Below, in pieces: positions 1 through 64,000 of a stretch of DNA of 64,000 nt. The notes beneath the pieces were generated by a model. The model saw only the letters and a program-made list of their open reading frames with translations, had not been told where the DNA came from and searched no databases. A program made the position numbers and the translations under genes. The stretch's first letter is position 1; the number at the start of each line of letters is the position of its first letter. Origin of the DNA: a virus; IMG/VR virus record IMGVR_UViG_3300029551_000174, positions 62,603 to 126,602 of that record, one strand, 5' to 3'.

Positions 1-619
1 AGATGGTTTTCTTGATACCAATTTACATACTTTAGCATCAGAAAAGGAGGCGAAATCTTTTATCAAATGTATTGAGGAAAAATTAGGTGGCAAACTCAAT
101 CGTGAGACTCTTGAAGTAGAGAAGACTCAGCCAGAGTTCAAGGATGGGGATATAGTAACTATGCATAAGAAAAACTGTGATATAGTGTTCATTTTTAATA
201 GACTGAAAACTGAAGGTTCTTTCTATTATTACGCTTTCCATGCACTCCAAACAAATACAGGTATAATAGATTGTCATACTACATTGCCTTGTGCGTGGAC
301 ATTTTTTGAGGGCAAAATGAATTTTGCCACAGACTCAGAGAAGCAGCAGCTCTTTGGTGCTCTCGCAAAGGAAGGCAAGGCTTGGGATGCTGATAAGAAA
401 ATGATTGTGAACTTGAAGCCAAAGATTGAGCTGAAACCATTCGATAAGGTGTTGGTAAGAAATCAAAAAACAGAGGAATGGAGTGCAAATATATTTAGCC
501 ATACAGATAAGACTGATGAATATCTTGACTATGTATGTGTTAATGGCAGATGGGAGTTCTGCATCCCTTACATCGGTAATGAGCATTTGTTAGGTACAAC
601 TAAAGATGTGGAGGTATGA
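1..619 (+). CDS. hypothetical protein, 5'-partial (start lies upstream of window); paralog of CDS 45067..46035
   Basis: Open frame from nt 1 to stop at 617-619. nt 1-170 are ~98% identical to 45421-45590, and the C-terminal 90 aa (SEKQQLF.ALAKEGKAWDA...GNEHLLGTTKDVE) align to the C-terminus of 45067..46035. Confidence 0.55.
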   Translation, partial: DGFLDTNLHTLASEKEAKSFIKCIEEKLGGKLNRETLEVEKTQPEFKDGDIVTMHKKNCDIVFIFNRLKTEGSFYYYAFHALQTNTGIIDCHTTLPCAWTFFEGKMNFATDSEKQQLFGALAKEGKAWDADKKMIVNLKPKIELKPFDKVLVRNQKTEEWSANIFSHTDKTDEYLDYVCVNGRWEFCIPYIGNEHLLGTTKDVEV

Positions 620-620
620 G

Positions 621-642
621 CGTGAGACACACGTTAGCAACT
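621..642 (+). promoter_or_regulatory. Conserved hairpin element, copy 1 (cgtg-agaca-cacg + ttagcaact)
   Basis: Sequence motif shared with at least 11 other sites. Lies directly after the stop codon of the upstream CDS. Confidence 0.5.
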
Positions 643-667
643 TTGCTATGCAGAGAAAGGAAAGGCA

Positions 668-1270
668 GTGCGTGCATTGAAGACCAACTTCATTGAGAAT
701 GTGGATTTTATCAGTATTGCCAAAAATGGCAAAACTGCAACAGGTGGTTACAAAGAGGTTAGCTATCACCTCACCTCCGCTTGTTTGGAATATTTTGTTG
801 CTCGCAAGGTTCGTCCGGTGTTTGAAGTGTACCGCAAGGTCTTTCATTGTGTAGCACAAGGCATCATACCTTCTTATCAGATTGAAGACCCAATTGAGAG
901 AGCGAAGCGTTGGATAATGGAGCAGGAAGAGAAGAAAGCCATTGAGGAAAAGAACAAGGAAATGCAGCCAAAGGCAGAATACTTTGACAACTTAGTTGAC
1001 AAAGGTTTGCTTACGAACTTCCGAGATACAGCAAAGGAGATTGGTATGAAGCAGAATCTGTTCATCAAAACCTTGATTAAGAAAAAATACGTCTATCGTG
1101 ATAAACAGAATCACATTAAGCCATATTCGCAATACAATGGTGACTTGTTTAAGGTGAAAGACTGGGGAAACGACAAAGTTGTAGGTACAAGAACACTAAT
1201 CACACCAAAGGGAAAGGAGACATTCAGACTGCTTTTCGGAAATGGTAATATGCCTTCGTTGAATTTCTAG
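668..1270 (+). CDS. AntA/KilA-C type phage antirepressor-like protein
   Basis: GTG start. The N-terminal region resembles the AntA domain (KEVSYHLT..CLEYFV...VFEVYRK). The C-terminal KilA-C-like block (NLVDKGLLTN..KQNLF.K.L......NGDLFKVKDWG...TLITPKGKETF) resembles the C-terminal half of 3073..3999. Confidence 0.55.
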   Translation: MRALKTNFIENVDFISIAKNGKTATGGYKEVSYHLTSACLEYFVARKVRPVFEVYRKVFHCVAQGIIPSYQIEDPIERAKRWIMEQEEKKAIEEKNKEMQPKAEYFDNLVDKGLLTNFRDTAKEIGMKQNLFIKTLIKKKYVYRDKQNHIKPYSQYNGDLFKVKDWGNDKVVGTRTLITPKGKETFRLLFGNGNMPSLNF

Positions 1271-1274
1271 GTAA

Positions 1275-1300
1275 AGGGAGAGGAATATCATTTCCCCTCC
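1275..1300. terminator. Bidirectional hairpin terminator between convergent genes (gggagaggaata-catttcccctcc)
   Basis: Inverted repeat. A near-identical copy occurs at 17836-17862. Confidence 0.5.
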
Positions 1301-1367
1301 TTTGCCTTAATCTCCAGCTCGATAGGCTTGCCACAATGAGGGCAAACAAATGTTGGCTTAGATGGCT

Positions 1368-1691
1368 CTATTTCATATTTGAAGAAGTTTCCAGCTTGTC
1401 AACAATAGAACGAAGTTCTTGCAAGGAAGACGCTACAAATGTATCTCCATTTTCTGAGCGGACAAATGCACAGAAGTTAAACCTAGGCGAACACTCGCAG
1501 TAGATGTCTTCTGGGTCAACAAACAATTGCCAAGTTGGAATACCAAGAAGTTGTGCTATTTCTTCCAACCTCGCTTTTGTAGGGTTGCCATTGATAATGT
1601 TAGGGATACTTTGCTTGGTTATCCCTAACATCTTAGCAAAAGTAGTCTTTGTGATGCCTTTTTGCTTTAATATTTCTTCTAGTCTATACAT
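1368..1691 (-). CDS. XRE-family helix-turn-helix transcriptional regulator (CI/Cro-like), copy 1
   Basis: HTH signature (TKTTFAKMLGITKQSIPNIINGNPTKARLEEIAQLLGI). Divergent from the rightward genes across an AT-rich promoter region. Paralog of 18021..18269. Confidence 0.7.
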   Translation of the reverse strand: MYRLEEILKQKGITKTTFAKMLGITKQSIPNIINGNPTKARLEEIAQLLGIPTWQLFVDPEDIYCECSPRFNFCAFVRSENGDTFVASSLQELRSIVDKLETSSNMK

Positions 1692-1844
1692 ATTATATAT
1701 ATATTAAATGATTGTACGAACTTATTCGTTTGCAAAGGTACGATTAAATTACGAAAGTAAGAAGAGAATATTACTAATAAATGTGAATAAATATGGTGGT
1801 TTGAATATATTCGTACTAACAAAAGTTAAATATAAGAAGATTTT

Positions 1845-1890
1845 CATACTTTCTCTTGGTAATATGAGAAGATATTCGTACCTTTGCAAT
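1845..1890 (+). promoter_or_regulatory. Bacteroidetes sigma-A promoter (-7 'tacctttgca')
   Basis: TAnnTTTG -7 consensus at 1879-1888, upstream of CDS 1975. Confidence 0.5.
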
Positions 1891-1943
1891 GTCTTTAAGA
1901 GATAAAGGCTTTAAAGTTTAACTATCAATTGCTGTTATGCAGC

Positions 1944-1966
1944 CGAGTCGGCACTCGTAAAACGGT
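1944..1966 (+). promoter_or_regulatory. Leader hairpin variant (cgag-tcggca-ctcg + taaaacggt)
   Basis: Same architecture as 18550-18573 (cgtg-ttcggca-cacg + taaaacggt), with a compensatory stem change. Confidence 0.5.
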
Positions 1967-1974
1967 TTGAGGAT

Positions 1975-2313
1975 ATGACTACTTCAATTAAGAACAAGAT
2001 GAGAAAGGTAATGCAGTTGGCACATAGAGCCTATCAGTTGAAATCAAGTTCAATGTCTTGGGTTGAGTGCTTGAAACAGGCTTGGCAGGTCGTAAAGCTT
2101 GAGGCAGCGATGAAGACCAAGGTTGTAGAGTTCTTCTTTATGAAGATGAATGGTGAGGTAAGACAAGCCTTTGGTACTCTCCTTCAGAGCCACATTGACT
2201 ATACTCCAAATGGTACAGGGCATGCAGCATCAAGAGATTGCATCCGCTATTGGGATGAGGCAAAGGGTGCATGGAGACAATTCAAGGCTTATAACTTCTT
2301 GCGAGTTGCATAA
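1975..2313 (+). CDS. hypothetical protein (paralog of 18799..19128)
   Basis: 112 aa. About 40% identical to the 18799 product (…FFMK.NGE.R.AFGTL…RQFKA.N..RVA). Confidence 0.6.
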   Translation: MTTSIKNKMRKVMQLAHRAYQLKSSSMSWVECLKQAWQVVKLEAAMKTKVVEFFFMKMNGEVRQAFGTLLQSHIDYTPNGTGHAASRDCIRYWDEAKGAWRQFKAYNFLRVA

Positions 2314-2407
2314 AGATATATACACGTTCAAAGGTGTTTGGCGAGGCTTGATAGGGGGTGTGCCTTTAAACACCCCTTTAATTTAGGACTTTTAAAGTAT
2401 TTGAGAT

Positions 2408-2656
2408 ATGGAGACAAATATTAAGGTTATCAAGGTTGTAGGTTACAAGGGTCACAAGCTGACTTTGGTAGAAGACGTTTTTAGACAGCAGTCTGTACGC
2501 ATAGATGGTGTTGTTGAACCGGACTATGCTAGCATAGCCGATGCAAAACGAGTAATCAATGGTAAAGCCCCTAAATGGTTTGAGGATGGCTATATGTGGG
2601 ACGAAGCTAGCAAGAAGGTAGTGAAAGACCCTAACGCTTTTCGATGGGAGGAGTAA
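2408..2656 (+). CDS. hypothetical protein
   Basis: ORF in the co-directional gene series. Confidence 0.45.
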   Translation: METNIKVIKVVGYKGHKLTLVEDVFRQQSVRIDGVVEPDYASIADAKRVINGKAPKWFEDGYMWDEASKKVVKDPNAFRWEE

Positions 2657-2660
2657 GAAA

Positions 2661-2957
2661 ATGGATGAGAATTTCTTGAATGTGCTCTATATCGAACACA
2701 CAGACAAAATAGGCGTTTTAAAGGATGATAAGGGCGAAAGGGTATCAATTATCCTTGGGACAGACAAAACGCTTGTAGAACGCAAGAGAGAGGGTAAAAC
2801 GTACCTTCTTGTACCTTTGACAAAGAACCATACATTTGTCTGCAAGGGTGATAGTATTAATGTTGATGGTGAGCATATCAAGAGTGAAATCTTCTTCCGT
2901 AAGGATGGTGCTCAGTGGATTGAGATTGACAAAGAAACGTTATCTAAGGTAGCGTAA
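2661..2957 (+). CDS. hypothetical protein (paralog of 19522..19821)
   Basis: 98 aa. Motif NVLYIEH.DKIGVL...TYLLVPLTK.H.F.C....I.VDG..I.S.IFFRKD..QWI shared with the 19522 product. Confidence 0.6.
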   Translation: MDENFLNVLYIEHTDKIGVLKDDKGERVSIILGTDKTLVERKREGKTYLLVPLTKNHTFVCKGDSINVDGEHIKSEIFFRKDGAQWIEIDKETLSKVA

Positions 2958-3072
2958 TATATTATATAGGTTACTTGGCAGCGAGTCGTGAGCGGGACAC
3001 GACAGAAATATAAACTCCCACTGGTATGCTGCCAATAACCTTTTTTGTTTAACAATTTAAATTAGTTTTAAA

Positions 3073-3999
3073 ATGACAGGATTCAAAAGTGAAAATGTCG
3101 AATTGGAGGCTTTGCCAGTAGCCTCATCAGTTTTAAACAACTTCAAAGAAGGAGGTGTTAGAGTTGTAGAAATTATTGAGCATGACGGCAAGCAATCCGT
3201 GAACGCAAGGGAACTGCACCAAAAGTTGGGCAGCAAGCAGCAGTTTGCTAATTGGATTAGAAATCGTATTGAAAAGTACGGATTCGTTGAAAATCAAGAC
3301 TTTTGCTCATTTAATAAAGTTATTAAACGAGAAAATGGTGCTACAACAGTTACAGAGTATGCCCTTTCGCTAGATATGGCGAAGGAGTTGTGCATGGTTG
3401 AGAACAACGAGAAAGGCAGGATGATTCGCAAGTACTTTATTGAGGTTGAGAAGAAGGCTAGAACACAAAATCCATTTGCAATTCCTCAGACTTATTCTGA
3501 AGCCTTGCTTCTTGCTGCAAACCAAGCAAAGCAAATCGAAAAGCAGCAATTGGCATTGGAGCAGAAGAAAATTGAGAATGACAAGCTGGTTGCAGATGGT
3601 AAGCGCAAGGACGCAACCATAGTACGTATGAAGCCTAAAGAGGTATTCACGGATGCGGTTGCAGGTAGCAAGGGCAATTGCCTAGTTGGTGAGGTTGCGA
3701 AGTTGATAACCCAGAATGGCTACAAGATTGGCGAAAAGCAATTTTTTGCTTGGTTGCGTGATAATGGCTACCTTGGAAAGAAAGGAGAGCGTTACAATAT
3801 TCCTAACCAGCAGTATATGGGTAAGAATCCTTTGTTTTATATCAAGAGAGGTGTGCGACAGGGTGATAATGGAGTGTTGCACACGACAAGTACAACAATG
3901 CTGACACCAAAGGGACAGATTTATTTCGTAAACAAGTTCCTTGGAAAAGGAGGTTTGCAAGGCGATCTGTTTGCGAATGGTGAGGCACACGATAAATAA
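3073..3999 (+). CDS. Phage antirepressor, Bro-N domain + KilA-C domain
   Basis: N-terminus (VEIIEHDGKQSVNARELHQKLGSKQQFANWIRNRIEKYGFVENQDF) is typical of Bro-N. C-terminal KilA-C-like region. Paralogs at 20277..21158 and 16936..17688. Confidence 0.75.
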   Translation: MTGFKSENVELEALPVASSVLNNFKEGGVRVVEIIEHDGKQSVNARELHQKLGSKQQFANWIRNRIEKYGFVENQDFCSFNKVIKRENGATTVTEYALSLDMAKELCMVENNEKGRMIRKYFIEVEKKARTQNPFAIPQTYSEALLLAANQAKQIEKQQLALEQKKIENDKLVADGKRKDATIVRMKPKEVFTDAVAGSKGNCLVGEVAKLITQNGYKIGEKQFFAWLRDNGYLGKKGERYNIPNQQYMGKNPLFYIKRGVRQGDNGVLHTTSTTMLTPKGQIYFVNKFLGKGGLQGDLFANGEAHDK

Positions 4000-4003
4000 A
4001 CTG
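3979..4003 (+). promoter_or_regulatory. Conserved hairpin element overlapping the 3' end and stop codon of the antirepressor gene (ggtg-aggca-cacg + ataaataaactg)
   Basis: Motif; encodes the C-terminal residues GEAHDK*. Confidence 0.5.
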
Positions 4004-4095
4004 TATTGTTAATAATGTGGGGACGTGGTTAGGCTGCGTCTCCACAATAAAAAAAAGATAGATGCAAGATATTAACAAATTATCAAGAAGAGACG

Positions 4096-4353
4096 ATGAA
4101 AGTATATGTAGTAATTTCTTCATACCAACATGGGTTGGGTGAAGCAGTGGAGGTTGATGCAGAAGTCTTCTCTACCATAGATAAGGCAAGAAAAGCGATA
4201 AGACACAAAGGGATGAACACTTTGGAGAATTACAAGCGAGTTTTGAATTGCGATGATTATCTATGCAATATCTCAGATTCTTTCTTCCATATCTCAGACA
4301 GCGAAGGAGAAACGTGGGATAATTTCGACATCGTAGAACAAGAATTAAAATAA
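4096..4353 (+). CDS. hypothetical protein
   Basis: ORF in series. Confidence 0.4.
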   Translation: MKVYVVISSYQHGLGEAVEVDAEVFSTIDKARKAIRHKGMNTLENYKRVLNCDDYLCNISDSFFHISDSEGETWDNFDIVEQELK

Positions 4354-4360
4354 TAAAGCT

Positions 4361-4609
4361 ATGAAGATTGATGTTATCAAAAATATTTTGGAAGATGCGA
4401 AGGAGTGTGGTTGCCTTGTGACAATTACACTTGTAAATGGACAAGTATCTCATGTAAATTTCAGTAAGCATATAAAGAAGTTTACTACTACAGATGATGT
4501 TATCTTAGACGAGGATGGGCATCTTGTGACAATAATTGATACGGATGGAAGTTGTGACTACATTGATAGCGATTCCATCATTCGTATATTTAGTAAAGAA
4601 GGTTTATAA
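4361..4609 (+). CDS. hypothetical protein
   Basis: ORF in series. Confidence 0.4.
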   Translation: MKIDVIKNILEDAKECGCLVTITLVNGQVSHVNFSKHIKKFTTTDDVILDEDGHLVTIIDTDGSCDYIDSDSIIRIFSKEGL

Positions 4610-4628
4610 CAATTGATTAGATAAGAAT

Positions 4629-4877
4629 ATGGATGCTGGTCATGTGAATGTGATATTGGGCGAAGCCGAGAACAAAGGTCTTAGAGGAAATATCAACTTG
4701 GTAGGTGGAGCAAAGATAAGTTTCGACTTCAATAGTGTTGGTGGTGAAACCTCTTTCAATTGCAATACAAAGAACAGAACACTTATGATTGGGAGTGGGA
4801 ATACAGTAGTATTCACACGTAAATACATAGATTGCAACTCTATCCAGTATATTGAGATAGTTGAGCGTACAAACTAA
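4629..4877 (+). CDS. hypothetical protein
   Basis: ORF in series. Confidence 0.35.
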   Translation: MDAGHVNVILGEAENKGLRGNINLVGGAKISFDFNSVGGETSFNCNTKNRTLMIGSGNTVVFTRKYIDCNSIQYIEIVERTN

Positions 4878-4894
4878 TTCTAGGAGATAAGAAT

Positions 4895-5179
4895 ATGGAT
4901 ATATTAGATTATTATGAGGTTGTCTCCTCAAAGATTTCCAAGTTGGAAAGCATGAACGAGGGGCTTGTATTAATAGCACCGGAGCAGGAGGTGGATGGAA
5001 TCCGTTCCTTGATGGTGGGATTATATGTGCTAGAGCATAAACGATACAAGATGTACATATTCAACTCCTCTATGAATGAGGGTGAACTTGGTGACAAGTA
5101 CAAGGCGATGGTCAGTACGATGGATGTACTTAAACCGGATTGGGACAGAATCAAAGAGAAAAGGCGGAAGAGGATTTAA
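4895..5179 (+). CDS. hypothetical protein
   Basis: ORF in series. Confidence 0.4.
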   Translation: MDILDYYEVVSSKISKLESMNEGLVLIAPEQEVDGIRSLMVGLYVLEHKRYKMYIFNSSMNEGELGDKYKAMVSTMDVLKPDWDRIKEKRRKRI

Positions 5180-5319
5180 CTAACCTCTTACAGCCTTAAG
5201 TACAGAAGAAACATACTTGATGGTTATTTATCTGAATACATCAAGCAAAAGTGTGTTGAAATATCTGAGAATGCAAATTATTTCAAGATTATTTTTAGAA
5301 AAGATGAAAATAAATTAGA

Positions 5320-5360
5320 GTTTCCTTGCATTTCTCGAAGGTTTTTGTTACCTTTGCGGA
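5320..5360 (+). promoter_or_regulatory. Bacteroidetes sigma-A promoter (-7 'ttacctttgcgg')
   Basis: TTG near 5327. TAnnTTTG at 5349-5358. Confidence 0.45.
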
Positions 5361-5384
5361 TGCAAATAATAAAACAATGAGCTT

Positions 5385-5789
5385 ATGAAAGTATTATCTA
5401 TTCGCCAGCCGTATGCTTGGTTAATCGCTATCGGCTGCAAGACCATTGAAAACAGAACCTGGAATAGAAAGTTCCGTGGTCGTTTCCTTATTCATGCTAG
5501 CCAAGCCAAACCTGAAAAACTTGACGGATGGCAGGAGAGCGCAATGAAGAAATATTGCCAAGAGCATGGTATTGTTATTCCGGACTTCAAAGACTTACCA
5601 ACGTCAGCCATTATCGGCAGCGTAGAATTGGATGATATTCAATTCCATGAGGCTTATCCGGATGCGTTTGCTGAAGATTTTCAGTATCACTGGTTCTTGA
5701 AGAATGCTAAATTGTTCGATGAGCCGATTAGAAACGTCAAAGGCAAGTTGTTTCTCTGGGATTATGAGTACAATGAAGCCAAAAAGTAA
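5385..5789 (+). CDS. ASCH (ASC-1 homology, PUA-like) domain protein
   Basis: N-terminal signature LSIRQPYAWLIAIGCKTIENRTW, the GxKxxExR pattern of ASCH domains. Confidence 0.6.
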   Translation: MKVLSIRQPYAWLIAIGCKTIENRTWNRKFRGRFLIHASQAKPEKLDGWQESAMKKYCQEHGIVIPDFKDLPTSAIIGSVELDDIQFHEAYPDAFAEDFQYHWFLKNAKLFDEPIRNVKGKLFLWDYEYNEAKK

Positions 5790-5904
5790 AATAACAATAC
5801 TTCTGTAATAAAAATACAAGTCATTGGAAATTAGCGCAAAAGTGTTTGTTCTTCTAAAAGTTAGATAAGAAGTAAATGTAAACATATTATTAAATGTATA
5901 GAAT

Positions 5905-6378
5905 ATGAAGAAGGTCTTATATTTTATTTCTTTTGTTGTGCTCTTGTTGACTAGTTGCACATCAAAGGAAAACAAAGCAGATGCCCTTATTAAGGCAAGA
6001 GGGTTTGAGTGCGCCAATGTAGAGAAGTTAGAGGAATTTCAATGCAATCCTGCTTCTGCCGAAATGATTATGGTTGCTTATAATAGTTTGTGGCGCAACG
6101 ACTCGTTGTCTAGGAATATGCATTTGTCTAGTAGTAATATCAATTATGTTTATAATGAGATACAAAGACAAGAGCAAAATGCAAAAAATCTGTTGGAAAA
6201 AGCTGATGAGATTAGCATGATTAATAATCACACAGAATTATGTGGTTATTATGTTGTTATCTCTCCCGACAAGATTAATGGTGCGTATATAGACAAAAAT
6301 AGAAAATGTACAAGATATGAAGTCTTCTTCGATAAAGATGTCGAACGCATCATAGGAATACATCCAATTCGTAAATAA
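5905..6378 (+). CDS. Lipoprotein (signal peptide + lipobox LLTSC)
   Basis: MKKVLYFISFVVLLLTSCTSKENK. Moron-like position. Confidence 0.6.
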   Translation: MKKVLYFISFVVLLLTSCTSKENKADALIKARGFECANVEKLEEFQCNPASAEMIMVAYNSLWRNDSLSRNMHLSSSNINYVYNEIQRQEQNAKNLLEKADEISMINNHTELCGYYVVISPDKINGAYIDKNRKCTRYEVFFDKDVERIIGIHPIRK

Positions 6379-6432
6379 ACGAATTAACAGGTTTAGTGTT
6401 GTAAAGTTAGTATATTGACAATTTAAATAAAT

Positions 6433-7179
6433 GTGATTATGAAGAAGAAATTAATAATTGCCATCATCGTAGCCATTCCCTTGTTGATGGTGTGCAGTGG
6501 ATGTGGAAATAAAAACAAACAACCTACTATCGAGGAGCAGATTGCACGTAACAAATATATAGACAAGATTATGTGTAATGATTCATGTAAGGCAAAACGT
6601 GATGTAGTTTTAAAGAAATATTTCGGTTCAAACTATACTTTAGCCAAAAGTAAAATTAACAATTATGACAGCAATTATAATTGGGGATTTTTTATGGACG
6701 ATGGAGTCTTAGATGGCACAATAAATGGAGCAAAGGGAAAATATGAATATCATATAGATATTACGGTTTCTATAGAAAATCCACTCGATTGGACACTTAC
6801 GGAATTTCGTGTAAAGGATATAAAAACACAACATTACGTTTATGTAATAAGAAATGGAAGTGAAGAAAATGTAGAGGAGTATGAGAAGGCAATTACAACG
6901 AGCAATTCAGAAAGTGATATATATGTTTCTGATGAAGACTTATCCGCAATCGAGGATGCTTTGCAAAGAGAATGGGATATTAGTAACGCTTCTAGTGCTG
7001 TAGGTGCAGAAAGTTCAAATGTCTTCAAGGTCAAGAAAGAAAGTGTCAGCGGAAATGAGGTAACTGTTTCTTATTCTTTGCGTTCAACCTATGGTGGTCA
7101 GAAGAAATTCGTTGATTTGCATGGCGTTGTTAAGAAGAATAGTGATGGCTCTTGGAGTGTTGTAAACTTAGGCTATTAA
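6433..7179 (+). CDS. Lipoprotein (lipobox MVCSGCG)
   Basis: Hydrophobic N-terminus followed by Cys. Confidence 0.6.
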   Translation: MIMKKKLIIAIIVAIPLLMVCSGCGNKNKQPTIEEQIARNKYIDKIMCNDSCKAKRDVVLKKYFGSNYTLAKSKINNYDSNYNWGFFMDDGVLDGTINGAKGKYEYHIDITVSIENPLDWTLTEFRVKDIKTQHYVYVIRNGSEENVEEYEKAITTSNSESDIYVSDEDLSAIEDALQREWDISNASSAVGAESSNVFKVKKESVSGNEVTVSYSLRSTYGGQKKFVDLHGVVKKNSDGSWSVVNLGY

Positions 7180-7295
7180 CAGTTTTAGTTTAAAAATAGT
7201 TTGTTTGGCATGTTACAAGACTAATAATATAATAAGGTATAAATTTTAAAATAGGTTTTCAAAAGAAAATAAAGCTTAAAAGAATAAAGAAATAC

Positions 7296-7338
7296 ACTAA
7301 ATAATTTGCGTGTTTCAGAAATTATGCTTACCTTTGCA
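7296..7338 (+). promoter_or_regulatory. Bacteroidetes sigma-A promoter (aataatttgcg ... ttacctttgca)
   Basis: -33/-7 consensus, with no downstream CDS for more than 300 nt. May drive a non-coding transcript across the 7440-7565 repeat region. Confidence 0.4.
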
Positions 7339-7439
7339 AACGAAATCAGAAATGGTTCAAAAATCTCATAATTCGCAACTTACCACGTTATGTGAAGAAT
7401 GAGTTTTTTCAAGTACGTATGCAACTAAAAAAAAAGGTT

Positions 7440-7565
7440 GTTCAATTCTACTTGGGAAATATGGTATAGTAAAGTATTGTGCGGTACAGTAAAGTGCAGT
7501 ATAGTTCTGTTTAGTTTAGTACAGTTCTGTAAAGTAGAGTAATGTAAAGTACAGTGAAGTAAAGT
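7440..7565 (+). repeat. Array of short degenerate repeats (GTAAAGT / GTACAGT units)
   Basis: aagtattgtgcggtacagtaaagtgcagtatagttctgtttagtttagtacagttctgtaaagtagagtaatgtaaagtacagtgaagtaaagtgagcc. Confidence 0.5.
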
Positions 7566-7596
7566 GAGCCATCCTTTGGGGTGGCTCTTTTTTGTT
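7566..7596 (+). terminator. Rho-independent terminator (gagccatcc-tttg-gggtggctc + T-run)
   Basis: Stem-loop followed by TTTTTT. Confidence 0.6.
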
Positions 7597-7629
7597 AATA
7601 GTGGTTAATATAACAAAAATGTTACCATA

Positions 7630-7676
7630 AAATTTGGTCGTATAACAAATATGTTATATCTTTGCATTGTCTTAAG
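7630..7676 (+). promoter_or_regulatory. Bacteroidetes promoter upstream of hicA (-7 'ttatatctttgca')
   Basis: Consensus motif. Confidence 0.5.
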
Positions 7677-7697
7677 GACAAAAGAGTTCTTGTAACA

Positions 7698-7880
7698 ATG
7701 AAGAAAAGCGAATTGATTAAGAGACTGAGAGAAGCGGGATGCTTCCTGTCTCGACAAGGTTCGGGACATGAAAAATGGACTAATCCAAAAACGGGAAAGT
7801 CTCAATTCGTGCCAAGACACGCTAGAGAGGTCGCCACAGGCACCGCTCATAGTATTCTAAGAGAATTGGTTGGGGAGTAA
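7698..7880 (+). CDS. hicA: HicA family toxin (mRNA interferase), type II TA
   Basis: MKKSELIKRLREAGCFLSRQGSGHEKWTNPKTGKSQFVPRH.REV..GTAHSILREL is a canonical HicA signature. Start moved to an internal ATG of track ORF 7662..7880. Confidence 0.8.
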   Translation: MKKSELIKRLREAGCFLSRQGSGHEKWTNPKTGKSQFVPRHAREVATGTAHSILRELVGE

Positions 7881-7952
7881 TCCCCACCTTTCTCTCTTCA
7901 TTGCTTAAAGGACTCTTTTTTTTGTTAAGAAGATAAACGAATATATATATAT

Positions 7953-8351
7953 ATGAAGAAGATTAAAGTTATTGTAGAACAAGCCAAGGATGGGTCTTTT
8001 TGGTGTCATACCGAAAATGGCATAGATAAGGTTGGTTTAAACTCTTGTGGAGAAACTGTTGCCGCTGCGAAGCAAGACTTAATGGATTGTTTGGTGTTGG
8101 CAAAAGAGGATGCAAAAGAGAATGGAGAAGTGTTTCCTGACGTTGAATTTGAATACAAGTATGACTTACAATCTTTCTTTAATTATTTCTCTTTCCTCAA
8201 TGTGTCAGAGATTGCAAAACGAGCAGGTGTCAATCCTTCATTGATGCGTCAGTATAGTAAAGGCATAAAGCAAGCTGGCGAGAAAACTTATGAACGTTTG
8301 GCACATTGTATGAATGAAATAAAAAAAGATTTGGTAGCCGCTACCTTTTAG
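7953..8351 (+). CDS. hicB: HicB family antitoxin (RNase H-like fold N-domain + C-terminal HTH)
   Basis: Immediately downstream of hicA. C-terminal HTH (SEIAKRAGVNPSLMRQYSKGIKQ). Confidence 0.7.
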   Translation: MKKIKVIVEQAKDGSFWCHTENGIDKVGLNSCGETVAAAKQDLMDCLVLAKEDAKENGEVFPDVEFEYKYDLQSFFNYFSFLNVSEIAKRAGVNPSLMRQYSKGIKQAGEKTYERLAHCMNEIKKDLVAATF

Positions 8352-8387
8352 GCGTGTGGCTTCATTGTTACAATAGATAAAGAACTC

Positions 8388-8422
8388 AGAGCCTTCTGCA
8401 TGTGAATGTGGAAGGCTTTTTT
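8388..8422 (+). terminator. Rho-independent terminator after hicB (agccttc...gaaggct + T8)
   Basis: Inverted repeat plus TTTTTTTT. Confidence 0.6.
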
Positions 8423-8469
8423 TTGTCTAGACCTTATTCTTTGCACTTAAATCTTTAGTGAAATAGCAC

Positions 8470-8515
8470 ACATTAATTCTTTCGTCATTCCTTTGAATAT
8501 TAGCTAATTTTGCCA
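8470..8515 (+). promoter_or_regulatory. Putative promoter for the tape-measure gene (-7 'ctaattttgcc')
   Basis: TAnnTTTG about 25 nt upstream of the ATG at 8532. Confidence 0.4.
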
Positions 8516-8531
8516 AATAAAAAGTAAAGAA

Positions 8532-11500
8532 ATGTCAACGTTAGAATTTAATATCAAAGCGAATTTCGACCAAATCAAGCAAGCCAAGCAAGAGCTTGTA
8601 AGATTGCAAGGTGAGTTATTGAAGACTTCGAGAGCGACAGATAAATCTGTGGTTCAAGACCTCACGGATAAATATGCGGAACAAAAGCGTAAAGTAACCG
8701 AACTAAACGAAGCAATGGGTCGTTATATTATGGTAACGAGCAGCGATTATGCAAAGAAAATGCAATCTTTGACAAGGGAAGTATATGCTTTTGAATTGCA
8801 AGCCGACTCGTCCAGGCGAAAGATAGAGAAGCTTTCCAATGAGATAGCGAAGATGGAAAGCAAAATGCGCAGAGGTGGCCTTGATGTAGGAACAAGCGCA
8901 ATTCTTTCTGATAATATATCATCCAGCTATGCCTCGTTGAAAGACGAAAAGGCTAGACTGGAGAATCTTACGGGATTAGGTAAGCAAGCGAGACAAGAGT
9001 TACAGAATATGCAAACGGAATATGCTAAGTATTCGGGTTCTGTATCTCCTGCTAAGGATATGACCAATCAAATGACAAATGCATTTGCCCAAATGATTGC
9101 GGAAATGAAGCAAGCCCCTACTGTCGGTGAAGGTATTTCTTCATTATTTGGTCGTTTGAATGGAGACGCAAGGCAACTAGCTATGAGTTTGGTTGGAGGT
9201 CTGGGTCTTGAACAATTGGCTGAGCACATCTTTAACGTCCGCTCTCAATTCCAACAATTGGAAATTTCTTTTACGACAATGTTGGGTAGTGAGCAAAAGG
9301 CTGGTGCGCTTATGGATGAACTTATCCAAACTGCTGCTCGCACACCTTTCAACATGACAGACGTTACAGAAGGCGCAAAACAACTTTTAGCATATGGAAT
9401 TCAAGCCAATGAAGTAAATGACACCTTGGTACATTTGGGTGATATAGCTTCTGGCCTTAATGTTCCTTTGTCGCAGCTTGTTTATTTGTACGGCACGACC
9501 ATTTCGCAAGGAAGAATGTTTACAATTGACTTGCGTCAATTCATGGGTCGAGGCATTCCGATGGCAGAGACGTTGGGGCAAATCATGGGTAAGACCGTAT
9601 CCCAAGTGCAAGAAGCAGTAACGAAAGGTGAAGTCGGTGCAGACCTTGTGAAAGAAGCGATTGTGAGGATGTCAAGCGAGGGCAGCAAATTCGGAGGCCT
9701 GATGAGCAAGCAAGCCGAAACCCTTCAAGGTCGTTGGTCGAACATAGAAGATACGATAGACCAAGCAATCAACTCTATAGGACAAAAGACACAAGGAATC
9801 TTTGGAACAGGTCTTGACTTAATATCTTCTCTGATAGAGAATTGGGAAACTTTGGTTAAAGTTATTGGTTCAGCGGCTGTTATGGTCGGAACTTACAAAG
9901 CTGGCTTGATGGCAGCGGCAAGCATTCAGAAGGTTCAGAATGCTATGACAATGGCATCAATCACAGAGGAACTTGATTCTAAGTTAGGAGAGGCAAGAGA
10001 CCAAGAAAACAACTTCCGTTCCTTAAATGGTAAAGACACCAAGCAGTATCGGGCAAATAGATACAAGGCTTTAGGTGATGCTATTGCCGATACGTCAAAC
10101 ATCGGTGATGATAAGACCGAGAAAATCGTCTCAAAACAAATTGAGATGGCGAGAAACGAGGGGCTTATCACCGAGCAGATGGCTCAACAACTCCAAACAA
10201 AGCGAGATTTATTGGTTGCCCAGCAAAAGGCTGCTGATAATGAGCGTATGGAGTATGAGAACGCAAAGCGGACAAAAGAAATAGAAGAGGAAGCCGCACG
10301 ACAGAAGAGAGCCGATGCGGAAATGGCTGCTGAAATAAACGCAAAGGCTGCAAAGAAAGCCGCTATAGACGAGGCTAACAATACTCCTTTGGGTAAGGCT
10401 ATTCTTAACACAAATGCTATAGAGGAAAAGAAGAAACAGGCAGAGGTAAGCATTGAATTAGCCAAAGAAGAAGCAAGGGAACAACATGGAATTGTTGAGG
10501 AAATCGGTGCTCAAATCAAAAAACAAGAAGAACTTGTAGCCGCAAAAAAGGAGCAGGTAAAGTCTTCATACCAAAACGTGACTGATTTGGGCGGTTATGA
10601 TGATAGCTTTGGTGATGATTTGAAATTACGAGACCAAGCAGTAAATCAATATGTAGCTGAGCAGCAAAAGTTGAACGACCTCAAGCAGAAGAGTTATGAG
10701 GCTTCCCAAAAGGCATATATCGCAGACCAAAAAGTATTGGGTATGCAAGAAGACCTTAAAGGTGTAACCCAAGAGCTTAATCAAGCTATAGAGGAGGAAA
10801 ACCGAATCTATGGAGAAACTGGCTCTAATGCGGACGAGATAAACAAGCTGGTGAATGAGGGGGTTGCGGCAAAAGAGGGCGATACGGCTGCGGTTAATGC
10901 AAATACTGCTGCTAAACAAGGGAACACGTCAACAGAAAATGCCAACTCAACGGCACGAAACGCTAATACCGGAGCTACCACAAGACAATCTGCATCAAAT
11001 GTGGCAAACACAACCACAGAGAATGTTAATTCTGCGGCTACCGGAGCGAATACGGCTTCTCAAAACGTGAATACAAGTGCGAAGCAACGCAATTCCTTTG
11101 TTACTGGTATGATGTCAGTTGGTACAAAGGCAGCAACCTTGGCTCAATCGGCTTTTTCTTGGGCAACTAATGCTTTGACAACAAGCTTGCGTAGTCTTTG
11201 GGCTGCAATGCTTGCAAATCCATTGACAACTGTCATTACTTTAGTGAGCACAGCTATTTCTGTATTCTCTATGTTTGGTGACGAAACTGAAGATGTTGCG
11301 ACAAAGACAACAAATATGGGGAATAAAGCATCCGAGGCTAGTGCCAAGGTTCGTTCCCTGTTTGCTATCTTAGGGGCAGGCAAGGATGCGGAAAACCACA
11401 AAGAGACAATAGATGCATTGAAAAGCGCATACGAAGAGTATGGTGTAAAGCTCGATGAAACAATTATGAAGTCCGAAAACGAAGCTTCAAAGGTACAAGA

Positions 11501-14500
11501 GCTTATAAAGCATAAGGAAGATTTGATAGGCGTTATCGAAGAGCAAACTATTGCTATGCAACATCAAAATGCCGTGCAGCAGATTTATGATACATACAAG
11601 AACGAGAAGGATAAAGCTAAAACGAATTTCATAAATGCCACGGATGGTGTTCTTACCAAGGAACAAGCAGGAATGGCGACAATGGTGGTAAGCCAAGAAG
11701 ATTTGGATAAAATGGCGAAGCTGCAAGATGAAATCGATGGATTGGATGAAAGGACTAACAAGTACAAAGAAACAGTAGCAAAGCTACGATTAGTATCTGG
11801 AAATGTATACAAGGATATTGAAGCGTACTATCTCAATCTGGGATTGACAAAAGAACAAATATCAGAAATAACCGCTGAGACATATAGCTATATTGCAGCA
11901 AGCACACGTGCCAATGTAAATAAGCAAAAGTCTCTTGAGATGGAGGATAAGTCAAGAGCGGCAGCAGAGAAAACAAGGAATGCTATTAATAATCTTTCAG
12001 GTAGTACAAAGGAGAATGCCGAACGTAACAGGTTGGCGAAAAAGTCATTTAAGGAAATGGCTGTTGAAATGGATGAAATCCGAAAGATTTGCGAGAGAAC
12101 TTATCATATGAAAATCAAGGTGGATTATGATGATAAATCATTGCCGGCTTGGATTAAGAATATGTCTCAGAGCCAAAGAGTAGAAAGTGCAAGAGCAAGA
12201 TTGGCATGGTTGAAAGCCCATAAGCCAGGAGATACAACAAAGAAGTTTGGTGGTGTAAATAAGGATTATTGGACTATTTATAATGAAAACCGAGGGCTTC
12301 AATACAAGGGGGAAAAGGTAGAGAGTACACCAACCGAGACTGAGGCTCAGAGAAAGAAACGTCTCGCTGCTGAAGCTAAGAAAAAACGTGAAGCGGAACG
12401 TGCGGCAACTAAGGCAGAGCGTGAAGCAAATCAAAAGGAGACGATGGCTGGTAACAAGCGCAAGGCTGAGGAGGACTATTCCAAGTCTATTTCATCCTAT
12501 TCGGAGAGAGCAAGCGATGAGTTGTCAAAGCGAAGAACGGAATTGATTAAGAATGAGACCGAAAAGGAGATTGCTCAAATTAATATGTCTTCAGACAAGG
12601 AGAAAAAGGCTATAGAGGATTCTATTGACAAACTCGTTGAGGCTAAGAAGAAGAAAGACCAGATCGTTTGGGTAAATTCGGGAAAAGGTCGTAAAGCCAA
12701 CATGTGGAAACAGGGTAAGTCCGATGCGGAATACCGCAAAGAGGTCTTGGACACACAAATGGTTGACGACAAGGGTAATCATCTTGGGAAGACCATTGGG
12801 CAGAACTCAGAAGACCAAATTGCCTTGATTGAGAAACAGAGGCAATTAAAGCTGAAGGAAATACAGCAAGCAGAGATTAAGGACATGTTGGATTTCATGA
12901 AGCAATACGGCAGCTTAGAGCAACAACGTTATGCTATTCTGAAAGAATACACGGACAAGATAGACCTTGCTAGAGAGAAAGGTGATACTTTTGGCGCAGC
13001 GAGTGCGGAAATGGAGATGAACGACCAGTTGAAGAAGTTGAATTTTACGGATTTCAAGGATTCTATCAATTGGGATGTTGTCTTTCAGGATATGAACCGA
13101 TTGAGTATTCCTTATCTTGAAGACCTTCGCAAGAAGATGAAGGAGTTGCTTGGTTCGGGTACGTTGGAAATTGATGACATGAAATCCGTATCTGACCAAA
13201 TCTACAAGATTGATGATGCGATTTCCGAGCAGAAGGATAGATGGGGATTGGTTAATGATGCAGTCCGTGAACACCGTAGGCTTATTGATGAGGCAAAGGA
13301 TGCGCAAGACCGATTGGCACAAGCTAGGAAGGGGGAGTTTGATGCCAAGGCTGATAATATGAGCCAAAGGAGAAAAATCCAAGGCGTGTTTGCAGAAAGT
13401 GGGGTTAACATAGATACCAGTAATATCACTTCTGCCAATAAGGACAAACTTATGAGTTCTACCAAGAATCTCAGTGTAAGCCAAACGGAGAAGTTACGTA
13501 AGCTTTTTGATGATTTGGCGGTTTCAGAGGTTAAGGTTGGAAAGGCAACAAAGGAAGTTGGAAAGGCACAGGAAGAAGCCAAGGTAAAGCAGGATGCTGC
13601 AAAGAAGAGCTTGCATGATACTATAGAGGAATGGGCTGAGGGCTTGAGGAAAATCCAAGAGAAGCTGAAAGACCTTCCTGGGTTAGTCGATGCGTTAGGT
13701 CTCGGAAGCACAGGCTTTGGTAAAGCTGTAAATAATGGAATGGATGCATTGAACAGTGGAACACAAGCCTTTTCTGATTTTGCAAGCGGAAACTACATAG
13801 GCGCAGCTATGAATGGAATAAAAACCATTAGCTCGTTGGGTAAGATGTTCGGTATTGGCGGAGGTAATGGTGCAGAAGTTGCGAAGAAAACAGAAGAGCT
13901 GACCGAGAGCAATGACAGATTGATGTATTCCATTGATAAGTTAAAAGAGTCTATTGACAAATCTTCCGGTTATACAGCCGTCAGCAACTATAATGCTGCT
14001 TACGATGCTCAAAAACAGGTTAACACCCAAACGATGGATATTCTCAAAACACAGATGGGGTATCATGGGGCACACCATTCAAATGCTTATTATTGGAATC
14101 TTTCTGCACAAGATTATGCGGCAATCAATAAGACTTTGGCTGAGCAAAGTAAGATAAGGGGTGGTTATACTAATTCTTCGATAAACAAGGTCAATTCCTT
14201 GGAGGATATATACAAGCTCACTCCAGAGCAGATGGCTGACATTCGTACACATAATGCGGATGTATGGAAGAACATGACCGACCAAGGCAAGTATGATAAG
14301 ACGGAATATTGGGAGCAATATACAGAACTGGCGGGAAAACTAGAGGAGTTGACGGAGCAAATCAATGAGAATTTGACTCAAACAACCTTTGATTCGATGA
14401 AGAGTGACTTCATAAACAATCTTATGGATATGAGTAAGTCTGCAAAGGATTTTTCTAATGACTTCACTACAATGCTCAACCAGTCGATGCTTAACTTCGC

Positions 14501-15065
14501 TTTGGGAGACCTTATGAATAAAAAGCTTAAGCCTCTTTATGAGAGCTGGGCAAACAAGATGAAGGAGAATGGAGGAAGGCAGCTCACGCCAACCGAATTG
14601 AATAATCTTAAAGAAGAGTATGATAAGATAGTTCAAGAGGGTTTGGCTATTCGTGATAATATTGCTGATATTACGGGTTACAAGCAATCTTACGAGCAGT
14701 CCGCTTCTTCCGGTTCTTTTGAATCAATGAGCCAAGATACAGGAGAAGAGTTGAATGGTCGTTTCACAGCGGTGCAGATCGCCACAGAGGGAACGTACGA
14801 GGAAGCAAAGCTCATAAATACCAAGTTGGATGCTATTGCTGCTCGTGATGGTGGTATAGAGGGTAGCTTATTAACGGCTAGCGTGAATACCATTATGGGT
14901 GATGTAGGTAATATATGGACCGCCGTTGATGAGGGAAGAACCATTCTTGCACAAAGTTTGATGTGCTTGCAGTCGATAGATGAGCGACAAGAAAGCTGGA
15001 ATAAGCATATTTTACAGATGAGCCGTAATCTTGACACTATCAAAAACAAGGTGGATAGGTTGTAA
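8532..15065 (+). CDS. Tail tape-measure-like protein (2177 aa)
   Basis: Uninterrupted 6.5 kb ORF. Extensive coiled-coil-type K/E/Q-rich sequence. Internal hydrophobic segment (FSWATNALTTSLRSLWAAMLANPLTTVITLVSTAISVFSMF). N/T/A-rich degenerate repeats (NANTAAKQGNTSTENANSTARNANTGATT...). Confidence 0.65.
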   Translation: MSTLEFNIKANFDQIKQAKQELVRLQGELLKTSRATDKSVVQDLTDKYAEQKRKVTELNEAMGRYIMVTSSDYAKKMQSLTREVYAFELQADSSRRKIEKLSNEIAKMESKMRRGGLDVGTSAILSDNISSSYASLKDEKARLENLTGLGKQARQELQNMQTEYAKYSGSVSPAKDMTNQMTNAFAQMIAEMKQAPTVGEGISSLFGRLNGDARQLAMSLVGGLGLEQLAEHIFNVRSQFQQLEISFTTMLGSEQKAGALMDELIQTAARTPFNMTDVTEGAKQLLAYGIQANEVNDTLVHLGDIASGLNVPLSQLVYLYGTTISQGRMFTIDLRQFMGRGIPMAETLGQIMGKTVSQVQEAVTKGEVGADLVKEAIVRMSSEGSKFGGLMSKQAETLQGRWSNIEDTIDQAINSIGQKTQGIFGTGLDLISSLIENWETLVKVIGSAAVMVGTYKAGLMAAASIQKVQNAMTMASITEELDSKLGEARDQENNFRSLNGKDTKQYRANRYKALGDAIADTSNIGDDKTEKIVSKQIEMARNEGLITEQMAQQLQTKRDLLVAQQKAADNERMEYENAKRTKEIEEEAARQKRADAEMAAEINAKAAKKAAIDEANNTPLGKAILNTNAIEEKKKQAEVSIELAKEEAREQHGIVEEIGAQIKKQEELVAAKKEQVKSSYQNVTDLGGYDDSFGDDLKLRDQAVNQYVAEQQKLNDLKQKSYEASQKAYIADQKVLGMQEDLKGVTQELNQAIEEENRIYGETGSNADEINKLVNEGVAAKEGDTAAVNANTAAKQGNTSTENANSTARNANTGATTRQSASNVANTTTENVNSAATGANTASQNVNTSAKQRNSFVTGMMSVGTKAATLAQSAFSWATNALTTSLRSLWAAMLANPLTTVITLVSTAISVFSMFGDETEDVATKTTNMGNKASEASAKVRSLFAILGAGKDAENHKETIDALKSAYEEYGVKLDETIMKSENEASKVQELIKHKEDLIGVIEEQTIAMQHQNAVQQIYDTYKNEKDKAKTNFINATDGVLTKEQAGMATMVVSQEDLDKMAKLQDEIDGLDERTNKYKETVAKLRLVSGNVYKDIEAYYLNLGLTKEQISEITAETYSYIAASTRANVNKQKSLEMEDKSRAAAEKTRNAINNLSGSTKENAERNRLAKKSFKEMAVEMDEIRKICERTYHMKIKVDYDDKSLPAWIKNMSQSQRVESARARLAWLKAHKPGDTTKKFGGVNKDYWTIYNENRGLQYKGEKVESTPTETEAQRKKRLAAEAKKKREAERAATKAEREANQKETMAGNKRKAEEDYSKSISSYSERASDELSKRRTELIKNETEKEIAQINMSSDKEKKAIEDSIDKLVEAKKKKDQIVWVNSGKGRKANMWKQGKSDAEYRKEVLDTQMVDDKGNHLGKTIGQNSEDQIALIEKQRQLKLKEIQQAEIKDMLDFMKQYGSLEQQRYAILKEYTDKIDLAREKGDTFGAASAEMEMNDQLKKLNFTDFKDSINWDVVFQDMNRLSIPYLEDLRKKMKELLGSGTLEIDDMKSVSDQIYKIDDAISEQKDRWGLVNDAVREHRRLIDEAKDAQDRLAQARKGEFDAKADNMSQRRKIQGVFAESGVNIDTSNITSANKDKLMSSTKNLSVSQTEKLRKLFDDLAVSEVKVGKATKEVGKAQEEAKVKQDAAKKSLHDTIEEWAEGLRKIQEKLKDLPGLVDALGLGSTGFGKAVNNGMDALNSGTQAFSDFASGNYIGAAMNGIKTISSLGKMFGIGGGNGAEVAKKTEELTESNDRLMYSIDKLKESIDKSSGYTAVSNYNAAYDAQKQVNTQTMDILKTQMGYHGAHHSNAYYWNLSAQDYAAINKTLAEQSKIRGGYTNSSINKVNSLEDIYKLTPEQMADIRTHNADVWKNMTDQGKYDKTEYWEQYTELAGKLEELTEQINENLTQTTFDSMKSDFINNLMDMSKSAKDFSNDFTTMLNQSMLNFALGDLMNKKLKPLYESWANKMKENGGRQLTPTELNNLKEEYDKIVQEGLAIRDNIADITGYKQSYEQSASSGSFESMSQDTGEELNGRFTAVQIATEGTYEEAKLINTKLDAIAARDGGIEGSLLTASVNTIMGDVGNIWTAVDEGRTILAQSLMCLQSIDERQESWNKHILQMSRNLDTIKNKVDRL

Positions 15066-15070
15066 TACAA

Positions 15071-15130
15071 AAGGTGTGGAGAAATACAACTAAGCGCATG
15101 TATGCGTCCAGATGCAAGTCTCCACACCTT
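15071..15130 (+). terminator. Long hairpin after the tape-measure gene (aaggtgtggaga ... tctccacacctt)
   Basis: 12-bp inverted repeat enclosing a 36-nt loop. Followed by a second hairpin, gggaaa-aa-tttccc. Confidence 0.45.
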
Positions 15131-15865
15131 GAAAGTAGCCGAGGGAAAAATTTCCCCGAGGGTTCATTTCCTAAATTTGTGAAATGAAGAAGTAAGAAGA
15201 TGCTCGCTTAATAAAATTATTAGATGAGGGGTTAAGCATCATTTACCCCCATTGAAAGCAAATGGTAAGGTTTTTCATAAAGTTGTGAAAAACGTATGCA
15301 GTACAAATCCATAGAAAATGTGTTCATAATAAGTGTATGGAAATTGACAAAAAGTGTCAACGATTAAAAAAAACAAAAAATCACATTAGTCTATATTATT
15401 TATCAGATGTAGGGGTGTCGCTACAGGCTACACCCCTTAGACTTGCCAAAATTGGCAAAACTGACCCAAACAAAGTTTGTATTAGGTGTTCCTAGGATGG
15501 AAACCCTTTAGCGTTGACTAATAAGCGTGAATGAAAGATAATAATTACTAAGATAGTAGAACCAGATGGTGATTGCTAGCAAGATTAAGAAGATGGTGCA
15601 AGGATGATAGAAAAGGGGTGTCTTCAAAAATGATAATACCCCAAAATTGGTGTATTTGGTAGCCTCAGCGATTAAAAGGTGTAAAAATCTCACCTTATTG
15701 TTTATTAAAAGAGGTCTCCACAATTTTGAGGACACCCCATTTTGTAGGTTTTAGCCAGAATTGTCAAAAACTGATTAAGGGTAGGAACATTGTTCCGATC
15801 AGGTTATCCACAAGGGGTTTTTAACTAGATAGTTATAAACTTGATAGGAACACTTTCAACGAGTC

Positions 15866-15977
15866 CAGATTTGGGCTAGTACGAGGGCGCAAAATTGCTT
15901 TCTCGTTGATTATCAAGCGTTACCCCAAAAAGTTAGTACGAGAGCCTAAAAATCGGCTATCGTTGAAAATCAAGATG
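15866..15977. repeat. Two tandem ~45-bp imperfect direct repeats (TAGTACGAG-R-GC..AAAA(T)..CGTTGA..ATCAAG)
   Basis: 15870-15918 (tagtacgagggcgcaaaattgctttctcgttgattatcaagcg) versus 15929-15974 (tagtacgagagcctaaaaatcggctatcgttgaaaatcaag). Confidence 0.6.
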
Positions 15978-16158
15978 TTACATAGTTTTCCCCCATTTGG
16001 GTGAAAACCATCGGGCTTGTTTTCTAGCTCGTTGAATGATTGGTGTTGTCTCCAAAGGTTCAATAGGACAGAATATCCGTCCTATTTATCCTTTGAAATG
16101 CAACCACAAATCACATTTGGATTGTGGAACGGACGCAAATCTGCTTTGGTTGGCATCT

Positions 16159-16599
16159 TTATTGTTCAAATAAATATTTCCATTGGTTATTATCCTCTAC
16201 ATAACATTCACCATATGGGAAGTCTTCATATATTTCTTTATTTAATGAAATGAATAAATGTCTTTCTGAATATTTTGATTCAGTATTAAAAAGAACATCA
16301 AATGTTTTAATTTCCGTTTCTCCATCTAACTTTATGGACAAAATTCCATCTTTTACAAAATATGTTCCTGTATGCTTTGAGTTGAAACCACCAAAAGAAT
16401 TATAAGTACGATAAGCAACTTTGTTGCTCTTAAATCCAATAATACCGCTAACTCCTTTGCTGTACCAAATAGTGTTATCTAGCATTTCTGCTGTAACTTG
16501 CTCATTCTTTGGGTATTCATCAGTATTGTCGCTAGAGCACGATGTTAGCACAATCATTGAAGCAAATATTAGGGCAAACACAAATAAAAGTTTCTTCAT
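16159..16599 (-). CDS. Lipoprotein (lipobox LTSC)
   Basis: MKKLLFVFALIFASMIVLTSCSSD. Only leftward gene in this region. Confidence 0.55.
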   Translation of the reverse strand: MKKLLFVFALIFASMIVLTSCSSDNTDEYPKNEQVTAEMLDNTIWYSKGVSGIIGFKSNKVAYRTYNSFGGFNSKHTGTYFVKDGILSIKLDGETEIKTFDVLFNTESKYSERHLFISLNKEIYEDFPYGECYVEDNNQWKYLFEQ

Positions 16600-16809
16600 A
16601 ATCCTATACTTTTTAATTATTGAACTTTGTGGGGAACCCCCACGTTACTTAACTCTTTCCAGTTTATCCAGCACATCCCTAGCTCCAGCTATGGATGATG
16701 CGGAATACTAGTATGTAAAAGTACATCTTTTATACGAAACCGCCATTGTTCATCTTTATATTTAACTATCATTATACTATCTGTTATATTTTATTATAAT
16801 AATCTTTTT

Positions 16810-16856
16810 TTGCATTAATATGCTTGCAAGTTACACTAAAAAGTCGTATCTTTGCA
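16810..16856 (+). promoter_or_regulatory. Bacteroidetes promoter (-7 'cgtatctttgca')
   Basis: Consensus. Followed by the leader hairpin at 16899. Confidence 0.5.
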
Positions 16857-16898
16857 TCCGATTTCCACATTATAGGAATAATAGCTTAATTTTTAGAG

Positions 16899-16921
16899 CG
16901 TGAGTCACACGTTAAAAACTG
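16899..16921 (+). promoter_or_regulatory. Conserved leader hairpin element (cgtg-agtca-cacg + ttaaaaactg)
   Basis: Motif family. Confidence 0.5.
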
Positions 16922-16935
16922 AAAAGGAAAATAGA

Positions 16936-17688
16936 ATGAATGAGATTAAAGTGATTAACAAGTCAATGCTTCTTGGAAAGGAGATTGACGTGTATGGAAC
17001 TGCTGATGAGCCTTTGTTTAAGGCAAAGGACGTGGCAAGTTGGTTGGATATTCAGAATGTTTCTGACATGATAAAGAATATCGACCAAGATGAAAAGGTG
17101 TTAGATTCAATCTATACCCTTGGTGGAACACAAGAAGTTTGGTTGCTTACTGAGGATGGGGTGTATGAGGTCTTGATGCAAAGCCGTAAGCCAGTAGCCA
17201 AGCAGTTCAAGAAAGGAGTGAAGACCATCTTGAAGTCTATTCGCAAGACAGGTGGCTATTCCGTGGCTGGAACTATTACTGATAAGACGAAGGCAGGCAT
17301 GATTTGGGTGAAAGGCTGCAAGGAGCTTTTGAACTTAAACGATGCATCAACACTTGCATTGATGCAAAAGGTAGCCGAACCTTTAGGCTTGCCAACTCCA
17401 GACTACGTAAGCAGTAAGGGTGTCTTGAAGTCTTTGAGTGTATTGCTTGAAGAGAAGGGCATTGGAATATCTACACAAGCATTTAACAAGCTCCTAGTCA
17501 AGGATGGTTTGTTGCAAGTGCTTTATAGAAAAAGTAGTAAAGGTAAGCAAAAACAATTCAAGAACATTACCGAGAAGGGCTTGCCTTATGGTGAGAACAA
17601 GCAAAACCCAAAGAATCAGTCTGAGACACAGCCTTTGTGGTATGAGGATAAGTTCGATGAGGTTTTGAAGATTGTAGGCTTATTGTAG
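16936..17688 (+). CDS. Bro-N domain antirepressor-like protein
   Basis: ATG start downstream of the hairpin, in place of the track's GTG inside the motif. Bro-N-like N-terminus. The C-terminal part (KVAEPLGLPTPDYVSS...) is homologous to the middle of 20277..21158 (KIAEPLGLPTPDYVSA, ...KGLAYGEN...TQP.WY..KF.EVL.I.G). Confidence 0.65.
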   Translation: MNEIKVINKSMLLGKEIDVYGTADEPLFKAKDVASWLDIQNVSDMIKNIDQDEKVLDSIYTLGGTQEVWLLTEDGVYEVLMQSRKPVAKQFKKGVKTILKSIRKTGGYSVAGTITDKTKAGMIWVKGCKELLNLNDASTLALMQKVAEPLGLPTPDYVSSKGVLKSLSVLLEEKGIGISTQAFNKLLVKDGLLQVLYRKSSKGKQKQFKNITEKGLPYGENKQNPKNQSETQPLWYEDKFDEVLKIVGLL

Positions 17689-17835
17689 AGGAATATATTT
17701 GAAACGATTTTAAATACGATAAACAGGAAGACGTTCATACCTTAATGAATAGTGAACAATTCACAGAAGGTATTGATTATCAAGTTTTGCGCAATAATGC
17801 ACAAAACCACAAGGAATAAGAATAGAAGTGTTGAA

Positions 17836-17862
17836 GGAGAGGAATACTATTTCCCCTCCTTT
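17836..17862. terminator. Bidirectional hairpin terminator, copy 2 (ggagaggaatactatttcccctcc)
   Basis: Near-identical to 1275-1300. Confidence 0.5.
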
Positions 17863-18020
17863 TTGTTCTTCGTTCATCACATAGACGGGGGATTTTCTTG
17901 TACCTCCATTAGGCATTGGAATATCCATAGAAATCAACTTGAAATCCCTGATAAGGTCTTGGAAACCAATGTGAGCCGATTTTTCGGCTCACATATCGAA
18001 TACAATATCTGCACCCATAC

Positions 18021-18269
18021 TTATCCCTCCACCTTAATATTGATAGGCTTACCACAATGAGGGCAAGTAAAGATTGGCTTGGTTGGTTCTATTTCATCTT
18101 TAAAGAAGTCACCAACTTTGCACCCTAATACATCAGCAATACGTAGCAATGTCTTCATCGTTGGGTTACGGCTGAGGTTTTGGGTGAAAGTAAATCTTGT
18201 AATACCCATTTCTTTTGCTACCTGTTCGATAGTAAATCCCTTTTCTTTGATAATTGTTTTAACGTCCAT
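18021..18269 (-). CDS. XRE-family HTH regulator with C-terminal zinc ribbon (CPHCGKPI), copy 2
   Basis: HTH (FTIEQVAKEMGITRFTFTQNLSRNPTMKTLLRIADVLG) followed by C-x-x-C. Confidence 0.7.
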   Translation of the reverse strand: MDVKTIIKEKGFTIEQVAKEMGITRFTFTQNLSRNPTMKTLLRIADVLGCKVGDFFKDEIEPTKPIFTCPHCGKPINIKVEG

Positions 18270-18454
18270 ATTTCTTATATATATTAATGTGAGACTTTAT
18301 TTTGTGTGCAAAGATAATACATATAAATGAAACTACCAAATTTTTTCTTTGTTTTGTGCAGGTAAGTTCTAACAATGTGAATAAAAGTAAAGAATAAAAT
18401 CTAAATTATCTTATTTTGTTAATGATTGTTTATATTCTAACATTTTCTCTCAAA

Positions 18455-18497
18455 TTGTTTGGTATGTTAGAATATATTTTGTATCTTTGCATCGTGA
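18455..18497 (+). promoter_or_regulatory. Bacteroidetes promoter (-7 'ttgtatctttgca') plus the shared leader 'tcgtgattaagaaacaaaggt'
   Basis: Consensus. The leader resembles the 22805 and 44465 cassettes. Confidence 0.5.
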
Positions 18498-18549
18498 TTA
18501 AGAAACAAAGGTCACAAGAACATTATTAATTTAGTTGAGGCAGCGCCTC

Positions 18550-18573
18550 CGTGTTCGGCACACGTAAAACGGT
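18550..18573 (+). promoter_or_regulatory. Leader hairpin variant (cgtg-ttcggca-cacg + taaaacggt)
   Basis: Pairs with the 1944-1966 variant. Confidence 0.5.
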
Positions 18574-18581
18574 ATAGCAAT

Positions 18582-18764
18582 ATGACTACTTCAATGATAA
18601 GAAGAAACTTGATTCAGAAGTTCGTTATGACAGAGTTCGTAAGCAACAGAATGAACACCCAAAAGGACGTTGATAGAATGTTGAATATGATAACAATAAA
18701 GCTCAATATGAACAACGATGAGGCTAAGAGCTTCTTGCGTGAGAGCATCGGACTTGCAAAGTAA
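18582..18764 (+). CDS. hypothetical small protein
   Basis: 60-aa ORF after the leader hairpin. Confidence 0.4.
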   Translation: MTTSMIRRNLIQKFVMTEFVSNRMNTQKDVDRMLNMITIKLNMNNDEAKSFLRESIGLAK

Positions 18765-18798
18765 GTAATTTAAGTTTAACGTTTAAAATTGAAAGATT

Positions 18799-19128
18799 AT
18801 GGCTACTACATTTAAGAATATGATGAGAGAAGTGATGAAGCTTGCTTGGCAGTTCATCAAGAAGAATGGCTACACAATGAGCGAGGCTTTAAAGGTCGCT
18901 TGGATGAACATCAAGCTGAAGGGTCAGATGAAGAAGCGCATCGTGAAGTTCTACTTCCAGAAGGTTGATGGCAGCTTGCGTGAGGCATTCGGCACATTGA
19001 GCGAGAAGGTTATCCCAGCTACACAGGGTGCAGGTCGCAAGATGAATGACACTTGCCAAGTGTACTTTGATACCGAGAAAGAAGAATGGCGTTGCTTCAA
19101 GAAGGCAAACCTTATGAGAGTTGCATAA
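18799..19128 (+). CDS. hypothetical protein (paralog of 1975..2313)
   Basis: Alignment. Confidence 0.6.
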   Translation: MATTFKNMMREVMKLAWQFIKKNGYTMSEALKVAWMNIKLKGQMKKRIVKFYFQKVDGSLREAFGTLSEKVIPATQGAGRKMNDTCQVYFDTEKEEWRCFKKANLMRVA

Positions 19129-19160
19129 CAGATTTCTAACGATTTAAAAAGAAACTAGAT

Positions 19161-19460
19161 ATGAGCGCAAAGATTATCGTGATGCAAGGCAACATGGTTG
19201 CAACCATCGAAGAGACGAACAAGGACGCATTTCTCAAGCGTGGAGAGTATAAAGAGACCGATCTGGACAGACATAAGCGTGAGGTCGATTTCTTGATTAC
19301 AAGCATCGCTAACCGCTACGAAGTGACATTCAATCACAAGGTAGAGCTGAAGGAAAGCCGAAGCATCAAGAAAAGCGAGTATTTCGATAACATCTACTAC
19401 GTTACCGAGAATGCATTGAACAAGCTGAAAAAGCAATACTCATACGAGTGTGACTTGTAA
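19161..19460 (+). CDS. hypothetical protein
   Basis: ORF in series. Confidence 0.45.
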   Translation: MSAKIIVMQGNMVATIEETNKDAFLKRGEYKETDLDRHKREVDFLITSIANRYEVTFNHKVELKESRSIKKSEYFDNIYYVTENALNKLKKQYSYECDL

Positions 19461-19467
19461 TAGATTT

Positions 19468-19490
19468 CGTGAGGCACACGCTAAACTGCA
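19468..19490 (+). promoter_or_regulatory. Conserved hairpin element (cgtg-aggca-cacg + ctaaactg)
   Basis: Motif family. Directly after the stop of 19161..19460. Confidence 0.5.
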
Positions 19491-19521
19491 CCGGACTTTG
19501 GACATTAAATATTTAAGAGAT

Positions 19522-19821
19522 ATGGATAAGAATTTGATGGATGCTCTTTACGTTGAGCATGATGGCAAGATTGGCGTTTTAAGCTCAGATGAGTACAAGG
19601 TGGTATCACAGGTTATCGGCACGGATTTGACGCTTGTGTACGACAAGAAAGAGGGTAATACGTACCTTTTGATACCACTAACCCGAAAACATAAGTTCGA
19701 ATGCAATTGTAGTCACATTATCGTGGATGGCAAGCGGTTCGATTCTGACATCTTTTTCCGCAAGGATGCTTGCCAATGGATTCAGATGCAATCAAAAGAA
19801 ATGCTATTAATGGTAGCGTAA
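19522..19821 (+). CDS. hypothetical protein (paralog of 2661..2957)
   Basis: Start moved to the internal ATG matching the paralog N-terminus (MDKNLMDALYVEHDGKIGVL). Confidence 0.55.
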   Translation: MDKNLMDALYVEHDGKIGVLSSDEYKVVSQVIGTDLTLVYDKKEGNTYLLIPLTRKHKFECNCSHIIVDGKRFDSDIFFRKDACQWIQMQSKEMLLMVA

Positions 19822-19832
19822 CATAAAATTAA

Positions 19833-19858
19833 GGTGAGGCACACTTGAACAACTGCAC
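19833..19858 (+). promoter_or_regulatory. Conserved hairpin element (ggtg-aggca-cac + ttgaacaactg)
   Basis: Motif family. Confidence 0.45.
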
Positions 19859-20276
19859 ATTATCTTTGAGGTTTAACAATTAATTCCGTGAGCAATGGAA
19901 AGAAGAAGTAATGTGCAGCACCGTGCCTTGAAAGTTGGTCGTGCTGGCGATGGCAGAAGTCCTCCAATGTCAAACGAATGTTAATGTTTTAAATAAAACA
20001 CTAAAGCATTTGCAAGTTAGAGAAAATAGCATTAACTTTGCAGCCGAAAGTTATAATGGTTGTGAAGCGAAGAGCACGACTGGAAAGAAATTGAGAATTG
20101 TAAAAATAACACATAAATTTCATTTACTCCAAGCGTGGAGTATCGTCATTCCGTCCTTCTCTTCGCTTTAATGGATGGTTGACACAAGCCCTGTCCGCAC
20201 TTTCCACATTAGCGGATGGGGCTTTTCGTTTCCACCACAGCCAAATGTAATTATTAACAATTTAAATTTTAGGTAA

Positions 20277-21158
20277 ATGACATTAGAATTTAACAAAACT
20301 GATGTAAATGTAGAGGCTTTACCAGTAGTCTCAGAGTTCCTTAACAAAGAAAAGAGAGGTATTGAAGTTGTAGAGATTATCGAGCATGACGGCAAACAAG
20401 CCGTGAACGCAAGGGAGCTGCACCAAAAGTTGGGCAGTAAGCAAGACTTTTCAACATGGATTAAAAATCGCATAGAAAAGTATGGATTCGTTGAAAATCA
20501 AGATTTTGAAGTTTTCCACAAAATTATGGAAAACTCAAATGGTGGTCGAAGTCGTATTGAGTATGCCTTATCTTTGGATATGGCAAAGGAGTTGTGTATG
20601 ATAGAGAACAATGAGCAAGGTAGATTGTTCCGTAAGTACTTCATCGAAGTCGAGAAAGTTGCCAGAGTCAAGTACGAGCAGGAGAAGCTGGACAAGAAGG
20701 CTTCCGATTCCTTTGACATCAAGCTGAAGTGGTTGAACTTTCTTCCTGGTTATCTGAACCTCAGCGATGTTTCCAAATTGGCGATGGCTAAGAAAATTGC
20801 TGAACCATTAGGGTTGCCGACACCTGATTATGTGAGCGCACCGAATGGTGCAAAGCATTCCGCTACGGAGTTATTGAAATCTCATGGTGTAGGCTTGTCT
20901 GCTCGAAAGTTCAATGAGTTGGCGGTAAAGGCAGGATTATTGAAGCTAAAAGAGCGCAAGGGTACGAACAAGGTACACAAGTATTGTGAGATTACCAAGA
21001 AAGGATTGGCTTATGGTGAGAACGACATCAACGAGAAGAATATGAATCAAACACAACCACATTGGTATGATTCTAAATTTGGGGAGGTATTGGAAATCAT
21101 CGGCTACAAGTCATCCAAGCAAGTAGATATGTTTGCAAGCGGTGAGACACACGATTAA
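20277..21158 (+). CDS. Phage antirepressor, Bro-N domain protein
   Basis: N-terminus (VEIIEHDGKQAVNARELHQKLGSKQDFSTWIKNRIEKYGFVENQDF) is ~90% identical to 3073..3999. The C-terminus differs and matches 16936..17688. Confidence 0.75.
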   Translation: MTLEFNKTDVNVEALPVVSEFLNKEKRGIEVVEIIEHDGKQAVNARELHQKLGSKQDFSTWIKNRIEKYGFVENQDFEVFHKIMENSNGGRSRIEYALSLDMAKELCMIENNEQGRLFRKYFIEVEKVARVKYEQEKLDKKASDSFDIKLKWLNFLPGYLNLSDVSKLAMAKKIAEPLGLPTPDYVSAPNGAKHSATELLKSHGVGLSARKFNELAVKAGLLKLKERKGTNKVHKYCEITKKGLAYGENDINEKNMNQTQPHWYDSKFGEVLEIIGYKSSKQVDMFASGETHD

Positions 21159-21165
21159 ACTGTAG
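21141..21165 (+). promoter_or_regulatory. Conserved hairpin element overlapping the 3' end of the antirepressor gene (ggtg-agaca-cacg + attaaactgtag)
   Basis: Encodes SGETHD*. Confidence 0.5.
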
Positions 21166-21277
21166 TAATATTGATATATAATCGAGAAGGAGGGGAATGC
21201 GTGATGCACTCTCCTCTTTTTTATGTCTGAAAGTTTTTGTTTTTCACAATATAGATAAGTGTTGTTAAACTGAATGC

Positions 21278-21317
21278 TAATTTTTGGTAGAGTGGAATAT
21301 AATAGTTATCTTTGTGG
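21278..21317 (+). promoter_or_regulatory. Bacteroidetes promoter (-7 'ttatctttgtgg')
   Basis: Consensus upstream of thyX. Confidence 0.45.
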
Positions 21318-21341
21318 TCGAATTTCAAAACTTATAAGGAT

Positions 21342-22238
21342 ATGAAGATATTAGAACCGAGATATGAAATCCTATCCCAAGGCAAGGGCATGGATGGAGT
21401 TTACAAGCAGATAGAGTTATGCGGTCGCACTTGCTATGCGTCAAGTATGAAGATAGACAAAGACAGCGCAAAGCCTTTCGTAGAGCGTATGGTAAGCAGC
21501 AACCATCTTGCCATGTGTGAACATGGAACAATTTATCTCCATGTTGCTTACGATAATGACTTCTTTGTTCCGGAGTCTCTACTGGTAAAACACTATCGTG
21601 AGAACAAGTATTCCAAGGTGATGCAGATAGGTAACGATTACTATATTACGACTAACTACAGAGTTATAGTAGAGAATGAATGGTTTGAGGATTTGGACTA
21701 TATTTGCGATCCTACGGAATGGCATGAGAAGCGAATAACAGTCCGCTTTACTACTCAGATTGCGGTAAGTAGAGAGGCTAACAGACATCGTGTAGATTCC
21801 GTAGCGGAACAAAGCACCCGATATTGCAACTATAGTAAAGATAAGTTCGGAGGAGAGATTGCTATCAACAAGCCAAAGTGGGTTAGCGAAGATGATGCGG
21901 TTAATCCATCGTCTTTTGATGGTGGAACATTTGTTGACCTATCAAAGAACATCGGTAGTTATGAGCATTGGAGTCCGGTAGAAAAATGGTGGTTTGCAAA
22001 TAGAGTATGCGAAATGATGTATTTGTCTTTGGTCAAGGATGATGGTCTTAAACCACAGGATGCGAGAACGATACTTCCTCTTGATACCAACACGGAGTTG
22101 ATTCATACAGCATTCGTGAGTGATTGGCTTCATTTCTTCGATTTGCGATCAAAAGGAACTACCGGAAAGCCTCATCCAGATATTGAGGTCTTGGCAACCC
22201 CATTGATGAATGAGTTCAAGGAACGAGGTTTGATTTAA
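21342..22238 (+). CDS. thyX: Flavin-dependent thymidylate synthase ThyX
   Basis: ThyX motif RHRxxxxxxxS (ANRHRVDSVAEQSTRY). Start moved to the ATG downstream of the promoter. Confidence 0.8.
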   Translation: MKILEPRYEILSQGKGMDGVYKQIELCGRTCYASSMKIDKDSAKPFVERMVSSNHLAMCEHGTIYLHVAYDNDFFVPESLLVKHYRENKYSKVMQIGNDYYITTNYRVIVENEWFEDLDYICDPTEWHEKRITVRFTTQIAVSREANRHRVDSVAEQSTRYCNYSKDKFGGEIAINKPKWVSEDDAVNPSSFDGGTFVDLSKNIGSYEHWSPVEKWWFANRVCEMMYLSLVKDDGLKPQDARTILPLDTNTELIHTAFVSDWLHFFDLRSKGTTGKPHPDIEVLATPLMNEFKERGLI

Positions 22239-22244
22239 TCGCTT

Positions 22245-22715
22245 ATGAAGAAGAAAGCCAAGCAAATAGCCAATGTGATGAGCAATGACTCTTTGGAGGT
22301 TGTTGCTCAGATGATTGTTGATGAGGCTAAAGGTGTGCGCTATGAAGTGTATGCTGATGGCTCTAGTAAGAACAACAAGTGTGGTTGCGGTTGGCTTGTG
22401 CTTCATAAGGGAGCGATTATCAAAAGTGGGAAATATACATTTATCACAGCCAAAGTGAACGATTCGGTGAGAGCCGAAATAAGGGCGGTCATTCAAGCAT
22501 TGGGTGATTGCCCTCTTTTGTGTTCTGTTGATGTATATGTGGATTGCCAAGTGGCTATAGAGAGAATACAGGCTTGCAAGTTAGGAGACTTACAGCCTAT
22601 ATATAATAAGGTAGCGAAAGGCAAGGTGATAAGATACCATTGGGTTAAGGCTCATAGAGGTAATATGTATAATGAAATGGTGGATTCTTTGGCTTTTTCT
22701 GCTACAGAAAGTTAA
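22245..22715 (+). CDS. rnhA: Ribonuclease HI
   Basis: VYADGSS... catalytic Asp, and HWVKAHRGNMYNEMVDSLA, typical of the RNase H fold. Confidence 0.7.
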   Translation: MKKKAKQIANVMSNDSLEVVAQMIVDEAKGVRYEVYADGSSKNNKCGCGWLVLHKGAIIKSGKYTFITAKVNDSVRAEIRAVIQALGDCPLLCSVDVYVDCQVAIERIQACKLGDLQPIYNKVAKGKVIRYHWVKAHRGNMYNEMVDSLAFSATES

Positions 22716-22759
22716 TTTTGCGCCTACATATATAATAAGCGTTAAAATGCAAAAGAAAT

Positions 22760-22812
22760 ACATTAAATAATTTGCATATTTCGATAATTCTTTGTATCTT
22801 TGCATCGTAATT
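22760..22812 (+). promoter_or_regulatory. Bacteroidetes promoter (ataatttgca ... tgtatctttgca), part of the repeated promoter-leader cassette
   Basis: Consensus. 22741-22862 is ~97% identical to 44401-44527. Confidence 0.6.
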
Positions 22813-22837
22813 AAGAAACAAGGTTACTAATTAAAAA

Positions 22838-22861
22838 GGTGAGACACACCGTAAAAACTGT
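22838..22861 (+). promoter_or_regulatory. Conserved leader hairpin element (ggtg-agaca-cacc + gtaaaaactgt)
   Basis: Motif family. Confidence 0.55.
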
Positions 22862-22869
22862 GATTCGTT

Positions 22870-23091
22870 ATGAATACTAGATTGAGTAAGAAAGAAACAA
22901 TGGTTTATGGCAATATCGAAGTGATGGCTGATGTAATTGGTGGTAACAAGTACTTTACATTTGCTGAGTTGTATGATTTCGATTTGGATAATACCAAGGA
23001 TGAGTTGAAAGAAATGTTAAACTCTTTGACAGAGAAAGGTTACTTGAAGAGTTTTCACGATTTCTACGAAACTTATCGAGTTTTAAAGTAA
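22870..23091 (+). CDS. hypothetical protein
   Basis: First ORF after the promoter-leader cassette. Confidence 0.45.
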   Translation: MNTRLSKKETMVYGNIEVMADVIGGNKYFTFAELYDFDLDNTKDELKEMLNSLTEKGYLKSFHDFYETYRVLK

Positions 23092-23100
23092 GAATAACAA

Positions 23101-23121
23101 AGGGGATATAAAATCCCCTTA
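23101..23121 (+). terminator. Hairpin (aagggga-tataaaa-tcccctt)
   Basis: Perfect 7-bp stem. Confidence 0.45.
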
Positions 23122-23137
23122 CAATATAAATTTAGAA

Positions 23138-23160
23138 CGTGAGACACACGTAAAACTGTA
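23138..23160 (+). promoter_or_regulatory. Conserved hairpin element (cgtg-agaca-cacg + taaaactgta)
   Basis: Motif family. Confidence 0.5.
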
Positions 23161-23257
23161 TTGAAACAATGAAAAAGGTATTCACAATTGAGAATGCGTT
23201 AGCGTTTTTATTTGCTCTTGAAATAGTATCTTTAATTTATTTTCTAGGATAGGGCTT

Positions 23258-23476
23258 ATGCAGATTAAGTTTGGCAAAATAAAGTTTACTGCGGCTAAGT
23301 CCGAAAAAGGATGCCGCTTTGATGCTTGCTACAAAGGTGAGCATGTGGCTTTTGAGAGTGAAGATATGTCTTTGTATGATGATGTTTTTTCTGATAATAA
23401 CAGAAGAGCAAAGGCTGCAAAGAGGGTGGTTTACGAGAATATAAAACACAAGTATTATGAAAATCATAGAGATTAG
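23258..23476 (+). CDS. hypothetical protein
   Basis: ORF. Confidence 0.35.
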   Translation: MQIKFGKIKFTAAKSEKGCRFDACYKGEHVAFESEDMSLYDDVFSDNNRRAKAAKRVVYENIKHKYYENHRD

Positions 23477-23891
23477 CGATTTCAACGCTGCCGATGAATT
23501 TGTCGTTGAGGCTATGATGCATGATGGCAAATTCAAGGTTATCGGCAAGGTTATTATTGATAATAATCTTCTGAATGATGATGATTTGGGAACCATCTGG
23601 CATTGTGCCAATTGGCGAACGAATGGCTATGAAAAGATGGTTGTCCCTAATGGGGTGTACAAAGGCTTAAATGCATTTAGTGATGGTCGAATGTTCTATG
23701 TAATTACGGATGATGAGGTCGGAGTGGTTAACGAGAACATTATGGTACGTAAGCATTACGATGTCAATAATGGCTATTACATCAAGTCTCCTAGGTTACA
23801 CAAGGAGCAATCCAAGTACTTATGGTGCTTTGGTAGCCGTGAGACCATAACTAGAGAATATAAGTCAAACCATTTTATATGTGGTAAGTGA
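23457..23891 (+). CDS. hypothetical protein
   Basis: ORF. Confidence 0.45.
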   Translation: MKIIEISDFNAADEFVVEAMMHDGKFKVIGKVIIDNNLLNDDDLGTIWHCANWRTNGYEKMVVPNGVYKGLNAFSDGRMFYVITDDEVGVVNENIMVRKHYDVNNGYYIKSPRLHKEQSKYLWCFGSRETITREYKSNHFICGK

Positions 23892-24145
23892 TGGCAAAAA
23901 AGATTAATCATATTAAGCCTTCCTTCATTGAAGGTGGTGAAGTCTGGCATGATATTGATAAGTTCCCGATGCTAGACCACACTATTCTAGTTGAGTTACA
24001 GGTAAAAGGCTCAGACGGATTGATTTACCGGACGCAAGCTGTATGTGTTGAACGTGCAAATAGATTTGAGCCTACGATGTCTTTTGTCCCTAAGCGTTGG
24101 GCGTATGCGATAGACTTAGCTCAATGTAAGAAAGTGGAAGGATAA
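23888..24145 (+). CDS. hypothetical protein
   Basis: 4-nt overlap with the upstream gene (translational coupling). Confidence 0.45.
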   Translation: MMAKKINHIKPSFIEGGEVWHDIDKFPMLDHTILVELQVKGSDGLIYRTQAVCVERANRFEPTMSFVPKRWAYAIDLAQCKKVEG

Positions 24146-24172
24146 AATAAAATACAAATTAAGAATAAGCAT

Positions 24173-24523
24173 ATGGAAGAATCGAGAGGTGTTTACACAT
24201 TACCAGTCTTGTATAATGAGCAAAGTGGTACAAACGAAGGTGTATGTGTAAGAAAAGAACTTGGAGTAGTTGTTGCAATCGACAATGAAGATGAGTTTAA
24301 GGGTGTTTTTTCAAAGGACGGTGAGGTTGATGTATTCAAGCAGTTACTATCACAAGAAGTGTATCGTTACTATACAGAGCACAACGCATTCCCTACTGGG
24401 CCTTTGGTTTCTTACAAGGTGGATGGCGACATCATCTTTGATTACGTTGAAGTAACTATTGGAAAGATGTATGGTGGTTATGTATATATTGTGCATTACA
24501 ACTTTGCAAGCACGGCATCATAA
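24173..24523 (+). CDS. hypothetical protein
   Basis: ORF. Confidence 0.45.
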   Translation: MEESRGVYTLPVLYNEQSGTNEGVCVRKELGVVVAIDNEDEFKGVFSKDGEVDVFKQLLSQEVYRYYTEHNAFPTGPLVSYKVDGDIIFDYVEVTIGKMYGGYVYIVHYNFASTAS

Positions 24524-24699
24524 GAAACAAGTTTGATTATGACATTAATAATAGATAGAATTAAGATTTCGGCTCAGATTAAAGTGTTGGAGGATATTGC
24601 TGTTGACTATAAGGGTAAGACAATAGATAACATCATCCAACAGCTAGAAGCAAGATTGAGTGTGCTGAAATAAGTTCAAATTCCAGTAGTTGGAAGATT

Positions 24700-25056
24700 A
24701 TGAGTGGTGGACGTTTTGATTATGCTCAGTATAGGATTGCTGACATATATACAAAGATAGAAGATTATATTGATGGTCATCCATTGGATGAGGAAGATGA
24801 AAGATGTTTTCTCGAAGACCGATGGTTAGAGGAGGATGAAGACAAGTATGTTAGAAAGCATCATCATACGATGCCTAACAAATACGGCTTGTCTAAAGAG
24901 ACTATCAAGGAATTTAAGAAGGGCGTTGAACTTCTGAAGAAAGCTCAGGTTTATGCCCAAAGAATTGATTACCTTCTTTCCGGTGATGATGGAGAAGATA
25001 ATTTCCATCTACGTTTGAAAGAGGATTTGGCAAATTTAAAAAGTAAAAAAGGATAG
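24700..25056 (+). CDS. hypothetical acidic protein
   Basis: D/E-rich (DEEDERCFLEDRWLEEDEDKY). Confidence 0.4.
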   Translation: MSGGRFDYAQYRIADIYTKIEDYIDGHPLDEEDERCFLEDRWLEEDEDKYVRKHHHTMPNKYGLSKETIKEFKKGVELLKKAQVYAQRIDYLLSGDDGEDNFHLRLKEDLANLKSKKG

Positions 25057-25059
25057 ATT

Positions 25060-25554
25060 ATGAGTTGGAATTATCGCTTAGATACACCTATGATGCAATT
25101 AGCTGAAGAGGTGAACAAGAAATATGATACCGATGCAGGTAAGATGCTTCTTTGCACTTATCTCTTCATGGTATCAAGTGAAGAGGTCAAGGACAAACAA
25201 GCTTTCTTTGATTGGGTAGAAGAGCTGAGTAAGTCCTGTAAGTGTGATGCGGTAAGGGAGTACGTGGAAATCAAGGACAAAGCCGATTGGCTGCATGGTG
25301 GATTCAATAAGCCGATTTACCGACACTACAAGGGTAATTTCTATGAGTACCTTGGTGAGGTTACTGATAGCGAGACTTCTGAAGCTAAGGTTGCGTATCA
25401 AGCAGTGTGCGGACAACATGAAGTTTGGGTGCGACCAAAGGATATGTTCTTTGGTAATGTTGAGGTAGATGGTAAGCCGGTTCCTCGGTTTGAGAAGGTT
25501 GATTTAAAAGACTTAGAGAAACAAGCCGAGAGCAATGGACAGAAAAAAGATTAA
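25060..25554 (+). CDS. hypothetical protein with DUF1653-like C-terminal domain
   Basis: YRHYKGNFYEYLGEV...AKVAYQAV.GQHEVWVRPKDMF pattern. Confidence 0.45.
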   Translation: MSWNYRLDTPMMQLAEEVNKKYDTDAGKMLLCTYLFMVSSEEVKDKQAFFDWVEELSKSCKCDAVREYVEIKDKADWLHGGFNKPIYRHYKGNFYEYLGEVTDSETSEAKVAYQAVCGQHEVWVRPKDMFFGNVEVDGKPVPRFEKVDLKDLEKQAESNGQKKD

Positions 25555-25696
25555 GAGTTTGCTAGGTCAAGCAATCTTGCGAGTGAATGAAGTCGTACCG
25601 AATTTCGATGATTTGGATAAGATACTTCCTTTGCTTAGACAGGCGATTGATGAATTAGATAAGTCAGAATCGGGTTCAGTTTAGAAAGGGTGAAAA

Positions 25697-26230
25697 ATGG
25701 CAAATAGGCATACGGTAAAACCAAAGGTAGTTCCTTTTGAGATAGCCAAGCTTCTGAAGGAGGTTGGCTACGATGAGAAGATAGCCGAATTTTGGGCTTA
25801 CGCCAGCCCTTGGACAGCAAAGGGTGGTATTCGTAAGGGTGGAAAATATAGTGAGCATTACGGCAGTTATATTGCTTACTCCAATTCCGAGTGGGAGAAA
25901 TCCAATATTGAGTTTTCTGCTGCATTAAAGTTGAGTAGTAAGCATCCGGCAATATCCGCTCCAAGCTATGATATGGTGCTTGATTGGCTTTTAGAGCATT
26001 TCGGTTATTATATTTGTGTCGCAAATGTCTCGAAAGGAAAGTTCTGTTGGCAAACTACATCATGGCGTGTAGAGGAAGGCTTGTGTCATACGGATGGCAA
26101 GGAGTATTTAGGCAGATACGAGGCGATGGATGCCGCTTTCAAGAGTGTCTTAAAGGCTCGCATTGAGAATAAAGATAACGAGGAAATCAAAAGACTTTTG
26201 GAGGAAATACAAGATGGAAAGACTTTATGA
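25697..26230 (+). CDS. hypothetical protein
   Basis: ORF. Confidence 0.45.
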   Translation: MANRHTVKPKVVPFEIAKLLKEVGYDEKIAEFWAYASPWTAKGGIRKGGKYSEHYGSYIAYSNSEWEKSNIEFSAALKLSSKHPAISAPSYDMVLDWLLEHFGYYICVANVSKGKFCWQTTSWRVEEGLCHTDGKEYLGRYEAMDAAFKSVLKARIENKDNEEIKRLLEEIQDGKTL

Positions 26231-26549
26231 TACTTTTGTACACGCAATAATGATGGAGTTAGAAACTCGTTTATGTATTGAACTCGAATGTGTTTATAAG
26301 AATATAACAAACAAGATTGTTGAGAAGAAAGGTAAACTCACCAACGAAGACGTAATTGAGTTTCAGAAAAAACTACAAGAAGTGTACGACACGAATGCTG
26401 CTATTCGTGAAAAGGTTACTGGTATTAAAGATTTCAAGAATTGCATCTTAACTAAAGAAGCATGTGAAGAGCTAATAAAGCGACTTAGCATGATTAATAT
26501 AAAAGAAAATGAACAAGCAAAGAATGATAGAGTGGATAGCCACTTGTGA
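26214..26549 (+). CDS. hypothetical protein
   Basis: ORF; start uncertain. Confidence 0.4.
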   Translation: MERLYDTFVHAIMMELETRLCIELECVYKNITNKIVEKKGKLTNEDVIEFQKKLQEVYDTNAAIREKVTGIKDFKNCILTKEACEELIKRLSMINIKENEQAKNDRVDSHL

Positions 26550-26889
26550 TACAGGTGGCTCTTCAATGACTATGTGGAGTGCATTGATGGGGGTAAAACG
26601 AAAGAAAGATTTGAATATTCCCAAAGACAATAGTGACTTCCGTAGATGCTATGACATGGTAGAATACGGACACGTAACCTTGGATGAACTACAAGCTGTG
26701 AAGGAGCAGTATCCTTGGTTTGCTCCTGTTGTTGACAATTGGAAGGAATTGTCTCTTCTGTTTGAAGAAGAGCTGGACAAACGCTTGTATATGCGTATTC
26801 GTCAGCTTTGCGAAGAGTCAGATGCTATCCGGTATGAGAAAAAGGGAGAACTTTATTATGAGAGGAAATTTTGGTATAATATAACATAA
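26509..26889 (+). CDS. hypothetical protein
   Basis: ORF. Confidence 0.4.
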   Translation: MNKQRMIEWIATCDTGGSSMTMWSALMGVKRKKDLNIPKDNSDFRRCYDMVEYGHVTLDELQAVKEQYPWFAPVVDNWKELSLLFEEELDKRLYMRIRQLCEESDAIRYEKKGELYYERKFWYNIT

Positions 26890-26903
26890 TAATCAAATTA
26901 AGA

Positions 26904-35583: not shown

Positions 35584-36141
35584 ATGAAACCATTTATTGG
35601 AATCAAGAGAATTTGGTATGGTGCTCCTCTTACCGAGGCAAATACACCTGCTAAGTTGGCTACATGGTTGAAAACCGCTACAGAGGTCTTGAACAGCCAT
35701 GAGGGAACATGGGGATATTCTCAGGATGACCCTAGTGTTACCGAGTACAAGAACGAGCTGAACGGACAGGTTTACTATCGTGACAAGACCGATGAGGGTG
35801 CTAAGACTATTACATTCTCTATTGGTGTCTTCTCATGGAAGAACAAGGTTGACCTTCAAGGTGGTAAGATGTACGATTCAACCGGAGCAGCGACTACAAC
35901 GGAGGCGAACGCAGTAGGTTGGTCTTCTAGTCAAGATTTGGAAAATATCAACAAGTGTATTGTTGCTCAGACCAAGACAGGAAACTACATCGTTTTCTCA
36001 AATGCGGCTATCGTAGCCAAGGGAGACCAGCAGGACAAGAATATCACTTTGGGTATTTCTGCCGTTGCCATGGAAAGTGGGACCGATGGTGTGGCTGGCG
36101 AGTACCAATGGGAAGGTTCTGCAGTTGTGGAACGGGAATAA
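35584..36141 (+). CDS. Major tail protein (putative)
   Basis: 185 aa, G/T/S-rich. Position after the head-tail genes. Confidence 0.4.
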   Translation: MKPFIGIKRIWYGAPLTEANTPAKLATWLKTATEVLNSHEGTWGYSQDDPSVTEYKNELNGQVYYRDKTDEGAKTITFSIGVFSWKNKVDLQGGKMYDSTGAATTTEANAVGWSSSQDLENINKCIVAQTKTGNYIVFSNAAIVAKGDQQDKNITLGISAVAMESGTDGVAGEYQWEGSAVVERE

Positions 36142-36207
36142 GGTATAAACGACAAATGATAGAGGGGGATGGTATTACTGCCGTTCCCTTTTTTTATATT
36201 AAGAACT

Positions 36208-36591
36208 ATGAGTAAGGCAAGTAAATTAGTTGCGGATGCTATTCTTGGGGAGGATTCCGTAACAACAATGGTGAATGGAAAGACTTATTGTATTTCACCG
36301 CCAACTATTATAAAATTGGTAAAGGCGGCTAAATACCTTGACCGTTTTGAGGAAGGCAAATCGCCAGGGGAAATCTTATGGATGATGAAAGATTTAGGTG
36401 ACGCTTGCAAGGCATTATCTGTGTTTATACAAGGCGATGAATCCATTAGTGATGAATTATCTAAAGGAAAACTAGAAGATGTTGTCAATGGCTTGCAAAA
36501 GGCTTATTCTCTAATTTCAATAAAGGATTTTCAGAAGCTATCAATTTTGGCGAAGAGTGCGGCAAGGATGATAGCAAAACCACGACCATAG
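36208..36591 (+). CDS. Tail assembly chaperone-like protein (putative)
   Basis: Position after the tail tube gene. A small ORF at 36628..36780 follows. Confidence 0.35.
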   Translation: MSKASKLVADAILGEDSVTTMVNGKTYCISPPTIIKLVKAAKYLDRFEEGKSPGEILWMMKDLGDACKALSVFIQGDESISDELSKGKLEDVVNGLQKAYSLISIKDFQKLSILAKSAARMIAKPRP

Positions 36592-36805
36592 GAAACGATA
36601 CACTCTTAGGCAAGATTGCATCTTTTATGGATAGTCTGCATTTGTCGTACCAAGAGGTCGTGAGAGAAATACCTTATAGGAACTTGCTACTGATGGCAAA
36701 AGACAAGCAAAGAGTAGCATGTGGTGATGTAATGTATGAGGTAACGGAAGAAGAGTTTGGAATGAACTTCAAAAAAGGATAAGTTTAAAATAATGCAAAT
36801 AAAGT

Positions 36806-36858
36806 ATTAAAAGCACTAAAACGTTTGCAAGTTAGCAAAATATTGTTTATCTTTGCAA
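36806..36858 (+). promoter_or_regulatory. Bacteroidetes promoter (aacgtttgca ... tttatctttgca)
   Basis: Consensus. Confidence 0.55.
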
Positions 36859-36963
36859 GCGCAGAACAAAAAAGGATAAAATGGCGATTTAAGAAATTGA
36901 TAAGATATTAGAGACACGAAACCCGATGGACTATACCGAAAGGCAGTCCGAGTCACTATTCCT

Positions 36964-37311
36964 TTGACTTTGCAATCGGTAGTTTCGTGTTTTTGTGTTT
37001 TAAATAAGATGCAAGACGTAAGGTTAATATTCGAGATACTTGTTTCCATGCTGCTTTGCGTTTGTCTCATATTGCTTGCTGTAAGTAGATATAGGCAAAA
37101 GAAAAAGCGTGAAGAACCGGAGCGAAAGGAAATGGACTTGATAGACTTCTTTTCTTTGGGAGGAGTTGCCTATTATTGGAACAAAGGTGGTAAGCAGCAG
37201 AAATGCTACACATATGAAGAATTTCTGAAAATCAAGGCTGACTACGTGGAGCTTTGGTTGAATCAGAACAGATATATTTTTAACTCTCAATTAGATTGCG
37301 ATGATATATAG
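36964..37311 (+). CDS. Small membrane protein
   Basis: TM helix LIFEILVSMLLCVCLILLAV. Confidence 0.4.
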   Translation: MTLQSVVSCFCVLNKMQDVRLIFEILVSMLLCVCLILLAVSRYRQKKKREEPERKEMDLIDFFSLGGVAYYWNKGGKQQKCYTYEEFLKIKADYVELWLNQNRYIFNSQLDCDDI

Positions 37312-37531
37312 AGTATTTGTTTTGTTTCCGACAATAGTTGTATCAGATGGTATTGTCGGTATAGCTTGGCTAGGAAAGGTCTTTAGCTGGCGATATGGAA
37401 AGAACAAGAAAAAGAGCAAGAATGTATCCTTGATGATAGGATATAACACAGGAATGTCTCTTAAGTCGAAAATAGACGATAACGCTGCGGATGATTATTT
37501 AAGACGCATTGCCGAAGAAAACAGAATCTAA
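37301..37531 (+). CDS. Small membrane protein
   Basis: Hydrophobic N-terminus. Confidence 0.35.
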   Translation: MIYRVFVLFPTIVVSDGIVGIAWLGKVFSWRYGKNKKKSKNVSLMIGYNTGMSLKSKIDDNAADDYLRRIAEENRI

Positions 37532-37626
37532 ATTCAAGGGTTAGATACCCTTTTTACAACCATATTACTTGTGGTTATTTTTATACATCGGTTTTTATTA
37601 ACGATTGTTTTTTTTATGGTAGATAA

Positions 37627-38733
37627 ATGTATAAAAACGAGCACAAGTTCCCTTATAGATGGACTAAAAAAGATGCTAATTTCACAAAAGACAAAGGTAA
37701 GGTGATGTCTTGCTTCTGTTGTGGAGGTGGAAGTTCCTTTGGCTACAAACTAGCTGGCTACGATGTTGTAGCCTGTAATGAGATAGACCCAAAGGTTATG
37801 AAGATGTACTTGAAGAATCACGATGTCAAGTATGCTTTCAATTGTGATATTCGTGAGTTGATTACCAATATCAATATGGGGGGGCATATTATGAAAGAAG
37901 AGCTTCATAATTTGGATATATTGGATGCTAGTTTCCCTTGTTCGGTATTCAGTATTGCAGGTGACCGCCAAAAGGCTTGGGGAAAGGAAAAAGTATTCCG
38001 AGAAGGTCAGAAAGCACAAAGGCTTGACGATTTGGCTTTTTACTCAATCGCCCTCGCTCAAGAACTACAACCAAAGGTAGTGGTTTTTGAGAATGTCCAA
38101 GGTTTGTTGCAAGGTGAAGCTATCGAGTACGTGAAAGAGATTTACAGGCAGATGGATAATGCCGGATATATCTTGCAGCATTGGTTGCTTAATGCACGTA
38201 ATATGGGTGTTCCTCAGAATCGACCTAGGGTGTTCTTTCTAGGATTACGCAAAGACCTTTGCAAGCCGTTTATGGTTCAGAAGGATTTGTTCGAGCGAGT
38301 GCCTAAGATAGATATGGACTTCAACGAGAAAGAAATTGTCTTGGATGAGTTTTCGGACTATAGTGGAAGACAGATTCCAAAAGGAGTGATGAAGTATTGG
38401 GAGCATAGAAACGAGAAAGACAATTCTATCGGTGATATTGTCAAACGGATGGATAATCGTCTTTCTATGTTCAATAATATGTTTCTTAAAAAGGATAAAG
38501 TATGCAATACTATATCAGCAATGGAAGATAGGCTTTTGTATTTTGATAATCCAAGTTATATTTCAGCGCATGATACGATTTTAGCATCAACATTCCCGAT
38601 GGATTATGACTTTAATGGCATGAAGCCTTGGTTTGCTTGCGGAATGTGCGTTCCTCCGGTTATGATGGCGAATGTAGCTGCGAGAATCTGGGATTGTTGG
38701 TTGTCAAAGATTAAAAAGGAGGAATGCGCATGA
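37627..38733 (+). CDS. DNA (cytosine-5)-methyltransferase
   Basis: Motif I FCCGGGSS, PC motif ASFPCSVFSIAG, ENV motif VFENVQGL. Confidence 0.8.
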   Translation: MYKNEHKFPYRWTKKDANFTKDKGKVMSCFCCGGGSSFGYKLAGYDVVACNEIDPKVMKMYLKNHDVKYAFNCDIRELITNINMGGHIMKEELHNLDILDASFPCSVFSIAGDRQKAWGKEKVFREGQKAQRLDDLAFYSIALAQELQPKVVVFENVQGLLQGEAIEYVKEIYRQMDNAGYILQHWLLNARNMGVPQNRPRVFFLGLRKDLCKPFMVQKDLFERVPKIDMDFNEKEIVLDEFSDYSGRQIPKGVMKYWEHRNEKDNSIGDIVKRMDNRLSMFNNMFLKKDKVCNTISAMEDRLLYFDNPSYISAHDTILASTFPMDYDFNGMKPWFACGMCVPPVMMANVAARIWDCWLSKIKKEECA

Positions 38734-39467
38734 TAACAGCAAGTATGACTTCGGGTGAGATGCGTAGAGTACGAAACTTAGATGAAGCTAGAATCTATGA
38801 GTTTCAGATGCGAAAAGCTAATGAGCTTAAACGTGAAATGAGAAAGCAGAACGTAAGACAAATAACAAAGACCTTTGAGTTTGCTACACCGAATGCCGAT
38901 TATTTTATCGTTGTAGGTGTAAAACATGGCGATGTATTTGCTTCCGGTGTGTTCATTTATCTGAAGGAAACTAACGAGTATATTCCTATGAGCAGAAATG
39001 AGGGGTATAGCGAGGATTGTTTTGCTATGAGCGTTCATTTTCTGAAGAGATATGCAGAAAGGTATTTGAAAAAGGATTTGCCGATAGCAAAGATATTACA
39101 AAAGATATATACATCGTTTACAGGTGCGGTTCAGCTTTATAGTGACGACAAGACAAAAAGGGTGGTGTTTGCTATTCCGGAAGGGCTTATACTCACAGAA
39201 TACGAGCAAGAAAAGCGTATCATCCACTACAAAACCTTTGTAAGCATGGATATGCTAAAGAAGACACAGATGCAAAGTTACGAGAAGATTAGTGCATTTC
39301 TAATGGAATCATGTCAGCAAATAGCTATGGCAAGAGAAGCAGGAAATGACGAAAAGCTGGGCGTTGTGTACAGAAGGTTTTATGATGATATTGATTTACT
39401 AGACACTAAGGAGGCGCAAGCCATATATTCAGGTTTCTTTGAAAAAGGAGGTAACAATGAAAGATAA
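38724..39467 (+). CDS. hypothetical protein
   Basis: ORF between the methyltransferases. Confidence 0.45.
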   Translation: MRMITASMTSGEMRRVRNLDEARIYEFQMRKANELKREMRKQNVRQITKTFEFATPNADYFIVVGVKHGDVFASGVFIYLKETNEYIPMSRNEGYSEDCFAMSVHFLKRYAERYLKKDLPIAKILQKIYTSFTGAVQLYSDDKTKRVVFAIPEGLILTEYEQEKRIIHYKTFVSMDMLKKTQMQSYEKISAFLMESCQQIAMAREAGNDEKLGVVYRRFYDDIDLLDTKEAQAIYSGFFEKGGNNER

Positions 39468-39960
39468 ATGTATAACAAGGTTTCTTGGTGATATTAAGCC
39501 TATAAAGAATTACGAAAGGTATTATGTTAGCAAGCTGGGACATGTCTTTACTATTGGGAGAACGTCTCAATTAAAGGAAATCGCACCTTGCAAGACACCA
39601 AAAGGTTATTTGAAGGTATGGCTTTACAAAAACGGAAAGCGAAAGATGTTCTATGTTCATCGTTTGGTAGCGCAGGCATTCTTGGAGAATCCAGATGCAT
39701 TACCAATGGTGAATCATAAGGATTTCGACAAGACGAATAATAACGTAGATAACTTGGAGTATTGTACCGCAAGATACAATGTGATTTATTCTGCTATAGC
39801 AAAGAAAACCTCTTCCGAATACTTGGGTGTTACTTGGAATAAGAGTGTAAGAAAATGGCAAGCTCAGTACCAGGTAGGTAAGAAGAAAACTTATATCGGA
39901 TGCTTTGGTACGCAAGAAGAGGCTCACGAAGCTTATGTTAACGCTACAAAAGAGATTTGA
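39457..39960 (+). CDS. HNH homing endonuclease with NUMOD4-like and AP2 domains
   Basis: YYVSKLGHVF...GYLKV.LYKNGKRKMFYVHRLVAQAF, VNHKDFDKTNNNVDNLEY (HNH_3), EYLGVTWNK..RKWQAQY.VGKKKTYIGCFGTQEEAHEAY (AP2). Confidence 0.7.
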   Translation: MKDKCITRFLGDIKPIKNYERYYVSKLGHVFTIGRTSQLKEIAPCKTPKGYLKVWLYKNGKRKMFYVHRLVAQAFLENPDALPMVNHKDFDKTNNNVDNLEYCTARYNVIYSAIAKKTSSEYLGVTWNKSVRKWQAQYQVGKKKTYIGCFGTQEEAHEAYVNATKEI

Positions 39961-39961
39961 C

Positions 39962-40675
39962 ATGCTTAAATTTGATAGAATATACAATTCCGACTGTATA
40001 GAAGGAATGAAACAAATAGAGACCAGGAAAGTAGATTTAATTGTTACTGACCCACCATATTGTATCTCCTATAAGACCGGATGGAGAGCAGACGACCATC
40101 GCTTTTCGAAGGAAATACTCAATGACGATAATGAGCAATTGATTATTGATTATATGAGCGAATGCTACCGGATTTTGAAGGATGATAGTGCTGCTTATAT
40201 CTTCTGTAGTGCCAAAACATTGGACTTTTTTATGCAACAAGCGAGGAACGCAGGGTTTACCATTAAGAATGTGCTCATTTGGCGAAAGAACAACCATACG
40301 GCTGGAGATTTAGAGGCGCAATATGGGCAATGTTACGAGCCAATCCTGTACTTGAATAAAGGCAGACGAACCATAAACGGAAAGCGTTTGGAGGACGTAT
40401 GGGACTTTGATAGAGTTCCATCTGATAAATTGGTACATCAGAAAGAGAAACCAATTCCCTTGCTTATGCAATGCATCTTGAAATCATCGGACGAAGGAGA
40501 TTTGGTATTTGATGGTTTTATGGGTTCAGCAAGTACTGCTTTGGCTTGTATGCGAACAAACAGGAATTTCCTTGGCTTTGAATTAGACGGGGAATATTTC
40601 AAGGTAGCACAAAAAAGAATCAAAGAAGAAATGTTTAATCAAAAAGATATGTTTGGATATGTTGGAGATAGATAA
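39962..40675 (+). CDS. DNA methyltransferase, N6-adenine/N4-cytosine (beta class, DPPY)
   Basis: IVTDPPY motif IV. C-terminal FDGFMGSASTALAC motif I. Confidence 0.75.
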   Translation: MLKFDRIYNSDCIEGMKQIETRKVDLIVTDPPYCISYKTGWRADDHRFSKEILNDDNEQLIIDYMSECYRILKDDSAAYIFCSAKTLDFFMQQARNAGFTIKNVLIWRKNNHTAGDLEAQYGQCYEPILYLNKGRRTINGKRLEDVWDFDRVPSDKLVHQKEKPIPLLMQCILKSSDEGDLVFDGFMGSASTALACMRTNRNFLGFELDGEYFKVAQKRIKEEMFNQKDMFGYVGDR

Positions 40676-41405
40676 GATTTATCAAGTTGATTGTCTGGAT
40701 GGTATGAGCAAGATTGATGACAAATCTGTCTCGCTTATACTCACAGACCCTCCATATGAAATTTCAAGGAATTCCAATTATGCAAAGTCCGCTCCTACTG
40801 GTAAAGATACTGATAGATTCCGCATATCTATCGACTTTGGAGACTGGGATAAACAGGAAGCATTTGATATAGGCTCTATGATAAAAGAATCCTACAGGTG
40901 CTTGAAAGATGGTGGATATATAGTTTGTTTCTATGATTTGTGGAAGATTGGGGTCGTAAAGGATGCGATGATTAATGTCGGATTTAAACAAATTAGATTT
41001 ATTGAATGGATAAAAACAAATCCTGTTCCAATAAATAGTAAGACAAACTATCTCACAAACGCAAGAGAGGTCGCTGTGTGTGGGGTGAAAGGTAAAAATC
41101 CTATCTTTAAAAGCGAATATGACAATGGAGTATATAGCTTTCCAATCTGTCGTGATAAGGGGAGATTTCATCCTACCCAGAAGCCTGTTAGTCTTTTCAG
41201 AAGCATTATAAACAAGCATTCCTGCAAAGGAGATATTGTACTAGATTGCTGTATAGGTAGTGGAACTACGGCTATTGCGTGTATTCAAGAAAATCGTAAT
41301 TTTATTGGTTTTGAAACTAATAGAGAGTTTTACGACAAAGCAAACGAGAGAATAGAAAATGAATTAATGATAAAGCAAGATAGTTTATTTAGTAATGAAA
41401 GTTAG
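40653..41405 (+). CDS. DNA methyltransferase, N6-adenine/N4-cytosine (beta class, DPPY)
   Basis: ILTDPPYEIS and C-terminal VLDCCIGSGTTAIAC. Confidence 0.75.
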   Translation: MDMLEIDKIYQVDCLDGMSKIDDKSVSLILTDPPYEISRNSNYAKSAPTGKDTDRFRISIDFGDWDKQEAFDIGSMIKESYRCLKDGGYIVCFYDLWKIGVVKDAMINVGFKQIRFIEWIKTNPVPINSKTNYLTNAREVAVCGVKGKNPIFKSEYDNGVYSFPICRDKGRFHPTQKPVSLFRSIINKHSCKGDIVLDCCIGSGTTAIACIQENRNFIGFETNREFYDKANERIENELMIKQDSLFSNES

Positions 41406-42130
41406 TGGGTGATATGATGGAGCTAAATAGAATTTATCAAGGTGATTGCCGAAAGCTTCTAAAGCAGCTAGACGATGAATGTATAGACCTAGTATGCTCT
41501 GATGTTGCTTATCCGGTACAAGCTAGAGGTGGGCGCAGTAGTATGAGTGGATATTGGACGGATTCTCAAACTAGAAAAGGTAAGATATTCAAGAGTAATG
41601 ACATAGATATTTCGGAGTATATCAACGAACTATATCGAGTACTAAAGGATAAGACTCATTGCTATCTTATGTGTAACGACTATAATCTGATGCACTTTCT
41701 AGATGAGATAGGACGGAGTGAGTTTCACTTCACAAAGTGTTTAATATGGGATAAATGCACTAAGGTGTGTGGAACGTATTATATGAACCAAAAAGAGTAT
41801 ATCATTATGCTTCGTAAGGGAGGTGGAAAGCCAATTAATGAGTTTGGCACATCTGACATTCTGAGTGTTCCTATTCCAACCAACAAACGCAGGGATAAAG
41901 AAGGATTGATCAATCAGACCGAAAAACCAGTTAAGTTGATGGAGATTCTAATCAGAAACTCAACAAATGTAGGTGATGTTGTTCTTGACCCATTTATGGG
42001 GAGTGGCACAACAGCAAGGGCTTGCGTTAATCTTGAAAGAAAGTATATAGGCTTCGAAATAGACCAGCGGCAAGTAGATTTTTCCAATAACGAATTAAAG
42101 AGCATGAGTAGGCAATTAAGTCTGTTTTAA
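41405..42130 (+). CDS. DNA methyltransferase-like protein with atypical motif IV (SDVAYP) and intact motif I
   Basis: LVCSDVAYPV in place of DPPY. C-terminal VLDPFMGSGTTARAC. Confidence 0.6.
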   Translation: MGDMMELNRIYQGDCRKLLKQLDDECIDLVCSDVAYPVQARGGRSSMSGYWTDSQTRKGKIFKSNDIDISEYINELYRVLKDKTHCYLMCNDYNLMHFLDEIGRSEFHFTKCLIWDKCTKVCGTYYMNQKEYIIMLRKGGGKPINEFGTSDILSVPIPTNKRRDKEGLINQTEKPVKLMEILIRNSTNVGDVVLDPFMGSGTTARACVNLERKYIGFEIDQRQVDFSNNELKSMSRQLSLF

Positions 42131-42134
42131 AACA

Positions 42135-42359
42135 ATGGATATGAGTATGGTTATTCAATGTAACACAGTTGTAAGAAATGGGAATAAAGAGATAACGGAT
42201 GCTCTTATAAAAGCCATTAAGGATGAAGCCTCGAAGCGTGGGTTGGTACGTGATGAATTGGTTGAATATTGCAACCAATTGTTAAGGAAAGGCGAAATCA
42301 AGGCTTGTATTAAGAATTTGTTTTATAATTTCAAACGTTATTTTTGGAGGTATTATTGA
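42135..42359 (+). CDS. hypothetical protein
   Basis: ORF. Confidence 0.4.
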   Translation: MDMSMVIQCNTVVRNGNKEITDALIKAIKDEASKRGLVRDELVEYCNQLLRKGEIKACIKNLFYNFKRYFWRYY

Positions 42360-42360
42360 T

Positions 42361-42990
42361 ATGAGAAGAAGAAAGTTGAACAAGTCTCCAGTGCTAGGTC
42401 TCTGCGGATTTGTTGTCGGTTACGAGTGCAAGGAAAAGGGAATAAAGCTGATGGAGTGCGATAAGGCGCAAGCTGATGCAATCATAGTTCCTCATCACTT
42501 TTCACACAAGGTAACGAAGAATAGTTGCTTGAATCTTTTGGTATTGTACAAAGGCAAGATTAGGGGTGCTATGCAAATTGGGTATGGAATTCGACCGCAT
42601 ATCAAGACTGAAAAGGGCGAAGTGTTGGATTACCATCAAGTGAGGGAATTTGACCGAATGTGGTTGTCTGATGATATGCCAAAGTATAGCGAAACCATTT
42701 GCCTTTCTCTCTTACACAAGTATATTAGGGCAACGCATAAGGAAATCAAGTATCTTATATCTTATGCCGATACGTCCATAGGTAACAAGGGAACTATATA
42801 TAAAGCTGCAAACTATGAGCATATTGATACCATTAAGGCAGATTTCTATGTATTACCAAGTGGTGAGCGTGTGCATCCGGTAACTATGTGGCATCGGCAC
42901 AAGACAAGAGTGTGGGAGGTTCTGACGGAACTATACCCAGGAATAAAAAAGGCAGAAGGGTTTCAACTTAAATTTCTGAAGAAGTTATGA
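42361..42990 (+). CDS. hypothetical protein (candidate DNA-modification accessory)
   Basis: 209-aa ORF immediately downstream of the methyltransferase block. Confidence 0.45.
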   Translation: MRRRKLNKSPVLGLCGFVVGYECKEKGIKLMECDKAQADAIIVPHHFSHKVTKNSCLNLLVLYKGKIRGAMQIGYGIRPHIKTEKGEVLDYHQVREFDRMWLSDDMPKYSETICLSLLHKYIRATHKEIKYLISYADTSIGNKGTIYKAANYEHIDTIKADFYVLPSGERVHPVTMWHRHKTRVWEVLTELYPGIKKAEGFQLKFLKKL

Positions 42991-43202
42991 AGAAAAGAAA
43001 TAAATATATTCCTTGTCATTTGCATCCAGATCCTGAGCATTGGGTTAGAAAAGGTCAATCTTGGAAGGCGAAGGTCGCTTATGAAAACGAGGATGATGCT
43101 TGGGAATTTCTGAATCAGAATCCGAAGTTAAAGGCACTCGGTTGGCATCCTTACTTATGCAAGGTTTGCTCAAAGTGGCATATTGGTAGGTTACATAATT
43201 AA
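42987..43202 (+). CDS. Small Cys/His-rich (zinc-finger-like) protein
   Basis: CHLH...CKVCSKWH. Confidence 0.4.
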   Translation: MKKRNKYIPCHLHPDPEHWVRKGQSWKAKVAYENEDDAWEFLNQNPKLKALGWHPYLCKVCSKWHIGRLHN

Positions 43203-43207
43203 CGATT

Positions 43208-43594
43208 ATGAAAAAAGAAGATAGACTTAAAATATATCGCAAATACGATGGGCATTGTGCTTATTGCGGTAAGAGTATAGAGTATAAGGATATGCAGGTT
43301 GACCATCTTGTTCCGAATAATCGAGGTTGTTACTCTCGGTGGAGCGACAAGGAGGGAAGGTTTGTCGTTTTTCATGGCGATGACTGTATGGAGAACTATA
43401 TGCCATCTTGCAGGTCTTGTAATCTTCGTAAGCGTGATATGAGTTTGGAACAATTTCGCTCAGAGATTACTAGACAGGCTAAAGGATTGCTTAATGGTAA
43501 GGCTTCTTTCCAAGTAAAGATGTCGCTTGCTTATGGTTTAATCGAAGAGCACTTTGATAGACAAATTGAGTTCTACTTTGAGAAATTTAAATAA
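43208..43594 (+). CDS. HNH endonuclease
   Basis: HCAYCGK...DHLVPNNRG...CRSCNLRK (HNHc). Confidence 0.7.
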   Translation: MKKEDRLKIYRKYDGHCAYCGKSIEYKDMQVDHLVPNNRGCYSRWSDKEGRFVVFHGDDCMENYMPSCRSCNLRKRDMSLEQFRSEITRQAKGLLNGKASFQVKMSLAYGLIEEHFDRQIEFYFEKFK

Positions 43595-43602
43595 TAGGGA
43601 AT

Positions 43603-43887
43603 ATGAAGAAGTTTAAGAAGTCGATAGAGATTAGCACTGAGAATATTTCAGACGTTCTTCAAGTGCCAATTGTTACAAGTTTATACAAGACTAAGAATTT
43701 TAAAAATCCTTGCCTTGAAGGTCGTAGCGTTCCTTATGATACTATAGCATTGATGTATGTTCATATCGAAGGCTTTGATAGCGATTTTTGTATTGACCAA
43801 GGCAACATGCTCGCTCTTGATATTTGTGATACTTGGTATGCCTTTTCAAAAGCAGGGTGGGAGAAACATAAAAACGATGAGGTATGA
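43603..43887 (+). CDS. hypothetical protein
   Basis: ORF. Confidence 0.4.
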   Translation: MKKFKKSIEISTENISDVLQVPIVTSLYKTKNFKNPCLEGRSVPYDTIALMYVHIEGFDSDFCIDQGNMLALDICDTWYAFSKAGWEKHKNDEV

Positions 43888-44291
43888 AGAAGAAAGGATA
43901 TTACGAATACGACCCTGTTATCTATCCAAGAATGTTATGTGTCGCTATTGGAATGAACCAAGAGGACGCTAACAAGTGTTTTGAAGGTAGAAAAGGTGAG
44001 GTTTTGAAGGTTGATTTCTCTAATTCTAACGCAATAACCTACGATGAAGTTAGGGAAAAGTCGAATAAGAAGCTTTGTTCATTTATTAATTTTGCAAGCA
44101 AGGATTCTATGAGGATGGGGATTTGTTGCCATGAAGCTTCTCATGCCTGCGATGCCATCGAGGATGCTATTGGTATGGAACACGGAGGCGAGCCTTCTGC
44201 CTACTTGATTGGTTGGATTGCGTCTTGCATCAACAAGGCACGTTTGGGTATTGGTGATTTCGTTGAAATTAAAGATAAGGAAGAAAAGTAG
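43884..44291 (+). CDS. Small HExxH zinc metallopeptidase-like protein
   Basis: HEASHACDAIEDAIGMEHGGE (HExxH plus downstream E). Confidence 0.5.
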   Translation: MKKKGYYEYDPVIYPRMLCVAIGMNQEDANKCFEGRKGEVLKVDFSNSNAITYDEVREKSNKKLCSFINFASKDSMRMGICCHEASHACDAIEDAIGMEHGGEPSAYLIGWIASCINKARLGIGDFVEIKDKEEK

Positions 44292-44419
44292 CCCAAAGAC
44301 AAAATACCTTTGAGTGCTTTGCCCCATCACTATATATAATAATGTAGTGGTGGGGATTTTTGTGTTAACATCAGCAAATTATCCGTCTGTATTATTATAG
44401 TATGTTAAATACTAAAAGA

Positions 44420-44472
44420 AACACATTAAATAGTTTGCATATTTCGATTATTCTTTGTATCTTTGCATCGTA
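44420..44472 (+). promoter_or_regulatory. Bacteroidetes promoter, copy of the 22760 promoter-leader cassette
   Basis: 44401-44527 is ~97% identical to 22741-22862. Confidence 0.6.
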
Positions 44473-44500
44473 ATTAAGAAACAAGGTTACTAATTAAAAA

Positions 44501-44524
44501 GGTGAGACACACCTTAAAAACTGT
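44501..44524 (+). promoter_or_regulatory. Conserved leader hairpin element (ggtg-agaca-cacc + ttaaaaactgt)
   Basis: Motif family. Confidence 0.55.
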
Positions 44525-44533
44525 AATGAGAAA

Positions 44534-44908
44534 ATGAAAAAGTTTTTTGAAAACTTATCTGAAAAGATTAATGATGCGGCTTTTGAGGCGCAGCTTGATG
44601 ATTTTGCTTGCGAGTTTGATGCTATTGACAAACCTGCCGAAATCGTGGTGTCTGTTAAGAGTCGAAAGGTTATCCATTCAAATGGAAATGTTTCCTTTTA
44701 TCCATATTACAATGTAGATAAGATAAATATCTATGATGAAGACGGAGAAGACGTTTCTTCAAAATATCCTTTGTTCTGCCAAAGAGTTAAGGATTGCGTG
44801 CCTTCTTACAAGGATATTGAGAATAGTCTAGAAGAGGCAAATATGAGCGATACCGAGCTTTATTTCGGCTCAGAGGCTAATTATTTGCGTTATAAGTATG
44901 GTAACTAA
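44534..44908 (+). CDS. hypothetical protein
   Basis: First ORF after the cassette. Confidence 0.45.
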   Translation: MKKFFENLSEKINDAAFEAQLDDFACEFDAIDKPAEIVVSVKSRKVIHSNGNVSFYPYYNVDKINIYDEDGEDVSSKYPLFCQRVKDCVPSYKDIENSLEEANMSDTELYFGSEANYLRYKYGN

Positions 44909-45066
44909 ATTGTTTGGATATGGAGTACGAAAATAAGTTTGTAGGTCTTTCATCTGTAACGAGTCACGACCTTGAAATATTAAGGTATGAACTAGAGTAT
45001 GGATGGAAATTGGCTCTTATGCCAAATGATGTATGGTACAACTAATTACATTTAAGATTTCAAATT

Positions 45067-46035
45067 ATGGCATATTATAAAGTTAGTGTAGCGGAAATCC
45101 TAAAGGATAAACCAGTAAACACGAAGTTATATTCTCCTTTGTTTGGGGATGTATATTTTTCACATGTAGAGGACAGTATTATAAATGTGGAACATCATGC
45201 AGGAGTATCAAAATTCTTTAATAGTGGCAGATATTACAATTTCGATGAATCAGAGCCGTTATTATTCCCTTCTATGGAAATGCGTGACTGGGAGAAGTTT
45301 TCTTGGAAGAGGGGTGATGTGTTGGTAAATAGCAGAGGTTTAAAGATACTCTTCGATAGATGGGCAAATGACAACTATACTAGTTTCTATGCAAAGACAA
45401 TTAATTTGGTAGAAGATGGTTTTCTTGATACCAATTTACATACTTTAGCATCAGAAAAGGAGGCGAAATCTTTTATCAAATGTATTGAGGAAAAATTGGG
45501 TGGCAAACTCAATCGTGAGACCCTTGAAGTAGAGAAGGCTCAGCCAGAGTTCAAGGATGGGGATATAGTGTATATGGGTAATGCTTGGAATGAATATATT
45601 GGTATTATTAAGAATAGGACAAGTGGTAATCAAATTGAAACATATGCACATTGTCACAAAGATTCTAAAGAGGAAGCGGTATTAGGTCTCTGGCTTAATA
45701 AAAATGATTCTGATGAACTTCGCCTTGCCACTAACTCAGAGAAGCAGCAACTCTTTGACGCTCTAGCAAAGGAAGGCAAGGCTTGGGATGCAGAGACAAA
45801 GACTTTGGAGGACTTGCCAAAGAAGTGCGAGTTCAAGCCTTTCGATAAGGTACTTGTTAGAAATACAGATACAGAAGAATGGTTTCCAGGGTTCTTTGAG
45901 AAGTTTGATAGTACTTGGAATTATCCATATCATATAATGAACCGCCGTTGTATGACAGATTTTGCTTTTAAGCAGTGCATTCCTTACGAGGGAAATGAGC
46001 ACTTGTTAGGTACAACTAAAGACGTGGAGGGCTAA
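45067..46035 (+). CDS. hypothetical protein (full-length paralog of the 5'-partial CDS at 1..619)
   Basis: 322 aa; alignment. Confidence 0.55.
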   Translation: MAYYKVSVAEILKDKPVNTKLYSPLFGDVYFSHVEDSIINVEHHAGVSKFFNSGRYYNFDESEPLLFPSMEMRDWEKFSWKRGDVLVNSRGLKILFDRWANDNYTSFYAKTINLVEDGFLDTNLHTLASEKEAKSFIKCIEEKLGGKLNRETLEVEKAQPEFKDGDIVYMGNAWNEYIGIIKNRTSGNQIETYAHCHKDSKEEAVLGLWLNKNDSDELRLATNSEKQQLFDALAKEGKAWDAETKTLEDLPKKCEFKPFDKVLVRNTDTEEWFPGFFEKFDSTWNYPYHIMNRRCMTDFAFKQCIPYEGNEHLLGTTKDVEG

Positions 46036-46171
46036 TTATGGGCAATGAGGATTTAACGAATTGCATACCTTGGTATTGCCCACCACGCTTTAAGTGTGAA
46101 GATATACAAGATGGTAAGGCGCAAAGAAGAATGCGAAGAAAGAATCAACTTAGAAAAAGAAAGGGTAGATT

Positions 46172-46582
46172 ATGGTAGACGATAAGAAAATAGAATCTGC
46201 AAAGGAAGAAATCTACGATGATAAATTCCTTGGCTGCGGTGAAATGGTAGAAGCCTTCGAAGATGAAGATAAGATGGAAATGTTCGACAAAGAGGACATC
46301 AAAGAAGCTATTGGACTAGGTGCTAAGTGGATGCAAGAAGAATTTTTGAAGGACTTGCGGCATCCTGCTAGCGAAGTTCCTAGAAATGATAACGGAAAGA
46401 TTCTCGCATTCTCAAAAGTTAATAGTAATATTAAGCTCTACGATATGAACGCTATGTTAAATGAAACTGCTTGTGATACATATCAAGAAATGTGGGAAAT
46501 TAGAGTTAGAGCATATACTTTTACTGATTGGGTATTCGTAGATGAACTGTTAGACTTGATTACGAAAGGAGGTGAGCAATGA
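46172..46582 (+). CDS. Highly acidic protein
   Basis: D/E-rich throughout (EEIYDDKF..EMVEAFEDEDKMEMFDKEDIKE). Confidence 0.45.
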   Translation: MVDDKKIESAKEEIYDDKFLGCGEMVEAFEDEDKMEMFDKEDIKEAIGLGAKWMQEEFLKDLRHPASEVPRNDNGKILAFSKVNSNIKLYDMNAMLNETACDTYQEMWEIRVRAYTFTDWVFVDELLDLITKGGEQ

Positions 46583-46902
46583 AAGAGCTTAAAGATTTGG
46601 TTGCTGGTGATGATGTACTAGTTGTAGGTAGGTCTTGCAGACGTATCGCCAAAATTGATAAAGTAACAAAGACTCAAATTGTTGTTAATAACACTAGATT
46701 TAGAAGAGATTCGGGCTGGCAATGCGGTGGTGATAGATGGAATGTTAGAAAAATATCTGTTCCTACAGAAAAGGAAATATCAGATGTTAAAGAAGAGAAT
46801 CTTCGTAAGACTCTCATCTACGCTATCAGTTCTTTTGATTTCAAACGTTTATCAACAGATGTGTTAAAACAAGTGTACAATATTGTAAAAGGCAAAGAAT
46901 GA
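46579..46902 (+). CDS. hypothetical protein (MKELK start)
   Basis: ORF. The start ATGAAAGAGCTTAAAG recurs at 46899. Confidence 0.45.
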   Translation: MKELKDLVAGDDVLVVGRSCRRIAKIDKVTKTQIVVNNTRFRRDSGWQCGGDRWNVRKISVPTEKEISDVKEENLRKTLIYAISSFDFKRLSTDVLKQVYNIVKGKE

Positions 46903-47087
46903 AAGAGCTTAAAGTTGGCGAAAGAGTAACCATTACTCTTGAAGTTGTTGAACGTAAAGGTGGCTGCAAAGGATGTTTCTTTAGTACATCAGGATCGTGT
47001 TTTAAACGTGCTGATTTTGATTTTGCATGTTTAAGATGTGAACGTTCAGACAAAAAGTGTATAATCTTTAAAGAAGTTAAGGAGTAA
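46899..47087 (+). CDS. Small Cys-rich protein (MKELK start)
   Basis: CKGCFFSTSGSCFKRADFDFACLRCERSDKKC. Confidence 0.4.
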   Translation: MKELKVGERVTITLEVVERKGGCKGCFFSTSGSCFKRADFDFACLRCERSDKKCIIFKEVKE

Positions 47088-47092
47088 AGCGT

Positions 47093-47326
47093 ATGAATGG
47101 ATTATTATCAATGATTGGAGTGGTAACTAGAATAGATTATCAAATGGGTGATGATTTTCCTTTTGGTTCTCCAAGCCCTAGACTTGGTACACCAAATGGC
47201 AACATTCCTTCTGATAAACAGAAGTGTCAGCCAAAGGCGCAGCATGAGTTTATCATCAAGGGTATTAAGATTATGGCAGCTTCTAAGAAAGATGCTATCA
47301 AAAAGTATAATCATCGTAAAAAGTAA
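47093..47326 (+). CDS. hypothetical protein
   Basis: Preceded by the junction motif GTAAAGCGTATG. Confidence 0.4.
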   Translation: MNGLLSMIGVVTRIDYQMGDDFPFGSPSPRLGTPNGNIPSDKQKCQPKAQHEFIIKGIKIMAASKKDAIKKYNHRKK

Positions 47327-47331
47327 AGCGT

Positions 47332-47487
47332 ATGGCACAGAAAGAATATAGAATAGTCAAGATAGAGAAGGGTTTGTTTCTTATCGAGCATAGAAGTACA
47401 CCTGATGGAACTTGGCAAGAGGTTGAAGATAAGCAGTTCAAGACTAAGCCAAAGGCTGAAGCTTGGGCTAGAAAGAACTTAGTTTAA
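47332..47487 (+). CDS. hypothetical small protein (52 aa, not in the ORF track)
   Basis: ATG within the junction motif GTAAAGCGTATG. MAQKEYRIVKIEKGLF... Confidence 0.35.
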   Translation: MAQKEYRIVKIEKGLFLIEHRSTPDGTWQEVEDKQFKTKPKAEAWARKNLV

Positions 47488-47500
47488 TAAAGTAAAGCGT

Positions 47501-47956
47501 ATGGATATAGAATACATTCCAGGAGATTTGGTAATGACAAACGGAGTACCACTAGGTACAGCTAAAGATGTCGTTTACAGAGTAACATCATCAGACCCAA
47601 CAAAGACTTTGGAGTTGGACGATGGAACGGTTCTGAAAGGTGTTGTCTGTTTAGAGAACATCGAAGGTGCGGAATTAGGAGATAAAGGCTATCTCTCAGG
47701 TGACTGCTGTGCTTGGGTTAAGGATATTGTTCCTATCCCTCTTACGCCCGCATTTTTGGAGAAGAATGGATGGAAGGTTTCATTAGAGTGTAAATGGATT
47801 TACGTAAAAGAAGATGATGTTAAAGTTTTCAGACTCTTAGACGATATTCATTACGCTGTTTATATAGGATTTGTAAGGCTATTAGAATTTCAACATATTC
47901 ATCAGTTACAACATCTTCTATTTGGTTTAGGGCTTAACTCAGAAATGGAGGTGTAG
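47501..47956 (+). CDS. hypothetical protein
   Basis: Junction motif GTAAAGCGTATG. Confidence 0.45.
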   Translation: MDIEYIPGDLVMTNGVPLGTAKDVVYRVTSSDPTKTLELDDGTVLKGVVCLENIEGAELGDKGYLSGDCCAWVKDIVPIPLTPAFLEKNGWKVSLECKWIYVKEDDVKVFRLLDDIHYAVYIGFVRLLEFQHIHQLQHLLFGLGLNSEMEV

Positions 47957-48141
47957 GTATGTTTATAAGTGAATTTATTCAACAGCTTCAAGATGTTTAC
48001 GATGAAGAGGGTGATATGGAAATTGCCATCAAGATAGATGATAACGACTTAGGTTCTGAACCTATTGTAGTGAAATCTACTGTTTATGAACAACTTTATA
48101 TAGTTAATTCCTAACCGCCTTCGGGCATAAAATATAAAGAT

Positions 48142-48363
48142 ATGACAGAAGAAAGATTATCTAGAGCTAACGAATTAAGCAACTTTGTTAATGCTTATAA
48201 AGAAGTTATCGGTAGATATTGTAATGGCATGAGTGCTAATGAAAACAGACTGGGGAGTGCTCTAATAGATATAAACAAGTATGCGCCAAAAGAATCTGCC
48301 GACATAAAGAATGCTATAAAAAAGGCTTTAAATAGCATTCAAAAAGAGTTTGACGAGCTTTAG
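48142..48363 (+). CDS. hypothetical protein
   Basis: Preceded by a hairpin plus AT-rich junction. Confidence 0.4.
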   Translation: MTEERLSRANELSNFVNAYKEVIGRYCNGMSANENRLGSALIDINKYAPKESADIKNAIKKALNSIQKEFDEL

Positions 48364-48399
48364 TAACTAACCTCCCTTATGGGATAAAATATAAGTAAT

Positions 48400-48729
48400 A
48401 TGACAGAAATAGAATTATACAACGAATTAAAGAATGTAGAAGGTCGTTTAAAGATGATGGATTCGCAAATATTAGAGCTTCACATAAAGGAGAATGATAT
48501 AATGAACGACTTTCTAAGTTTGTTACCTTTTCAGAAAGGTGACAAGGTGAAAGATAAAGATGGCAATATCTTTATCATAGAACATCTAAAAGATGCCATA
48601 TCTCTTGACAAGAATGAAATCAAGGTTCATTTTCTTATCCGAAAAATAAAGAAAAACGGAGAACCTTATCAATACGCAAACCAAGCTTGGGGAATTGATT
48701 ATTTTTCCCTTGAGAAAGTAGTAGAGTAA
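48400..48729 (+). CDS. hypothetical protein
   Basis: Preceded by a hairpin plus AT-rich junction. Confidence 0.4.
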   Translation: MTEIELYNELKNVEGRLKMMDSQILELHIKENDIMNDFLSLLPFQKGDKVKDKDGNIFIIEHLKDAISLDKNEIKVHFLIRKIKKNGEPYQYANQAWGIDYFSLEKVVE

Positions 48730-48763
48730 TAACCATCCTGCAAAGGATATAAATGTAAGTAAT

Positions 48764-49255
48764 ATGGAACAAATTTCATTAGAAGACAAAGTTAGTGAAA
48801 CTTTGGGTTGGCTCGCAAATCAAATTGCGTGTACTCAAGTATATAAAAAGTGGGGCGAAGAATTTAAAAAGGAAAGTCTCAACGCTGCTTGGCAAAAAGT
48901 TCAAGAACAGTTTAAGAAAGATATTGATTGGAATACTCTTACGGAAAGTCAGTGTAAGGCTTTGCATTTTGGAAGTTGGCAATCCGAAGAAGATGTTGAG
49001 GAAGAAATTTCTTGTTTACAATCTGAATTAGACAAGGGACATCTTACAAAAGAGGAATTTGATAAGAAGGTTGCCAACGAGAAAAATACTCTTGGACTTC
49101 GTTTGATTCCTCTATATCTCTATCCTTCATTGCCAATCGGTATTACCCTAACGTCTATTTGTGGAGAAGAGAGAGTTTTTGATGGCTCAAACATTGATAC
49201 GATATTAGATTTGGATGCCTTGCATGGGGGATTAAGCCGAAAAAAGATTAACTAA
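48764..49255 (+). CDS. hypothetical protein
   Basis: Preceded by a hairpin plus AT-rich junction. Confidence 0.45.
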   Translation: MEQISLEDKVSETLGWLANQIACTQVYKKWGEEFKKESLNAAWQKVQEQFKKDIDWNTLTESQCKALHFGSWQSEEDVEEEISCLQSELDKGHLTKEEFDKKVANEKNTLGLRLIPLYLYPSLPIGITLTSICGEERVFDGSNIDTILDLDALHGGLSRKKIN

Positions 49256-49297
49256 CCACCCTCTCCTGTAATAGGGAGAGGGATAATTAAGAAGAAT

Positions 49298-49750
49298 ATG
49301 TACGCAAAAGTAAAAAAGACAGGAGAAATTTTATATGATGCTTATATGGACGAGATTGATAATGGCTACTATCTCGTTAAAGGCATAGACAAAGAAGGTA
49401 AAAAATGCTCGTTCTATCCTCATGAGACAACGGACTTGTATAGTTCAACAAAACTTATAGTTTCTTTCAATAAAAAAGAAGAAGACACTAAACATGTGTG
49501 CTTTCTAGGTAAGGGTGGTTGCGTCTTATGTGGTGGTGGGGAAGACTCAGAGATGAGTAAACTGTGCCATACGCTATGGATGCCACCAAAAGAATATGAT
49601 AAAGAGCAACATTGTATTTGTAATAGATATGATACTACTTCTTGCAATTTTACAGAAATGGATATGAGTAAAGTGTTTATACTTGCAAAGAATGGTCGTT
49701 ATATACCTTTTGAGGAAGCACTGAAAATGAGAGAAAGAATTAATGTATAA
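49298..49750 (+). CDS. hypothetical Cys-rich protein
   Basis: Multiple CxxC (CVLCGGGE, HCICNRYDTTSC). Confidence 0.45.
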   Translation: MYAKVKKTGEILYDAYMDEIDNGYYLVKGIDKEGKKCSFYPHETTDLYSSTKLIVSFNKKEEDTKHVCFLGKGGCVLCGGGEDSEMSKLCHTLWMPPKEYDKEQHCICNRYDTTSCNFTEMDMSKVFILAKNGRYIPFEEALKMRERINV

Positions 49751-49896
49751 CAGTATCAAACAGATTCAGACTAACAAGCCAACTCGCAGTCCTCCAAGAG
49801 ATAGCTGCCGACTATCAAGGCAAAACTATTGACAACATCATTCAGAAGATGGGGCAAGGCTTGACGAAGTGATTAAACAAGAAACAATATAGAATT

Positions 49897-50202
49897 ATGG
49901 ATAAGAAAGAGAAATCAATCAATAGTCATATTGATAAGGCTATAGGCTATTCAGATAAGGCTCATGACGAGTTGCAAATCGCTCTAAATATTGCTTTGGA
50001 AGGAAAAGGGCTTAGTGACGAGGAAAAGGAACTTTTAAGCGTTGGCTTTGCAACAGGATCAGAAGAAGCCGTAGAGCGTGTTGCTGATGGTAGTTGTAAT
50101 GATGAATATATCAGTGCATGGGATAGCCCAATTAGAGACTGCCGAATATCTGAGGTATATCACATGACAGGTGAGCAGATACGTGAATATTTTAATTTAT
50201 AA
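49897..50202 (+). CDS. hypothetical protein
   Basis: ORF. Confidence 0.4.
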   Translation: MDKKEKSINSHIDKAIGYSDKAHDELQIALNIALEGKGLSDEEKELLSVGFATGSEEAVERVADGSCNDEYISAWDSPIRDCRISEVYHMTGEQIREYFNL

Positions 50203-50204
50203 CT

Positions 50205-50543
50205 ATGGATAAGAAGAAAGTTACAGAGCTGATACAAGAAGCAAAACATTTAGCAATTTTACGCAAATATGAAAACAGACAGACATATTTGAATAATTGC
50301 ATTTGTCGTTTGGAAGAAGCTTTGAAGGAACTCAACAAGCCAGACTGGGTATCTGTTGAGGATGAGCTTCCCCCTTATTATGAGGCTGTCTTGGTCTGTC
50401 ATAAAGATTTCCCATGCAATGTAAGAATTGCGAACAGGGTAGCAGGAGAAAGAAATAGCTTCATTGATTCTAATGGTTTTACACATGATGAGTTCGATTT
50501 ACCCGTATCTCATTGGAAACCTATTGAAAAGTTGGAGGATTAA
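50205..50543 (+). CDS. hypothetical protein
   Basis: ORF. Confidence 0.4.
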   Translation: MDKKKVTELIQEAKHLAILRKYENRQTYLNNCICRLEEALKELNKPDWVSVEDELPPYYEAVLVCHKDFPCNVRIANRVAGERNSFIDSNGFTHDEFDLPVSHWKPIEKLED

Positions 50544-50705
50544 TTATGAATAAAGAAAATATAAAGAAATTAATACAGAAAGCTGAGGAAAATGTTTATG
50601 CAATTAATTATAAATATTTAACTACCAATGTTGATGATAAATTAATAGCTGCTATTGAATACATTATTCAAGCACTTAAAGGTCTTAAAGAGTTGGAGGA
50701 TTGAT

Positions 50706-50909
50706 ATGACAAAGCAAGAAGCAATGGCTTTCGCTATCAGCGTAGGAAAGCCGATAAGACATAACTCATTTTCAAAAGGTGAGTTTGTTCAATACAAAGG
50801 AAAGGAGTTAGTTGATGAAGAAGGAACTATCCTTCCTCAACAAGAGTTTTGGGCTATCCGTTCAGGTGGCTCTTGGGAGAATGGATGGGAAGAATATAAA
50901 GAGGATTGA
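50706..50909 (+). CDS. hypothetical protein
   Basis: ATG preceded by GGAGGATTGAT. Confidence 0.4.
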   Translation: MTKQEAMAFAISVGKPIRHNSFSKGEFVQYKGKELVDEEGTILPQQEFWAIRSGGSWENGWEEYKED

Positions 50910-51334
50910 TTATGACAAGAGAAGAAGCTAAAGAATTTTATCCTATTCTGCAAGATTATGCTGAAGGAAAGGTGATTGAGTGTAGAACCAAACCGAGTGC
51001 CTTAGAAGGTACAGATGTTCCGAATGATTGGGCGGAAATGAAGGAGATTGAGTACTGGAATAATACAGAGTATCGCATCAAGCCAGATAGTAAGGCGAAA
51101 GCAAAGTACCGCCCTTTTGCCAATGTAGAAGAATGTTGGCAGGAGATGTTAAAGCATCAGCCTTTTGGATGGGTGAAGAACAATAACCTCTATCGGAATA
51201 TCTTAGAAACAAGCGATGGAGCTATTTTTTTACCATCATTTCCTGGGGAGATGTTTGTGTCTTCTTTTAATAAGGCTAAGGAAAAATTCACCTTTGCTGA
51301 TGGGACACCCTTCGGTGTAAAAGTGGAGGAATAG
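50906..51334 (+). CDS. hypothetical protein
   Basis: ORF; overlapping start. Confidence 0.45.
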   Translation: MIMTREEAKEFYPILQDYAEGKVIECRTKPSALEGTDVPNDWAEMKEIEYWNNTEYRIKPDSKAKAKYRPFANVEECWQEMLKHQPFGWVKNNNLYRNILETSDGAIFLPSFPGEMFVSSFNKAKEKFTFADGTPFGVKVEE

Positions 51335-51336
51335 TT

Positions 51337-51558
51337 ATGGATAAAAACGTTTGTGATAATACATTAGTCTTTGGTAGCTGCTATGCTAGAAGCTGTATTG
51401 AAGTGCCTTCTTTAAAGGCAGGAAGAGCGAAATGGAAGGCTTTCTATGATAAGTTCCCTTGGCTTAAAGGTCAACCTTTCTATCTTAGACGTTCATGCTT
51501 CTGGGATGGAGGTGAAAGAAATTTGAATGCAATAAAGATAAAACTTAAAAAGATATAG
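51337..51558 (+). CDS. hypothetical protein
   Basis: ORF. Confidence 0.4.
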   Translation: MDKNVCDNTLVFGSCYARSCIEVPSLKAGRAKWKAFYDKFPWLKGQPFYLRRSCFWDGGERNLNAIKIKLKKI

Positions 51559-51560
51559 TT

Positions 51561-51815
51561 ATGGCAACATATAGAATAGTAGATATGTATCATAAAAGCA
51601 AGGCTGTTAAAGGCATACATTATGATTCTTGGAATGAGCCAATCTTTGCGTATCGTGTAGATAAGAGACATTCATTGTTATTTGGACTTATCCATTATTG
51701 GGATTATGGTGCATATAACCTTTGCCCAGAGTATTTGTTTTCTTCGATTGATAAAGCCAAGGATGCTATATTGAAGGTTGATAAAAGTAGAAGAGTAACA
51801 ATTTTATATAAGTAG
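51561..51815 (+). CDS. hypothetical protein
   Basis: ORF. Confidence 0.4.
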   Translation: MATYRIVDMYHKSKAVKGIHYDSWNEPIFAYRVDKRHSLLFGLIHYWDYGAYNLCPEYLFSSIDKAKDAILKVDKSRRVTILYK

Positions 51816-51818
51816 CTT

Positions 51819-52184
51819 ATGAAAGTAGAAAATATCAAATTCAAGGCAAAGAGTTTCTTGGATGGAGCTTGGGTACAAGGAGATTTGGTGCATAAAGAAG
51901 ATGGAGCGATTTGCATATTAAGAAACGGATTTAATGTATCAGAAGTTGACCCTTCTACAGTCTGTCAGTTTACAGGTCTGAAAGATTTTGAGGGCAATGA
52001 AATTTGGGAAGGTGATATTATAAGTAGCCCACACTTTGAACGTGTAGCCACAGTAAAATGGGATGATTCTTTATGTGGTTTTAAATGTTCAGATGTTACT
52101 GGGAATATTAATTTTTCTTTTACAGCTATTGCTCACTGTTCTGAATGGTCTATTGTTGGTAATGAATTCGATAAAAAGAAGTAG
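51819..52184 (+). CDS. hypothetical protein
   Basis: ORF. Confidence 0.4.
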   Translation: MKVENIKFKAKSFLDGAWVQGDLVHKEDGAICILRNGFNVSEVDPSTVCQFTGLKDFEGNEIWEGDIISSPHFERVATVKWDDSLCGFKCSDVTGNINFSFTAIAHCSEWSIVGNEFDKKK

Positions 52185-52187
52185 CGT

Positions 52188-52475
52188 ATGAAGAAAAAGA
52201 TTTTAGACTTAGCCAAGTCAGCCGTTTGGTTCGTCTTGTGCTTGCTTGTAGGAGCATTGATATTTGAGGGCATCCGCTCTTTGGCTAATAGCGATGAACC
52301 TGCAAGGGATTTTGGTACATCTGTATTCACCAAGAAAGGGCACGACTATCTGCTAGTAGATACGAAACACGGAGTTTGTGTTATTCACGCCGAGAGCTGC
52401 CATTGCCGTTTAGACACCTTGGGTATCTATGTGGTTGATAACAAAGATACAACTTATGTGATTAAAAAGAAGTAG
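52188..52475 (+). CDS. Small membrane protein
   Basis: TM helix SAVWFVLCLLVGALIF. Junction motif. Confidence 0.4.
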   Translation: MKKKILDLAKSAVWFVLCLLVGALIFEGIRSLANSDEPARDFGTSVFTKKGHDYLLVDTKHGVCVIHAESCHCRLDTLGIYVVDNKDTTYVIKKK

Positions 52476-52478
52476 CGT

Positions 52479-52739
52479 ATGAGTCTTAAAAAGAAAGAAA
52501 AACTAACGGCATATTGGGATAAGAAAGAGAACTGTATTGGTGCTTATCACCCTCTAGGGTTTATGACCCAAACAGATGCTCATTATCTCTTTGATAATGT
52601 CTTTACCAAAGAGTTTGTCAAAGAAATGACTGATAGAGGATATGATGTTACAACGATGAAGTTTGAAATCTCTCCCAAGCTGCCGAACTATGAGCGGTTC
52701 AATGGCTTATCAAAAAAGTATTGCAGAAAGGAGAAGTAG
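52479..52739 (+). CDS. hypothetical protein
   Basis: Junction motif. Confidence 0.4.
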   Translation: MSLKKKEKLTAYWDKKENCIGAYHPLGFMTQTDAHYLFDNVFTKEFVKEMTDRGYDVTTMKFEISPKLPNYERFNGLSKKYCRKEK

Positions 52740-52742
52740 CGT

Positions 52743-52910
52743 ATGAAGAAACAAATAGTCTTAGACGAACAAGATATTAAAGAGTTCCACGAGGATGCGG
52801 AGCATCTACGTTGGCTATATAACAGAATGGTGTGTGAGTATGGTGAAAGCGTTAACTTTGATTACATGCACCGTTTTGCCAAGATATTCAATAAATTAAA
52901 GCAATTATAG
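52743..52910 (+). CDS. hypothetical small protein (55 aa, not in the ORF track)
   Basis: ATG in the junction motif GTAGCGTATG. Confidence 0.35.
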   Translation: MKKQIVLDEQDIKEFHEDAEHLRWLYNRMVCEYGESVNFDYMHRFAKIFNKLKQL

Positions 52911-52913
52911 CGT

Positions 52914-53114
52914 ATGAAGATTAGATTAGCAAAGAAAATAATGAAGCATAAATGTACTTTCCTCGATTTAGAAGAGGAGTACAAAAAGAAAGGGTATAAT
53001 GTAAAGTGGTTGCTTGCATGGGCATCTTACGATAAAAGAAAGATGTGTCGGAATGCCTTACCATTTGACCACCGCATCACCAAGGCGATAAGTTTAACAA
53101 GTAAAAAGAAATGA
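52914..53114 (+). CDS. hypothetical protein
   Basis: Junction motif. Confidence 0.4.
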   Translation: MKIRLAKKIMKHKCTFLDLEEEYKKKGYNVKWLLAWASYDKRKMCRNALPFDHRITKAISLTSKKK

Positions 53115-53117
53115 GAT

Positions 53118-54323
53118 ATGAATGAGTTTACAAAGGTCTTTGCAAAGACAATAGAAGATGAAGCTATCAAGCAGATAGAAGTTCTATCCAATAGCGATGC
53201 TTACTCTGGTTGTGAAATAAGAATAATGCCAGATTGTCACGCAGGTAAAGGCTGTACTATTGGCACGGTGATAGAGCTGGACAAAAGAGTAGTTCCTAAC
53301 ACCGTAGGAGTAGATATAGGTTGTGGAATGAAAGTCGTTAGACTTGGTAAAGTTAATATTAATCTACAGAAATTTGACGAAGCAGTCAATACGTTGATTC
53401 CATCTGGTTTCAATATCAACGAAGAAGCTTCTGCATTCATACATGGATTAGTTGACGGCAATATGTTTGGTAAATTTCGTTCTTGGGATAGTATTAATGG
53501 GATGGATATAGTATATCGTTCTGTTGGTTCTCTTGGTGGGGGTAATCACTTTATAGAGTTAGATGCAAACGAAGAGGGTGAGAAGTTTCTTGTGATACAT
53601 ACAGGAAGTAGAAACCTTGGAGTTAGGGTATGCAACTATTACCAAAACCTTGCTTACCAGTATTGCCACAAGAAGGCTGCCGATAAGTCGGAGGTTATTG
53701 CCAAGCTAAAAAGCGAAGGCAGAGAAAATGAGATACAGAGTGTTATTAAGTCATTAGGTACTAAAAATATAAGCAAGGAACTTTCTTACTTGGAAGGTGA
53801 TTTGCTCAATGACTACCTCAATGATATGCGCATAGTTCAAAAATATGCTGAACAAAACAGAATGATTATCGCCAACAGACTTGTAAATGCTTTAGGTGTA
53901 GATATTGATGCTAATTCAGATAAGTATTCTTTTACAACCATTCACAACTATATAGATACAGACAAGGGTATATTGCGAAAGGGAGCTATCAGTGCAAAAA
54001 AGGATGAGGTAGTCATTATCCCAATGAATATGCGTGATGGTTCTCTTATCTGCAAGGGAAAAGGTAACAAAGATTGGCTATGCTCTGCCCCTCATGGCGC
54101 AGGTAGATTAATGTCTCGTACACAGGCAAAGAAAGAGTTATCTATGGATTCTTACAAGAATGAAATGAATGGTATTTATTCCACATCAGTTTGTGAAGAA
54201 ACCATTGATGAAGCACCTATGGCATACAAGCCAACCGAAGAAATTGTTGAGTTAATCAAACCTACGGTTGATGTCATTGATGTCATTAAGCCAATTTACA
54301 ACTTTAAAGCAAAATCATTATGA
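53118..54323 (+). CDS. rtcB: RNA ligase RtcB (3'-phosphate/5'-OH RNA ligase)
   Basis: Metal-binding motifs IMPDCHAGKGCTIGTV and GGNHFIEL. 401 aa. Confidence 0.8.
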   Translation: MNEFTKVFAKTIEDEAIKQIEVLSNSDAYSGCEIRIMPDCHAGKGCTIGTVIELDKRVVPNTVGVDIGCGMKVVRLGKVNINLQKFDEAVNTLIPSGFNINEEASAFIHGLVDGNMFGKFRSWDSINGMDIVYRSVGSLGGGNHFIELDANEEGEKFLVIHTGSRNLGVRVCNYYQNLAYQYCHKKAADKSEVIAKLKSEGRENEIQSVIKSLGTKNISKELSYLEGDLLNDYLNDMRIVQKYAEQNRMIIANRLVNALGVDIDANSDKYSFTTIHNYIDTDKGILRKGAISAKKDEVVIIPMNMRDGSLICKGKGNKDWLCSAPHGAGRLMSRTQAKKELSMDSYKNEMNGIYSTSVCEETIDEAPMAYKPTEEIVELIKPTVDVIDVIKPIYNFKAKSL

Positions 54324-54559
54324 GCAAGGAAACATTTGACTTCTCGGAGGCTCTGAGAAGAATGAAGGAAGGGAAGAAAGTGAGAAGAATCGGCTGGGGT
54401 ATAGTTGACAAACTATGGATAGATAAAGATAAAAATATCAACATTTTCTATAAAGCAACAACACATTCTTCGGAAGGTTTCATTCATATTTTTCCAAGTT
54501 GTTGGAGTTATTTCACTTGCGAAGATATTCTCGCAACAGACTGGGAGGAGGTGGAATGA
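54320..54559 (+). CDS. hypothetical protein
   Basis: Overlaps the rtcB stop. Confidence 0.4.
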   Translation: MSKETFDFSEALRRMKEGKKVRRIGWGIVDKLWIDKDKNINIFYKATTHSSEGFIHIFPSCWSYFTCEDILATDWEEVE

Positions 54560-54879
54560 TGAAGAACGTTCCATGTGTATGCGATTTCAGACCACTGCTA
54601 TTCGCAGAACAATTCGAGAGATTAAGCAGGTTGGCACTTGTCTCTGTGTATGCAATTGCACTTAATAAGTTTTGGAAATCTTGCGAAGAGTCTTACAATA
54701 ATCGTGTTGACGACCCTCGTTTGGATAGCCGTCCACCGTATCTTTGGCAATGGATGGATGATTCCGATATTTTGATAGGAAACAAGGTATATAGAAAGCC
54801 TTCTTTTAAGCCTTTTCTACACCTTCGTGATAGTGAAATTAAAAAGATTATAAATCAGTTTAATAGATATAAGATATAA
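54556..54879 (+). CDS. hypothetical protein
   Basis: Start moved to the ATG overlapping the upstream stop. Confidence 0.4.
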   Translation: MMKNVPCVCDFRPLLFAEQFERLSRLALVSVYAIALNKFWKSCEESYNNRVDDPRLDSRPPYLWQWMDDSDILIGNKVYRKPSFKPFLHLRDSEIKKIINQFNRYKI

Positions 54880-54881
54880 GT

Positions 54882-55205
54882 ATGAAAAAGAAAGTATTGC
54901 ATCTGTCCGTCAAGAAGCAGTGGTTTGATATGATTTCTGCTGGCGAAAAGACGGAGGAGTACCGGGAGATAAAACCTTATTGGATTGAACGTCTGACTAC
55001 TAACTGTGAAGTAGCTTATGATGTGGCGGCAGAAACATATTGCTGCGGAATGGTTTACACCCACGTCCTTTTCATCAACGGCTACCGCAAGGATAGTCCA
55101 CGAATTGAGAAGGAAATTGAGAGTATCACCATCGGTAAGCCAAAGAAGGGAATGTGCCCAGACAAGTGGCTTGATACCGAGTTTTTTATCATTAAATTCA
55201 AGTGA
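54882..55205 (+). CDS. ASCH domain protein (second copy)
   Basis: LSVKKQWFDMISAGEKTEEYRE (GxKxxExR). Confidence 0.5.
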   Translation: MKKKVLHLSVKKQWFDMISAGEKTEEYREIKPYWIERLTTNCEVAYDVAAETYCCGMVYTHVLFINGYRKDSPRIEKEIESITIGKPKKGMCPDKWLDTEFFIIKFK

Positions 55206-55206
55206 T

Positions 55207-55377
55207 ATGAATTACATACAATGTGATGAATGTAAATATAGATTAGTCTGTAACGGAGAGTCACTTACTAGTGGAAGTACAGGAAGTTGCGACCATTGTG
55301 TTATCAGCAATACTCCTATATTTCCAAAGATTAAAACACCACCAGATGAAAGATACGCTGACATTTGGAATTGGTAA
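55207..55377 (+). CDS. Small Cys-rich zinc-ribbon-like protein
   Basis: CDECKYRLVCNGE...CDHC. Confidence 0.35.
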   Translation: MNYIQCDECKYRLVCNGESLTSGSTGSCDHCVISNTPIFPKIKTPPDERYADIWNW

Positions 55378-55775
55378 ATATTCATAAATTAAGTTTAAGG
55401 GATATGAAAATAAAGAATTTACCTAAAAAGATTTATCTCAATATCTGTAGCAATGAAGATGAGGTAGATTACAATGAGCTGAACGGAGTAACGTTCAGCA
55501 CAGAAAAGGTTGGTGTTACCGATTGTGATACGGAAAACGTTCCTTACGTGAATGCTGCATCATTATGGCACAACCTAATAGAAGATAAGCCACCATTAAG
55601 AAAGTGGGTAATGTTCCGATATAGTGGAGGTGGCGTAAATCCTACGGCTCTTCATTATGGAGCAATGAGTGACGAAATATGGGTTGTCACAAGAGGAGAC
55701 GGAACACAGCGTATCGAAGCTCTGTATGAATGCTATGATAAGATAGAGTGGCTTGATTTTGATGAACTAAAATAG
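55365..55775 (+). CDS. hypothetical protein
   Basis: ORF. Confidence 0.4.
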   Translation: MELVNIHKLSLRDMKIKNLPKKIYLNICSNEDEVDYNELNGVTFSTEKVGVTDCDTENVPYVNAASLWHNLIEDKPPLRKWVMFRYSGGGVNPTALHYGAMSDEIWVVTRGDGTQRIEALYECYDKIEWLDFDELK

Positions 55776-55784
55776 TAATAGCGT

Positions 55785-56015
55785 ATGACAAACGAGGAAT
55801 TTTGTAAGGCTCATATAGGTGAGCGAGTTCTTTATAAAGGTAAAGATATTGGCGCATACGTTGCAGGGTATGTAGAAGAAAAGTATATCATCTTAGGATT
55901 TAATGATTATACGGGTTGTATTAGTTGTTTCACTTCTAAAATAAAAAATCTTTGTGGAATGTATCACTCATATCGATTCGCAAAATTAAAGTATTTGGAA
56001 GTAGTAAAACATTAG
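55785..56015 (+). CDS. hypothetical protein
   Basis: Junction motif. Confidence 0.4.
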   Translation: MTNEEFCKAHIGERVLYKGKDIGAYVAGYVEEKYIILGFNDYTGCISCFTSKIKNLCGMYHSYRFAKLKYLEVVKH

Positions 56016-56019
56016 TAAT

Positions 56020-56361
56020 ATGGAAAAAGATAACAGTTGTTTTAAGCTTTTATTTATTCTTTTTATATTAGGAATTTTTGCTTATATGGGTATTAACGAT
56101 AGGTCTCATAAAGGTAAAACTTTTTGGTATGAAGTAATAGATAAACGAGAGTCTGTAGGAAGTCACTTCTCAATTATTAACAAGGGAGTGAGGACGGATT
56201 ATAATATAATATTCAAACGAATTGATAACGGAAAGCTGTTCCCATGTAAAGATGTGGAGTATGGAGATTATATTCAATATCTGTTACACCACAAATACTC
56301 CATAACAGAGGAAGATATGCAAGAGCTTTCAGGTATTTATAATAGAGATTTCTATAAGTGA
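56020..56361 (+). CDS. Small membrane protein
   Basis: TM helix FKLLFILFILGIFAYMGI. Confidence 0.4.
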   Translation: MEKDNSCFKLLFILFILGIFAYMGINDRSHKGKTFWYEVIDKRESVGSHFSIINKGVRTDYNIIFKRIDNGKLFPCKDVEYGDYIQYLLHHKYSITEEDMQELSGIYNRDFYK

Positions 56362-56747
56362 TAAAAATAGAGAATATGGAAAAATATAAATATACAAATA
56401 AAGAGGAAAGACCCATTCCAAAATATAAGAATGGTGATATTGCTTGGTATATAGATAGTTGGTTTGAACATCCGCAACGCTGTATTATAAAGGGATGCTG
56501 CAACGTATCTTGGTTCGAGGGAAATGAGCTTAACCCTTCTGGATGGTGGATAGATTATAAATACAAACCCGACTATTGTGAACGAACTAAACAGCATACA
56601 ATTAGAGAAGAAGAGCTTTTTGATACCGAGCAAGAAGCTTTAATTGCATTGTTCGAGAAGTTTAAAGAAAAAGTAAAACGTAAAGTAGATTTCTTTAGCA
56701 AAGAGGCAAAAAGGTTAGGCATAAAACAGCAGTTGTTATTACAATAA
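56358..56747 (+). CDS. hypothetical protein
   Basis: ORF. Confidence 0.4.
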   Translation: MIKIENMEKYKYTNKEERPIPKYKNGDIAWYIDSWFEHPQRCIIKGCCNVSWFEGNELNPSGWWIDYKYKPDYCERTKQHTIREEELFDTEQEALIALFEKFKEKVKRKVDFFSKEAKRLGIKQQLLLQ

Positions 56748-56979
56748 TAAAAAAGGGTAGGGCGAAAGCTCTACCCCTTTCGCAAAAAAATAGCCCCTCC
56801 ATCGACCAGTCTTGGTATGACAAGGCAATGCGTTGGGTTGACCCTGACTGGTGGGAGAAACACCCTGATGGCGGAAAGGATTCCTTGAACTTTGAAGAAG
56901 CTCTGAAGGCTATCATGAAAGCTACTGGTGCAAAAATGAATAAAAAGGAAGAGGAGAACAAAAACAAAGAGGGGGAAGA

Positions 56980-57417
56980 CTAAGCTTCCCCTATCTCCTT
57001 TAACCCCAAATCCATTAATAGCTTATCCAATATCTCATTCACGTCATTACGGAAACTTCGGTAAGTAACATAATAGAAACTGATGTTTTTGTAATCATGG
57101 CTTACATTAGAACATGTACACCCCAAAACCTTAGCGATTTTTTCTCTTAACCCTCTTCTCATCTTAGAACCGCCAAGGGCACTAGGAGAATAAAGATAAA
57201 GAATAACAAAGATAAATTGCTTGCGTACCATTGTGGAATTTCGTCCGGCATGATAGCTCATAAATTTATCGTAAATATTGCCTACTTGCGCCAAATCTTG
57301 CATCAATGGAACGGAAAGGCTTATTTCTTCCTTGGATAAGATGGCCTTAGTTTCTCTAATCCATTTTATGCGTTCCATGATTTTCTTTAGATTCATTTCA
57401 ATGTCTGATTCTTTCAT
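56980..57417 (-). CDS. hypothetical protein
   Basis: Start of the leftward gene block. Confidence 0.45.
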   Translation of the reverse strand: MKESDIEMNLKKIMERIKWIRETKAILSKEEISLSVPLMQDLAQVGNIYDKFMSYHAGRNSTMVRKQFIFVILYLYSPSALGGSKMRRGLREKIAKVLGCTCSNVSHDYKNISFYYVTYRSFRNDVNEILDKLLMDLGLKEIGEA

Positions 57418-57573
57418 TCTTTTCTGTTTTTAGTTCAACATTTCTTAGACGAAGTAAACCTCGTCTGCATCTATTTGTTTCCTAAACTTTTCTATGTTAG
57501 AAACTATCAACGAGCAGTGCTCAAACGAACTCTGCCCATTGATAACTTTTTTCTATTCTTGTTATTCGGTATC

Positions 57574-58116
57574 TCATTTTATTTCGATAAGAGTTAAAAT
57601 GCAATAACCCAACAAGTCTTTATAGCTGTCAAGAATAGGTTCTTCTTTAGCATCCTCGTTCAAAGTAAGCAAAGAGCAAATACGATTAATCTTCTCTTGC
57701 AAATGACCGAATGCATACGGATAACCATCCTTAGAGAAACATTCCGAGAAAGCGTTTCCATACCGCTTATTCTTGGTTTTGAAAAGCTCGATTTGCGACC
57801 CGATGATGTCGTTATAATCAGAAACAATATACCAAGAGAGCGTAAGCAAGGCTTCCATCGCCATTACGCTGATATGATTTCGTAAGGTTTCTTTGTCTTC
57901 AGAAGATGCTCGAATCTCATACATAAGACGAAGGAAATTGGCTGCGCTTGAAAATAATCCGAGCTTTCCGAAGTCCTCCCTTAGAGACGAAACGAAAGTG
58001 GCATTATCCTTGCATTCAATCATGTCTGCCAAATGTCTAATCTCAAAGATATACTTGTTAGCATATTCGCTACACCCATTGTTATTTTGTTCCACCATGT
58101 CCGTATCCTCCTCCAC
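57574..58116 (-). CDS. hypothetical protein
   Basis: ORF. Confidence 0.45.
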   Translation of the reverse strand: MEEDTDMVEQNNNGCSEYANKYIFEIRHLADMIECKDNATFVSSLREDFGKLGLFSSAANFLRLMYEIRASSEDKETLRNHISVMAMEALLTLSWYIVSDYNDIIGSQIELFKTKNKRYGNAFSECFSKDGYPYAFGHLQEKINRICSLLTLNEDAKEEPILDSYKDLLGYCILTLIEIK

Positions 58117-58669
58117 GATTATTTTCCATATTCAACTCTCCAAGTATGCTTTCTGGATTTTCTACCTTGCGGAATGCGCCCTGACAAATACGAGTACCTT
58201 TCTTGACTACGAAAACATAATATTCGTAATCAGAATCAAGTTTAAATTTGCTATCTTTCGTTGGCATATAACGCTCAGAATTAACCCTATAAAGCGCACC
58301 AATATCGTCTCTGTAATCTTCATCAACTAAGCCAAGACAAATATCAATATCGGCTCTTACTTTAGTCATGTAACCAACTTGTGTTTCGTTCTTGCCAATA
58401 AACGCCACATCAACTTCCAGGCCTTTGTCAGTAAAGCCTGAACGTGAACGAATGTCCAAGCCAACTCCTTTAGGAAGTTCCACGCCTAAATGCAGATTTA
58501 TGTGACCTCTTCCCATTTTCACCCAAGGCATATTCAATACCACATCTTGTGGACAGTAAAAATCAACTGCCGCAGCATTACCTTCCTTATAAGGAACACG
58601 ACCACCTCGCAAGTCAAGTACATAAGCCTTGCCTTGTGCTACTAACTTCTTCATTAACTCCTTATCCAT
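58082..58669 (-). CDS. dut: dUTP diphosphatase (dUTPase / dCTP deaminase superfamily)
   Basis: Motifs IRSRSGF, GLVDEDYRDD and the C-terminal Gly-rich RGGGYGHGG. Confidence 0.75.
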   Translation of the reverse strand: MDKELMKKLVAQGKAYVLDLRGGRVPYKEGNAAAVDFYCPQDVVLNMPWVKMGRGHINLHLGVELPKGVGLDIRSRSGFTDKGLEVDVAFIGKNETQVGYMTKVRADIDICLGLVDEDYRDDIGALYRVNSERYMPTKDSKFKLDSDYEYYVFVVKKGTRICQGAFRKVENPESILGELNMENNRGGGYGHGGTK

Positions 58670-58809
58670 TGTATATAAAGCCTAAATCATTTAAAGTTCT
58701 ACAATTCTTAACCAGTCCTTTTGCCCATAAATTACGCAACTCAGGTAACGGGTCTTTTCCGTACCTATTCTTTATGGTTGCTAAGGTCAAGATTTCCGGT
58801 TTAATATGT

Positions 58810-59283
58810 TTATCTCTTTTCTGCTTTATTAGCTCCTTCAGAATATTCTCCAAGTTCTCCATTGACGAAATCCTCCATTGTTATATTGTCAACCCCAAAT
58901 TTATCAGCCAAATCATCATTCCCAATAATCAGCCAATTAGATTTGTCTTTGAGAAACTCTATACTCTCGGTGCTTTTTGCAGCATCAACAAAAGTATCAT
59001 CAATATTATCAGTAGAGCGATATGGAACTACCGCCTTATCAGCATACATAGCAATTTCGTAAGTAATAACCGATACCATTTTTGCGAATGTTATATCGCT
59101 TGAATACATTACTTGGTTCTTGTCATATCCTAAGATGTTGACACGGACTATATTATCATCTGCTTGCAACGCTCTAAAGAAATCGTGCTTTAGCTGAAAA
59201 TCCGTAATATCTATCGGATGTTCATTACCCGATGGAATACTTATAATATTCAACAGGCTTACAAAAATAACTTTTTTATTCAT
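58810..59283 (-). CDS. hypothetical protein
   Basis: ORF. Confidence 0.4.
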   Translation of the reverse strand: MNKKVIFVSLLNIISIPSGNEHPIDITDFQLKHDFFRALQADDNIVRVNILGYDKNQVMYSSDITFAKMVSVITYEIAMYADKAVVPYRSTDNIDDTFVDAAKSTESIEFLKDKSNWLIIGNDDLADKFGVDNITMEDFVNGELGEYSEGANKAEKR

Positions 59284-59536
59284 TGTCTTCTTCTGTCAAT
59301 AATTTGTCTATTGTTTTTTCTAATTCGTTCAATCTCAAAGTATAATCCTCTTCGTAAACGCATGTCAATGTAGAAATAAAAAACTTATCATTATCTGTTC
59401 TCAATTCAATCTCCATGTATTCCTCGTAATAGCTATCGTATTTAATCGCTATCGAAAAGGAGTTCATGTAATCTGGGTTAAACCTTCTCTGTAAGGCTTG
59501 TGCCCTCGTAAAGGCATTTTTAAATTCATCCGTCAT
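59276..59536 (-). CDS. hypothetical protein
   Basis: ORF. Confidence 0.4.
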   Translation of the reverse strand: MTDEFKNAFTRAQALQRRFNPDYMNSFSIAIKYDSYYEEYMEIELRTDNDKFFISTLTCVYEEDYTLRLNELEKTIDKLLTEEDNE

Positions 59537-59919
59537 GGCTTAATATTTTGAGTAAGCATTTCCTTGTTCTTTGCCATCGCATCATGAAAGCCTATATCGT
59601 ATCTGTCTGTTTGCTCCAGCTCATAGTTTCGCTTAATTAGTTCACTTGTCTGATACGAACTCTTTGCAAGTTTAATCTTAAAATAGACAAACTCAACAAA
59701 CATAACCATAAAGCAAAGAACAAAACCGATAATCACCGCTACCTTTGTGTTCTCTTTACAGAACTTTACAATACACTTAGCAACCCAGCATGTTGTACTA
59801 ACTATGCCTACAAGTACAAGGTAAGGAATTCGTAGCAGAACCTTACATAACATACCCATAGTTCTCTTCGTATAAGATGCGAAATCCGTACTCGTAAAAA
59901 CTAACTTTAACTTCTTCAT
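59533..59919 (-). CDS. Membrane protein
   Basis: Two TM helices. Confidence 0.4.
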   Translation of the reverse strand: MKKLKLVFTSTDFASYTKRTMGMLCKVLLRIPYLVLVGIVSTTCWVAKCIVKFCKENTKVAVIIGFVLCFMVMFVEFVYFKIKLAKSSYQTSELIKRNYELEQTDRYDIGFHDAMAKNKEMLTQNIKP

Positions 59920-59927
59920 ATTTTAGC

Positions 59928-60407
59928 CTATTTAATGTTTATCAAAAGTCTCTTATTTACGAACCACAACAAATCAATTCCGTTCATCATACAATATCCG
60001 CAAAGCATGCCAATCAATATTATGATCTTCTTGAATACTCGGTAATGCGTCATTTCTATCTTCAGCATAGACATCATCAAGTCTTCAAAGGAACGGTCTC
60101 TCATTGAGTCTGGGTCTAGCCTCAACGATTTGACATTCATCTTGTACTTATTGGCCATAGAGAATAATGTAATAGCAAATTCCGCTAATTTGTCCTCTAG
60201 TGTTCCGGTAACGAGTTTAGAATACACTTCTATCGTACCACGTCCATTAACATTTTCATATTCCCAACGCTTGGCATTGAAACGACCTTCATATTTGCGC
60301 ATTTCTACAATAGCGTCAATTACGTTGAATGTTTCAGCCCTTTGGGTTTGGCTAGCAACATCGAAGTTGCAAGCCTCTATAATCTGTTCTATTTCTGCTA
60401 TCTCCAT
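59928..60407 (-). CDS. hypothetical protein
   Basis: ORF. Confidence 0.45.
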   Translation of the reverse strand: MEIAEIEQIIEACNFDVASQTQRAETFNVIDAIVEMRKYEGRFNAKRWEYENVNGRGTIEVYSKLVTGTLEDKLAEFAITLFSMANKYKMNVKSLRLDPDSMRDRSFEDLMMSMLKIEMTHYRVFKKIIILIGMLCGYCMMNGIDLLWFVNKRLLINIK

Positions 60408-60411
60408 TTTT

Positions 60412-60705
60412 TTATACTATTGAATCTAAATCAAAATCATTAGAGGGGATGAAAGCCACATGGTCTTTCTCCCTAGTCATCGTTCTCTCTCCTGTTCGCA
60501 CGCAATTGATTGGCTTGGAATTTTTGTGTCGTACCACAAACGTTCCAAAGCTACGTATTGTTACTCTATCTCTATTACGTAACGACTGCTTGGTGAGGTC
60601 TATAAAAAAATTCACAATGGCTTGAACATCATCCTTACGGAACTTCTTGCCATTTACATCTCTAAGGTTCTTAATGATTGCCTTGACAATTTCTTCTTTC
60701 TTCAT
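60412..60705 (-). CDS. HU/IHF family DNA-binding protein
   Basis: RVTIRSFGTFVV...P..TGE pattern of HU beta-arm proteins. Confidence 0.65.
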   Translation of the reverse strand: MKKEEIVKAIIKNLRDVNGKKFRKDDVQAIVNFFIDLTKQSLRNRDRVTIRSFGTFVVRHKNSKPINCVRTGERTMTREKDHVAFIPSNDFDLDSIV

Positions 60706-61549
60706 ATTCTCTAAGTTTTTTATTCCCTAAACTTCTAATCAAGTCGTATGGGTCTATATCATATTTCTTGATAAAGCAATCCCTCAGCTTGCTTAAAACA
60801 TTGAAATCTGCATTTGTTGTATTCTTGACTATCATATAAGCCGAGTCTAACCGAGCATCTGTTTTAGGGGCTTTAACCCGAAAAAGCTTGTTGCCTTTCT
60901 CGTCTTCAATAAGTTCCAGATTAACTTCCTCGCCTTTAGCTTTTTTTCTTGCTGACCATTCTTCATAAGTGATGGCATTTTGCTTGATAGTCTCATCCTC
61001 TTTAGCCTCCTTTTCTCTCTGTATATTTGCCTCTACAGATTTTATGGCATCTATGCGATGGGAGCAAAAAGTATTCAAGCTCTTTGTTATAACTTGCGGA
61101 TTTGGCTTCTTGTAGAACTTTTCAAACTTTCCGGCAATAAACATCTTGAAGAAAGTAATCAGTTCATTCAGATTAAGGAAATAATACTCATCCTTTATAG
61201 CATTCGCAGTCATTATCTTGATATTGTCAGTAGCCTCATTATTTACAAAGCCACAAATACCATAGACATCAGAAACCCATGCTACAAGCCATGTTATTGC
61301 ACTTCCCTCTCCATAGCACAGGTCAAGATAGGTTAGTGTTGGTGCGCTGCTTTTAAAAGCTTTTCCGATAGGCATCTTACTACCTACTTGGCTTGATGGA
61401 GAGAAAGACATTAGAATGTTATCGAACGTTCCATACTCATTGAATATTCGTTGCTTTTCTCTGTTGATTGAGACGCTGCACGAGGTTGGCTGACTCTTGA
61501 TAATAGCCTTGCTCTGCATCTTTATTAGTTCCTTGCTTTCTGTCATCAT
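60671..61549 (-). CDS. hypothetical protein (replication module)
   Basis: ORF; overlaps the upstream gene. Confidence 0.45.
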   Translation of the reverse strand: MMTESKELIKMQSKAIIKSQPTSCSVSINREKQRIFNEYGTFDNILMSFSPSSQVGSKMPIGKAFKSSAPTLTYLDLCYGEGSAITWLVAWVSDVYGICGFVNNEATDNIKIMTANAIKDEYYFLNLNELITFFKMFIAGKFEKFYKKPNPQVITKSLNTFCSHRIDAIKSVEANIQREKEAKEDETIKQNAITYEEWSARKKAKGEEVNLELIEDEKGNKLFRVKAPKTDARLDSAYMIVKNTTNADFNVLSKLRDCFIKKYDIDPYDLIRSLGNKKLREYEERRNCQGNH

Positions 61550-62132
61550 AATTTCCTTCCAATACTTTAACGAAATTGTTTGGTCTCATAATCCAATCAA
61601 AACTTGCCATCCACCCATTGCTACCATTAAGAAATGCAGATGCGGCTGCTTTATCTATCACAAGTTTCATCTGCTCACTCCCATATTCTTTAAGCCGTGA
61701 ATTAATCATTGACTTTCTCTTCGAAGTCAGGGCATGAACAAGAGGCATTCCTCTTCCAACGATAACCTTATTGAAATATTCGCAAACCTTCTTTGCTTTA
61801 TCATCCACTTGTTGTACACTAGGGACGTTGTTCAATGCTATTCGTTCAGGTTCATTCTTGTGTGGTTTAGATTCTTCACCTTCAGCAAATTCTATGTTGT
61901 CTTCATGCTTCCAAATAAAGACTTTTCCGCTACCGATAGATAACATTTGTTTCTCAAATAGCCCCACAATAGCTTTTTTCACCTTTGCCACCGACATGCC
62001 TATCTTTTCCGATAATTCTTTGTTGCTTCCATATACATATCCGTCTTTGTCAGCATTAAATGAAAGACGGACGAAAGCGACTAATTCATCAGCATCCAAG
62101 CTACATGCTTTTTCATCTAATTTTACTACCAT
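61437..62132 (-). CDS. Putative replication initiation / replisome organizer-like protein
   Basis: Position adjacent to the helicase; N-terminal HTH-like region. Weak call. Confidence 0.35.
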   Translation of the reverse strand: MVVKLDEKACSLDADELVAFVRLSFNADKDGYVYGSNKELSEKIGMSVAKVKKAIVGLFEKQMLSIGSGKVFIWKHEDNIEFAEGEESKPHKNEPERIALNNVPSVQQVDDKAKKVCEYFNKVIVGRGMPLVHALTSKRKSMINSRLKEYGSEQMKLVIDKAAASAFLNGSNGWMASFDWIMRPNNFVKVLEGNYDDRKQGTNKDAEQGYYQESANLVQRLNQQRKATNIQ

Positions 62133-62135
62133 ATC

Positions 62136-63308
62136 TTAAAAGAATGTATTTGTTAATTGTTTATTTCCACTCATTATTACCCACTTTCCTTTGCCGTTTT
62201 GATCTAGCAATTTCAAGTCTTCAACCTTCCCGAACCTCTCATAAGTACCGCAGAGGTCAACAAACCAAGGCTGTTTCCCTTTTGATAGTCTAAGAAGTCT
62301 TCCTACAACTTGATAGTATTGCGCTAATGAGCGTGTTGGCTTTGCATACACGACCGTATCTAACTCCGGATAGTCAAAACCTACGACTAATATTTGACTA
62401 TTTACCAATACTTTAGTCTGACCATTACGGAAACGCTCGATGATTGCTTCACGTTCTTTTGGAGGAGTCTCTCCGCAAACCATTTCACAGTTAGGTATGG
62501 AATATGTCAGCTTCTGAGCTTCCTTAACGAACTTCGTAAAAACCAAGATACCTTTACGCTGTCCACCTCGTTTAGGATTAAGCAATCTTTTAACAACACT
62601 AACTAGCCATCCGTACAAATCTACACGTTCATATTCTTGCTTGACACTTTGGTCAGTGTAATCACGGCAAGTTGAATTGAGCTGCAAGTTTCCTTCGTTC
62701 CATTGTGGTGGCGGGCATTTGTAATAGTTCGGAAGACAGATATATCCGTTTTTTGCCATATCCTCAACTTGAACATAGTAAATAAGCTCCTTGAAAATCT
62801 TGTCTCTACTTCTTGTCAGAAACTTCAGTATGCTACCATAGTTCTGATAGGAATACAAACGGAAAGGTGTTGCGGTTAAACCTATGACCTTACTCTTTAA
62901 TTTATCAAGAAACTCCTTATACATGCCGGATTCAGGTTTTACTAAATGAACCTCATCAATTAATATGTATTTAAAGTCTGTAAACAATTCGGGATGTCCT
63001 TTCACGCTACCAATTGTAGCAAAAGTAACATCGCTGATTTCTTTTGATTTAAAGCTAGCGGAATAGATGCTGGCATTATCAAATCCATAAGAACAATACT
63101 TCTTGTAGTTTTGTTCCAAAATCTCCTTAGTAGGAGAGAACACAAGCACTTTATCCTTGAGCCTAGCAGCTATATCTGCTAAAATCAATGATTTGCCCGA
63201 TGCAGTAGGAAGCACTTCCAGAGCGTTCCAGTTTTTCTTCTTATCCAAGAAAAACTCAACAGCCTTCTTGCTTGCCTCTTCTTGATATGGTCTTAATTTA
63301 AACTTCAT
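62136..63308 (-). CDS. Superfamily-2 DNA helicase (DEAD/DEAH-box type)
   Basis: Motif I PTASGKS, motif II ILIDEVH, motif III GLTATPFR. Confidence 0.8.
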   Translation of the reverse strand: MKFKLRPYQEEASKKAVEFFLDKKKNWNALEVLPTASGKSLILADIAARLKDKVLVFSPTKEILEQNYKKYCSYGFDNASIYSASFKSKEISDVTFATIGSVKGHPELFTDFKYILIDEVHLVKPESGMYKEFLDKLKSKVIGLTATPFRLYSYQNYGSILKFLTRSRDKIFKELIYYVQVEDMAKNGYICLPNYYKCPPPQWNEGNLQLNSTCRDYTDQSVKQEYERVDLYGWLVSVVKRLLNPKRGGQRKGILVFTKFVKEAQKLTYSIPNCEMVCGETPPKEREAIIERFRNGQTKVLVNSQILVVGFDYPELDTVVYAKPTRSLAQYYQVVGRLLRLSKGKQPWFVDLCGTYERFGKVEDLKLLDQNGKGKWVIMSGNKQLTNTFF

Positions 63309-63393
63309 TTCACAAATAATATGAAATCACTTTTGTTACTATATAGGAATGCACAAGTCTTATGCATAACAAAAGCCCTTAGAGAAGACCTTA

Positions 63394-63416
63394 CAGTTTT
63401 TATGGTGTGTCTCACC
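63394..63416 (-). promoter_or_regulatory. Conserved leader hairpin element on the minus strand (ggtg-agaca-cacc + ataaaaactg)
   Basis: Reverse complement of cagtttttatggtgtgtctcacc. Confidence 0.55.
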
Positions 63417-63417
63417 G

Positions 63418-63470
63418 AATACGATTGCAAAGATACAAAGAATAATTTAATAATGCAAGCGTTTTAATGC
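63418..63470 (-). promoter_or_regulatory. Bacteroidetes promoter (minus strand) for the helicase/replication operon; copy of the promoter cassette
   Basis: Reverse complement reads aaacgcttgca...attctttgtatctttgcaatcg. Confidence 0.55.
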
Positions 63471-63501
63471 TTATTATTTATTATATAACATACTTTAAAC
63501 T

Positions 63502-63936
63502 TTATTCATTATCTTTTTCTTCATTCATTTTCAGAATAAGAGCCGCATAGTATTTGTAGAGTTCTTGTAATTCAAACACAGACCAGTTCTTTGCTTGATG
63601 TTTCATTACCTCCAATAAATCAACTTGCTGCTCACCAAGTCGTTTTACTTCATCCATATCCAAAGGAATGTGAGGATGCTTTTGCAGATAAGCCAATCTT
63701 CCTAGCTTCATTACTAAATTCTTTCTATAACCGATAAGATGGTCAGAAGAGAATCTGTTGCATCGTTTGCATTCCGCATTCTGATTACGTGTATCAAAGC
63801 GCAAGCTCATATGAGTTCGTCCGCAATAATGCCCATTGTCGGCTTGGTCGATTGGTAATATTCGTCCACAACTGATACATCTGAAGTACTTATAGTGAAA
63901 CTCTCTAGAGTCTCTCATGCGGATATAAACCGACAT
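63502..63936 (-). CDS. NinG/Rap-like recombination-associated protein (Cys-rich)
   Basis: CISCGRIL...HYCGR...CKRCNR pattern and size typical of lambda NinG. Confidence 0.45.
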   Translation of the reverse strand: MSVYIRMRDSREFHYKYFRCISCGRILPIDQADNGHYCGRTHMSLRFDTRNQNAECKRCNRFSSDHLIGYRKNLVMKLGRLAYLQKHPHIPLDMDEVKRLGEQQVDLLEVMKHQAKNWSVFELQELYKYYAALILKMNEEKDNE

Positions 63937-64000
63937 AAGCCTATCTAGCTTGTCAACCCACTTTTGCTTCTCGCTCCTTTGGTGTTTAGGCTTCTTTCCT

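What the first reader, a model, noticed from the sequence alone, without database searches (positions are those of the whole stretch)
22838..22861. Recurrent small hairpin with compensatory stem changes plus conserved TAAAAACTG tail, in at least 12 copies
The element NGTG-AG(A/G/T)CA-CACN followed by (g/t)TAAAAACTG(T) occurs at 621, 3979, 16899, 19468, 19833, 21141, 22838, 23138, 44501 and, on the minus strand, 63394. Relatives sit at 1944 and 18550 (cNNg-tcggca-cNNg + TAAAACGGT). The stem nucleotides co-vary while preserving pairing: ggtg/cacc, cgtg/cacg, cgag/ctcg. The loop (AGACA / AGGCA) and the 3' tail stay constant. That pattern points to selection on structure, not on coding, in either RNA or DNA. 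Copies sit about 35-45 nt downstream of the -7 promoter box, so inside the 5' leaders, or directly after stop codons inside operons. A linear box plus a hairpin resembles nut/put-type processive-antitermination sites or a binding site for a phage RNA-binding regulator. No comparable element is known to me from Bacteroidales phages.
Basis: seen in the sequence. Interest (0 to 1): 0.85.

Follow-up and report, generated by a model that had tools for sequence, protein, structure and literature searches.

The report
Conserved hairpin module beside ribosome-binding sites
A 25-base RNA hairpin with a fixed loop and A-rich tail sits at a set distance in front of start codons in this gut phage, in hundreds of other phages and mobile elements of two bacterial phyla, and before one housekeeping gene, so it is most likely an uncatalogued translation-initiation signal rather than a phage antitermination site.

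Summary
The window holds 10 exact copies of GTGAGNCACAC, each followed by an A-rich tract and CTG (CTT at 621). It also holds 2 variant copies. All 12 lie on the sense strand of the local genes.

Shown:
- The stem pairs through compensatory and G·U changes, including changes within one genome and within tandem arrays.
- The loop AGNCA and the tail A(n)CUG are almost invariant.
- The element ends 8-9 nt before ATG in Shine-Dalgarno-less (Bacteroidota-type) leaders. In Clostridia-type leaders it ends 0-4 nt before the SD.
- It occurs gene by gene, sometimes as 3-4 tandem units with different stems.
- It is found in at least 120 viral contigs, in prophage or ICE-like regions of Bacteroidota and Clostridia, and upstream of chromosomal cysS in one Bacteroidales clade.
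- No Rfam 15 family matches it, and no paper in the searched library contains the sequence.

Inferred:
- It acts at translation initiation using host factors only, possibly as a ribosome-docking or standby module.
- A mini-pseudoknot (loop NCA with UGN) is possible, but its covariation support is weak.

The nut/put antitermination reading is poorly supported. Function and direction of effect remain untested. I rate this a new variant of a known kind, interest 0.68.

The parts
22838..22861 (+). Reference copy: gGUG-AGACA-CACc + GUAAAAACUGU. It ends 8 nt before ATG 22870 (73-aa gene) and lies 37 nt after a Bacteroidota-type -7 box.
   Evidence: Sequence; CM 41.2 bits, E 7.5e-9; promoter
44501..44524 (+). 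Copy gGUG-AGACA-CACc + UUAAAAACUGU, 9 nt before ATG 44534. It lies inside a 93%-identical duplicate of the 22741-22864 promoter-leader cassette.
   Evidence: (44.9 bits)
63393..63416 (-). Minus-strand copy gGUG-AGACA-CACc + AUAAAAACUGU. It lies 13 nt after a -7 box at the head of the leftward helicase operon. The nearest ATG is 25 nt downstream; the helicase ATG is 84 nt downstream.
   Evidence: (40 bits)
23138..23159 (+). Copy cGUG-AGACA-CACg + UAAAACUGU, just after a terminator-like hairpin and 9 nt before the ATG of a 27-codon ORF.
   Evidence: (38.9 bits)
16899..16922 (+). Copy cGUG-AGUCA-CACg + UUAAAAACUGA, 13 nt before ATG 16936 (Bro-N antirepressor gene).
   Evidence: (38.5 bits)
19833..19856 (+). 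Intercistronic copy gGUG-AGGCA-CACu (G·U outer pair) + UGAACAACUGC. The next ATG is 38 nt downstream.
   Evidence: (35.3 bits)
19468..19489 (+). Intercistronic copy cGUG-AGGCA-CACg + CUAAACUGC. It starts 8 nt after the stop of ORF 19161-19460 and ends 32 nt before ATG 19522.
   Evidence: (29 bits)
621..644 (+). Degenerate copy cGUG-AGACA-CACg + UUAGCAACUUU (CUU, not CUG), between ORF 161-619 and the KilAC gene 668-1270.
   Evidence: (23.7 bits)
3979..4004 (+). Copy gGUG-AGGCA-CACg (G/G outer mismatch) with a long tail, overlapping the last codons and stop of Ant gene 3073-3999.
   Evidence: 20.1 bits
21141..21163 (+). Copy gGUG-AGACA-CACg (G/G outer mismatch) overlapping the last codons and stop of the paralogous Ant gene 20277-21158.
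   Evidence: (14.1 bits, E 0.14)
1944..1966 (+). Variant copy cGAGU-CGGC-ACUCg + UAAAACGGU, 8 nt before ATG 1975 (WYL_2/Sm-like gene).
   Evidence: Not found by the CM.
18550..18573 (+). Variant copy cGUGU-UCGGC-ACACg + UAAAACGGU, 8 nt before ATG 18582 and 62 nt after a full -33/-7 promoter.
29462..29476 (+). Tentative diverged relative: GGUG-AGAGCGA-CACC hairpin in a third, 64%-identical copy of the promoter-leader cassette. A second hairpin follows, then AAACAACUAG, about 12 nt before ATG 29513.
   Evidence: Membership not established.
22741..22837 (+). Promoter-leader cassette (TTTG ... TAtcTTTG, then about 35 nt of leader) that delivers the element. It is duplicated at 44404-44500.

Best explanation
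The element is a roughly 25-nt cis-acting module of the mRNA leader. It has three parts: a 4-5 bp hairpin (core usually GUG/CAC), a near-invariant pentaloop A-G-N-C-A, and a 3' tail of A-rich tract plus CUG(U).

It is placed by reference to the ribosome-binding site. In Shine-Dalgarno-less Bacteroidota-type leaders its last base lies 8-9 nt before AUG, which is where an SD helix would sit. In Clostridia-type leaders it abuts the SD, 0-4 nt upstream. It is used gene by gene, mostly on first cistrons or after intergenic gaps. In some prophages it is stacked as 3-4 tandem units with different stems in front of the scaffold gene.

I think it acts at translation initiation and needs only host components. 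The most likely role is a structured docking, standby or start-positioning module at the mRNA exit side of the 30S subunit that raises or standardises initiation on mobile-element genes. It may fold further into a BWYV/preQ1-I-like mini-pseudoknot (loop N-C-A with U-G-N', A-rich strand along the stem).

Shown: the hairpin, the strand, the conserved loop and tail, the placement, the distribution. Inferred: the translational role, its direction, the ribosome as partner, the pseudoknot.
For: Copies and significance.

Stem pairing:
- Outer pair GC 30, CG 21, UG 5, AU 3, GU 3, UA 3, other 2 in 68 distinct copies. No shuffle of 500 reaches the covariation score.
- Searches anchored on loop and tail only give 14 distinct fully paired non-GUG/CAC stems among 94 anchors, about 2 expected.
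- Different stems occur within one tandem array.
- G·U pairs are present, and no A·C or C·A combination appeared in the tables, so the structure forms on the sense strand.

Placement:
- The distance from CUG to ATG peaks at 9-10 nt in about 30 of 50 unrelated downstream gene families. The same peak appears in bacterial genomes.
- In SD-bearing leaders the CUG-to-GGAG distance is 0, 3 or 4 nt in 32 of 41 cases.
- Distance from the promoter varies from 13 to 62 nt.
- In the window all element-bearing genes follow gaps over 40 nt, and 6 of 7 lack an SD.

Host factors suffice:
- Four Bacteroidales MAGs carry the element between a Bacteroidota promoter and chromosomal cysS, and synteny is conserved where it could be checked (Exo_endo_phos downstream in 2 of the 4, purE nearby in 3).
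- More distant cysS orthologues (76-82% identity) lack it.
- The same loop and tail occur in Bacteroidota and Clostridia elements.
Against: - There are no expression data of any kind, so enhancer versus repressor is a guess.
- Most genes in the window have neither an SD nor the element, so it is not required for translation here.
- Five window copies lie 25-38 nt or more from the next ATG.
- The hairpin alone is weak, -4 to -6.5 kcal/mol, with z-scores mostly not significant.
- Covariation for the proposed pseudoknot pair is weak in a non-redundant set: 65% paired against 59% expected, and mutual information no higher than unrelated column pairs.
- The two invariant candidate pairs cannot be tested, and the variant copies do not fit that register.
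- The near-invariant loop and tail imply a specific partner that I could not identify. No convincing complementarity to 16S rRNA was found.
Confidence: 0.4

Rival explanations
1. The element is the operator of a sequence-specific RNA-binding protein, host- or element-encoded. The protein would bind the AGNCA loop and A-rich/CUG tail next to the ribosome-binding site and repress or activate many genes together. T4 RegA, gp32 and phage coat-protein operators work this way.
For: Near-invariance of the loop and tail, beyond what pairing requires, suggests direct recognition. Placement next to the RBS suits steric control. Tandem arrays fit cooperative binding. The window encodes candidate nucleic-acid binders: two WYL_2/Sm-like proteins, each in the unit headed by a variant copy, and an ASCH protein.
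Against: The same element sits before chromosomal cysS with no phage nearby. It also occurs in elements of two phyla, so any protein partner would have to be universal or travel with the element. No such shared protein was found, although no systematic search was made. The SD itself is never sequestered.
Confidence: 0.2
2. The element is an mRNA processing or stability determinant. It could be a cleavage signal for a widespread RNase (RNase Y/E/J type), or a 5' structure that protects the downstream cistron after processing. Either would set differential expression within operons.
For: Some copies follow stop codons or terminator-like hairpins inside operons. Tandem units before a highly expressed scaffold gene could act as serial barriers. 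The position relative to the promoter varies.
Against: A stabiliser or cleavage site does not need an 8-9 nt register with AUG, or 0-4 nt with the SD, across dozens of gene families. The hairpin is thermodynamically weak.
Confidence: 0.12
3. The element is a minimal ligand-sensing pseudoknot, riboswitch-like and similar in architecture to preQ1-I. A small molecule would stabilise loop-tail pairing next to the RBS.
For: The architecture resembles preQ1-I: a short stem, an A-rich tail, possible loop-tail pairing and an unpaired conserved C at the junction. The element ends at the RBS as translational riboswitch pseudoknots do. Tandem aptamers are known for riboswitches.
Against: No Rfam riboswitch model matches, even at E up to 10. 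The 5-nt loop leaves no L2 pocket strand. Downstream genes are functionally unrelated: antirepressors, ArdC, SSB, ParB, scaffold, cysS, helicase. The SD is not sequestered. Support for the pseudoknot is weak.
Confidence: 0.07
4. The element is a nut/put-like processive antitermination site. The hairpin plus linear box in the nascent RNA would modify RNA polymerase, with or without a phage protein.
For: A hairpin followed by a conserved linear box lies downstream of early-type promoters at 16899, 18550, 22838, 44501 and 63416. This order resembles boxB-boxA of rrn leaders (my own knowledge).
Against: Several copies occur per transcription unit and before successive cistrons (three copies in 1.5 kb in L130). 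Tandem arrays lie immediately upstream of one SD and downstream of a terminator-like hairpin. The register with AUG or the SD is fixed. No boxA-like sequence exists in the window. The loop is not a GNRA-like boxB loop. The element also occurs on chromosomal cysS. Among the 40 window proteins scanned, no N- or Q-like protein or RNA polymerase appeared.
Confidence: 0.06
5. The feature acts at the DNA level. It could be a hairpin promoter for a phage RNA polymerase (N4-like), a single-strand priming signal (hairpin plus CTG), or a palindromic operator.
For: The 4-bp inverted repeat with a 5-bp spacer could be a protein half-site pair. CTG is the E. coli primase initiation triplet (my own knowledge). 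Strand bias also fits a lagging-strand template.
Against: G·U pairs occur, and no A·C appeared in the tables. Stems differ within one genome and within one array, which argues against a single dimeric protein. The register with AUG or the SD is unexplained. The 2177-aa ORF is a tape-measure protein, not a virion RNA polymerase. Host-type promoters lie upstream.
Confidence: 0.04

Closest known systems
preQ1-I riboswitch (Rfam RF00522), the smallest translational riboswitch pseudoknot
   Same: Both have a short stem followed by an A-rich tail ending in C-U-N. Both allow possible loop-tail pairing. In both, the 3' end lies at the ribosome-binding site, and tandem copies occur.
   Different: The covariance model does not match. 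The loop is 5 nt rather than 10-12 nt, with no L2 strand carrying the ligand-pairing C. The SD is not sequestered. There is no link to queuosine genes.
Luteovirus-type compact H-type pseudoknots (BWYV frameshift signal)
   Same: If the pseudoknot forms, its geometry is nearly the same: 4-5 bp stem 1, 2-nt loop 1, 3-bp stem 2 and a 6-8 nt A-rich loop. This comparison rests on my own knowledge of the BWYV structure.
   Different: The element lies in 5' leaders and intergenic spacers, not inside overlapping ORFs. No slippery heptamer lies upstream. Evidence for the pseudoknot is weak.
Lambda/P22 nut sites and rrn boxB-boxA leaders
   Same: Both combine a small hairpin with a conserved pentaloop and a conserved linear box in the leader RNA of early operons.
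   Different: There is no boxA consensus. The loop is AGNCA, not GNRA-like. Copies are per cistron and tandem, in fixed register with AUG or the SD. The element is present on a chromosomal housekeeping gene.
T4 translational operators (gene 32 leader pseudoknot; RegA sites)
   Same: Both are small leader structures or sequences close to the start codons of phage genes that govern translation. Some downstream genes here encode SSB.
   Different: The T4 gene 32 pseudoknot lies 40-70 nt upstream and serves one gene. RegA sites are unstructured and AU-rich. Here one structured module serves at least 50 unrelated gene families in two phyla.
Upstream translational enhancers and standby sites (A/U-rich S1 sites, T7 gene 10 epsilon)
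   Same: Both are portable elements immediately 5' of the ribosome-binding site that work with host ribosomes only. This is the closest functional analogy to the preferred explanation.
   Different: Known enhancers are unstructured. This element is a conserved hairpin with a specific loop and tail. Its effect on translation is untested.

Membership tests
preQ1-I riboswitch | Matches the Rfam covariance model RF00522 | tested here: not met
   No hit at gathering threshold over the whole window. No hit at E up to 10 over 22810-23190, L006 6680-6960 or 18520-18600.
preQ1-I riboswitch | 10-12 nt loop holding the P2 5' strand and a conserved C that pairs with the ligand | tested here: not met
   The loop is 5 nt (AGNCA) in all main copies.
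preQ1-I riboswitch | Located upstream of queuosine/preQ1 synthesis or transport genes | tested here: not met
   Downstream genes are antirepressors, WYL_2, ThyX, helicase, ArdC, SSB, ParB, scaffold and CysRS.
Lambda-type nut site | boxA-like linear element (GCUCUUUAACAA-like) next to the hairpin | tested here: not met
   Four matches with 2 mismatches against 10 expected by chance, none near a copy.
Lambda-type nut site | One site per operon, promoter-proximal and upstream of terminators | tested here: not met
   Copies precede successive cistrons (19468, 19833, 21141; three in 1.5 kb of L130). Tandem arrays also occur.
Lambda-type nut site | Cognate N-like arginine-rich antiterminator encoded by the phage | not tested
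   Only 40 of about 121 window ORFs were scanned. N-like proteins are too short and divergent for these libraries.
HK022 put RNA | Two adjacent stem-loops of about 65-70 nt acting on RNA polymerase | tested here: not met
   The element is one 13-nt hairpin plus a 10-nt tail.
-1 frameshift pseudoknot (BWYV type) | Slippery heptamer 5-8 nt upstream, inside an ORF overlap | tested here: not met
   Six copies lie in promoter-proximal leaders with no upstream ORF. No X XXY YYZ motif precedes the others.
H-type pseudoknot (as a fold, independent of function) | Covariation supporting loop-to-3'-tail pairing | tested here: inconclusive
   Loop nt 3 against the base after CUG gives AU 33, GU 8, GC 7, UA 3, UG 2, other 15. 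After redundancy reduction it is 65% paired against 59% expected. The two other candidate pairs never vary.
Type III toxin-antitoxin RNA repeats (ToxI-like) | Near-identical tandem repeats followed by a ToxN/AbiQ-type toxin gene | tested here: not met
   Array units differ in stem sequence and precede a scaffold-like gene (MNLQLFAE...).
N4-like hairpin promoter | DNA hairpin with a 3-nt loop used by a giant virion RNA polymerase | tested here: not met
   The loop is 5 nt. The only giant ORF (8532-15065) matches tape-measure families. G·U pairs are tolerated. Host-type promoters lie upstream.

The most novel reading that the evidence does not exclude
The element is a structure-based, Shine-Dalgarno-independent ribosome-docking signal, in effect a 25-nt bacterial mini-IRES. 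It would occupy the SD-helix site on the 30S platform and place the AUG 8-9 nt downstream in the P site. Phages and conjugative elements would spread it because it works in Bacteroidota, whose anti-SD is sequestered. In Clostridia it would stack onto the SD helix.
Probability: 0.18. Interest if true: 0.9.

Novelty: new variant of a known kind. Interest (0 to 1): 0.68.

Why it matters
How Bacteroidota ribosomes choose start codons without Shine-Dalgarno pairing is still unsettled. The way gut phages and mobile elements compete for those ribosomes is essentially unstudied.

This small, portable, highly conserved module sits exactly where an SD helix would be. It is shared by mobile elements of two dominant gut phyla and has been taken up by a housekeeping gene. 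That gives a concrete, mutable handle on the question.

If it raises or standardises translation, it would also be a useful part for engineering Bacteroides. If it is instead an operator or a sensor, it defines a regulon of early and establishment genes spanning many gut phages. Either way it is a widespread RNA motif absent from Rfam 15.

Tried and rejected
- **Rfam.** The whole window at gathering threshold gave only 5 tRNAs. Permissive scans of two main copies, a tandem array and a variant copy gave nothing relevant.
- **Literature.** Searches by sequence string and by topic returned no paper describing the motif. The S1/pseudoknot paper concerns the Tte preQ1 riboswitch only.
- **Pseudoknot covariation.** It looked strong in the window: 9 of 10 copies can pair. 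It faded in a redundancy-reduced set, so I demoted the pseudoknot to tentative. An alternative register (loop AG with tail CU) fits the variant copies but cannot be tested, because those positions are invariant.
- **16S rRNA complementarity.** Comparing the loop and tail with E. coli rrsA gave only chance-level runs, the best lying inside helix 45.
- **Cultured phages.** BLAST of the promoter-leader cassette and of a tandem array against GenBank phages found only uncultured 'Bacteriophage sp.' contigs, or nothing. The major capsid protein has only distant cultured relatives.
- **Thermodynamics.** Hairpins are not more stable than shuffled sequences, so energy gives no support either way.
- **Generic promoter/terminator scan** of 16-24 kb was not above chance.
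- **TTAACAATTTAAA.** This second apparent leader motif is not enriched.
- **cysS.** I asked whether the element is a general feature of Bacteroidales cysS. It is not: it is absent from orthologues at 76-82% identity.

Full report

Yes. GTGAGNCACAC occurs ten times as an exact match. Nine copies lie on the + strand among + strand genes. One lies on the - strand at the head of the leftward operon. Shuffles give 1.8 matches even when one mismatch is allowed. With the tail included there are 6 matches against 0.01 expected.

I built a covariance model from 48 related copies, with only the 4-bp stem as structure. Searched over the window with filters off, it recovers exactly these ten sites (E 8e-10 to 0.14) and then only noise.

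The two relatives at 1944-1966 and 18550-18573 are as described. They have different stems and a UCGGC(A) loop, and their tail is UAAAACGGU. They precede paralogous genes.

Four corrections apply:
- The exact tail TAAAAACTG is present in only four copies.
- Copy 621 ends in CTT rather than CTG.
- Inside the window only the outermost stem pair varies.
- Copies 3979 and 21141 lie in the last codons of paralogous Ant/KilAC genes.

**2. The genome around it**

The window belongs to a large siphovirus-like phage. It encodes:
- a tape-measure protein (8532-15065), a major head protein (32652-33740), RtcB, DNA methyltransferases and a helicase;
- five tRNAs;
- Bro-N and KilAC antirepressors, ThyX, RNase H, HicA, ASCH, NinG and two WYL_2 (formerly DUF2693, Sm-like) proteins.

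The promoters are of the Bacteroidota type, TTTG ... TAnnTTTG. The closest capsid relatives among cultured phages infect Cellulophaga, Riemerella and Porphyromonas. The only close DNA relatives in GenBank phages are uncultured human-gut contigs.

**3. Structure**

In 68 distinct copies aligned to the model:
- The outer stem pair is GC 30, CG 21, UG 5, AU 3, GU 3, UA 3, unpaired 2.
- The three inner pairs are almost always G-C, U-A, G-C.
- No shuffle of 500 reaches the observed covariation. Slid registers collapse to 12-50% paired, against 91% for the true register.

That scan fixed the core sequence. I therefore re-anchored on loop and tail alone, within the flanks of the fetched loci. This gave 14 distinct fully complementary non-GUG/CAC stems among 94 anchors, where about 2 are expected. 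Examples are GUGC/GCAC, GGGG/CCCC, CCGG/CCGG, GCGC/GCGC, AGAG/CUCU and GCUG/CAGC. Most of these come from tandem arrays.

A second viral scan anchored only on AGACA-N5-TAAAAACTGT gave 54 contexts. Thirty have a perfect stem, all GGUG/CACC or CGUG/CACG. The other 24 look random.

So the stem pairs, but its core sequence is itself constrained when the element occurs singly. G·U pairs are frequent, and no A·C or C·A combination appeared in the unique-copy tables. This places the structure on the sense strand. Stems also differ within one genome and within one array, which argues against a palindromic protein operator.

The hairpin is weak on its own: -4 to -6.5 kcal/mol, with z-scores mostly not significant.

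**4. A pseudoknot?**

In the window, loop nucleotide 3 and the base after CUG can pair in nine of ten copies: A-U, G-C twice, U-A, G·U. The invariant loop C-A could pair with the invariant U-G. That would give a fold with the proportions of BWYV or preQ1-I pseudoknots.

Across unique copies the pattern first held. After redundancy reduction and inclusion of the bacterial loci it weakened:
- 65% paired against 59% expected from base frequencies.
- Mutual information was no higher than for unrelated column pairs.
- In the main SD-less class the base after CUG is U in 43 of 48 representatives, whatever the loop base.
- Some apparent mismatches arise because an SD starts at that base (CUG|GAGG).

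I therefore treat the pseudoknot as possible but not shown.

**5. Placement**

This is the most informative result.
- Across about 50 unrelated downstream gene families in the viral loci, the distance from the G of CUG to ATG peaks sharply at 9-10 nt. The bacterial loci show the same peak. The element therefore ends at about -9.
- In leaders that have a Shine-Dalgarno sequence (Clostridia-type), GGAG begins 0, 3 or 4 nt after CUG in 32 of 41 cases.
- The distance from the promoter -7 box varies from 13 to 62 nt. Six window copies have no promoter within 150 nt.
- In the window, every element-bearing gene follows an intergenic gap of more than 40 nt, and six of seven lack an SD. Tightly packed genes often carry AGGAGG.
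- Copies can precede successive cistrons. Examples are 19468, 19833 and 21141, and three copies in 1.5 kb before ArdC, a 72-aa gene and DUF6876 in L130.
- In Clostridia-type prophages, three PK-type units with different stems, preceded by a GCCCGAAGGC-type hairpin unit, lie between a terminator-like hairpin and the SD of a scaffold-like gene.

**6. Distribution**

About 170 chance matches are expected in 596 Gb. The chance-like hits are recognisable by an AGCCA loop, unpaired flanks and unrelated phyla.

Real copies occur in two groups:
- Bacteroidota: Bacteroides, Alistipes, Prevotella/Segatella, Parabacteroides, Tannerella, Chitinophagales.
- Clostridia: Lachnospiraceae, Blautia, Eubacterium, Faecalibacterium.

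One Ignavibacteria MAG also carries copies. Downstream genes include an HTH regulator, a ParB-like protein, ArdC, SSB and DUF6876.

Unexpectedly, the downstream gene is cysteinyl-tRNA synthetase in four Bacteroidales MAGs. There the order is Bacteroidota promoter, short variable leader, element, 8 nt, ATG. Synteny with neighbouring chromosomal genes is conserved where it could be checked: Exo_endo_phos downstream in two MAGs and purE nearby in three. CysRS orthologues at 76-82% identity lack the element. It was therefore recruited in one clade. This shows the element can operate without any phage.

**7. What it most likely is**

Four findings are hard to reconcile with a nut/put-type antitermination site:
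- a fixed register with AUG or the SD;
- gene-by-gene use and tandem stacking;
- the same loop and tail in two phyla;
- use on a housekeeping gene.

The window also has no boxA-like sequence, and the loop is not boxB-like.

These findings fit a module of the translation-initiation region that works with universal host components. My preferred reading (confidence 0.4) is a structured docking, standby or start-positioning element at the mRNA exit side of the 30S subunit. In Bacteroidota it occupies the SD position. In Clostridia it abuts the SD helix.

The direction of the effect is inferred from three things only. The SD is never sequestered, and the element precedes both a scaffold gene, which I assume is highly expressed, and a housekeeping gene.

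The near-invariant loop and tail could equally mark a protein operator (0.2). Processing or stability control (0.12), a minimal riboswitch (0.07), antitermination (0.06) and DNA-level roles (0.04) remain as rivals.

**8. Comparison with known systems, and novelty**

No Rfam 15 family matches, at gathering or at permissive thresholds. The searched paper library does not contain the sequence. A large catalogue of candidate phage RNAs does not describe it in its main text. Its supplementary tables were not checked.

The element resembles preQ1-I and BWYV-type pseudoknots in size and in the A-rich strand. It resembles nut in being a hairpin plus a box, and T4 translational operators in its location. 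It fails the defining features of each (see the membership table).

I class it as a new variant of a known kind: a cis-acting leader structure at the ribosome-binding site.

The most novel reading not excluded is an SD-independent, structure-based ribosome-docking signal. I put its probability at about 0.18.

Noticed in passing
L006 6790-6930; L103 4000-4120; also L017, L019, L051 and many genome loci such as L124, L198, L213: Clostridia-type prophages carry tandem arrays upstream of an AAGGAG SD and a scaffold-like gene (M..MNLQLFAE..). Each array has three units with different stems, preceded by a 'GCCCGAAGGC..AAAACUAC' hairpin unit, and follows a terminator-like hairpin.
   Followed up: partly
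L185 (~2170-2330, minus strand), L224 5120-5310, L217, L221: The same element lies between a Bacteroidota promoter and chromosomal cysS (CysRS) in four Bacteroidales MAGs. Neighbouring chromosomal genes (Exo_endo_phos, purE) are conserved where checked. More distant cysS orthologues (L241-L246) lack the element.
   Followed up: yes
window 22741-22864, 44404-44527, 29344-29467: A 124-nt promoter-leader cassette occurs three times (93% and 64% identity to the first). The third copy has a diverged hairpin GGUG-AGAGCGA-CACC (29462-29476), an extra hairpin and the tail AAACAACUAG, upstream of the amidoligase-like gene 29513-30442.
   Followed up: partly
window 717-737 and 15443-15463: A second hairpin type, TTGCCA-AAA(A/T)-TGGCAA followed by AACTG, occurs twice against 0 expected. 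One copy is inside the KilAC ORF 668-1270. The other lies in the gap after the tape-measure gene.
   Followed up: no
window 1975-2313 and 18799-19128 (with 18582-18764): Two WYL_2 (formerly DUF2693, Sm-like SH3 barrel) genes sit in the units headed by the two variant copies. The modules are duplicated, including a 77-nt repeat (1321-1397 / 18042-18118, 83%) and divergent minus-strand promoters at about 1436 and 18309.
   Followed up: partly
window 3152-3451 and 20356-20655 (genes 3073-3999, 20277-21158): Paralogous Ant/KilAC antirepressor genes (300-nt repeat, 77% identity) each end inside a copy of the element. Each is preceded by an exact TTAACAATTTAAA, although that motif is not enriched overall.
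   Followed up: partly
window 32630-32651 and about 20 other gene starts (e.g. 39457, 46579, 50546-51337, 54556): Clear AGGAGG-type Shine-Dalgarno sequences precede the major head gene and many tightly packed genes. This is notable in a phage whose promoters are of the Bacteroidota type.
   Followed up: no
window 47080-56030: A run of small genes is joined by near-identical junctions: '..GTAAAGCGT ATG' three times and '..AGTAGCGT ATG' about six times. This suggests serial duplication or a conserved reinitiation junction.
   Followed up: no
window 28326-28763: A cluster of five tRNA genes (Glu, Gln, Tyr, Lys and one with an unclear anticodon call) lies downstream of a Bacteroidota-type promoter at about 28183.
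   Followed up: no
window 7698-7880 and 7953-8351: A HicA mRNA-interferase toxin gene with its own promoter, plus a likely HicB partner, lies immediately upstream of the tape-measure gene.
   Followed up: no
window 1-168 / 45414-45581 (95%) and 324-481 / 45725-45882 (75%): The start of the window repeats part of gene 45067-46035. A paralogue of that gene therefore appears to lie at, and is cut by, the left edge of the window.
   Followed up: no

Follow-up and report, generated by a model that had tools for sequence, protein, structure and literature searches.

The region at 36824-44355 of the window (the whole stretch of 64,000 nucleotides analysed here) encodes five predicted DNA-modifying enzymes: a C5-cytosine enzyme, three amino-methyltransferases of the beta class and an enzyme of the Mom type, which hypermodifies adenine. 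All five are under purifying selection. The operon is a genuine multi-layer anti-restriction unit built from variant sub-families of known enzyme families, and the whole is probably best explained as the multi-enzyme anti-restriction operon of a Bacteroidota gut phage. Such an operon would tag fresh phage DNA with several distinct chemical groups and thereby block host restriction enzymes. Each methyltransferase would flip its target base and move a methyl group from AdoMet onto it, giving m5C as well as m6A and/or m4C in differing motifs. A multi-layer DNA-modification and anti-restriction island had been proposed in the first-pass annotation. This was borne out, and the island is richer than first thought because the 209-aa gene that comes after the block encodes a predicted Mom-type enzyme.

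Extent of the operon and host of the phage

The features are listed in Table 1. The operon lies directly 3' of the phage head genes. Its genes mostly overlap or are separated by gaps of 1-8 nt, and the arrangement suggests a single co-directional, tightly packed transcription unit. The promoter-like site at 36824 would be the promoter of this unit; its pattern was matched 17 times in the window versus 3.5 expected (0/100 shuffles). A second match was found inside the 74-aa gene (42317-42346) and the next one, at 44434-44465, downstream of the terminator-like hairpin. The four methyltransferases, described earlier as lying in tandem, were all recovered at the same coordinates, but two genes separate the C5 gene from the first beta-class gene. 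Two ASCH proteins had also been reported; a single ORF of the window reached ASCH at E <= 1e-3.

The phage is of an abundant human-gut type with a Bacteroidota (Segatella/Prevotella-type) host. The same phage was found binned in a Segatella copri MAG, and homologues of the C5 enzyme are present in Bacteroides and Flavobacterium phages.

Table 1. Features of the operon, in window coordinates
Feature	Position	Strand	Evidence and remarks
Promoter-like site, Bacteroidetes-type (TTTG ... TAnnTTTG)	36824..36855	+	Pattern match, between structural genes and C5 gene
C5-cytosine methyltransferase-fold enzyme, 368 aa	37627..38733	+	PF00145, E 4.3e-40
Lineage-specific 245-aa protein	38730..39467	+	Start overlaps C5 stop (ATGA); start set by homologue alignment
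Free-standing HNH_3 + AP2 (+NUMOD4) nuclease, 167 aa	39457..39960	+	Pfam 1.8e-6 / 3.3e-6 / 5.4e-5
Beta-class amino-methyltransferase 1, 237 aa	39962..40675	+	PF01555 4.8e-37; motif IV TDPPY, motif I GSAST
Beta-class amino-methyltransferase 2, 248 aa (250 aa from TTG 40653)	40659..41405	+	PF01555 2.6e-35; TDPPY
Beta-class amino-methyltransferase 3, 238 aa (241 aa from GTG 41405)	41414..42130	+	PF01555 4.4e-31; motif IV SDVAY
74-aa protein	42135..42359	+	No family match in Pfam, PHROG, PADLOC
Mom-family GNAT enzyme, 209 aa, predicted tRNA-dependent adenine-N6 hypermodification	42361..42990	+	PF25680 2.6e-35
71-aa Cys/His-rich protein	42987..43202	+	ORF; start overlaps Mom stop; no family match in Pfam, PHROG, PADLOC
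128-aa HNH nuclease	43208..43594	+	PF01844 2.2e-7; PHROG 2118 1e-35
Two small genes: 94 aa, and 135-aa protein with HEASH	43603..44291	+	No Pfam match
Intrinsic-terminator-like hairpin, 14-bp stem then T run	44322..44355	+	Pattern match; ends the unit

C5-cytosine enzyme and HNH-AP2 nuclease

The C5 enzyme carries the motifs FCCGGG, SFPC, ENV and QNRPR. Its motif X reads G-M-C-V-P-P, with Met at the canonical Asn position. Plain methyl transfer is assumed for it, and no more than assumed, because of this replacement. The closest solved relative is SpCmoX (8YF3), a phage DNA cytosine C5-carboxymethyltransferase (PMC12783734), which was matched over the full length at 9.7e-34; M.HaeIII was matched at 2.7e-16 with partial coverage. 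CmoX, too, has another residue in place of the canonical, cofactor-selecting Asn of motif X, and the window holds an amidoligase/glutamine amidotransferase gene pair at 29507-31051. It is conceivable on these grounds that the enzyme makes 5-carboxymethylcytosine as a handle for more modification, perhaps by this pair, but this is considered extremely unlikely. Both CmoX diagnostics fail in the residue alignment, where SFPC stands for SPPC and Met for the carboxylate-binding R350. Neither CmoA nor CmoY was found in the window. Of the 25 families recorded for its other ORFs, none is of the methyltransferase type that CmoA (the Cx-SAM synthase) should match, and none is an Asn-synthetase-type ligase domain. 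Phages bearing the amidoligase and phages bearing C5 homologues do not overlap. Moreover, M.MedI still methylates when the Asn at the same motif X position is changed to Lys (PMC12015181). The form G-M-S-V-P-P is common to relatives of the C5 enzyme at ~50% identity in Bacteroides, Flavobacterium and Rhodobacteraceae phages, and these relatives form a sister group.

The first-pass annotation omitted the conserved 245-aa gene that separates the C5 gene from that of the nuclease. No match to its product was found in Pfam, PHROG, NCBIfam or PADLOC. Its 76 homologues (63-98% identity) all belong to the same phage group, its dN/dS is 0.15 and the AlphaFold model has a pLDDT of 39.6.

The HNH/NUMOD4/AP2 protein was confirmed by Pfam, PHROG (PHROG 59, 4.6e-39) and PADLOC ('homing endonuclease', HEase, 3.7e-20). 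It shares domain set, size and intergenic placement with free-standing phage HNH-AP2 homing endonucleases (PHROG 59/99), and differs from them in being stably inherited in the lineage. A selfish invasion of the methyltransferase genes had been read from its position. The domain set is indeed typical of such elements, the surrounding block is recombinationally plastic and the gene is wedged among neighbours with overlapping or abutting ends (11-nt overlap with the 245-aa gene; methyltransferase 1 abuts it). That it is an active, recently arrived selfish gene is nevertheless unlikely. The nuclease splits no gene, and 72/73 related loci have it in this position, which leaves no sign of recent invasion. 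It is also present in a lineage where the nuclease is only 67% identical, its dN/dS is 0.06-0.08 and a second HNH-AP2 copy was not found in the window. The search for a nuclease-free allele found none; the gene is missing solely where a large deletion has taken the methyltransferases as well. Neither a presence/absence polymorphism nor a target gene was identified. The nuclease is thus more probably a long-resident free-standing gene.

Beta-class methyltransferases

Tandem runs of several beta-class methyltransferase genes are common in phages. In all three enzymes of the operon motif IV comes first, at about residue 30, and motif I last, at about residue 200. They resemble beta-class orphan phage methyltransferases (PF01555; CcrM 6PBD, M1.HpyAVI 5HFJ, M.MboIIA 1G60) in this order of motifs, in a length of ~240 aa, in the AdoMet contacts kept and in the lack of a partner restriction enzyme. 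They differ from them in methyltransferase 1, whose motif I reads GSAST rather than GSGTT, and in methyltransferase 3, where D-V-A-Y replaces D-P-P-Y and the AdoMet-carboxylate-touching His is Asn. The four methyltransferases are too diverged for copies of a single specificity: the three beta-class enzymes are only 30-34% identical pairwise.

Methyltransferase 1 is present in all 73 related loci covering the region. Methyltransferase 2 is a gene-sized presence/absence cassette (present in 30/73, absent from 43/73). Locus L001 lacks exactly 40696-41410 of the window and its two flanking alignments overlap by ~40 bases; the genes are similar at their 5' ends. The junction upstream of the 128-aa HNH gene is another place where methyltransferase genes are inserted. 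Extra DLPY or DIPY methyltransferases lie there in L014, L048 and L043, between the 71-aa gene and the HNH gene.

In methyltransferase 3, SDVAY aligned column for column with the TDPPY of both neighbours, and motif I (DPFMGSGTT) is intact, as had been noted. The motif is atypical against the textbook form but not within the family, where Pro-Pro is missing in 36 of the 135 representatives covering motif IV (27%; DCPY, DVPY, DIPY, DPAY, DSPY, DVAY and others). The Asp is present in 133/135 and Tyr/Phe in 135/135. Enzymes with DLPY and with DIPY are also encoded by relatives of the phage. SDVAY was found in 24 of 120 homologues, including every full-length match at >=75% identity and several at 54-62%; TDVPY (11), SDVPY (1) and TDPAY (1) also occur. 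DVAY is one of many D-x-x-Y variants and not a lesion. The suggestion that the enzyme is inactive, as a decaying gene would be, was not supported: SDVAY is retained in 78/78 lineage copies (84-100% identity), dN/dS is 0.050 (dN 0.076, dS 1.52) and the AdoMet contacts are intact save one. In the alignment to 5HFJ those kept are D14, D33, S200, T202 and E218, with N170 in place of His; five of the six contact residues mutated in M1.HpyAVI (PMC5173035) are thus kept and His168 is replaced by Asn. The enzyme would methylate DNA like its neighbours, with the chemistry side chains of motif IV (Asp33 and Tyr36) kept and the loop-stiffening prolines replaced, as in many relatives. The literature search turned up no characterised enzyme that has lost both motif IV prolines.

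Two other roles were considered. The protein could be a catalytically dead partner that pairs with a neighbouring DPPY enzyme for DNA binding. Beta-class enzymes act as dimers (PMC5173035), the inactive partners METTL14 (EPPL) and ciliate MTA9 are marked by erosion of motif IV (PMC7544214), and in the lineage the DVAY gene always adjoins methyltransferase 1 (73/73 loci). This role is very unlikely, however. The Asp and Tyr of motif IV are conserved along with five of the six AdoMet contacts, D-x-x-Y variants are scattered over the family tree beside DPPY sisters, and HindIII-family enzymes with DIPY are active (PMC12294265). In other mobile elements SDVAY orthologues occur alone, as the sole methyltransferase and without Mom. 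Alternatively, a looser motif IV loop could give an active enzyme another substrate: N4-cytosine instead of N6-adenine, a less strict choice of sequence, or a base that already bears a modification, for example Mom-modified adenine. The change from Thr-Asp-Pro-Pro to Ser-Asp-Val-Ala is conserved across sequences 54-100% identical, the searched literature yielded nothing on such motifs, and the gene lies directly 5' of Mom in the lineage and abuts it in lineage L003, which lacks the 74-aa gene. This proposal is unlikely, since the variant is also found without Mom, and close relatives that share their C-terminal half switch between DPPY, DVPY and DVAY in what looks like near-neutral exchange. 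In P0065, a DPPY N-terminus is joined to a stretch identical to that of the DVAY lineage, which takes in motif X and the final part of the target-recognition region; this mosaic suggests that one kind of N-terminus can stand in for the other. H170N, S172T and Y223Q were rejected as positions co-varying with DVAY, as this lineage background is also found in DPPY sisters.

Mom-family enzyme and distal genes

The 209-aa protein, previously left unassigned, belongs to the Mom family. It is 34% identical to Mu Mom (6e-30) and matched PDB 8BV8 at 2.3e-23; its model (pLDDT 88) also had 8BV8 as best fold match (TM 0.75/0.71). Mu Mom transfers glycine from Gly-tRNA(Gly) onto adenine N6, and the adduct rearranges to N6-carbamoylmethyl-adenine (PMC13219725). 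The homologue would likewise move an aminoacyl group from a charged tRNA to adenine N6. It shares with Mu Mom the GNAT fold, the Mom-specific helical insertion, the equivalents of H58, R111, D149 and Y159, and the location of its gene, which sits at the end of a unit immediately 3' of the head genes. It differs in length (209 versus 241 aa), in lacking the dimer residue W48 and in having Thr at S124, Arg at W181 and Ser at R151, a residue that Mu Mom requires. Its exact product is uncertain because of these last three replacements, which are shared by a conserved sub-family of 120 sequences. Together with the low identity to Mu Mom, they could point to an adduct other than Mu's, made from another aminoacyl-tRNA or acyl donor. 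This is thought improbable, as the four residues are kept, so are the fold and the insertion's helix pair, and Ser to Thr preserves the hydroxyl.

The gene also differs from Mu mom in being embedded in a methyltransferase operon and in having no Com-like translational activator; the adjacent 71-aa Cys/His-rich protein is unrelated to Com and was rejected as a homologue (E 0.72). In Mu-like prophages the non-specific adenine methyltransferases Hia5, Hin1523 and Nma1821 do the anti-restriction job of Mom at the mom locus (PMC3299994). There a methyltransferase replaces Mom, whereas here methyltransferases and Mom occur together.

The 128-aa HNH nuclease is present in 34/36 related loci. The HExxH mini-peptidase reported earlier corresponds to the HEASH of the 135-aa protein, but its only family match was to phrog_1365 (1.4e-9), of unknown function.

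The operon thus represents anti-restriction armour of an ordinary kind, but three of its enzymes deviate from the textbook at catalytic positions.

Organization of the DNA-modification unit

Genes between about 32 and 57 kb of the window are all encoded on the + strand, and the DNA-modification unit was placed after the head genes (Table). Between its promoter and terminator signals, most genes overlap or sit 1-8 nt apart. The Bacteroidetes promoter consensus (TTTG-N17-23-TAnnTTTG) was found 17 times in the window for 3.5 expected (0/100 shuffles); the sigma-70 consensus was not enriched there (30 found, 30.4 expected). The unit would be expressed late and its modifications made post-replication, as for Mu mom. 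A contig binned with Segatella copri carries the same phage, and in GenBank the best match was 'Bacteriophage sp.', an unannotated entry of human faecal origin.

Two of the promoter-like sites, both 32-mers, have almost the same sequence. Each is surrounded by a copy of a repeat of ~140 bp (22727-22864 and ~44390-44530), detected by cross-matches of the related loci L001 and L014. These copies look like repeated intergenic promoter modules. At ~56.9-57.0 kb both the coding strand and the GC skew change sign, and from ~57 kb to the window end the genes lie on the - strand, including those for the helicase, DUF6633 and DUF1599 proteins. This arm may be an early/replication module, or the ~57 kb point may be a divergent promoter or origin region. 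The window encodes two WYL_2 proteins as well.

Table. Coordinates of the features in the window
Feature	Position	Strand	Evidence or remark
AntA/ANT antirepressor paralogues (three) and one Bro-N protein	668-1270, 3073-3999, 20277-21158, 16900-17688		Scattered
Promoter-like site	22771-22802		32-mer nearly identical to 44434-44465
Five-tRNA cluster	28326-28763		Glu-ttc, Gln-ttg, Tyr-gta, Lys-ttt and an odd tRNA-like gene
Odd tRNA-like gene	28614-28688		Reported with a two-base anticodon
Amidoligase_2	29507-30442		3.3e-33
Class-II glutamine amidotransferase	30518-31051		6.8e-6
Capsid gene	32652-33740	+
Promoter-like copy	36824-36855	+	Consensus match, upstream of the block
C5-cytosine methyltransferase-fold protein, 368 aa	37627-38733	+	PF00145, 4.3e-40, 138.5 bits
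Conserved gene, 245 aa	38730-39467	+	Between C5 gene and nuclease; overlaps C5 stop codon
HNH_3 + AP2 + NUMOD4 protein	39457-39960	+	Pfam, PHROG, PADLOC HEase 3.7e-20
Amino-methyltransferase 1	39962-40675	+	PF01555, Pfam 4.8e-37
Amino-methyltransferase 2	40653/40659-41405	+	PF01555, Pfam 2.6e-35
Amino-methyltransferase 3 (DVAY enzyme)	41405/41414-42130	+	PF01555, Pfam 4.4e-31
Weaker promoter-like copy	42317-42346	+	Consensus match, just before Mom
Mom homologue, 209 aa	42361-42990	+	PF25680, 2.6e-35
Strong hairpin and T-run	44322-44355	+	Pattern match
Next promoter-like copy	44434-44465		Consensus match, after the hairpin
RtcB RNA ligase	53118-54323	+	5e-63
DUF1599 protein ('nucleotide modification associated domain 1'), 180 aa	57574-58116	-	1.7e-5; divergent arm, adjoining the helicase
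ResIII/DEAD helicase	62136-63308	-

The four methyltransferase genes read by the first-pass annotation, one C5 and three beta-class, were confirmed with exact coordinates and Pfam matches ranging from 4.3e-40 to 4.4e-31. The protein of 245 aa had no family match in four libraries and its homologues were found only within this phage group; its AlphaFold model (16-sequence alignment) had a pLDDT of 39.6 and was unusable. In the nuclease, HNH_3 (27.9 bits) and NUMOD4 (23.8 bits) scored over their cut-offs and AP2 (27.7 bits) under its cut-off of 33.3.

Motif IV of the beta-class enzymes

The three beta-class enzymes scored 128.5, 122.8 and 109 bits against PF01555 (cut-off 26.7). All have the beta-class order, in which motif IV is N-terminal, the target-recognition region comes next and motifs X and I are C-terminal, with D-x-x-Y at residues 30-36, an HxxxKP-type motif X around residue 170 and FxGxG around residue 200. 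Their pairwise identity is 30-34%, and they are therefore not recent duplicates. NCBIfam matches of the methyltransferases were far under the equivalog cut-offs, so that a target motif is not assignable.

The SDVAY of enzyme 3 aligns exactly onto the TDPPY of enzymes 1 and 2. Motif IV is thus DPPY in the two neighbours and DVAY in enzyme 3, which retains the Asp and Tyr and has other residues in place of both prolines; its motif does not follow the textbook form (D/N/S)-P-P-(Y/F/W). The FMGSGTT motif is intact in the same alignment, which bears out the earlier description of SDVAY in place of the expected motif beside an intact AdoMet motif.

Homologues of the DVAY enzyme were searched in a collection of 5.8 billion proteins (967 found) and the motif was read in the best 120. 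Among these, SDVAY was present in 24, including all full-length matches with at least 75% identity and several with 54-62%; 11 proteins had TDVPY, one SDVPY and one TDPAY, the remainder having DPPY. With HMMER, 150 relatives at 29-80% identity (most at 33-45%) were obtained from 1.84 billion cluster representatives; 135 of these relatives cover the motif. Pro-Pro is kept in 99/135 representatives and absent in 36 (27%), where the motif is DCPY, DVPY, DIPY, DPAY, DSPY, DVAY, DAPY, DPTY, DNPY or DYPY. The Asp is present in 133/135 and the fourth residue is aromatic in 135/135. Since 36 representatives relax it in the same way, the textbook motif IV is too narrow for this family. Active HindIII-family enzymes have been reported with DIPY (PMC12294265), and no mention of DVAY, DVPY or DPAY with a methyltransferase was found in the searched literature.

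The suggestion that the DVAY enzyme may be inactive was not supported. SDVAY is kept in 78/78 copies of the phage lineage, whose proteins are 84-100% identical. Compared with the allele of L001, the dN/dS of the gene is 0.050 (dN 0.076, dS 1.52), equally low as in the neighbouring genes (0.06-0.15). AdoMet contacts were mapped by alignment to M1.HpyAVI (5HFJ), in which Ma et al. 2016 (PMC5173035) mutated D8, D29, H168, S198, T200 and E216. The DVAY enzyme retains D14, D33, S200, T202 and E218; the only changed contact is H168, which touches the AdoMet carboxylate and is replaced by N170. A decaying pseudogene is excluded. That the protein is a dead partner subunit is unlikely; the loci of the more diverged SDVAY proteins (54-62% identical) contain no other methyltransferase. 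The simplest reading is that this family can do without the motif IV prolines and that the DVAY protein is active as a methyltransferase.

A tie between DVAY and Mom was considered and rejected, SDVAY orthologues being found without Mom: the diverged proteins are in this case, and their lone genes adjoin resolvase, ArdA or DUF4494 genes. A solitary SDVAY methyltransferase lies at ~8001-8714 of L005, a Logan contig of 13.9 kb that also carries PAPS-reductase-like, dCTP deaminase/dUTPase, nucleoside deoxyribosyltransferase-like, Tad2-like, ArdA and resolvase genes, an anti-defence and nucleotide-metabolism setting different from that of the window. Co-variation of DVAY with H170N, S172T, Y223Q and an insert of 2 aa, which looked clade-discriminating at first, was also rejected: these changes are lineage background, because DPPY sisters share them and one SDVAY protein has the alternative background. 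Monophyly of SDVAY was not upheld either, a rough neighbour-joining tree with the motif masked giving at least four SDVAY groups; this tree is taken to suggest only that motif IV changes easily. Finally, a methyltransferase homologue on an ENA contig of 108 kb (P0065) is mosaic. Its N-terminus has DPPY, and one stretch in motif X and the last part of the target-recognition region does not differ from that of the DVAY lineage, which points to segment swapping inside these genes.

The C5 enzyme and the Mom homologue

Motifs I (FCCGGG), IV (SFPC), VI (FENV) and VIII (QNRPR) are present in the C5 enzyme. Its motif X is G-M-C-V-P-P and lacks the Gly-Asn that contains N304 in M.HhaI. The best solved relative was 8YF3 (9.7e-34, residues 7-361 against 2-371); M.HaeIII matched at 2.7e-16 with partial coverage only. 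8YF3 is SpCmoX, a phage enzyme that transfers a carboxymethyl group from carboxy-SAM to cytosine C5 (Yang et al. 2025, PMC12783734). CmoX is defined by an SPPC motif and by Arg350, which binds the cofactor carboxylate and replaces the motif-X Asn304 of M.HhaI (PMC12783734). Membership of CmoX was rejected for the C5 enzyme since both published diagnostics fail: SPPC is SFPC, and Met is found at the position aligned with Arg350. This Met is common to relatives at 49-51% identity from Bacteroides, Flavobacterium and Rhodobacteraceae phages, which have SPPC and G-M-S-V-P-P. Judged by their motifs, the Gly-Met proteins are an uncharacterised sister group of CmoX.

Of the 31 families matched by 103 window ORFs, the best 25 include, for the ORFs other than those of the block, neither a methyltransferase-type family, as would be expected of a CmoA, nor an Asn-synthetase-type ligase family. 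A link of the C5 enzyme to the amidoligase/glutamine amidotransferase pair, which follows the tRNA cluster and precedes the head genes, was rejected: homologues of the pair were found in Porphyromonas, Arthrobacter and Bacillus phages, without overlap with the phages that carry C5 homologues. Replacement of Asn by Lys at the same position in M.MedI leaves methylation intact (PMC12015181). Because the diagnostics fail, no CmoA or ligase family is listed, the amidoligase belongs elsewhere and M.MedI tolerates Lys, m5C methylation is kept as the likely function of the C5 enzyme; carboxymethyl transfer is very improbable.

The protein of 209 aa, first left unassigned, can be assigned to the Mom family by Pfam (122.4 bits, cut-off 27.1), by PHROG 1384 'Mom-like DNA modification protein' (7e-32) and by structure match. 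It is 34% identical to Mu Mom (6e-30) and its sequence matched that of the Mu Mom crystal structure 8BV8 at 2.3e-23. An AlphaFold model made with 31 homologues (pLDDT 88, pTM 0.81) had 8BV8 as its top fold match (TM 0.75/0.71 over the full length), ordinary GNATs scoring ~0.47. In the model, helices 173-180 and 185-191 precede the last strand, at the site where Mu Mom has an essential helix-turn-helix-like insertion (PMC13219725). By sequence and modelled fold, the protein is a Mom-family member.

As described by Silva et al. 2026 (PMC13219725), Mu Mom modifies double-stranded DNA by transferring glycine from Gly-tRNA(Gly) to adenine N6, and the adduct rearranges to N6-carbamoylmethyl-adenine. 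H58, R111, D149 and Y159 of Mu Mom are kept in the window protein, whereas Y59 is replaced by Phe and the dimer residue W48 is not retained. The catalytic R111 and D149 are invariant in the 120 sub-family members. At the position of S124 the window protein has Thr (113 Thr and 7 Ser in the sub-family), which retains the hydroxyl; at that of R151, essential in Mu, it has Ser (117 Ser and 3 Thr), and at that of W181, Arg. These changes characterize the 120 close homologues as a group. For this sub-family, formation of N6-carbamoylmethyl-adenine that depends on Gly-tRNA(Gly) is a prediction.

The Cys/His-rich protein of 71 aa was rejected as a Com analogue (E 0.72 against Mu Com); a Com-type activator would overlap the mom start, whereas the 71-aa gene lies downstream and overlaps the stop codon of the Mom homologue. 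The tRNA cluster and RtcB look like a supply-and-repair kit against host anticodon nucleases. As tRNA-Gly is absent from the five-tRNA cluster of the window, this kit does not obviously feed Mom.

Plasticity of the block and its meaning for the phage lineage

Eighty IMG/VR loci were returned with a Mom protein 97-100% identical, and gene presence was counted in the 73 loci covering methyltransferases 1-3. The HNH-AP2 gene is present in 72/73. It had been described as a selfish nuclease inserted between methyltransferases. The 245-aa gene separates it from the C5 gene, so that the nuclease does not sit between two methyltransferase genes, and no gene is interrupted. A clean presence/absence allele was not found, alleles without the nuclease being multi-gene deletions only; the gene holds the same syntenic position in a lineage whose copy is only 67% identical, and it is under purifying selection. 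For these reasons, a recent selfish invasion is unsupported.

Methyltransferase 2 is present in 30 and absent in 43 of the 73 loci. The indel is gene-sized (40696-41410), with flanking alignments that overlap by ~40 bases, and the 5' ends of the methyltransferase genes are similar, encoding a conserved N-terminal IYQ-DC motif. This fits gain or loss of the cassette by recombination between the conserved 5' ends. In the form lacking methyltransferase 2, the synonymous divergence of the DVAY allele is far above that of its flanks. The junction of the 71-aa gene with the 128-aa HNH gene is a second hotspot for methyltransferase insertion. An extra beta-class gene lies there in L014 (7909-8682) and L048 (6877 on), with D-L-P-Y as motif IV, and in L043 (7205 on), with D-I-P-Y; with a length of only 166 aa, the ORF of L043 may be truncated.

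Deletions gave two further forms of the block, each observed in two samples. The first lacks 39055-41976, which joins the N-terminal part of the 245-aa gene to the C-terminal part of the DVAY gene; the second lacks 39422-42463 and fuses the 245-aa gene to Mom. The corresponding chimeric ORFs, each from two independent samples, encode 158 aa (245-aa N-terminus and methyltransferase C-terminus; 6001-6477 of L014/L015) and 402 aa (245-aa protein and Mom; L016/L017, 2098-3306 in L016).

The view of the block as a multi-layer anti-restriction island was supported and is strengthened by the Mom-family gene. As read from its sequences, the system is built from known families and is new at the sub-family level only, the putative new variants being a proline-free motif IV, a Mom that lacks R151 and a C5 enzyme related to CmoX that carries Met. 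It is doubtful, though conceivable, that one or more of these three off-textbook enzymes goes beyond textbook methylation or momylation and makes an undescribed DNA mark; candidates would be another adenine adduct derived from an aminoacyl group, or a methyl group placed on a base that is hypermodified already.

For enzymology, the survey suggests that a large phage family can dispense with the 'invariant' Pro-Pro of motif IV but not with its Asp and Tyr, and it offers a ready panel of natural variants for testing the role of the prolines. The Mom sub-family, with its different active-site residues, provides a direct test of the 2026 mechanism, and the operon also supplies a CmoX sister group in which Met fills the cofactor-selecting position. 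For annotation, a hypothetical 209-aa protein beside methyltransferases deserves a check against the new Mom profile. The phage lineage is very common in human-gut viromes (80 near-identical loci from one collection) and its operon is predicted to stack three or more DNA marks of different chemistry. This helps to account for the way in which phages of this kind withstand the restriction systems that are dense in Bacteroidota. If one of the three enzymes did make an undescribed mark, an abundant gut phage would carry a DNA modification not yet described.
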